Part shown: one piece after another, positions 1 through 44,265 of the stretch | Layout of the letters: each line of letters opens with the position of its first letter | Numbering within the stretch: the first letter of the stretch is position 1 | From: Macrostomum lignano | Taxonomy: Eukaryota | Direction of reading: 5' to 3' | DNA: 44,265 nt | Assembly: GCA_002269645.1 (NCBI GenBank) | Contig: NIVC01002588.1 | Span: 1-44,265, forward strand | Program-made: the position numbers and the translations under genes | The notes under the pieces: model-generated | What the model was told of the DNA's origin: nothing | Database searches by the model: none | What the model saw: the letters and a program-made list of their open reading frames with translations, nothing else

Positions 1-84
1 CACTTTTCGGTTACTTGTCCGAAAGCAGCTTTTAAGTGCCCAAAATTGGGAAACTTCAGCCTTCATCGTCAACTTACAACTTGA

Positions 85-382
85 AAGGTCATTGAAAGTG
101 ATTGAAAGGTTCGATTCTCGACCCAATCGAAACAATTTGTCCTTGAGCAAGACACTTAACTCTGCATTGCTTCAGTTCACCCAGCTGTAAAATGGGTGCC
201 AGCATTAGCTGAGGTAATTGAGGGTGTGCGTGGCGACCCCCAGTCCTTGGACTGAACAGCCGTACGCAGCCTTCAGATGCGCCGCGCAATAGCTGCAGCT
301 GAGCTGTGATCAATTATTGTACTTTAAGAGTGCACAATGTACGTGCCTACCCTCAAGATTCTATATAAGAAGCGTATTATAA
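85..382 (+). mobile_element. tRNA-derived SINE-like element (boundaries approximate)
   Basis: B-box-like GGTTCGATTCTC near 107-118, then GTCCTTGAGCAAGACACTTAACTC...CACCCAGCTGTAAAATGGGT (140-197), which resembles the conserved central domains of CORE/Deu-type SINEs. AT-rich tail TATATAAGAAGCGTATTATAATA at about 362-384. Confidence 0.55.
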
Positions 383-1370
383 TACTAAAGGAATCGTACT
401 ATACTACTCAAATTGAGGCAGTAGGAGGACGCAAATGAAATAAAAAAGCCTGGGAGACAACAGACCAGATCAAACAGACTGTTTAGTTGTTAAATATATA
501 AGACGAGAAACGACTTAACAGAATAGCAGAATAACTTTTTAAAGTGTTGCCAAAACAGGAACACACGGGGCGTGCTGAAACCTCAGACTTGTAGTAATAA
601 TAATTATTATAGCATACTCAACATTTTTGTAGCCTCAACAACAACAAATAAATCAGGGGGCGGGGGGCACAGACAACGGGTAGCGGAGAGACAACAGAGG
701 CTCAAGCCAGTCATCATTAACATCATCAGGATCGGTGTGTTTTATCAATATTGGGAGGGGGCCAAGTGCGACTCAGTAAGTTACTTTATAAACTTTATAA
801 GCATAAATAATAGTAATCATAATAACTATAATTATAACAGTATAAGAATCGTGAATAAACAAGCGATAATTATATATGAATATAAAGAGAGGAATATTAT
901 GCGAACAAGTGCGACATTGACACAGACGCTGACACCCAATAGCAGTGCGAGCCTAGACTAATAATTAATAATTAAATAACAGAATGAAAATTTATCAGAG
1001 AGGAAAGCGAGACAGAAAACGGAAAAGCCAAGCCGACTGCGAAATCAAATAAGATCTTATTTTAATGAAAACTGACAGAATTATAATTATAGTAGTTTCA
1101 GTAGTAGTAGTATTATTTGCAAATTTTGATCACAAAATATTTTAACAAATTAAACTTTGCACACAGCAAGAGTAACACAAACGGAACCGGATATTAAGTT
1201 GTTAATAGATAGATAGATAATCAAGGAAACAAAAAGATCAATCAAGGCGTACCTGTGTGTGTACGATAAAGCCTATAGAGTATCAAGCAGTTCCAAGTAG
1301 ACAGATGATTGATTATTATAATTATATGAACTAAAGCTCATTTGGAATAACTTATATTCTAGGTTCTACA

Positions 1371-1597
1371 TGGTGGTCCTAGGTTCGATCTCCAATGTGA
1401 CCGCACACTATTATTGGCTTTGTTTACAAACATACCTGTGGTGGTCCTAGGTTCGATCTCCAATGTGACTGCACCCTATTATTGGCTTTGTTTACGCACA
1501 TACCTGTGGTGGTCCTAGGTTCGATCTCCAATGTGACTGCACACTATTATTGGCTTTGTTTACAAACATACCTGTGGTGGTCCTAGGTTCGATCTCG
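1371..1597 (+). repeat. 68-bp tandem repeat, about 3.3 copies, containing a tRNA B-box-like motif
   Basis: GTGGTCCTAGGTTCGATCTC recurs at 1373, 1441, 1509 and 1577 (period 68). Confidence 0.9.
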
Positions 1598-2319
1598 GCT
1601 AACACACACATATTTTAGTTGGGTACTAAATTTACGCGATACAAATTACTAATTAAATAAACATGCCATATAACGATATTAATAGTTATAACAGTTTGAC
1701 GGCAGTCCAGCGCAACAAAAAAACTAAAATAAAAGATACTACTGCAAGTACTACACCGCTATGAAAAAGTAATAATTAAGCAATACCAGTGCCAACACAA
1801 ACAGATATAAGATGATAGAAAGCAAACACGCACAAAACCGGCTTTTCAGTTGCAGTAGGCAGGCAGGCAGAAGATCAGGGGGGACAAGACAAAACAACAA
1901 TAAAAATAAAGTTAGACTATTAAGCATTATCTTTTTGGAGGGGCTTGTGAGTGGAAAAGCACATTAAAGCCTTGCATATATTGTATTATAGTTAGTAATC
2001 TGACATAATTATAACCGATTGTTAACTAAAACACTAAGAATTAATAACTAATATATTGCTAATGAAATCACCGTAAATCTGTACCCAAAAATATTTATTA
2101 ATATTTTGTACGAACGTTAACACTCCGTCTGCAGGCGATTTGTTATTGGAAATTTTCGGCGAGCAACGAAACAGAAACAAAAGCAACAAAAAAGGGGACA
2201 GCCAGGGAAATGAAAGAGAGAGAGAGAACCGAGTGTCTGACTCCACCCACCGATTAGTTTTGCGTTAATAATAGTTTCAGTCAGTCAAGTTATTCAATCA
2301 CGGCTTCCAATCCAGTGCT

Positions 2320-5300
2320 TTAGTCGTCCTCGGCATTAACAATCTTGTCCTGCACTTTGCTGAAGTCGAATTTCTCGCCCATCAGGCGCTCGTAGACGTC
2401 CAGAACGTCACGGCAAGTGGTCTCAAAGTGCGTGGTGGCGTCGTAGCTCTTCGAGATGTACACCTGAGGGCGAGGAAGGGGGAGCATGATAGGATGGTTA
2501 TGGCTCCTCGAAATCCGCACATTTTACACCTGGGCCATTAAAAGCCGCACATTTTACACCTGGGCCATTAAAAGCCGCACATTTTACACCTGGTCCATTA
2601 AAAGCCGCACATTTTACACCCGGGCCATTAAAAGCCGTACATTTTACACCCGGGCCATTAAAAGCCGCACATTTTACACCTGGTCCATTAAAAGCCGCAC
2701 ATTTTACACCCGGGCCATTAAAAGCCGCACATTTTACACCTGGTCCATTAAAAGCCGCACATTTTACACCCGGGCCATTAAAAGCCGCACATTTTACACC
2801 CGGGCCATTAAAACCCGTATTTATATACCACACCTGGTCCATTAAAACCCGTATTTATATACCACACCTGAGTCATTAAAACCCGTATTTATATACCACA
2901 CCTGAGTCATTAAAACCCGTATTTATATACCACACCTGAGTCATTAAAACCCGTATTTATATACCACACCTGAGTCATTAAAACCCGTATTTATATACCA
3001 CACCTGAGTCATTAAAACCCGTATTTATATACCACACCTGAGTCATTAAAACCCGTATTTATATACCACACCTGAGTCATTAAAACCCGTATTTATATAC
3101 CACACCTGAGTCATTAAAACCCGTATTTATATACCACACCTGAGTCATTAAAACCCGTATTTATATACCACACCTGAGTCATTAAAATCCGTATTATACC
3201 ACACCTGAGCCGTGAAACTATAAAACGCTTAAGACACCACATTCGACAACAAAATTGCCTACCTTGGACTTTTCGCCACTATCGGTGGGCTCAAGCAGGT
3301 CGCTCTCCTTGTAGAAGATCTGATCGATCGGGCCAAGCAGGTTCAGGCCGGGTCGAAGCTCCTCACGCGGATTGGCCGTCTCAACGATGGTGGAAACCAT
3401 GGCGATGAAGTTCGGCTTGGAAGCCACGTTGTGAGCGTAGGAGACCGCGCACACGTAGATGTCTGAGGCAGCACGGAGTGTGGGGCTCATTCATTCTATG
3501 AGCTATAACTCTCTCTGCTGTCCACCTTTACCTCTACCAACTGATTCTCTCAATTTTCCTGCTGAGTCTCACCATCTACAATCTGATTCTCACCCTCTCT
3601 CCTTTGATTTTCACCCTCTCTCCTCTGATTCTCACCCTCTCTCCTTTGATTTTCACCCTCTCTCCTTTGATTCTCACCCTCTCTCCTTTGATTCTCACCC
3701 TCTCTCCTTTGATTCTCACCCTCTCTCCTTTGATTCTCACCCTCTCTCCTTTGATTTTCACCCTCTCTCCTCTGAATCTCAACCTCTTTTCTCTGATTCC
3801 CGCCCTCTTCACTCCAATTCTCCCCCTCTCCCTCTCCACTCTAATTCTTCCCCTCTCCCTCTCCACTCTGAGTCTCATCCTCTCCTATCTGATTCTCATC
3901 CTCCCATCTGATTCTCACCCTCCCATCTGATTCTCACCCTCTCCATCTGATTCTCACCCTCCTATCTGATTCTCACCCTCCCATCTGATTCTCACCCACC
4001 TATCTGATTCTCACCCTCCCATCTGATTCTCACCCTCTCCATCTGATTCTCACCCTCCCATCTGATTCTCACCCTCCCATCTGATTCTCACCCTCCCATC
4101 TGATTCTCACCCTCCTATCTGATTCTCACCCTCCCATCTGATTCTCACCCTCCCATCTGATTCTCACCCTCCTATCTGATTCTCACCCTCCCATTTGATT
4201 CTCCCCCTCTCCATCTGATTCTCACCCTCTCCTATTTGGTTCTTACATTCTCCCCTCTTTAGTCTTTATTCTCCCATTCGCCTCTGATCCATCTCCCCGC
4301 TGTTTTTCACGTATATTTATTGATAGCCAAATTCTTCACAAATGAAAAGTAATCAGTTAAACTAGCCCAAGCGAGACTGAAGGCGAAAAATTCTGCTTCC
4401 ACAAAAGGCGAAACGCAATATTGGGATTGGCCCGACCTTATCAAGCAGTGCTTTTGAACGAGGCCTGTTCTGAATTTCGAATTTATCGAGCAGCCAACTG
4501 CTGATAAAGCCCAGGAAAGAACCGCACACAAACCAATGCTTGTAGAAAAATGTACATAGACATACACAAAATATGCCTTTTTGTACACTCAACATAGGGC
4601 ACAACAAGCGCATAGCACTAACTGTCGATTTATGCATTAATTTCACCTGCTACCCAATTACCATTCCGCCTGTTTCCCAGCTTCCATACACCTGTTTCCC
4701 AGCTTCCATACACCTGTTTCCCAGCTTCTATACACCTGTTTCCCAGCTTCTATACACCTGTTTCCCAGCTTCTATACACCTGTTTCCCAGCTTCTATACA
4801 CCTGTTTCCCAGCTTCTATACACCTGTTTCCCAGCTTCCATTACACCTGTTTCCCAGCTTCTATACACCTGTTTCCCAGCTTCTATACACCTGTTTCCCA
4901 GCTTCCATTACACCTGTTTCCCAGCTTCTATACACCTGTTTCCCAGCTTCCATTACACCTGTTTCCCAGCTTCTATACACCTGTTTCCCAGCTTCTATAC
5001 ACCTGTTTCCCAGCTTCCATTACACCTGTTTCCCAGCTTCTATACACCTGTTTCCCAGCTTCTATACACCTGTTTCCCAGCTCCCATACCGGGTACACCT
5101 ATTTTTCAACTTCACTACACCTATATTCATTCCAGCTCCTGTACACCTGTTTCCCAGCTCCTGTACACCTATTTGCCAGTTCCCGTACACCTATTTGCCA
5201 GCTCCCGTACAACTATTTGCCAGCTCCCATACAACTATTTGCCAGCTCCCATACACCTATTTGCCAGCTCCCGTACACCTATTTGCCAGCTCCCGTACAC

Positions 5301-8300
5301 CTATTTGCCAGCTTTCAGTCCGCCTGTTTCTAACTTTTATTTTTTCTAAGAAAAACAAGCACTTTCTTGGAAACTACTCTTGAAAGAGATTATTGACATA
5401 CCGTTCTTCCTGTTGACCTGATTCTGCGGAATGATAATTTGGGCGGACAGTTTGTCCCCAGTGTCCGGGATTGGGTGCCGTAGGATGCAGATAGCCCGGA
5501 TAACGCTGCCAACTTTGCGCACCCGATCCGTGGCATAGTTGGGATCGCAGATGACAGCTTTGCACTTGGCCACCTGGCCTTCGGACTGCACGCCGGCTAC
5601 GGCGCCAGTCTCGTCGAAGACAATCTCAGCGTCCGGCTTGTTGAGCATGTAGGTGCCGCCGTACACGGCCGACAGGCGGGCGAAGCCTTGCGGCAGTTCG
5701 CCAAGGCCGTACATCGGGTACAGGTAGGGCGAGCTGCCGTACCTGGGGAAGAGGAGAGGGGATTGAAACCAAGGCTGCTGGACGCTGTAGACAGTCGACA
5801 AGCATTCGTGCCCATTCTGCTGACCCCTGAGAACGAGACCAGAGTTTCTCATCATCTCATCAAAGTAGTACGGAAACAAATCAAAGTAGATTTCAAGGAT
5901 ACATGTAGCTTATTAAAAAAACGTGTATTGCATTTCTTTGGCTCCCCAACACGGGCGTAGATTGCTAGTTTCCTGTACCTAAAAATCATAAAAATGCATG
6001 GCAGAGCTTGACTCTTTGGTTTCATGAATATATTTTATCTATCATCTCTGTTACACACAGTTAAATAGTCAGCTAAGAATGATAAAATAGGTTCATAAAA
6101 CCAATCAGCCGAGCGTGCAATTTTAATGGTTATTAGGCACAGGGCATGTACAATTGTACACATGCACCCACTGTGTGATCTTGGGAGGTTTAGTCCTAAA
6201 CGGACGTGAATCGCAAGTACAGGCCCCTCCCCTCTAACCAATTTTCGTGTACGCGAGAGAAAATTTGCAGGTGACGCTAATTTGTAGTTCATGTGTGCCT
6301 GCATTATCTGGGGATGACACTTTTAATGCTTTGTTACTAAAAAAAAGATAGCAAAAATTAATACTAGAAACTACTGTATACTATACTGTATACTATAAAA
6401 ACATAGTTTTAATAGAAAATTGGCTTGAATTCCAATTGTTAAAAATGCTGAAATACCGGCATATATTGTTTCTATTAGTTGTTCCGTACATTAAAGTGAT
6501 ATTAAAGTACACGGTATATAATATTTATAGTACAAGGTATACAATTTAAAGTACACAGTATACAATTTAAAGTACACAGTATACAATTTAAAGTACACAG
6601 TATACAACTTAAAGTACAAGGTATACTATTTAAAGTACACAGTATACAACTTAAAGTACATAGTATACAACTTAAAGTACAAGGTATACTATTTAAAGCA
6701 CACAGTATACTATTTAAAGTACACTGTATACTATTTAAAGTACACAGTATACTATTTAAAGTACACCAATTTTTAAAGGGTTTCCGATAGATAGCTTAGT
6801 ATTAAAACACACATAGTTACCTGGCCAGCGACTCGCTGTACAGCTTGATGCGCCTGATGGCTTCAATAGCCGGACTGCTCATATATCCGTCGTTAAGATA
6901 CAGGCAGATGGCGTGCCCAGTGAAATCGGTGGTGTTCTGGTCGACGCCGAATTTATCGTAGGCGGCCTTGACCGTGTCCTTGTGAATGTCGATGCCCTCC
7001 CAGGTGGCGCGGTTGTTCTCGTCAATGTTCTGCGCCCAGATGAGGAACTTGCGGAACCTGGATAAGGGGTGCGAGATTGAGAATGAAGTAAGCCAATTAT
7101 TAAATTTTTTGTTGGAAGACTTCAAATAATCTGAGGCTCGTTAGCTGCTTAACGCTTGGGGGAAGCAGGGAGTCAGTGACCCCTGAAGTATCGGAGGGTA
7201 GCAGGGAGTCAGTGACCCCTGAAGTATCGGAGGGTAGCAGGGAGTCAGTGACCCCTGAAGTATCGGAGGGTAACAGGGAGTCAGTGACCCCTGAAGTATC
7301 GGGAGGGTAGAGGGGAGTCAGTGACCCCTAAAGAATCGGAGGGTAGCAGGGAGTCAGTGACCCCTGAAGTATCGGGAGGGTAGCAGGGAGTCAGTGACCC
7401 CTAAAGAATCGGAGGGTAGCAGGGAGTCAGTGACCCCTGAAGTATCGGGAGGGTAGAAGGGAGTCAGTGACCCCTGAAGAATCGGAGGGTAGCAGGGAGT
7501 CAGTGACCCCTAAAGAATCAGAGGGTAGCAGGGAGTCAGTGACCCCTAAAGAATCATAGGGTAGCAGGGAGTCAGTGACCCCTGAAATATCGGGAGGGTA
7601 GAAGGGAGTCAGTGACCCCTGAAGTATCGGGAGGGTAGCAGGGAGTCAGTGACCCCTAAAGAATCAGAGGGTAGCAGGGAGTCAGTGACCCCTGAAATAT
7701 CGGGAGGGTAGAAGGGAGTCAGTGACCCCTAAAGAATCGGAGGGTAGCAGGGAGTCAGTGACCCCTGAAGTATCGGGATGGTAGAAGGGAGTCAGTGACC
7801 CCTGAAGAATCGGAGGGTAGCAGGGAGTCAGTGACCCCTAAAGAATCAGAGGGTAGCAGGGAGTCAGTGACCCCTAAAGAATCAGAGGGTAGCAGGGAGT
7901 CAGTGACCCCTGAAGTATCGGGAGGGTAGCAGGGAGTCAGTGGCCCCTGAAGTATCGGGAGGGTAGCAGGGAGTCAGTGACCCCTAAAGATTTGGGAGGG
8001 TAGCAGGGAGTCAGTGACCCCTGAAGTATCGGAAGGGTAGTAGGGAGTCAGCGACCCCTGAAGTATCGGAAGGGTAGTAGGGAGTCATTGACCCCTGAAG
8101 TATCAGGAGGGTAGAAGGGAGTCAGTGACCCCTGTAGTATCGGGAGGGTAGAAGGGAGTCAGTGACCCCTGTAGTATCGGGAGGGTAGAAGGGAGTCAGT
8201 GACCCCTGAAGTATCGGGAGGTATCAACGAGTCAGTGAAACAGAGAGAGAAACTGTACACATGCAGAATATTGTATAAATATTAAATTCTGACAAACCTT

Positions 8301-11300
8301 CGCTTCTCAAACATGCCCATAAGCGAGCTGGCTAGGGCCTCCTTCTCGTTGCACGGCACCTTGTGAATCTTGCCGCCCTTGTAAACGTAGCTACCCTCAA
8401 CGCTCTTGAACTCGAGGTAGCGAGTGACGCCAGTGAATAGCAGCAGCTTGACCAGGGCGCCGTTGGCCATGAGAAATTTGGGGATTAAGTCAACGTTCCA
8501 GTCACGGAATTTCTCCAAATAGGCTGGCGGATCGCCCATCTTGAACATGCCAAACAGGTCATTCAATGGCGTGATTGAAGCGCTGTCTCCGCCATAGTAA
8601 TTATTGCGGTCCATGTGCAGCACCTTCTTGCCACTGACTGACATCAGACCGCTGAGAATGCATTCCTGTTTGATATTTTTGTAGAGATGATAGTTTATTA
8701 ATAGTGTGGCACATGGGTTTTTAAGGATCAGAAATTGCCTGATTCTGGATCCAAACTTGCACATTAAAATTGTATCAGATATCATTACATTACTATTTAG
8801 TAATGTTGCAAGCTAACCCAAACTCTATATAAATTCTTTTATAATGCATTAGGCCTACAGTGTAGTTAGTTAATAACATACTAAGGCTATACAAAAACTT
8901 TTATTAATCTTATTTACACTATAAAAGGCTAGTAAAAAACCTAGTAAACTAAAACAATTTGTTTCAATCAAAACTTCAACCAAAAAATAGGTAATCTAAC
9001 CTCATTAAAAAACTAATAGAAAAAAAGTAAAACAAAGAATAAAAATTTCTGGAAAGATTGACACTTTAAATTTTAGGATTTTTTTGTTTTGAAAAGAATA
9101 TATTGTAAAAAGTTGGATGTATAGGCCTAAGTAATATTATTTTTGGTATACATTTTTCTTGCTTGCATAAAACAAAAAACTAGATTTTTTATCTTAGCAT
9201 AAGCCTGCCATGATCCAGACTATGATGTTGCCTTCTTTCTAATTTTACATTGCATGCAGCCTGTCAAGCCATTTTTAGTCTTAGTGAAAACTGGTTTGCA
9301 TTAAGTCTACAAATACTCTACTAAAGCCAAAGAAAAGTGGATTTAGCTAAATAGACACAAGGCCTTGTTTTGTTAAATAAGAAATACTTTTTTTAAAAAA
9401 AAATTTCAAATATTTTTAAATTTAACCATTTTATTCTTAGTATTTGTATAGCAAGTTTATCACTTTATTTAGATGGTATTTATTTTAAGTGTTGACCATA
9501 AAAATAACCATCTTACTATTTATATGGTCACAATAACAATAAAAACTGCCTAATGTTAAACTTACCATTATATATAAAAGTCAAAAGTAGTGATGGATCG
9601 AAATTATTTTTCAAATCGAAATCGAAATTAAAATTTTCGGTTCTTTAGAATTGAAATCGAAATCGAAATTTTTGAGCTTAACAAATTTTTACTTTTTCGC
9701 TAATCATGCAAAAAGGTTAACACCTTGCCTCTGCATGTATGAGCTTACATGTTTTATAAAAAGTATCTTTGATATGTTTAAACCAGAATACAGAAAGATT
9801 TAACTTACTTTAAAAATACGAAATAGAAAATGCTAGTGTATTATGTATTATACACTTGTACATAGAAATATAGTAGAAGTTGTATTATACTTATATCCAT
9901 TTCAAAAGTCTTTAGCTAATTAAAATCCACGCCGATGAGTTCAGCCAGTGGGCTTGTGGAGGTTGAGGTGGGTGCAGCACAAGGCCTGGAACAGAGTGTG
10001 TCCCGCACAATCTTTCTTGTAGAAAAGGCGATTCTCACCTCCCCACTGAGTCTTTGAACCGCACTTCCTTTCACTTCCTATAGATTTTCTTTCTCGTGTA
10101 GCATAATCATCAATGTCTAAATTGTTAAAATATAACCAAAATTTCGAAATGATTTTTGATGAATGGTGTCGAAATTCGAAATCGAAATCGAAATTATTTT
10201 GATGCAAAATTAGCTTCGAAATTTGGAATATCAAAATCGAAATCGAATTTCAATCCATCACTAGTCAAAAGCCTGTGATTCTTTCTGTACAAGTGCACAC
10301 AAGCATATACCTTTGGTAATGGCTAGAGTTCCAGCACTGGAACCCATTTTCTAATAGCTAGGGATCTAGCAGTGCCATATAGAAGCATATAAAGACTGCT
10401 AAGAACATATCTTAAGAAGTCTGAATACTAGAAACATCTCATCTTGAATTTTATCATATCATCTTAAATTTTAATCTAGAAAAAATCTTAATATTAGCCA
10501 CCTATAGAAAGAAAAATATAATGTTTTATCTATATTATAATGGCACTGCCGGCCATAGTCCGGATCATGTTGAATGCATGCCAGAAAAAAAATTGTGAAA
10601 AATTTGTTTGCACGCCAAGGATGCAGAGTTTTTTCAAATTGCACACCAGTTCACGCCAATGTTGCACATCAGGTAGCGCCAATAAAGGGGCAGCGTGATA
10701 GAGAATATAGGCAATTGTCGACTTCCGTGACTTGACTTGATAATATGGATAATAAATTTGTATAAAAAGACGTAACACATTTTTTGCTTTAAAGAGACAA
10801 ACTTGCTTCCATTTTTGTATTTACCAAAAAGCAATATTAAACAGAACAATTTATTTTTTTATAGTATTTACATTCCAATTTACAAAACTTAAAAATGTTT
10901 TTACAGATAACAGAACATTTTGTTTTAGTCATGCAAAGTCTGTTATTTAATTGGTTAATATTTATAATTGTACATACAGATACATGAAACACATATTTGA
11001 TCTCTTTTTTAATGCAATATACAATTGCACGCTAAACCATTGCCATCCATGCCATGCACGCCTTGCATGCCAAAGTGTATGCTAACCCCTTAAAATATAT
11101 ACCAATGCACGCCATGCATGCCAGCTGAAAGCAAATGCATGCCAGAAAATTCCGGGCGCACTACATGATCTGGACTATGGACTGCCTAATCTGTATCCAT
11201 TAGAAAATGGGTTCTAATGCCAGAACTCTAGGCATTGCCAATACCTTTACTAAAAGTATATAAACACAAGTATGCATAGAATTGACAATATATAATTATT

Positions 11301-11827
11301 TGCATATAAACATGTAACAACTTTGTGTAAGAAATCTATCCTAACTAGTAATAGGGCAAGACTGCTAGCTAAACAATTGATGAGCTTATTTGACTAATGC
11401 CAACTAAATAAAAAAGTTACATTTTTAATGGTATTAGCGAAATAGTGATGAGCTTATTTGACCAATGCTAGCTAAAAAAGCATTGCCATTTAAAATATCA
11501 CTATAATCTTATCAATAGACTATACACTCACTAGTCTAGATCTAGATAACTGATTTATCAAAAGTTAGACCTATTATTAGACAATTTTTTAGCTTTTATA
11601 TTTATATCTATTTGAAAACTTGCCACTTAAGTTTACTCTTGTCTTAGATTCCTGTGATGTCTAGTCATTTTTTTAGTGTTTGCAAATTACTTAGTAGTGA
11701 AGTCAGTGCAGTGGTAAATTACTGAATGACAATTTATAGTAAAAAAACTCAGCTACTAAAGAATGACAAAAACAAAAATTACCTTCAGTCCAGTACCCAA
11801 AACAATAATATCGTACTCGACATCCAT
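2320..11827 (-). CDS. GDI: Rab GDP dissociation inhibitor; coding exons 11827-11783, 8665-8298, 7057-6821, 5742-5402, 3462-3263, 2463-2320 (1335 nt, 444 aa)
   Basis: Joined translation [15 protein letters not shown]|[26 protein letters not shown]...[15 protein letters not shown]...|...[28 protein letters not shown]...|[14 protein letters not shown]...|[17 protein letters not shown] matches Rab GDI. All introns are GT..AG with consistent phases. A possible 5'UTR exon has a donor at 12141 and an acceptor near 11842 (weaker). Confidence 0.97.
2512..3208. repeat. Minisatellite in GDI intron 5: 30-bp unit switching to a related 34-bp unit
   Basis: AAAAGCCGCACATTTTACACC(T/C)GGGCCATT about 10 times, then AAAACCCGTATTTATATACCACACCTGAGTCATT about 11 times. 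Confidence 0.95.
3585..4235. repeat. CT-rich minisatellite (21-bp then 19-bp units) in GDI intron 4
   Basis: TGATTCTCACCCTCTCTCCTT units, then ATCTGATTCTCACCCTCCC units. Confidence 0.93.
4668..5315. repeat. 22-bp minisatellite in GDI intron 4
   Basis: ACACCTGTTTCCCAGCTTCTAT units drifting to ACACCTATTTGCCAGCTCCCGT. Confidence 0.93.
6523..6766. repeat. 21-bp AT-rich minisatellite in GDI intron 3
   Basis: TTTAAAGTACACAGTATACAA units. Confidence 0.9.
7166..8222. repeat. 36/37-bp minisatellite in GDI intron 2
   Basis: AGGGAGTCAGTGACCCCTGAAGTATCGGGAGGGTAGC, roughly 29 copies, no unique spacers. Confidence 0.95.
9588..10263. mobile_element. hAT-type MITE (676 bp)
   Basis: Terminal inverted repeats TAGTGATGGAT(C/T)GAAATT at both ends. 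Perfect 8-bp direct repeat GTCAAAAG at 9580-9587 and 10264-10271. Subterminal AAATCG repeats in inverted orientation. Confidence 0.9.
10315..11240. mobile_element. Older MITE with about 40-bp imperfect TIRs
   Basis: GGTAATGGCTAGAGTTCCAGCACTGGAACCCATTTTCTAAT versus the reverse complement of 11199-11239. ATACCTTT direct repeat at 10307-10314 and 11241-11248. Confidence 0.7.
10553..11180. mobile_element. MITE nested inside the 10315-11240 element
   Basis: Inverted ends CCATAGTCC(G/A)GATCATGT. Flanks ACTGCCGG / ACTGCCTA (6 of 8 match). A related end occurs near 9209-9224. Confidence 0.55.
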
Positions 11828-13094
11828 GACGATGTAAACACCTTAAAGCGATCTTTTAGAGAGTTAAACAGAAATTAATTTACATCGACTGAAGTAGCGC
11901 AATGATTCAGCTTGAAAAAAGATTTTTAACGCTGGGCTCAGATGTAAATAAATATAAGAAACACATAAAAAATTAAAAAACAGCATTTCATAAAAAATGT
12001 TACACAGAAATAGGGTTAATAGTTTAATTAGAAAATTCGATTACTAAGCGTCCTTTATGCGAGCTTATTCTTAGCTGTTTGTTTAAACTTATAGAATTAA
12101 TAAAACACCGTGAATAATTAATTATTTCAATATAGGCCTACCGTTGGACGACGGGCTGGGCACAAACAGTGGTATATATTACATTTTTTCTGTAAATAAT
12201 GGCGCATTTTTAAGTCTTTACCGTACTTAGTCACGAATTTGTCTTTTGTTTAATGATTTATTTGCAAGGTACAACGACAATTTTCGTTGAAAATATTCTT
12301 CGTGATCTCAGTTGGACAATTTGTCAAAATTTTGTGCGCCTTGAAGCATATGTCAATACAAAAAAAAATAAAATGTGTTTTATTTTTTAACACCATTTTT
12401 TATACTGAAGTTAAATCAATGAAACATCCTATTTGACAAATTGTCTTTTGATTAGGCCCTAGTATTTTCTAGCTCATCAATAAATAATTTTTGGCAGTAG
12501 GCGGTAGGCCTAGGCCCTAGCTTGTATACCATACCATTGCCTAGTATAGACAGTTGACAATTGTTTTGTCTGTTACCAGTTTAGGCCCCTATTTGCCACT
12601 CTTTTGTCTACAAAAAATAGGGGCCTATGATAGGCGGCATAGGCCTATTATCATTTTGTCTACTAGGTCCACAAAATAGGGCCTATTTAATATTAAGTAG
12701 GCCTAGATATATAGCCTAGGCCTAGGCAGGGGCGCGTCCAGAGTTTTCAGGATGGGGGGCCCAGTTAGGGCCCAGTAAAAACTTAAGGGGCAATACTAAC
12801 ATCTTGAATTGAGTTTTTTAATTATTATAAAAGCTAATTTTTACCAAAAAGTAAAAATGACATCCAAAAAAGATCTTGCAAAGAATGAATGCTATAGCTA
12901 AGTTGATTTAACTAACATTCTAAATGTTTTTTGCCCAAGAACACTTTTTAGGATTTGCAATTGGAAATTTTTTGAATAGAAAGCTGAACACAAATTCATT
13001 TAACTTTACAGTTTACTTTTCCTGGCAGATTTTCATCAAAAAACTCTGTTGGTTCATTTAATTATTGGCTAATTTCTGCAAAGTATATATTTTT

Positions 13095-14520
13095 ACTGAG
13101 AGGAAAAGGCAGAGAAGAAGGGGAGAGGGTAGGGAGGGATAAATAGGAGGAGAGATAGAGGTGAGAAGAGGGAGAGATGAGATGAAAGAGGAGAGAGTAG
13201 ATAGGATGAAGTAGATAGGATAAAGGATAAAGAGAGGAGATAGAAAAGAGTAGAGATGAGAAAAGATAGGAGAAAGTAGAGAGCAAATAGAAGAGAGTAG
13301 AGATGAGAGAGGAGAGAGTAGAAAGATGAGAGTGGAGAAGGGAGAGATTAGAAAGGGTGGAGATAAGCAAGCAGAGAGAAGAGAGAAGAGATGTTAAAAA
13401 GGATAGTACAGATTAGAGATCAGGGAGAGAGGAGATAGATAGGAAAGATGAGAAATGAGAGCAGAGAAGTAGAAAGAAGTGAGGAGGGAAGTTTTGAGAG
13501 ATAGGAGAGTGAGAAGTAAGAAGAGGGGAGAGTGGAAAGCAGAGAGAAATGAGAAGAGATAAGAGAGCAAGCAAAGATAAAAGAAAAAAATGAGAGACGA
13601 AAGAGTAAAGTTAAGAGAAAAGAGATAAGGTGGTAGAGATGACAGGAAAAATAAGAAATGAGATATGAAAGAGAAAGAGAGGAAAGTGGAGAGAGAAGAG
13701 AAGAGACAAGAGAAGAGAAGAGAGGAGAAAGGAAAGAGAGGAGTCAAAGAATGGAAATAAAAGAGTATAGGGGAAAGACATGAGAGAACATATAAGAGAT
13801 TAAAGTTGACAGAAGAGAGAGGGGAGAACAGAGAACAGAGATGAGAGTAAACAGACAAGAGATAGGAGAGTAGAGAGAACAGAGGACAGAGAAGAGATTA
13901 TGGAGATGAGAGGAGAGAGTAGGGAGAAGAAAAATGTGTAAGAGCAGAGAAGAGATACAAAGGGAGAAAGAAGTGGAGTAAAGAGAGAAGAGGGGAGAGA
14001 ATCAACAACAGGGGAAAGAGGGGAGAAGAAAGAAGAGAATGGAGAGAGGAGAAAGTAGAGAGAAGAAAGATGGGGAGCGGAGAGAGGAGAGAGGAAATAG
14101 GAGAGAAGATATGAGATGAGAGAGAAGAGAAGAGAAGAGAAGAGAGAAAAGAGAGGAAAGGGAAGAGACGAGAGTAGAGGGGAGAGAAGAGAGAGGAGAG
14201 CAGAGAAAATAGTGAGGAGAGAGGAGAGAGGAAAGAACAGGGAAGAGATGAGATGAGAGAAGAGAGAGGCAAGAAAAAAGAGAAATGTGAAGCGATAAGA
14301 GTGCAGAGATAAAAGAAGAGAAAGGAGGGATCAGAGAAAAGACGTGAGAGAAGAGAGGTGGCGGAAGAGACAAAAGAAGAGGGGAGAGAGAAGAGAGGAA
14401 AGAGGAAAGAAGAGATGACAGGAGAGACAAAAGATGAGAGAAAAGAGAGGAAACAGAAGCAAAGATAGAAGTTTCAAAGGATCCGAGGGATGTACATATA
14501 GAGAGAGGCAGAGACAGAGG
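13095..14520. repeat. Long purine-rich (GA/GAA/GAGA) low-complexity tract
   Basis: About 1.4 kb of almost pure A/G on the + strand. It produces spurious L/S/F-rich ORFs on the - strand. Confidence 0.92.
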
Positions 14521-15239
14521 TCAGAGTTTTCCTGACTTTTCCAATACATGTTTTAGATCAACGTTGCCTGATATTCTGCATAGCATCCTAGCCAACAAGA
14601 TCATGCTTGCCTCAAATCTTAATTTTACATGAATTTACTCTATTTTATGTTCATTTCCATCCTAACTATTAACAAGTTTTTGTTTGAGTATGACTTAAAA
14701 TTCTAGAATATGTGCAAAAATAATTCCCGGGATTGGAATTCCACGGGTTCAAGATCCACAGGTTTCAACAGCTTACAAGTGCTTGTATAAAAACTATTGT
14801 TTCTAAAATTAAAATTGCAAAAAAAGAAAAAAATGGGTTTTTCAAACTATTTTTTGGAAAATCCAAAGTGAAAAAAACTGAAAGTAGGGGTGGGCCACAG
14901 GGGGACCTGTGGCTTAATTGCGGGGGGGGGCACAGGGGGGGCCTGTGGCTTAATTGGGGGGCCCAGGCCCCCCCTAGCTAGAACCATAAAGATTGTCATC
15001 TCGTATGTATCTAGTATAGTATGAGTATATACTTGTCATGGAATATGAGTATGAGTGTAGTATATAAATACACTTGGCACAAAGATTGAAGGCACAAAGA
15101 CACAGTCACAAAGAAGAAATTGGGCGCTAAAAGGAGGCAGAGGGGAGAGGGAGTAAAAAATGTCACTTTGCTTTTAACATGAAATTTAATTCTACTTATT
15201 CAGCTTGCCTACCAAAATGGGGAATGTGGCCTAGGCGAC

Positions 15240-15999
15240 TGTACCTGATCAAAAAGCTGCGCACAGAGAGCTCGCTGGTTCGATATTTTGCCCAGTTAAG
15301 CTCTGCTAATTCTTGAAGCTGCTGATACTGCATTTTCTGGTGGTGCGTTAGCAGTTTGCTCGTGCACCAAGGCAGTGTATATTGGCACCAGCTGAGCCTC
15401 CTTGTGCAACAGTTCCATCAGAGGGTAGAGTGTCAGCTGATTTTGCTCCACCCTCTGCTGCATGTGACAGTGCCAGCCTTTAACTTTGTTGTTAGTTCAG
15501 ATAGCCTGGCCAAATACGCTGATTTCTCTTATGCCATGCACTAGATTCTCTAGCCAAGTGCTGCTGACGTATTCAGCCAGGTCGAGCAGTTCGGCAACTG
15601 CACCCTAGCAATAGTCTGGGCCAGGCCTTCTGCCATGTGTTCAGCTGGCAGATACGGCAGCGCCATTAGCATGCGGCAGAACTCCAGAGTGCCAGGATCA
15701 GCCAAGTAGGCTTGCTGGAGGCCCTGCTGCTGCACCTGACAGAAGATTGCTTGGCCATAGTGAAAGAGGCAGCCCTGCAATTTTGCATGGGGAAAAAGAG
15801 TGTGCAGAGACTGCCATACAGCGGCTTCAAAATCCAGAACACAGGCCTCTGGCATGGCTTGACCAGCAACCAGGGTTCTCAGCACATTAAAAATGGCGTT
15901 GTAGTTGTGAATAGACTTGCCTGACATTATAGTGAAGACAAGCAGGACATTTTTTAGGTTCATTCCTTGGCGCAAGTAGCAGTTGATAGAGTACAACAC
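15240..15999 (-). mobile_element. MULE (Mutator-like) transposase remnant, frameshifted
   Basis: ORF 15550-15999 has ...CVLDFEAAVWQSLHTLFPHAKLQGCLFHYGQAIF...FCRMLMALPYLP, with the DFE and GCxFH motifs of the MULE domain. Another frame gives TNNKVKGWH near 15470-15500, a degenerate RTNNxxEGWH. Confidence 0.8.
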
Positions 16000-16851
16000 A
16001 ATGTCTTAAAAAAACAAAATCATGTGCATGTTGGGGGTGATGTGGGAGGGGAGGAGGGGTTTTGTTCTAACTTTGAAAACTTTTGTTTTATAGATGACGA
16101 AGTGTCCACAAGTCTAAGGGTCACTTCGTCATCCACCCTCTGAGATATTGGACAGATCGTCATCTGGATGACAAAGTTATAAGATGACAAAGTATCCAGG
16201 TACTGTTTGTGTTTAGTTTGTGTATTCCCATTAAATGTTGCTACTATATTAAACTTTTTTATTATAACATATATCATGGTGTAGCTCAAAGTAATTGTTA
16301 TTACTATGTTTTATGACTTTCCATTGAAGTCACAGTGTGACAGTGTCATTTTAACATCTTGCTAACTTTCTATCCAAAATCAATATTGTTATTATTATTA
16401 TCATTATTACATTTTGGATTTTGCAAGTCTCATTTGCCTCAATTTTAGGGTCATTTGATAATTTTAAGCAAAGCCAACAGCTAAGCAAATATTTAAAACA
16501 AACCCTTTTAACAATTAAAAAGTTTTAACAAAGTATTCAATACTATTTGATATTTAGTAGTTTATTTAAAAGATTTGTAAAAAAGAAAACAAAAAAACAA
16601 TTTTTGCAAGCAACTTTTTTAAAATAAAAAAAGGAATATATAACTAGATGTATATATATACTGTAAAGTCATATAGATATGACACAACATATGACAATCA
16701 CTTAAAACAAAAAATACAATACAATAGTAGATTTTTAATTTAAAAAAATATAAAACTACATATAGCATGCTAATAAATTATATGTAAATACCATATCCAA
16801 AAAGATCTCTGCGGATTTTTGCTAGAAACAAAATCACTAATTGTCTATGCC

Positions 16852-17145
16852 CATACATGCGCAACCTCCAAAATTCGGTTGGCCATGCAACTTAGTTTTA
16901 ACAAAAATGCAACGTAAATTTTGGCCAAAAATGCGACTTACCAGGTACATGTAATAAAAATGTAAAGCAAAATTAATGCAACTTTGGGTAAACGCAGGAG
17001 TAACTATGACTGTATTATTAGGTCAAAATGCCTCGTCAGCTACTTAGTAATACTACTTTGGTATTTTTCGGGTGGGCATTTTTGCGACTTCCTTGATTGG
17101 CTGCCAAATCAGTCGGCCGACTCGGCCGACTGTTGCGCATGTAAG
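16852..17145. mobile_element. hAT-type MITE (294 bp)
   Basis: TIRs CATACATGCGCAAC / GTTGCGCATGTAAG (13 of 14 match). Perfect 8-bp TSD TCTATGCC at 16844-16851 and 17146-17153. Confidence 0.88.
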
Positions 17146-18599
17146 TCTATGCCTAATTTCAAAGTATAATTAGAGGTTAAAGTGCAAGCTTCTTTTCTTC
17201 TCATTTTAATTTTAAATAGCAGAAATTTCTATGAAAATTGGTTGTAACACTACACCTAAACTATATTTGATTTTCAAATTTAACTGTGGAATTTTAAAAT
17301 TTAAGGTGTAAAGATATACTATGCATAAATAAAAACCCAGACTTACACTAAGTTTACAAACTTTACTATTTTGTATTTTGGTAGTTAGGCTTAGGTTTTT
17401 GTTTTATTATTATTAATAGTTAAGTTCCAACTGTATATCTTAGCTTCAGTATCAATTTAAATTGTATAGCACATTTGTAGTTCTTTTTTGTTATAGTTAT
17501 AATGGTTGTAGTTAGGCCCCTATACTTATTCATGCACTAGCTTATTCTATTACTGCCTGTCTTTTGCTACTTTTCTTAGCCTCTCTATTGTCTATCTAGT
17601 CTATTCTTTTAGATATCTTTCTATTGCCTTTTTGGTTTTCCTTTTCTTTCACCTATTTTTCCTTGAATAAAGACATTTGCTATAGCTCCTTTTGTACTTG
17701 TGCTTCTTTTGCTGTCTAGCACAGTGATTTGGGCTCTCCATCTTCTCAACTAGAAGCTCTTAGTAGCATAGGTAGTGCTACCACCAGTTCCTTTAGGTCT
17801 TGGCCTTAGATGAGGTGAGCTTCCCATTGGAACAAAATAACCAATTCAACAAACTCAGCACAGCATGCAGATTTGAAGATTAATGAACAAGGTGTTCTGG
17901 TCAGCAGATCCTACTGGGCTTAGGGAATGGCTAGGAAGGCAGTGTTAGCCTCCTTTAGGCTTGGGCATCTAATCTTTAGTCAGGCGACAGATAGCTTAAA
18001 TGGGAAACTAGATTAAGACAGAAGACTTAGGGGCTTAGAAAACAATAACAAAGTCTGGCAAACTAGACTAAAAAAGCACAATAAGAAGAAAAATCCTTGA
18101 TAGAACCAAGGGTGAGGGGCGCATATTTATGGCAGGGAGTCCTCGCTATGCCAGTGTGCGCTAGACCTTGTTGTGGTTGTGACTCTGTTCTATTTTTAGA
18201 ACTTATGTCACCCTCTGCCTTAGAGAAGGCAGGGTCTGTGGGTAAAGTGCATAGGGCTGCATGACTCAGTATCTATTTTTAGAAACATGAGTCACCTAAA
18301 TTACCTTAGTAAACATGTTTAATACACTTTAGGACTTTGAGAAAACAAGACTTGTCAAGTGACTTGCTCACATGACAAGGGAAACAGGCCACTAGCGTGA
18401 CCTCAGGACAGGAATGAAATGCAGAGCAGGCCACAGCAGAGAAGCTTGTGGCTATAAGCAAGAGTGCAAAGAAGAGGGGGCACCAGAGAACAGGCAGCAA
18501 AAAGGGAGAGAGGCTGTCCAGCCACAGTCAGCAACCCAGGGCAAGGACGAGGAAAGCTGCTGACAATAATGCAATGCCTAACACCAAACTAGCAGATCA

Positions 18600-19410
18600 C
18601 TGCACTCCTTTCTTTGTTTGATGCCTATAGTATTTGAGCTGATCTCTAAAGATTCTGGTTCTTTTCCTAATACCTTTTCTAACTTTACTCTAAACCTAGA
18701 TGCATTTGTCTTTTTCCTTTTCTATGAAACCTTAAGCATTTTTGTAATATTTAATTTAAAAAATGAATGTCTTTATACTTTTCTTTCCTAGAGTCTAGCT
18801 CTTGCACCTATAGAGCAGTGTCATGTCACCCATGTGACCACCTTTGATCTTGAGGCAAATTTTAAACCAACTTTTTTGAGTTGCCAAAGTTCATCAAGCA
18901 TTATTATTGAGCTGGTTGCAATGCCAATTTTGATTTTACTATGTTCTTCCAATGTCCCATTTTCTATAATGGTTGCCCCTAGATATTTAAACTTAAAGAT
19001 ATTTAATCTATTCTAGTTCTTCTCTATCAATCATAATCCCTGGCTTGATTTTGTTTTTACCATTTCTTATTACTATTGTCTTGCTCTTTTTGTGCTGATT
19101 TCCATGACAAACATTTTTGAAATTCTGTCAAGCTTTGTTGTCATTTCTTTCAATTTTTATTTATCCTTGCCAATCAAATCATTCTTGTAAGCAAAGTTTT
19201 TTATATTCATTCCTCCATAGCTGATTCTAACCTTATCTAGTTCCTTTATGGTTTTTATCATTATCTATTCTAGGAAACAATTGAAAAGAGTAAGTGATAG
19301 GATATATCCTTATCTCATTCACACTTTTCCCTAAACCAGTCACTGCACTGATTGCCTACCATAACCTTGGTCTTAGATTCTTTATACAGTCATTTAATCT
19401 ATGGTTAATC
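18600..19410 (-). mobile_element. Decayed RTE-like LINE reverse transcriptase remnant
   Basis: Minus-strand fragments with stops: GYILSLTLFNCFLE*IM (cf. GCxLSPxLFNIFLE), FAYKNDLI...LDRISKMFVMEIS (cf. FADDIDL...GMEIS), IFKYLGATI (cf. FKYLG). Confidence 0.6.
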
Positions 19411-22400
19411 AAAAAAGTAACTATAAATCTTTAGTTATTGTTGTTATATTTGAGATAGTAATAAGATAATGAACTTATTTTCTAATAGGACTAATAATGA
19501 CAAGTAAGAACTAATTTTAGATTAAATTTAGTATATGGATTATTATTATATTTTATTTTATATAGCTATATGAGCTTATTTAAAAATATTTAGTCCTGCT
19601 ATATGTCTTCCTATACTATGATATTTCTTATCATATTTATACTTGATAAACATAATAATTTCTGCAAATACTTATATACCCAATGCATATGTACATAATA
19701 CTATTTATTGTTCTGTTCTATCACAATATTATTCATTGGTGTCTCCTATCAAATATTGTAATATATAATATTGTGTACATAATCATTGGTTATATTTTTA
19801 GAAAGAATTGTTCAATTAAACTCAATTAGATTAAGGTGTGTACCATAATATTGTCCAGTTATATATTGCCCCACTTTTTTTGATAGCAAAAGTTAGACAC
19901 TTCACTCTTGAATTATATTGGGTATATCACTAGTACTGTATTGTATTCTATATTTTGAACCCAAAAAAGAATTATTTGTCTTTAACACATAAAATCAATA
20001 GTAGTCTATGCTTATAGTCCCCACCTTCCATTTTTTTAGATTCTTCTGTGTCATTTACTATAGGTAGATCTTATGGTTCTAGCTTTATAGAATGCTCAGT
20101 AATGCAGGCTAGCTTATAAAAAGGCCCTATAGTGTTGAAGAATTCAAATCATTCATTTGAAAAATTAAGTTAAAATTAGAATTTTATATTAATTTTTTCT
20201 ATATACAATTGCATATGTCCTATGCCTAAAAACCATTAAAATGGCATGGCTTAGTTCATTGGTTTTATGAATCAATTTTATCATTCTTATAGCTGACTGT
20301 GTAATAATATGTGTAATGGAGATGCTAAAATAGATTTATAAAACCAGAGCAAGCTGTGCCATGCATTTTCAGGTATAGGAAATGTATATATAATAAAAAG
20401 TTAATAAAGAATCATAATTTTCTAAACAAAAAGCTTTATAAATATCAATAGAGCTACAAGAAAGGCACAACAGATCAAAAGCTGAACATTGGGTCTGCCT
20501 GCTATCAAAATCAATAAAATTTTTTGTGATAGACAAATGAAAACTTTCTATCTATATTGTGTATTTTTGGTTGAAACCAGTCTCCTTAACATTTTCTAAG
20601 AAAAATAGTTTCCCATCTTTCTACTTGAGTAGTCCTTGGTTTTATCATCTAGATACAAACAATTTTAAAGGTAATTCTATGTACATTCTAATTTCTTATT
20701 TATCCTGGATAAGTGAAATGGCCACTGGCCAAGTAAAGTTGCAAAATCAAAAATGCAAAAAAAAAACAAAAAATTGGGGGAAGAAAGTAAATAGAGGAAG
20801 AGAAAAGGAAAAGAAAGGAGGGAGAAGAAAGAGAGGCAAAGAGAAGAGAGAAAGAGAAAGAGAAGAAATGAGAAAAAGGCAAGAAAAGTAATATACAAAG
20901 TGAAAATTAAGTCGCAATCAGGGGAACTCAGTTGCAATCAAGAGGAACTAAGTCGCAAATCTGGACAAAACTAAGTCGCACTGGATGGGTGAAATTTTGA
21001 GGTTGGGCATGTATGTCAATATTAATATATAGAAGCCTTTGTGAAATAAATCAGCAAGTTTTTTTCAGTTTGTTACTTTTAATTTTTGTGTCAATCAATT
21101 TCATATATTCTTTCTCTTCTGACCTTTTGTTCTAAAATATTTTTCCTATTCTATAATTACTTTTTTCTGAAAAAAGTACAAAGCTTTTATGATCTTGCCT
21201 TTCAAACAGCTGTAATTCGTCTCAATACTACTACTACAAGTAGTCTGTTGGAACTTTTATAACCTACATTGTAATAGTTTTTAGTATTTAGTAGGCAAAA
21301 ATAAAATAGTGATTAAAATACAAGAAATCTGCATTGGTTCGAGTACCAGCGTTTTTATCTTGAAAGCAATAGGAATCTGCTTCATACTTTGTTAGGTCAT
21401 TTTTGTTTAAGCTCCATTGGCACAGTGCGCTTTGCCAATACATCGGCCTTTAACAATTGGCTTCTTCCAACCAACTGAGATAAAGCATCGCTTGCTTCTC
21501 TTCAACTCCATTCCATTCCCGTCTTTCCTTGACTGATCGATTGGTTTGGCCTGCTGCAGTATTAATCGGCGATTCCAGGATCTGTACAGTTTATACCCTG
21601 TTTGCTAGTAGGTACTAAGTGGCCTGGGCGCATTCTTTCTTCGTCCAGTTTCTTCCAGGTCATTCCGACAGACGTCCCGTCTGCAACTGCTTTATGGCCG
21701 TCGCGCCATTACTGTCTGCCGTTATGCAATGCGTGTGCACCATTTTTGCCACCACCTGGGGCTGATGATCTATGCGTGTACCTCCTGGGTTACAGACGGC
21801 TCTGCGCGTCTACTTTGCAACTTGTTAAAAAATAAAATTCTTGAAGGACAAACTGGTGTATGAGAATGAGCATCACCACGTGTAGAAGCTTCCTGATATA
21901 TATTGCTGTACGAGTATTTGTGACGGGCGTTAGAATACTATATGGCATTTTCGTTATATAACAGCATACTAATATCATACTAGTAGCACTGACACCAACT
22001 TAGCGGTTACAGCACCATAACATTTAGGCCAAAGTGGGCGTTGAAGCATCGTGAGTTAACGATTCTCCAATCAAACCTTCTGAAACTCTCAAATCAAATC
22101 TCTTTGAATATCAAAGCAGAAAAATTTCGCTTCAGATCTGAGCTTCAAAGCTTTGTAGTTTAGTCTCTTTCTGCTTGCTAAGTAAGGGTTTGCGCCAATA
22201 TCGCCAGTCCGCAAGACTCCATCCATCCAGCCTGGGCGGTCTTTTGTAGACAAAGAAAACATAGTTCGCATTGCAGCTGCAGATCAGCTGCTTCCTTCAA
22301 TAAAAAATCCCCTCCCCCAGTCCATCCTGGCGGCAGATGATGCGCGCGAGCTGCTAAGTATTTGAAAGACAAATAAAATTCAAGAATCTCTTCTTTAGAA

Positions 22401-23223
22401 TTTCGTCGGGTCTAGAGTGGGACGGAAGTAAGTAGACTTTGGTATATAAGTAGTATACATGTGTATAATAATAGATGGAAAAGGCGAAGGTTCGGTGCCG
22501 CTGCGCTGCATCCCTCTGGAATCTATTGATTTTTCCTCTCTCTCTCTCTCTCGTTGCTTTCCATACGTGGCTCGGACTGTCTGCTAGGCTAGTGCTGGAC
22601 CAGACCAGCTGCGTTCACTGCTATTGGATGCCCGCTGGTTCTGTTGGATTCTGCAGATCTGCAGATCTCGGATGCGGTAGCTGCAGACCATCCGAATGGG
22701 GAGGGGGATGAGGGACAGCTGGCTCGAAGTAAAGAGAGGCTGGCCGAGGTTGGACGGCTGAGGGAAGGGTACCAGTCAAGCGGAGGGCGGGTAGACAGAC
22801 AGGGTTCCAGGTTTGTTGCATTCCTATATTTCCCAGCCAGGTTCTTTGCCCCCCCTCGTCCTCGATCTCCCATGTAGCTTTTACACTTTCCCGAATTCAA
22901 TTCTCCTAAAAAATTTTTGGTCCTCCCATCCGTTCGGTTTCTGTGGCACTTTTCTTTTCTTCTCCGAGGCTTTGCAACGGGAGGAGTCGCGGCTATAAGC
23001 AATTTCTGAGCTAAACTGCCCATTATATAACAATACATACAAATTTTAATATTAAGCACCTTTTTGTTTCGGCTTCAGCCACGCGGCAGTGCGTAAAGTC
23101 TCAATTCATTTGTGAATAAAAAATCCGTTCCCCGTTGGTTTGATTTGTCCGGTTTTGAAAAGCATTTTTAACGCACAATCTCTGTATAAAAGTTGAAACA
23201 AATCAATTCTAAGCTGCACAAAT

Positions 23224-26200
23224 ATGACCAGTTCACCGCAGCAAGCTCAACAAGTGCCAAATAATTTGGCCGCCACTACGCCTATTGGCGATGGCGACCC
23301 AACAGACGTGACTGGTGAGTTTCTTAAAGAATAAGACATTTAAAGCAACCAAGCATCAGCACTGAAAGCAACTCCCCCCTTTAGCATTGGCATCTCAGCA
23401 ATTCCCCCCTTTAGCATTGGCAGCATCTCAGCAATTCCCCCCTTTAGCATTGGCAGCATCTCAGCAATTCCCCCTTTAGCATTGGCAGCATCTCAGCAAT
23501 TCCCCCCTTTAGCATTGGCAGCATCTAAGCAATTCCCCCCTTTAGCATTGGCAGCATCTCAGCAATTCCCCCTTTAGCATTGGCAGCATCTCAGCAATTC
23601 CCCCCTTTAGCATTGGCAGCATCTCAGCAATTCCCCCTTTAGCATTGGAATCTCAGTATCTCAGCAATTCCCCCCCCCTTTAGCATTGGCATCTCAGCAA
23701 TTCCCCCCCTCCCTTAGCAATGGCATCTCAATATCTCAACAATTCCCCCGTATGAGCAACAAGTGCATGATATGCCAACAGGCACCCGTGAAACACAATA
23801 CCTACCAAACTCGTACATTATAGAAGCGTACATCTTTGACGATGATTGTTACGTACCAGCTTGCACGTGACGTCATTATGAGGGTTGGTTCTTTGGTTGA
23901 AGTTATCTATTTATTGCCGCAAGCACTACGGCAGGGCGGACTAGCGACAGGTCCGTGTGCATGCTTAGCTAACTAGACAGACTGAAGAATTCTGTTCTAA
24001 CGAGAGTAGAGTTAAGACTGAAGCTAAAGGAATTCCAGCTTTGGGCCGCCATCTCTCGCGCTAACAAAGTTTCCTTCAGTTTTCTTTCGTAACTAGTCAT
24101 TATTTTCTTTTTTATCACCGGCTTATCTGCCTCAAAAGATAAATAAGTTTTGTTTTAAAAAAGGAAACGTTTTGTTTCTAGCTATGGGGCTCTGCCAAGC
24201 TAATTAACCTTTTTTTTAAAGTTTATGCTGTGTTGCTGAAAAATCAGTTTATATGCAACATGTCCAATTGCGCTACTGTCAGTAGTTCTATATTTATCTA
24301 TAATAATTGCATTTCGTTCATTCCAGACGCCCAGTCGTGCCTGTCCTACTTGAAGTCGCGCGAGGTTTTCCTCTACAAAATGATGGGCGACCCGGCGCAC
24401 CGGTCTATGCTCTATTTTCTTGAGGTGCTCATGAATGTCGACTCGCCCGACGGCGTCCGCCTGACGTCGCTGTCGCAGCATTTCCACAGCCGGCACTTCA
24501 CCCAAGACATGCGAGAGGCCGTGGCCTCGGCCGGCGGGCTCAAGCCCTTCCTGCAGAAATATCCGTCGCTGTTTCGAGTGAACGGCGAGTCCGTCTCTGC
24601 CGTTAGTCTGGACGGCGCACTCTCGCAGATCAGCGGCGATACCGCGGCGACAGCGGCCTCGTCGTCTTCGTCGAGTTCGACGATGGCTGCCGCGGCTGCT
24701 CAAGCGGCAGCTGCGGCGGCGGCGGCTTCATCATCTGGCAGCGGCCGCTCGCAGCATCACAACGGCGGCCGGCGCGACTCCATCGGTTCGAACAACTCGG
24801 CCAGGTCCGGCTCCGACGCGGCCGCCGCTTTGCACTCGGTTAGCGGCGATCCGAACGACTTCGCCCGCGAGACTGAGGCGGTCCGGTTCTTTCAGACCCG
24901 GCTTAGCCGGCGCGAGGACCGCTGGGTGCCAATTAAAAGCTTAGCCGGGCATCTCAGCCAGGCGCCGCCAGAGATTCGAGCCGTGGTGGGACCGCAGGCC
25001 GAGTTTGCCAGGTTTCTGGCCAGGCATCGGCACGTGTTCGAATTGCAAGGCGAGCTAGTTGGCTTGCGGGACACGTTTGCTGCGCACTGCCTGAGCGGCG
25101 GCGGCGGGGGCGGCAGCGGGGGCGGCGGCTCCTCGCAGCGGCACCAGCAGCAGCAGTTGCAGTCGAGGAATCGCGGCAGCGGCAACCTCGGCGGCGGCCT
25201 GCATCACTCGCAGTCGGCTCGAATGGCCCGGCCTAAGAGTCTCGTTATGCCAAGCTGCTCTGGCGATCAGCGTAGCTCAGGTGAGGCATCCTTTAGTAGC
25301 TATTCTCGGTCTCATAGATCAGAATATGGATCTCCTAGATCCGATTCTAGACCTACTAGATCCGATCCTAGACCTGCTGGATCCGATCCTAGACCTGCTG
25401 GATCCGATTCTAGACCTACTAGATCCGATTCTAGACCTACTAGATCCGATTCTAGACCTACTAGATCCGATTCTAGACCTACTAGATCCGATTCTAGACC
25501 TACTAGATCCGATTCTAGACCTACTAGATCCGATTCTAGACCTACTAGATCCGATTCTAGACCTACTAGATCCGATTCTAGACCTACTAGATCCGATTCA
25601 GACCTACTAGATCCGATTCAGACCTACTAGATCCGATTCTAGACCTACTAGATCCGATTCTAGATCTACTAGATCCGATTCTAGACCTACTAGATCCGAT
25701 TCTAGACCTACTAGATCCGATTCTAGACCTACTAGATCCGATCCTAGACCTACTAGATCCGATCCTAGACCTACTAGATCCGATCCTAGGTCTACTAGAT
25801 CCGATCCCCATTTCGTCTGTCAGAGCACTGCTATCAATACAGTTTAACACTGTCCCGATTGTCCAACCCGCAGGCAAGTCGCTGCCAACAACGCCAACAT
25901 CAACAGCTGGCCCTGGCGGCAGCAGCGGCGGCGGCCTCTCCAGCAGCATCAGTGGCGGCGCCGGGCCAGTCAGCATGACGGCGGCCGAATACAAAACTGT
26001 CATGTTTCTGCGCAAAGTGCTCGAACGAAAGGGTGGCTTATTGTCCATACCGCAGCTGTTCTCCGTATTGTCTAGGTAATTCGGCTATTTTATAACTCTT
26101 TGTTTAGTGTAATAGATGGGCTTGCCGCTGGAGTTTACATTAGACTAGTTTACAGTAGAAATCAAATGTCTACATATATATACAGTGCTACGGATGCCAT

Positions 26201-29200
26201 TGCGGTGGTTGCTTTTGCAGGCGTTTTCTGCGCAAATTCCAATCAGTTTTGGGATCGGGAGGGTTAGGGGAGGGGTTGGGCTGAAGTGGCGGCGCTGCAG
26301 CCTCTATGCAGCGGTTCACGTGATGCGAAGATGCGCATTCATTTAGTTGCCCCCCTCTCTCTCAGCCACTGGATTAGAGAGGCTTTAAGCTTCTAGATAG
26401 GAAAAGTTTTAAGCTACGTCAGTCTCTTACTGGAATTTTCCTGCACTTTATGCGCGTATGAATATACGGATTTTTGAAATAGCAGCACCTGGGTAACTGG
26501 GTAGCCAGGACTGGCATGACTCATTGCTGATGGTCTACGCATCTATGGACTGTTGAACCTTAGTCAAAAATGGAAACAAAAGCTGTCGATTTCTCCTCTC
26601 AGATCTTTCGTGTTGGAACGTGTCGAAGTTCGCTTAAATATTGTTGACAACGCGTTGTCCCAGCTTGAAATGCTGCCAGCTCGATGATGTCGCAGATTCT
26701 TTTACAGACATTGCTTAGCTGCGTTCTATTTTTTTCTAGAAATTTATTCGAACGCCTTTCGGTAGAGAAGACTTGCTAGTTTGTTCTTGAATACTCGATT
26801 CTTTCAGTTTCCCACTCCTATTCTCCGTTTCCATTGCCCCTGATTACGCCCTCCTGATTCTTCTTCTTCGTTTCAATCCTCCCCCTTTCCGCTCTTCTTC
26901 GTTTCAATCCTCCCCCTTTCCGCTCTTCTTCGTTTCAATCCTCCCCCTTTCCGCTCTTCTTCGTTTCAATCCTCCCCCTTTCCGCTCTTCTTCGTTTCAA
27001 TCCTCCCCTTTTCCGCTCTTCTTTGTTTCAATCCTCCCCCTTTCCGCCCCCTTCTTTGTTTCAATCCTCCCCCTTTCCGCCCCCTTCTTTGTTTCAATTC
27101 TTCTCTTTCTGCCCCTTTTATTTCCAATCCTCCCCTTTCCGCCCCTTTTAGTTTCAGTCCTCTCCTTTCCGCCCCTCTTATTTCCAATCCTCCCCTTTCC
27201 GCCCCTCTTAGTTTCAGTCCTCTCCTTTCCGCCCCCCTTCTTTGTTTCAATTCTTCTCTTTCCGCCCCTTTTATTTCCAATCCTCCCCTTTCCGCCCCGT
27301 TTAGTTTCAGTCCTCTTCTTTCCGCCCCCCTCTTTGTTCCAATCCTCCCCCTTTTCCACCCGCTCTCTCCGTCCGCCCCCTTCCCATGCCGATTCGAGCT
27401 CGCCAATGAAGCTCGCTTCCTGTTACTTTTATTCGGCCAGGTCCGGCGAAGGCGCCGAGCAGGCCCGCAATCTAATCGGCTGGACTCAGATCGAGCTGGA
27501 AGAATTCCTGCGCAAACAGTCCCTATTCTTCGACATTCACCCGGCCGACGGCTCAGTGTCCTGCCGGCGCGCCCAGAAGCTCAACATCATCATCACCGGC
27601 GGCCGGCGCTCCAACCGAGACGGCAAGTCCGGCGCCGGCGGCGGCTCTGCCGGCGTAGATCAAACCGCGCCCCGGACGCTGACCAATCGCCGCGGCCGAG
27701 TGTTCCACTGCGCCAGACTGTGGGGCATCATCGATCTGGGCCGGCACGAGCACGTGTTCTTTGACAAGTCCATCTTTAAACACGTGGACGATTTGCAGAA
27801 GCACTTTAAGGTGAACTAATTATACTAAGGCATTAATTCATTTTAGAATGCCATTTATAGTGGAATCCATCTTTTGGACTCCATCAGTTTTATTCCCTTC
27901 TTTACTCCACTTTCCACCCCTACCAGACATCCGCCCCTACGTTCCTCCGCTCCTCATATCCCCTTTTCGTCCGCTCCTGCCCTCCACCCCTTCATCCGCT
28001 CATCCGCCCCTTCATCCGCTCCTGCCCTCCACCCCTTCATCCACTCATCCGCTCCTTCATCCGCTCCTACTTACTTACTTACTTACTACTGACGGGGGGG
28101 CGCAGGAGCCGCGAGGCCCCTATCGCAACCCCAAAATAAAAGAGCACAAGGATTAACCTTGGGGGTGCGCCCAGTCCCCGCCTGTAGTCGGCAGGTTTGC
28201 AGTGGAGGCATCGGCGACCCTAATCTGGCCGGAGTCCCGGATGAAGGCGCGAAGGTCACGGATATTGTCCGGGGTGGTCAGCTCGTCCATCCGCTGGGGG
28301 TGGCCGAGGTATTTGTGCCGCGCCTTGTTGAAGTAAGGGCAGAAGGTGACGTGATGCTCCGCGGTCTCCTCTCCTATGCCACAGAAAGGACAGGTGGGAG
28401 GGCAACCGGTTTGCAACGATATATGTCTCTGGAAGAATCCATAGCCGGTTAGGACCATGCACATCTCCCTGAGGTCTGTTCTGTTAAGCGAAATCAGATA
28501 ATCAGAGACTTTCCTGTTCAGGTTAGGCATGGCAGAGCGGGTTTGCCTGTACTCGGTGCAGCTGTTCCAGTGGAGCTGGTGCTGCTGATGGAGCCACCTG
28601 TTGATATGGCGGGTGACTTGCGACCTGGGAGTGGGTAGCCTCATCAGACGGTGGTTGCCGTCTGGGTTGCTGCCCTCCTTGGCGAGAGAGTCCGCGAGCT
28701 CGTTGCCCAGGATGTTGCTGTGACCAGGTGTCCAGATAATTCTAATCCTGTTAAGGACTGAGAGGGATTGCACACTGCGGTGGCATTGATATACTGTAGC
28801 AGCGGAGATATTCTCAGTGGTTAAGGCCTTAATAGCGGCTTGGCTATCAGTGTAAAATTTAATATTGAAGTTATTAATATTCACCTGGAGCAGGTGCTGG
28901 GCGCACTGCTCAATGGCGCAAATTTCTGCTTGGAAAACCGAGGTGTTCTCACCGAGGTGCAGACTTTCCTGGAAGAGCATCTTACCCTCGTGGAAAATGA
29001 CAATACCCGCTCCAGCGCGCCTCATCCGCTCCTATCCTCTGCCCCTCATATCCGCCCCTCCATCCGTATAATCTAGCCTATTTAACCGCCCCACTCCAGA
29101 TGAACGAGATTCTGTACTTCAACGCCATCCTGGCGCCAAAGGAGAGCCGCGCTAAATGGCGCGCTACTCAGGTTTGGAAGGAGGCCGACCGAGCCGTGAT

Positions 29201-29621
29201 GGAGCGCCTGTCCGGCGGAGCCCTGACCGCCGCCGCCTCGGCCGTCAAGAGTCCGCTGGGCCCCGAACCGCTGGACAGCCTCGAGCTGGCCGACGATATC
29301 AAATTCCTGTCCGACATTGACGAGACCGAGCTGCGCCGGGTGCTGCAGGACGACGCCGACAGTCGGACTAGCAGCTCCGTGCCGTCGCCTGTGCTGACGC
29401 CCGACCTCTCCGAAGGCAAGGATGAGCCGCCGCCGCCACCGCCGCATCAGCAGCCGCCGCAGCCGACGCCATCGCGTTCGACAAGCGGCGGCTGCTGCTC
29501 GCGTTGTCAGGCGCCAACTACGCCGGCCGCCTGTAACGGTGGTAGAAAAATGGTCACTATGGCAACGCAGACTCTTAGCACGGGCGAGATTATGGCTACT
29601 CAGATTTTTCACGATCCATGA
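23224..29621 (+). CDS. Egalitarian-like winged-helix repeat plus cold-shock/OB-like protein; exons 23224-23314 (tentative), 24327-25280, 25874-26075, 27441-27810, 29100-29621 (about 712 aa)
   Basis: Repeat 1 ([10 protein letters not shown]...LTSLSQHF...[30 protein letters not shown]) and repeat 2 ([10 protein letters not shown]...[36 protein letters not shown]) resemble the N-terminal repeats of Drosophila Egalitarian. A third repeat spans exons 3/4. [26 protein letters not shown] resembles a cold-shock RNP1/RNP2 pattern. Splice phases 1,1,2,0 are all consistent. The first exon is less certain; Met at 24380/24383 is an alternative start. Confidence 0.85.
23365..23748. repeat. About 33-bp minisatellite in the first intron of the Egl-like gene
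   Basis: AGCAATTCCCCCCTTTAGCATTGGCAGCATCTC units with variable C-run. Confidence 0.9.
25335..25806. repeat. 21-bp intronic minisatellite
   Basis: TAGATCCGATTCTAGACCTAC, about 22 copies. Confidence 0.95.
26853..27350. repeat. 30/31-bp pyrimidine-rich intronic minisatellite
   Basis: TTCTTCGTTTCAATCCTCCCCCTTTCCGCTC and variants. Confidence 0.9.
28070..29021 (-). mobile_element. 5'-truncated non-LTR retrotransposon (RNase H plus CCHC-type C-terminus) in an intron
   Basis: Uninterrupted ORF: AGAGIVI...[10 protein letters not shown]...[12 protein letters not shown]...[21 protein letters not shown] (RNase H), then [18 protein letters not shown]. (TAAG)n tail at 28070-28088. 13-bp TSD TCATCCGCTCCTA at 28057-28069 and 29022-29034. 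Confidence 0.92.
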
Positions 29622-29742
29622 GCTTTAGAGACACTTCGGTTGAAATGCTGAACTTCACCAGCTGTCTGCTGCTCTGGTTTTTATATGCTTCTGTGATCTG
29701 TGACCCCATTCTACAATGTCCTAGACTAAAACTCCAATCCAC

Positions 29743-30647
29743 AATGTCTGGGAATCGAACCCCAAACTTCAATCTTGAGGAGTTTAACTCCAACCCATAA
29801 TGTCTGGGAATCGAACCCCAAACTTCAATCTTGAGGAATTGAACTCCAACCCACAATGTCTGGGAATCGAACCCCAAACTTCAATCCTGGTAAATGAACT
29901 TCAACCCTCAATGTCTGGGAATCGAACCCCAAACTTCAATCTTGAGGAATTGAACTCCAACCCTCAATGTCTGGGAATCGAACCCCAAACTTCAATCCTG
30001 GGAAATGAACTTCAACCATCAATGTCTGGGAATCGAACCCCAAACTTCAATCTTGAGGAATTGAACTCCAACCCTCAATGTCTGGGAATCGAACCCCAAA
30101 CTTCAATCCTGGGGAATTGAACTTCAATCCACAATGTCTGGGAATCGAACCCCAAACTTCAATCTTGAGGAATTGAACTCCAACCCACAATGTCTGGGAA
30201 TCGAACCCCAAACTTCAATCTTAAGGAATTGAACTTCAACCCACAATGTCTGGGAATCGAACCCCAAACTTCAATCCTGAGGATTTTAACTCCAACCCAT
30301 AATGTATGTCTTGAAATCGAACCCCAAACTTCAATCCTGGGAAATGAACTTCAACCCTCAATGTCTGGGAATCGAACCCCAAACTTCAATCTTAAGGAAT
30401 TGAACTCCAACCCACAATGTCTGGGAATCGAACCCCAAACTTCAATCCTGAGGATTTTAACTCCAACCCATAATGTATGTCTTGAAATCGAACCCCAAAC
30501 TTCAATCCTGGGAAATGAACTTCAACCCTCAATGTCTGGGAATCGAACCCCAAACTTCAATCTTGAGGAATTGAACTTCAACCCACAATGTCTGGGAATC
30601 GAACCCCAAACTTCAATCTTGAGGAATGAACTCCAACCCTCAATGTC
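29743..30647. repeat. 56-bp satellite (28+28 dimer) carrying tRNA B-box-like motifs on the - strand
   Basis: AATGTCTGGGAATCGAACCCCAAACTTC + AATCTTGAGGAATTGAACTCCAACCCAC. The reverse complement contains GGGTTCGATTCCC and GAGTTCAATTCCTC. Confidence 0.93.
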
Positions 30648-32274
30648 GTGAAATGAGACTGCAAGAATTTCTCTTATTAAAAGGACAATCTGTACTTTTT
30701 ACTTTTGCTAAAAGATGTCTATCAGTGACTGGTGGCGGCCCCTCATCTCGGAGGTGTGTGGCGTGTGTATTATATTAATTTAAACTAAATTTTACAACAT
30801 TTTTGTACCTAACTGTTCAGTCAAAATTATAATTGGTACAGCAGCTGGCATATATCCTGTTTTTTAATTGCTGTTTTTCGCCATGCAGCACTGGGAATCT
30901 TCGCAAGCACAATCTCGCTGATCTATGCATCTTCAGCAGATCTCTGACTATCAAATAAAATATTTAAACAAAAAAGGCTTTGCACTTTTGCAACCGTTTC
31001 TTCTCTGGTGTATAAAAATTGTTTGTTATTTTTTGTTTTGCAAATTTTTATCTCATTTTTGCCCAGTTGGTTTTTGTTTGTTGAACTGCATTGCAACAAA
31101 TCCGGAAGTGAAAATCATGTTGTTTTGTTATAAATTAACAAATTTAATGTGCAATTTTTTAACGCTTTCTTTGCCCTGGTAATAATAATAATAATAGTTA
31201 TTATTATTTTTTATACAGCTTTATCTGCCTTGTGCGTTTTTTTGTTTTGTTATAATGATACTATATTTGTTTTACAGCGCTTGGCTCACCGATCTCCATT
31301 TCTCTGTGGTTCTCTTGTGGTTTTCAGTAAATCCTGCCTCCTAAAAATTTCTAATAATCGTAGTTTCCCGACCTACTTTGAGTAGTTTAAATGCATCGTA
31401 CACACAAAGACACGGCGCGCGCTTTCTCACCTTCCGACATCAGTTTTCGTGTCTGTGTGTCTCCCCTCTCCGTGATTGCGTTACTGATGAAACTAATTAA
31501 ATAAATTAATCAAACCGGCCTCTGTTGTGCCTGCTGTCGCCTTAAATAATTTTTATTTCTTTATATTTTCATAATTTGCCAATTCTGGTAACTCTTTCTG
31601 TTTTCATTGAACTCTAATTACCATTTTATAATTTAAATACCATTTTGAGGGTTTCTTGTAAAACTAACTGCACTACTGTCGCATCTCTCTCTAAGATAGT
31701 AGCATGTATGGAATATTACTAGCGTTATTTGGCATTTCTCCGTTTTGTATCGTTATTGAAAAAATCGGCATTGTCACAGAATTCATCTTGGTATTTAATA
31801 AATTTTTATTCATAATTAGATTTTCCTAATTAAGTGTCCTGACGGCACTGTTGGTTCTGGGTTCTCAAACTTTTAAAAATTTTATTTATACACACCTAGT
31901 TTTGTGCTACAATCGCTAATAAAAGTGCACCGCGTCCTCTCTTTTTCGTGCTGCCACATCTGCTTTAAAACATTATATATCTGGCATTGTAACAGATTTA
32001 GCTGGACTATATATGTGCGCATGATACTACTCTATTGTACTGAGCAATGCAAATCCTAACTTTATTTTAATTTATATTTATATGCTAATTGCTCTTGCTG
32101 CTTTTGCCCAGTCTGAATATGCGACGTGTTCATAGTCGCATACCGTATATAATATACAATTAGCCAAAAACAACCCATGCAAGTCACTCACTTCTTTCAG
32201 ATGGAGAATTGAAAATCTTTTGTCTGTGACATTTTCCTCACAATTTATTTCTTTCTCTATATACAGCTGCAACG

Positions 32275-33636
32275 AGACTCCGGCTAAGACATGAGAGTCT
32301 GGCTAAGAGATGAGAGTCTGGCTAAGAGATGGCAGTCTGGCTAAGACATGAGAGTCTGGCTAAGAGATGACAATCTGGCTAAGAGATGAGAGTCTGGCTA
32401 AGAGATGAGAGTCTGGCTAAGAGATGAGAGTCTGGCTAAGAAATGAGAGTCTGGCTAAGAGATGACAATCTGGCTAAGAAATGAGGGTCCGGCTAAGAAA
32501 TGAGAGTCTGGCTAAGAGATGAGATTCTGGCTAAGAGATGAGAGTCTGGCTAAGGCATGAGAGTCTGGCTAAGAGATGACAGTCTGGATAAGACGAGAGT
32601 CCGGCTAAGAAATGAGGGTCCGGCTAAGAAATGAGAGTCTGGCTAAGAGATGAGATTCTGGCTAAGAGATGAGAGTCTGGCTAAGAGATGAGAGTCTGGC
32701 TAAGAGATGAGACTCCGGCTAAGAGATGAGAGTCTGGCTTAGAGATGGCAGTCTGGCTAAGACATGAGAGTCTGGCTAAGAGATGACAATCTGGCTAAGA
32801 GATGAGAGTCTGGCTAACAGATGAGAGTCTGGCTAAGAGATGAGAGTCTGGCTAAGAGATGAGATTCTGGCTAAGAGATGAGAGTCTGGCTTAGAGATGG
32901 CAGTCTGGCTAAGACATGAGAGTCTGGCTAAGAGATGAGAGTCTGGCTTAGAGATGACAGTCTGGCTAAGACATGAGAGTCTGGCTAAGAGATGAGAGTC
33001 TGGCTAAGAGATGAGAGTCTGGCTAAGACATAAGAGTCTGGCTAAGAGATGAGAGTCTGGCTAAGAGATGAGAGTCTGGCTTAGAGATGGCAGTCTGGCT
33101 AAGACATGAGAGTCTGGCTAAGAGATGAGAGTCTGGCTTAGAGATGGCAGTCTGGCTAAGACATGAGAGTCTGGCTAAGAGATGACAATCTGGCTAAGAG
33201 ATGGCAGTCTGGCTAAGACATGAGAGTCTGGCTAAGAGATGACAATCTGGCTAAGAGATGACAATCTGGCTAAGAGATGGCAGTCTGGCTAAGACATGAG
33301 AGTCTGGCTAAGAGATGACAATCTGGCTAAGAGATGAGAGTCTGGCTAAGAGATGAGAGTCTGGCTAAGAGATGAGAGTCTGGCTAAGAGATGAGATTCT
33401 GGCTAAGAGATGAGAGTCTGGCTTAGAGATGGCAGTCTGGCTAAGACATGAGAGTCTGGCTAAGAGATGAGAGTCTGGCTAAGAGGTGAGAGTCTGGCTA
33501 AGAGATGAGAGTCTGGCTAAGAGATGAGAGTCCGGCTAAGACATGATCGAGAGTCCGGCTAAGAGACCTGCTAGAGATGATTACAGTCCGGCTATACTCG
33601 TAGATGAGAATCCAGCTAAGAGATGAGTCCGGCTAA
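32275..33636. repeat. 19-bp intergenic minisatellite, about 1.35 kb
   Basis: GAGAGTCTGGCTAAGAGAT with recurring variant units. Confidence 0.96.
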
Positions 33637-34205
33637 GCCTTTGAGTCATGGCATCTCAGCAACTTCTCGTTGAGTCATGGCATCTTAGCGACTCCCCCTT
33701 GACCCGTGGCACCTCAGCGTTCTCAGAATGCTAAAGCAGTTATCAGCAATATTATACTTCGACTTGCGAAAGCAAAAGAATACTCCAAAGCTCATTTTTG
33801 AGAGCTAGATTCAATCTGAAATCTTTCAACACGCTTTGCTCAACTAACATCGCCTTAACAACCTATACTCGTAGCCTAGCTCACCTTTCAGTTCGTGCTC
33901 ACTCAAAGGAAATTCTTGATGAAGAGCTTCTTGTCGAATTCTTAATTTTGCATCATAACCCCCCTCCCCAGCTCAGGCTCCGTTACCTACTCGAATATCG
34001 CTCGCTCGTCTCACTCTATCTGGCACGGAAACAACAGGCGGCTGCTTCGAGCGGCCCCGCCCGAATCTGTCTTCTTCTTCTTCTTCTTTTGAACTGCTGC
34101 AAGGGTCTGCAACTTCGACACCCCCATCCTATCCTCGATCCAACCCCCTTGTATACAAGCTGAAAGGGGAGAAAGGTTGCCAGGATTAATTGAGGAGCGG
34201 AAAGC

Positions 34206-34207
<2 letters not shown>

Positions 34208-34266
<59 letters not shown>
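34208..34266. repeat. (GA)n microsatellite upstream of FBXL16
   Basis: Perfect GA run. Confidence 0.97.
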
Positions 34267-34269
<3 letters not shown>

Positions 34270-34717
34270 GTGAGGGCGGAGAGACTAGAACGCATGAGCA
34301 GCACAGGAGCATGAAGAAGAACAAGTGAAGCTGGGAGGTGGATAAGGTGAGCTCTATCTGCTAGTATATAACAGAGGCTTGAGGCCGGCCCGTGCCGCGC
34401 TCTGAAATATGGAGAAGAAGTAGCTAAAAGAGGATGGGGAAGAGGGCAGGGACAGGACAGCCGATGGGAGTTCCCTTGCCCGCGCCCTCTGCCAGCAAAA
34501 GAGATTTTTGAGCCAATGAAATCTGTCGAAGCAGAGCACGAGCAAGCGAAAGGACGAAACTGTTGTGAATTTGAGCAGTGCGCTGTGGGAGGCGGGTGGG
34601 GCCAGGAGAAAAGAGGGGAAACCCGGGCGGAGACGAAGAGATTTTTTAGGGATGCCGCGCGTTACGCCTCTCGGCAGATTCATCCCGCAGTGAATTTGGC
34701 ATCCATTGACAACTCGA

Positions 34718-37054
34718 ATGGATGTTGGAGCTCTGGCGAAAGCCTGCGCCGACCTGACGCACAGCCTGCGCAGTCTGCGACGTCCGGGCAGCAGCAGCGG
34801 CAGCGGCGTAAACAACAGCGCCGGAAGCGTGGAAGCAGCGGGCCCGCCGCCATCCAGTCCCGTGGCGGCGCTGAAACTGCGCTTCTTCAACTTCGGCGGC
34901 GGGCAGCAGCAGCAGCAGCAAAAACAGCCGACATCGCCGCCGCCGCCGCAGCAGCAGCCTCGGCAGACGCCGCGCCACCATCGCCGCCATCTGGCCAGCG
35001 GATTACTTCACCGCTGCAATCAGCGGCCGTCCGCCCCGGACCCCGCCGAGCTGGCGTCAAGCGGCTGGCTGGCCGAGCGGCTGGCCGCCCACTGCAGCCC
35101 CTACGAGGCCGCCCGCCTCTGCCGCGTCTGTCCGGCCTGGCGGGACGCCCTCTACCGCCTGAGCTTCTGGCGCCACCTCCGCCTGCTGCTGCCGCTGCGT
35201 CTCGTCCCGCCCGAGGCCGCCGACTCAGACGCCGACTGGTCGGAGTCGATCGACCGACTCTTCGCCAGCATTGCCGAGCGTCGCATCGACTCGATCGGCT
35301 TCTCCGGCCTGACTGACGCCCACCTGGACAGCCTGCTGCCCCGGCTCGCCCACCTGGCCGGCCGGATTGCCGACCTGGCCGTCATCGATTCGCCTCTGAC
35401 CGACTCCGGATTGGCCGCCCTGCTGGCCGCCGGCGGGCCGCTGGCCGCTCTGAGCCTCACCGGCTGCAACCGGCTGGCCGAGCCGACCGCGGCCGCTTGC
35501 CGCCTGCTGTCTGGCAGCCTCGCCAGCCTCTCCGTGTCGGACTGCGCCGGCCTCACCGACCAGAGCGTGGCGGCGCTGGCGGCCCGGCTCGGCTGCCTCA
35601 GGCGGCTGGAACTGCAGGGCTGCCACCTCACAGACTGCTGCCTGCCTTGCCTGGCCGACTGTCCGGCCGGGCTGCTCAGCCTCGACCTGCCCAGCTGCTG
35701 GGAGATCACCGACCGGGGCGCCGCATCGCTGGCCGCTGCTCTGCCCGGCCTTCGGCGGCTCTGCCTGAACGGCTGCTCCAAGCTGACAGATGAAGCCGTT
35801 GACGCGCTGGCCGACGGGATGCGGCAGCTGCGCGAGCTGGACTTGGGCTGGTGCGCCCGCCTGACGGATGTGGCGCTGGAGTGCATCGCCTGCGATCTGA
35901 CACAGCTGGAGGCTCTGTGGCTGGACAGGTGGGCCGGGGTGACAGTATTGTGTCAGGATGGAAGGAGCCGGGTTGACAGTATTGTGTCAGGAGGGAAGGA
36001 GCCGGGTTGACAGTATTGTGTCAGGAGGGAAGGAGCCGGGTTGACAGTATTGTGTCAGGAGGGAAGGAGCCGGGTTGACAGTATTGTGTCAGGAGGGAAG
36101 GAGCCGGGTTGACAGTATTGTGTCAGGAGGGAAGGAGCCGGGTTGACAGTATTGTGTCAGGAGGGAAGGAGCCGGGATGACAGTCTTGTGTCGGGAGGGA
36201 AGGAGCCGGGTTGACAGTATTGTGTCAGGAGGGAAGGAGCCGGGTTGACAGTATTGTGTCAGGAGGGAAGGAGCCGGGTTGACAGTATTGTGTCAGGAGG
36301 GAAGGAGCCGGGTTGACAGTATTGTGTCAGGAGGGAAGGAGCCGGGTTGACAGTATTGTGTCAGGAGGGAAGGAGCCGGGTTGACAGTATTGTGTCAGGA
36401 GGGAAGGAGCCGGGTTGACAGTATTGTGTCAGGAGGGAAGGAGCCGGGTTGACAGTATTGTGTCAGGAGGGAAGGAGCCGGGTTGACAGTATTGTGTCAG
36501 GAGGGAAGGAGCCGGGTTGACAGTATTGTGTCAGGAGGGAAGGAGCCGGGATGACAGTCTTGTGTCGGGAGCGGAAGCGAAGTGAGAAACACACACGAGT
36601 ATAAAGAAGCCACACTAGGAAATACTAGATGTAAGGAAAGATGTGAAGTTTTCAAATAATAAGCGCAAAGCAAAAAAATGAAATTTGTCCAGTGAGCTGA
36701 GCTGGGATTTTAGGAAAGTTGCAATGTCTAATTACTGTTCATGTGACAGTGAGGCATGTGAGTATGCATATGAGCAACACAACAGATGTGCTCAATTACA
36801 GCAATTAGCCACTGTCAAGCAGTTTGCTTCAGCAAGCAAATTATAGCCTTTGTTGGCTGCGGCCCTTTGGGTTGAATGCCTGTTCATGAGGCGGCAGTTA
36901 GAGCCGGCTGATGGGCCCTCAGCAGAGCAACCGCTGGTTTGACTACTTTCTTGGGCCGTCGTTTTTAATTTGACTCTTGAAAGTTTTTTCTCCTTTGTTG
37001 GGGGGGATCTAGCTTTTATCTACTGATGTTGCTGACTTGTGAGCCATGTGTTCT

Positions 37055-37116
<62 letters not shown>

Positions 37117-38670
37117 TAGACAGACATTCCGGATTAAAAATGTTTAACCCCGCCAATCGCAGGTGTCCGGCCATCTCGGACATCGGAGTTGGCTACCTGT
37201 CCACTATGCCGAAGCTGCGCCTGCTCAGCCTTCGCTGGTGCTCCGGCCTCAGCGACACCGCAGTCAGACACGCCACCGGGATTCGAACTCTGACCCAGCT
37301 CTCACTGTCAGGTAAGAAATGCCGATCTCAAGTTTGCCAATCTCGAAATAACTGTAAATATCCGTGAAATTTTGTAAAGGACTGCATGTATTCGTAACTA
37401 GCCTTTGAATGTCAGTAACTGTCTGTAAATGACTGTATTTGCCTTTATTTACAAGCTATCTGCTATTTACAAGCTATCTGCTATTTACAAGCTATCTGCT
37501 ATTTACAAGCTATTTACAAGTAAATAGTTCCGACCAGTATAAGGTTGTAGATAGCTCGTATCTCTAAATGACTGTGAAAGTCTGTAGATTCTTTCTATAG
37601 ATATAGATTCAATATGTGTCTGTAAAAGTTTGTAAATACCTGTAACAGTTTGTAGACATCTCTAACTACCTGTGAAACACTGTAATTGTCTTTATAAGTC
37701 TGTATCCCTGGCCCAGCCTCTTGAGTTCATCAGTAGCTTTCCACCGACTGACATCAGAGAGTCACATGAAGCAGCTGGGCAGCCGGTTCCAGAATTGCCA
37801 CAAGGCAGCAGAAGGCGACACAGCTGTTTCCTCTCCCGCTCCATCATCCCCTGGCTGCGGGGTGAACTATTTTCGTCAGTAGAATTACGCTACCCACCCA
37901 GAATTCCGGAGTTACTTCTCGCTTCCTTTACCACGAGTCCTCTGGTCCTCTCCCCTTAAGATAAAATTGAATTTCGTGGTCGCCTCTAACTCAACCGGTA
38001 GCCACCAACCGGTAGCCACCAACCGGTAGCCACCAACCGGTAGCCACCAACCGGTAGCCACCAACCGGTAGCCACCAACCGGTGGCCACCTACCGGTAGC
38101 CATCAACCGGTAGCCACCAACCGGTAGCCACCAACCGGTAGCCACCAACCGGTAGCCACCAACCGGTAGCCACCAACCGGTAGCCACCAACCGGTAGCCA
38201 TCAACCGGTAGCCACCAGCCGGTAACCCTCAACCCGTAACCACCACACGGACTACTTAAGTAGACTTAAGTATATAAACGACAATTAAGTAGTCCGTGAA
38301 CCACCAACCGGTAGCCATCAACCGGTAGTCACCAACCGGTAGCCATCAACCGGTAGTCACCAACCGGTAGCCACCAACTGGTAGCCACCAACCGGTAACC
38401 AATTAGTAAACCCTCCACCGGTAACCCTCAACCGGTAGCCATCAACCGGAAATCCTCAACCGGTAATCATCAACCAGTAGCCACCAACCGGTAACCACCA
38501 ACCGGTTCCCCCACCCCACAGGCGTCACCAAGGTCACTGAGGACGGCCTGTGCCACCTGATCCGGGCGCGCCGCCTGCAGTCCCTGGAGCTGACCAACTG
38601 CGCCGCGGCCAGTCGTGGAATTCGAAATTACCTTCAGCTACAGCTGCCCCATTGCCGAATATACTACTAA
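34718..38670 (+). CDS. FBXL16: F-box/LRR-repeat protein 16 homolog; exons 34718-35928, 37163-37311, 38522-38670 (502 aa)
   Basis: Degenerate F-box (EAARLCRVCPAWRDALYRLSFW). LRRs SCWEITDRG...GCSKLTDEAV...[57 protein letters not shown]...LSLSG|...LELTNCAAAS...QLPHCRIYY* are colinear with the FBXL16 C-terminus as recalled. Splice phases 2 and 1 are consistent. Confidence 0.9.
35936..36575. repeat. 34-bp minisatellite starting just after the FBXL16 intron 1 donor
   Basis: GGGAAGGAGCCGGGTTGACAGTATTGTGTCAGGA, about 18 copies. Confidence 0.95.
37056..37125. repeat. (GACA)n microsatellite
   Basis: GACA run about 40 nt upstream of the exon 2 acceptor. Confidence 0.95.
37991..38505. repeat. 14-bp minisatellite in FBXL16 intron 2
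   Basis: AACCGGTAGCCACC units. Confidence 0.93.
38246..38298. mobile_element. 53-bp ultra-short MITE-like insertion
   Basis: Perfect 14-bp TIR CACGGACTACTTAA / TTAAGTAGTCCGTG. 8-bp direct repeat AACCACCA at 38238-38245 and 38299-38306. Confidence 0.65.
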
Positions 38671-39245
38671 CCCGAGGCGCTGGTGTACTATTAACTTATG
38701 TCTTATCTGTTGTTGCCGTGTTATTCATGTTAAAAAATACTGCACTTTCAGTAGTATAAATCACCACTGATCAATTTCGTCAGGTTGCTAATCGGATATA
38801 TTTTTTAATTTAATTTCTAAAAGCTCTACTAACAGTAGCATTGAGCGAGTATTGCAACAATTTTAAAGTAAAAAAATAAACCCGGAAAATTATTATACTT
38901 TTCGTTGTCGATAGAATTAAATAAACAAAATTTGTTATTTTTTGTGCGTCTCGTTTATTTATTCGACAGAATCATTTGTACACTTGTCAGCAATTTATAT
39001 AAATAATTCTTTGCGATTTTCAATTGCACAAATTAAATAACTTTTTTAAAATTTCAGCTCTTTAAGCCACTATTAGATAGGGGCTGGGGAAAATTAGCTT
39101 GAAAATATGAATATAGAGAATAATACATTATTAGCAAATACTACTGAATGTGTTACTGGCTAGAACTATCAGCAGCATCCTCTAAGTGAAGAGGGTAAAA
39201 TATTACATTTAATCGATCATTGCACTAAGCTCTTTTTTAGGCGGT

Positions 39246-42184
39246 TCAGCACTCGAATTCTTTGTTAGTCAGGCACCTCAGATCGTTCATGAGGCCGTCA
39301 AGAGTCTTTGTCATGTCCTCGGTTGACAGCACGAACTGAAATGGGCACAAGTGAGGTTTGGATGCTTTATACCAGAGAGCATGTACACCATAGAGCATGT
39401 ACACCATAGAGCATGTACACCATAGAGCATGTACACCATAGAGCATGTACACCATAGAGCATGTACACCATAGAGCATGTACACCATAGAGCATGTACAC
39501 CATAGAGCATGTACACCATAGAGCATGTACACCATACAGCATGTACACCATAGAGCATGTACACCATACAGCATGTACACCATAGAGCATGTACACCATA
39601 CAGCATGTACACCATAGAGCATGTACACCATAGAGCATGTACACCATAGAGCATGTACACCATACAGCATACACAGTACACCATACGCTCGTACAGAAAA
39701 CACATATCTACATTATGGAACATGATCACCAATGGTACATACACTTCTTGACGTCTGACTGTCGAATGTGGATCCGCCGCCGCCGCCTCCACCAGCGCCG
39801 CCTCCGTTATATGCGCCGCCGAGGCCACCGCCGCTGCCACCGTCGCCGCCGCTGCCTCCGTTGCCGCCGTGCAGGCTGCGCGATGGACGGGCAACGGGCG
39901 GGTTGAGAATGTCAGGCGTTACGTTGACTGAGCGACCGTTGCCTAGCGACGCCAGCATGAGCGTCGGTGCAGCTGCAGACGCCACTGCCGCCGCCGCCGA
40001 TGTAGACGGACGTCGCTTGGATGGCGAACCAATGGAAGAGCTGAGACTCGAGTGCGGGCTGGACAGCTTGCCTGCTTGCGAGTGGGAACGAGTGAGGGTG
40101 TAGCTTGTTTAGTTGTGTGCGGTGTAGCTTCCCCACACAACAGCCATGTACATTAACGCCCCCTCACGACACCAATGTACATTGACGCCCCCTCACGACA
40201 CCAATGTACATTGACGCCCCCTCACGACACCAATGTACATTGACGCCCCCCTCACGACACCAATGTACATTGACGCCCCCTCACGACACCAATGTACATT
40301 GACGCCCCCCTCACGACACCAATGCACACTGACGCCCCCTCACGACACCAATGTACATTGACGCCCCCTCTCGACACCAATGTACAACGAGGACCCCCCA
40401 CAACAGCCCATGTACACCAAGGCCGCGGCTCACCCGAGCTGAAGTCGGGCGCGTCAACTCGCGGCGGCGAGGCAAGGCCTCTTGACGAAGCCCCGATGGC
40501 AGCAGCAGCAGCGCCTGGCTGGTAGGACGGCGGCGTCCCCGGCGGGTAAAGCCCGGAGCTGGAGATGTTCCTGAAGTGTCCCGGTGGGTTCGGCGACGCG
40601 CCGCCCGGGTGATCGAGCAGCAGCGGCTCGCCCATGAAGCCGCGCCCGCCTCCGAGGCCGAGGTGGCCGCCGCCCAGGTGGTGCGGCGGGTGCACCGAGC
40701 TCCGGCCGAACGGTCCACCTACAGGGCCGTCAGCGCCACGGCCCGCCTGTGGAAGGTGCCGCAGCTCCAGGCAGTTCTCCGACCGGCGGCAGAGGTCTGG
40801 CGTCTGTTGCTGGTGCTGCAGCTGGTGCTGGCCTCCGCCTGTCGATATCAGCAGCGCCGCCGCCTGCGCGTCTGGCGAATTCTTGCCGGAACGAGCCCGT
40901 GGCGAGCCCGGGTGCCGCTGATTGGCTGCCGCCTCTTGACCAATCAGGCTCGCCTCCTCCTTGGCCGCCCGGTCCGCCTGTCTGCGCCGGCGGCCGCCGC
41001 CTCCTCCGGTGCCGCCCGCTGCCTCGCCGCTTCGACAGAGGCACACGGTTGCTATGGCAACAATCAGGAGCACAATCGCCAGGCCGAATCCGCCGCCGAT
41101 GACGAACCACAGCTTCCGGTCGCTCTCGGAATCCGGCGAGCTGGCCGCTTGCAGAGGGGGGTCGGCTGAAAAAGTAAGTTTAGCTACGCTATAGTATCGA
41201 TATTGTTGCTGAACTAAAGCTTGACCATTCACTTTATGCTTACATTGGGATCCTGATCCTGCAATTGCGTCAAGCACCATGCCGCCGCCGTATCCGTTTG
41301 CTGCGGGTTGGCAGTTTAAAGAATAACAAGCTTGATAGGCTGATGCAGTGCTAAACTGCTATCCTAGCCCCCATTTATCACCTCATTCCACAACCACCTC
41401 ACTCCGCAGCCACCTCACTCCGCCAGCCACCTCACTCCGCAGCCACCTCACTCCGCAACCACCTCACTCCGCAACCACCTCACTCCGCAGCTACCTCACT
41501 CCGCAGCCACCTCACTCCGCAACCACCTCACTCCGCAGCCACCTCACTCCTCGAACTCACCATCCGGCGTCATAAATGCTGTCAAGTTGGTGGCCGGCCC
41601 GACGCCCGCCTGGTTCTCGGCGCGCACCTTGAACACATACAGACTGGACTGCTGCAGGCCGGTGACAACAATTTGAGTCTCCTTAGCCGCGGCGTTGCGG
41701 CTGATGAACCGACCGCCGTGAGGAGCGTAGTACACTGTGTAGCCAGTCAGTGGCCCGTTCGGCTCCAGCGGCGGCCGCCAGGTGAGCAGCACGGAGCCGG
41801 ACAGGCTGGTGCGGGCCACCCGCAGCTCCAGCGGCGGCGTGCCCGGCGGCTCAGCCTTGGTGACGAAGGTGGCCACCATGCTGAAGTCGCTCTGCATGTA
41901 GCCCAGGTGGCAGCGGATCCTGGCCGCGTAGGCGGTGAACGGGCGCAGCTGGGACAGCCGCAGTCGAAGCCCCGTCGTGTTGAATCGGCGCGGTTTCGCG
42001 TCAACGACAGCCGAGGACGATCTGGACGAGGTGGCATCCTCGGCGAGTTCGACTTCGTAAAGGCGGCCGGCCGCGTCCGAGCCGGGCAGGCCGAGGTCCC
42101 GGTCTGTCCAGCTGACCACCGCTGTACGGCCGTCCATGACGGTGGCCTTCACGTTCAGCGGGACGCTGGGCGACTGCCGGTCGT
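39246..42184 (-). CDS. fra: Frazzled/DCC/neogenin-family netrin receptor, 3' part; exons 42184-41561, 41165-40434, 40071-39743, 39335-39246 (5' exons continue rightwards)
   Basis: Two FN3 domains (...LLTWRPPLEPNGPLTGYTVYY...YVFKVRAENQAGVGP), a TM segment (LWFVIGGGFGLAIVLLIVAIATVCLC) and the terminal STEDMTKTLDGLMNDLRCLTNKEFEC*, matching the P3 motif and ...EFEC end of Drosophila Frazzled as recalled. Phases 1,1,0 are consistent. Confidence 0.85.
39377..39672. repeat. 16-bp intronic minisatellite
   Basis: CATGTACACCATAGAG units. Confidence 0.95.
40145..40400. repeat. 29-bp intronic minisatellite
   Basis: AATGTACATTGACGCCCCCTCACGACACC units. Confidence 0.92.
41390..41550. repeat. 16-bp intronic minisatellite
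   Basis: CACCTCACTCCGCA(G/A)C units. Confidence 0.92.
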
Positions 42185-42319
42185 CTGCGGAAATTCGCGA
42201 GAGTGCAGATCTGTGGGAGCTGACAGGGCCAGTGTGAGCTGACAGGAAGAGCCAGTGTGACTAACAGGAAGAGCCAGTGTGAGCTGACAGGAGGGGCCAG
42301 TCTGAGCTGACACACTTCT

Positions 42320-43259
42320 GTCAGTCAGGGTCTGTAGAGCTGACACACTTCTGTCAGTCAGAGTTCAGTGGGAGCTGACACACTTCTATCAGTCAGGGTT
42401 CAGTGGGAGCTGACACACTTCTATCAGTCAGGGTTCAGTGGGAGCTGACACACTTCTATCAGTCAGAGTTCAGTGGGAGCTGACACACTTCTGTCAGTCA
42501 GGGTTCAGTGGGAGCTGACACACTTCTATCAGTCAGGGTTCAGTGGGAGCTGACACACTTCTATCAGTCAGGGTTCAGTGGGAGCTGACACACTTCTATC
42601 AGTCAGGGTTCAGTGGGAGCTGGCACACTTCTATCAGTCAGAGTTCAGTGGGAGCTGACACACTTCTGTCAGTCAGGGTTCAGTGGGAGCTGACACACTT
42701 CTATCAGTCAGGGTTCAGTGGGAGCTGACACACTTCTATCAGTCAGGGTTCAGTGGGAGCTGACACACTTCTATCAGTCAGGGTTCAGTGGGAGCTGACA
42801 CACTTCTATCAGTCAGGGTTCAGTGGGAGCTGGCACACTTCTATCAGTCAGGGTTCAGTGGGAGCTGACACACTTCTATCAGTCAGAGTTCAGTGGGAGC
42901 TGACACACTTCTGTCAGTCAGGGTTCAGTGGGAGCTGACACACTTCTATCAGTCAGGGTTCAGTGGGAGCTGACACACTTCTATCAGTCAGAGTTCAGTG
43001 GGAGCTGACACACTTCTGTCAGTCAGGGTTCAGTGGGAGCTGACACACTTCTATCAGTCAGGGTTCAGTGGGAGCTGACACACTTCTATCAGTCAGGGTT
43101 CAGTGGGAGCTGACACACTTCTATCAGTCAGGGTTCAGTGGGAGCTGACACACTTCTATCAGTCAGGGTTCAGTGGGAGCTGACACACTTCTATCAGTCA
43201 GGGTTCAGTGGGAGCTGACACACTTCTATCAGTCAGGGTTCAGTGGGAGCTGACACACT
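42320..43259. repeat. 35-bp intronic minisatellite
   Basis: CAGTGGGAGCTGACACACTTCTATCAGTCAGGGTT, about 27 copies. Confidence 0.96.
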
Positions 43260-43845
43260 ATTGAGACCAGCTCGCTTTCCAGTTAAATACATGCAGATTA
43301 TAAGTAGTACATAAGTTTTTTTCGTAACCTACACCAAAATTTAAGAAAAGCCATTAGCTCGTTCTGTAGATTGGTTCACTAAATTGGCTATTTCTCTCCC
43401 CGAAAAGAAATTTGTCGGGGCCAGAATAAAAACGGACAAAACGCTTAAAGCATATGGATTTGAACTTGTTGGTGCTGGGTTGCGTTCAGTGTGGTTGCGC
43501 TTCTTAAAGTACAAGTGCACCAGCAGACTTTGTCTGGTATACATCGGTAGTTTCGTAGAAGGAAAATTTGTGCGCTGACGACAACAGAAAACGGTTTAAA
43601 TCAAAAAACGATACTCATACTTACAAGTTTGACCACCTGTAAATGAAGCATACGGGCAGGTTTGATAATTGATGTTTGCATTGATAATATTGCAATTATA
43701 TATTCATATTCGCACCACATTGTTGTTTAATGCATTTAAACGTAACAGGAATTCTAATATTTATGGTTGCTGATAGTAGTAGCATTCGCAATAAAAATGG
43801 GATAAATGGGTCACTGTACTTTATAATACAGCTCTGGGTATAAGG

Positions 43846-44255
43846 GTTAGACAGGAGAGTCACCTGTTGGAGTACCTAGAGGTTAGACAGGAGTGTCACC
43901 TGTTAGACAGGAGTGTCACCTGTTAGACAGGAGAGTCACCTGTTAGACAGGAGAGTCACCTGTTAGACAGGAGTGTCACCTGTTAGACAGGAGTGTCACC
44001 TGTTAGACAGGAGAGTCACCTGTTAGACAGGAGAGTCACCTGTTAGACAGGAGAGTCACCTGTTAGACAGGAGTGTCACCTGTTAGACAGAGAGTCACCT
44101 GTTAGACAGGAGAGTCACCTGTTAGACAGGAGTGCCACCTGTTAGACAGGAGTGTCACCTGTTAGACAGGAGTGTCACTGTTAGACAGGAAGTCACACCT
44201 GTTAGACAGGAGAGTCACCTGATAGAAGAGTGTCACCTGTTAGACAGGAGTGTCC
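43846..44255. repeat. 20-bp minisatellite running to the window end
   Basis: TGTTAGACAGGAG(T/A)GTCACC units. Confidence 0.95.
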
Positions 44256-44265
44256 CCAGCTAGAA

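Follow-up and report, generated by a model that had tools for sequence, protein, structure and literature searches.

The gene at positions 23224-29621 of the window (the whole stretch of 44,265 nucleotides of Macrostomum lignano DNA that was analysed) is Mlig021118.g1 (PAA56698.1), which belongs to the Egalitarian-like (Egal) family of Spiralia, and its central region was predicted by structural modelling to be a divergent CSD/S1-type OB barrel. Gene and family have both been published before and the kind of adaptor is not new, and the finding itself consequently adds little. The CSD/S1-like OB identity of the central region, which comes from the models, appears to be unreported so far. The same appears to hold for proteins of priapulids, spiders, a centipede and rotifer relatives that combine Egl-type winged-helix domains (ED), one or more CSD domains and the tail.

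Gene model and family membership

The gene lies on the + strand and has five exons and four introns, all of them GT-AG. Its product is about 712 aa long and ends at a TGA stop codon (29619-29621). The features of the locus are as follows.

23224-23314, + strand: exon 1, plausible but putative; putative start ATG at 23224 (MTSSPQQ...DVT), donor CTG/GTGAGT
24327-25280, + strand: exon 2; conserved N-terminal peptide, ED1, Ser/Ala/Gly linker, ED2, Gly/Gln linker
24389-24601, + strand: ED1 (aa 52-122); Pfam WH_Egal match and ED1-ED2 profile match to Egl
24869-25075, + strand: ED2 (aa 212-280); Pfam WH_Egal match, AF2 pLDDT 91
24947-24967, + strand: GHLSQAP motif in ED2, with the Ser-Gln pair that corresponds to Egl Ser127/Gln128
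25335-25805, no strand: minisatellite within intron 2 (TRF), 21-nt unit, 22.5 copies
25874-26075, + strand: exon 3; linker and first half of ED3, acceptor CCGCAG/GCA in phase and the same as in the NCBI model
27441-27810, + strand: exon 4; second half of ED3 (to 27594), Gly-rich linker, predicted OB/CSD strands 1-3 (from 27673)
27673-29189, + strand: predicted CSD/S1-like OB domain (aa 494-569, 76 aa), interrupted by intron 4 (27811-29099)
28156-29031, - strand: retroelement remnant in intron 4, antisense to the gene, with an RNase H/RT-like open frame
29100-29621, + strand: exon 5; predicted OB/CSD strands 4-5 (to 29189), short helix, acidic segment, Pro-rich linker, tail
29280-29348, + strand: acidic conserved segment, in exon 5
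29544-29618, + strand: C-terminal tail, in exon 5
29565-29591, + strand: TQTLSTGEI, predicted LC8 binding motif within the last 25 residues, aligned with Egl

The NCBI protein (P0055; BOX15_Mlig021118g1, 5'-partial, 681 aa) is an exact suffix of the five-exon model and lacks the 5' end, while the UniProt model (P0056) starts at 23224. Because planarian Egal-1 and Egal-2 conserve the beginning of exon 2, an ATG further upstream is required. The exon phases close without an additional exon. Two other splice acceptors for exon 3 (25824 and 25843) were rejected since they break the frame; 25874 keeps it and agrees with the NCBI protein. The 21-nt minisatellite was also considered as coding SDSRPTR repeats, but the frames fail to join and homologues are devoid of such a repeat, and it was consequently placed outside the CDS. 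The open frame of the retroelement in intron 4 matched Pfam RNase_H (E 3.8e-10) and RVT_3 (E 1.4e-4). A precomputed PF26288 annotation is present on some homologues.

In Miliard et al., Development 2025 (PMC12579938), Table S3 has the identical sequence under the name Mlig021118.g1 / PAA56698.1; Mlig021118 is named in this supplement only and was not found in the main texts of the papers. Egalitarian-like proteins of Spiralia are described there as having three folded N-terminal modules in common with Egl, a central region of 67-71 aa and a dynein-light-chain motif, with the central region located where the fly exonuclease domain is and >50% identical among spiralians (PMC12579938). The window protein has the three modules, the central region and the C-terminal motif, and is in the authors' own listing. 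A reading of this DNA made from the sequence only had proposed a distinct adaptor, a claim that does not survive, as the architecture was already described and the gene itself is in Table S3 (PMC12579938). The same layout is found in Schmidtea mediterranea Egal-1 (dd_8302), Egal-2 and Egal-3, which have the flatworm-specific N-terminal peptide in common with the window protein; the low-complexity linkers are longer in the Macrostomum copy. In planarians, egal-1 RNAi and microtubule poisons both lead to ectopic notum at posterior-facing wounds (PMC12579938). The sole family member studied works in wound-induced longitudinal muscle; the germline or stem-cell role put forward earlier is a guess and found no support.

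Winged-helix domains and C-terminal tail

The limits of ED1 and ED2 given above, and those of ED3 (aa 380-467), were taken from local HMMs. Pfam WH_Egal (PF23713) matched all three domains (E 1.8e-37 for copies one and two, 7e-15 for copy three). The family profile matched Egl chain 9rvy_D with an E-value of 2.9e-35, spanning ED1-ED2; the ED1-ED2 profile covered residues 8-165 of this chain (domain E 5.6e-30), and ED3 and the tail also aligned to it, each weakly when taken alone (domain E 0.2 and 1.5 respectively). Identity to Egl was 33% in ED1-ED2. The 12 best Foldseek matches of the ED2 AF2 model were solved Egl chains (TMq 0.80-0.86, rmsd 1.2-1.8 Å). The three similar N-terminal repeats noticed in the sequence-only reading are thus Egl-type winged helices, with three WH_Egal matches and an ED2 model that fits solved Egl. 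EDs are said to resemble LOTUS (PMC13186709), but the LOTUS-like match expected earlier was not obtained: PF12872 (OST-HTH) reached 12.9 bits, below its cut-off of 23.8, and there was no LOTUS structure in the Foldseek top 50 for ED2. Low-complexity words dominated a homology search with the full-length alignment, which failed to retrieve Egl, and the ED1-ED2 alignment including Egl, used as a query, returned short fragments only.

ED1-ED3, the Ser-Gln pair of ED2 and the SQTLS/TQTLS motif are common to the window protein and to Drosophila Egl and C. elegans EGAL-1 (PDB 9RVY and others; PMC13186709). Drosophila ED1 binds BicD CC3 and the RNA minor groove, and RNA bases are contacted by Ser127/Gln128 of ED2 as well as by His31 and Cys35 of ED1 (PMC13186709). 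The Ser-Gln pair is invariant across the family, Egl included. By contrast, the base-contacting His31 and Cys35 of Egl ED1 are not kept in the window protein, where their equivalents are Thr and Gln and unconserved; we count this against the mechanism proposed below.

The claim of a TQT-bearing tail held: TQTLSTGEI is located at the C terminus and aligned with the dynein-light-chain site SQTLS of Egl when the family-tail profile was used (Egl ...AESQTLSTGDVVITKIFF...). The columns of the TQT motif are nearly invariant in the family, and the motif is also present in the priapulid, spider and centipede relatives. The SQTLS site of Egl is mutated in egl2pt; the residues of egl2pt are said to be S965 and S969, a report attributed to Navarro et al. 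2004. Upstream of the tail, the 'acidic helix' claimed earlier was kept as an acidic conserved segment, but not as a helix (pLDDT about 53). The tetrahelical XAD domain was sought in an AF2 model of the 60 residues past the barrel, which gave one helix (model aa 110-121) and otherwise a pLDDT of about 53. What is left of the C-terminal part is rich in Pro and shows little conservation. Egl can bind RNA and activate dynein without its DLC site (PMC13186709), which also counts against the mechanism.

The central region and its possible role

The segment 27680-29170 had been read as an OB fold, and AF2 and Foldseek agree with this, predicting a CSD/S1-type barrel at 27673-29189. The barrel peptide quoted in that reading is present, and intron 4 splits it exactly between K and M (27810/29100). 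The AF2 model of the central core has five beta strands and one short helix (pLDDT >93), the strands being located at model residues 38-49, 53-59, 62-67, 86-93 and 102-109 (pLDDT 93-97). The top Foldseek matches of the barrel model were all CSD, S1 or other OB folds (Unr CSD, DBC1 S1-like, YB-1, Csp), with TMt up to 0.76 and modest E-values (4e-3 to 5e-2). The predicted barrel of five strands and the short helix that lies between strands 3 and 4 are features in common with Unr/CSDE1, YB-1, LIN28, Csp and the DBC1 S1-like domain; against the Csp and DBC1 S1-like structures TMt was 0.72-0.76 and rmsd 2.5-3.0 Å. About 50 homologues carry the barrel stretch uninterrupted, and some of these lie on short transcript-looking Logan / JGI contigs. 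The identity of the barrel to 24 family members is 52-80% (65% to the Smed Egal-1 segment), and the alignment of 25 sequences has 23 invariant columns, including the family motifs WGIIDLGxHEHVFFD and SRAKWRA. In the main text of PMC12579938 the fold of the central region is unnamed: cold shock (domain), OB-fold and barrel are absent from it, and no fold is named in the legends of Fig. S7-S8 either.

Sequence comparison with canonical CSDs gave a more divided picture. Pfam CSD (PF00313) had no match on the window protein at E<=1, no CSD was found when the barrel profile was run against PDB sequences, and hhalign of the barrel against four canonical CSDs gave a probability of 2.3%, which is not significant. 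The RNP1/RNP2 motifs and the family-profile match of canonical CSDs were thus not found in the window protein. In the barrel profile search, 15 of the 63 distant relatives matched Pfam CSD (best E 3.2e-10), and in the relative P0125 the barrel-profile match and the Pfam CSD match overlap. A Trp and a Phe at the RNP1-/RNP2-like positions are kept (the equivalents of CspB Phe15 and Phe27 respectively, both invariant in the family), whereas most of the aromatic/His binding residues of canonical CSDs are replaced: the equivalents of CspB Trp8, Phe17, His29 and Phe30, four of the six classic positions, are Val/Ile, Ile, Asp and Lys.

By analogy with Egl, the best explanation is that the protein is probably a dimeric RNA-to-dynein cargo adaptor in which the OB barrel is an extra RNA contact. 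Homology with the Egl-BicD-RNA structures suggests that it would act as a dimer in microtubule-based transport, with LC8 on the tail aiding dimerisation and ED1 docking on BicD. ED1 and ED2 of two chains would put helix 2 into neighbouring minor grooves of structured RNA, and the OB barrel would give a third contact, the role of ExoHD-XAD in flies, most likely to a single-stranded RNA loop or flank. The Egl module at the chain position of the barrel contacts RNA (PMC13186709). If the barrel contacts RNA in this way, the signals recognised would differ in class from those of Egl.

Possible, though with a clearly lower probability, is that the barrel is a non-canonical CSD serving protein-protein contacts or a structural spacer, and not an RNA contact. 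Any RNA recognition would then fall to ED1 and ED2 alone; non-canonical Unr CSDs and the SIRT1-binding DBC1 S1-like domain can be compared. The DBC1 S1-like domain (8ez6, TMt 0.76) was indeed the second-best Foldseek match, and the four replaced aromatic/His positions and the missing Pfam CSD match of the window protein point in the same direction. This reading has to contend, however, with the invariance of the Trp and Phe at the Phe15 and Phe27 positions, with an invariant surface rich in basic and His residues (HEH, SRAKWR), with the more canonical GFI/VFF motifs and Pfam CSD matches of the ecdysozoan relatives, and with the RNA-contacting module that Egl holds at the same chain position.

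A LIN-66-type cytoplasmic translational regulator, that is, a CSD protein working with eIF3 or miRISC and not a transport adaptor, is improbable. C. elegans LIN-66 is likened to the window protein by its published description, as a cytoplasmic post-transcriptional regulator with a CSD flanked by low-complexity sequence; its function relies on this CSD, and it is reported to have no homologues outside nematodes (PMC11184513; bioRxiv 10.64898/2026.07.07.737059). In the window protein, too, long low-complexity linkers flank a CSD-like barrel, but the conservation of its ED1-ED2 and DLC motif is a sign of the Egl machinery, and the literature gives LIN-66 neither homologues beyond nematodes nor a winged helix. 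The winged helices ascribed to LIN-66 in the sequence-only reading find no support, there being no mention of them in PMC11184513 or bioRxiv 10.64898/2026.07.07.737059, and no evidence of a DLC tail in LIN-66 was found either.

Absence of the exonuclease domain and distribution of the layout

Compared with Egl, the window protein is devoid of the ExoHD and of the tetrahelical XAD, and has the 76-aa OB barrel between ED3 and the tail. PF01612 was not found in the window protein by Pfam, nor was any exonuclease in a Pfam scan of the intronic + strand open frames of >=45 aa. When exonuclease-domain fragments from C. elegans EGAL-1 and a chordate EXD1 were run in tblastn, the best match had an E-value of 0.57 and was on the wrong strand. 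PF01612 was present in none of the about 70 full-length relatives scanned. The earlier statement that no exonuclease segment appears was therefore borne out in the protein, the intronic + frames, tblastn and the relatives. An annotation artefact, in which an extra exon or an assembly gap would hide the ExoHD of an ordinary Egl, is very hard to credit even at a locus that is rich in minisatellites, has a retroelement in intron 4 and needed its exon 2/3 junction adjusted, given that about 50 homologues have the OB domain and its flanking sequence in one uninterrupted stretch, that the about 70 full-length relatives scanned are free of PF01612, and that the phases close without an extra exon and with no exonuclease signal in intronic frames or tblastn.

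The layout of ED, CSD-like barrel(s) and LC8 tail was found in flatworms, brachiopods, bryozoans, rotifer/acanthocephalan relatives, a priapulid, spiders and a centipede. Tick relatives have ED and CSD-like domains, with no tail motif in their C termini as retrieved. The claim that an OB fold takes the place of the exonuclease domain is right as to layout, and we use it as a description of layout only and not of an evolutionary direction, because proteins with ED, CSD and tail also occur in ecdysozoans. Tentatively, and with more doubt than confidence, ED plus CSD-like barrel(s) plus LC8 tail may be ancestral in protostomes, with a barrel that binds ssRNA and with ExoHD-XAD as a later replacement or a paralogue. 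If this is true, the adaptors would read stem-plus-single-strand signals, unlike the bent stem-loops read by Egl. How widely the layout is spread among protostomes bears on the origin of the catalytically dead exonuclease fold of fly Egl.

The predicted barrel gives a testable handle on the biochemical function of the central region described in PMC12579938. Should this region prove to be a CSD/S1-type barrel that binds RNA, Egalitarian-like proteins would be plausible RNA-to-dynein adaptors of Spiralia, including in the head-tail polarity of planarian regeneration.

The Mlig021118.g1 locus and its family

A three-frame reading of 22.8-30 kb, with open segments spliced at GT-AG sites, gave five exons on the + strand for Mlig021118.g1; the exon 3 acceptor at 25874 keeps the reading frame. 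The 712-aa product ends in exactly the sequence of the deposited protein P0055 ('hypothetical protein BOX15_Mlig021118g1, partial [Macrostomum lignano]'), which shows that the five-exon reading is also the deposited model. The gene and its surroundings are as follows.

Features of the window
3221-8812, - strand: Rab GDP-dissociation inhibitor gene (two exons match Pfam GDI, E 1e-58 to 8e-60)
15553-16005, - strand: open frame carrying a MULE transposase domain (E 3.4e-7); probably the remnant of a DNA transposon
23224-23314, 24327-25280, 25874-26075, 27441-27810 and 29100-29621, + strand: exons of Mlig021118.g1, with GT-AG joins
23367-23708: minisatellite, 33-nt unit, intron 1
25335-25805: minisatellite, 21-nt unit, intron 2
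26863-27350: minisatellite, 30-nt unit, intron 3
28156-29031, - strand: RNase H/RT-like retroelement remnant, intron 4, antisense to the gene
29730-30647: minisatellite, 56-nt unit, just past the stop codon
34694-36007 and 36981-37364, + strand: GC-rich gene with leucine-rich repeats of LRR_6 type, its product resembling an F-box/LRR protein
40255-41358, - strand: open frame with a transmembrane-like stretch, adjoining the next exon
41547-42260, - strand: exon with fibronectin type III domains (E 5.6e-21), probably forming a cell-surface receptor gene with the adjoining frame

Several frames are open across the 21-nt array, and it can pass for coding repeats. The UniProt model P0056 (A0A1I8I3F0, named 'Phosphodiesterase I') takes + strand stretches of intron 4 as coding; they lie opposite the retroelement remnant and split the OB domain, and P0056 looks like a mis-annotation. 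The central segment singled out in the sequence-only reading is present, divided by intron 4 between K and MNE. This segment is uninterrupted in approximately 50 homologues, and therefore no exon is missing at the split.

Mlig021118.g1 is a member of an already described family. Miliard et al. (Development 2025; PMC12579938) named planarian dd_8302 Egalitarian-like-1 and reported for Egalitarian-like proteins a three-module N-terminal domain shared with Drosophila Egalitarian (Egl), a central region of 67-71 aa (>50% conserved among flatworms, molluscs, annelids and brachiopods) sitting where Egl carries its exonuclease-like domain, and a C-terminal dynein-binding motif 75% identical to that of Egl. 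Their Table S3 contains 'Macrostomum lignano Mlig021118.g1, PAA56698.1', the same sequence as the window encodes; the architecture, which the sequence-only reading had called distinct, was therefore already in print, with Mlig021118.g1 among its data.

The absence of an exonuclease domain was borne out. Pfam found none in the window protein, which has no Pfam domain besides three copies of PF23713 (WH_Egal), and none was detected in eight flatworm homologues of 900-1270 aa or other family members, among 63 more distant relatives or in the + strand intronic open frames. Searches by tblastn with the EGAL-1 and EXD1 exonuclease fragments from a paper's supplement were negative.

Egalitarian domains and tail

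The three repeats are Egalitarian winged helices (ED1-ED3), as had been proposed (PF23713, E 1.8e-37 for ED1 and ED2, 7e-15 for ED3). The family profile aligned with the solved Egl chain 9rvy_D over ED1-ED2 (residues 8-165, E 2.9e-35); ED3 and the last approximately 20 residues also aligned, weakly when taken alone (domain E 0.2 and 1.5). The TQT-bearing tail is present at the C terminus, with the family's ACQTISTGEIIATQLY opposite AESQTLSTGDVVITKIFF of Egl, and this alignment identifies the stretch as a putative dynein-light-chain site. In Navarro et al. 2004, the egl2pt mutations reportedly change both serines of SQTLS (S965K and S969R).

All of the 12 best PDB matches that Foldseek gave for the AlphaFold2 model of ED2 (pLDDT 91) were solved Egl chains (TM-scores 0.80-0.86, rmsd 1.2-1.8 Å). 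Forkhead, La-motif and Z-alpha winged helices ranked far below them, and no LOTUS structure was among the top 50 PDB matches. In the Egl-BicD-RNA structures, ED1 binds BicD CC3, helix 2 of ED1 and ED2 enters RNA minor grooves, and Ser127/Gln128 of ED2 make base contacts (PMC13186709). The Ser-Gln pair is invariant across the family (SLAGHLSQA) and in Egl; His31 and Cys35 of Egl ED1 are not conserved.

The supposed acidic helix is a conserved acidic segment, but it is not confidently helical in the AlphaFold2 model. This short acidic motif past the barrel (window 29280-29348, alignment columns approximately 735-750, consensus S-I-E-E-E-I-N-x-L-L-P) is conserved family-wide, and a Y-x-D-A-x-x-S-x-x-G-x-I-P-V-W motif is common to many members and missing from the Macrostomum protein; both may be partner-binding linear motifs. 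An N-terminal peptide upstream of ED1 (window 24335-24385), conserved in planarian Egal-1 and Egal-2, looks like a flatworm-specific extension; brachiopod, bryozoan and other homologues lack it and begin at M..EPGHKAMLYF. Precomputed annotation gives Pfam PF26288 in some family members (homologues P0007, P0009, P0012, P0016, P0017 and P0020).

Predicted fold of the central barrel

AlphaFold2, run on a 32-sequence alignment, predicted five strands for residues 494-569 and, between the third and the fourth, a short helix (pLDDT 93-97). The PDB matches listed by Foldseek were overwhelmingly OB folds, the best being cold-shock domains (CSD) or S1: Unr CSD1-2, the DBC1 S1-like domain (TMt 0.76), the YB-1 CSD, a bacterial Csp (TMt 0.72, rmsd 2.5 Å) and ribosomal S1, NusA S1 and exosome S1 domains, with modest E-values (from 4e-3 upward). 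Pfam CSD had no match in the window protein, and a search of PDB sequences with the barrel profile returned no CSD. Alignment of the barrel to canonical CSDs by hhalign was not significant, with the strands in register. An exhaustive profile search with the barrel gave 157 representatives; among 63 distant ones scanned, 51 carried WH_Egal and 15 matched Pfam CSD (best E 3.2e-10). For P0125, a tick protein, Pfam CSD and the barrel profile match coinciding stretches (113-175 and 109-184, respectively). The link to CSD at the sequence level is indirect, and we conclude that the predicted barrel represents a divergent cold-shock/S1-type OB domain. This assignment seems new, because cold-shock domain, OB fold and barrel do not occur in the main text of PMC12579938 and its Fig. 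S7-S8 legends name no fold.

The barrel keeps equivalents of CspB Phe15 and Phe27 (Trp and Phe) but not of Trp8, Phe17, His29 and Phe30, so RNA binding by the predicted domain is plausible, not assured. The main rival explanation is a protein-interaction module.

Distribution and proposed function

The complete ED1-ED2-ED3-barrel-tail layout was found in flatworms, Lingula, the bryozoan Watersipora, Seison and two acanthocephalans. Ecdysozoan proteins with ED and CSD-like domains, all annotated as uncharacterised, have 750-1400 aa, 1-4 WH_Egal and 2-6 CSD-like copies, some of which match Pfam CSD, S1-like or DUF7930; several terminate in a QT.STG dynein-light-chain-type motif. Those of Priapulus caudatus (XP_014669431; P0117/P0199), the spider Parasteatoda (P0118/P0200) and the centipede Strigamia (P0124) combine one to four EDs with two to six CSD-like copies and a common C terminus, [TSC]QT.[SF]TG[DE]. 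In the ticks Haemaphysalis (P0125) and Dermacentor (P0162) and the spider Stegodyphus (P0128), the tail motif was not seen at the C termini as retrieved; P0100, P0110 and P0132 are further ecdysozoan examples. These sequences suggest a pan-protostome ED + CSD + tail family, of which no description was found in the literature searched. In terms of layout, not of evolutionary direction, it is fair to say that an OB fold stands in for the exonuclease domain.

The observation behind the sequence-only reading was confirmed and its interpretation partly supported. Winged helices had been ascribed to LIN-66, but both LIN-66 papers (PMC11184513; bioRxiv 10.64898/2026.07.07.737059) describe a CSD and mention no winged helix, and both report that homologues are absent outside nematodes. 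A germline or stem-cell role had also been envisaged, but induction of planarian Egal-1 takes place in longitudinal muscle rather than germline or neoblasts, and ectopic notum at posterior-facing wounds followed egal-1 RNAi as well as treatment with colchicine or nocodazole (PMC12579938).

Only sequence and fold relationships were demonstrated, and from them we infer every binding step. The most likely function would be that of a dimeric adaptor linking structured RNA to BicD-dynein. In this scheme LC8 would attach to the tail and ED1 to BicD; ED1 and ED2 would occupy minor grooves of dsRNA; and the barrel, probably touching single-stranded RNA, would supply the extra contact that the ExoHD-XAD module makes in flies. 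The remaining interest of this gene lies in the fold assignment and the wider protostome distribution.
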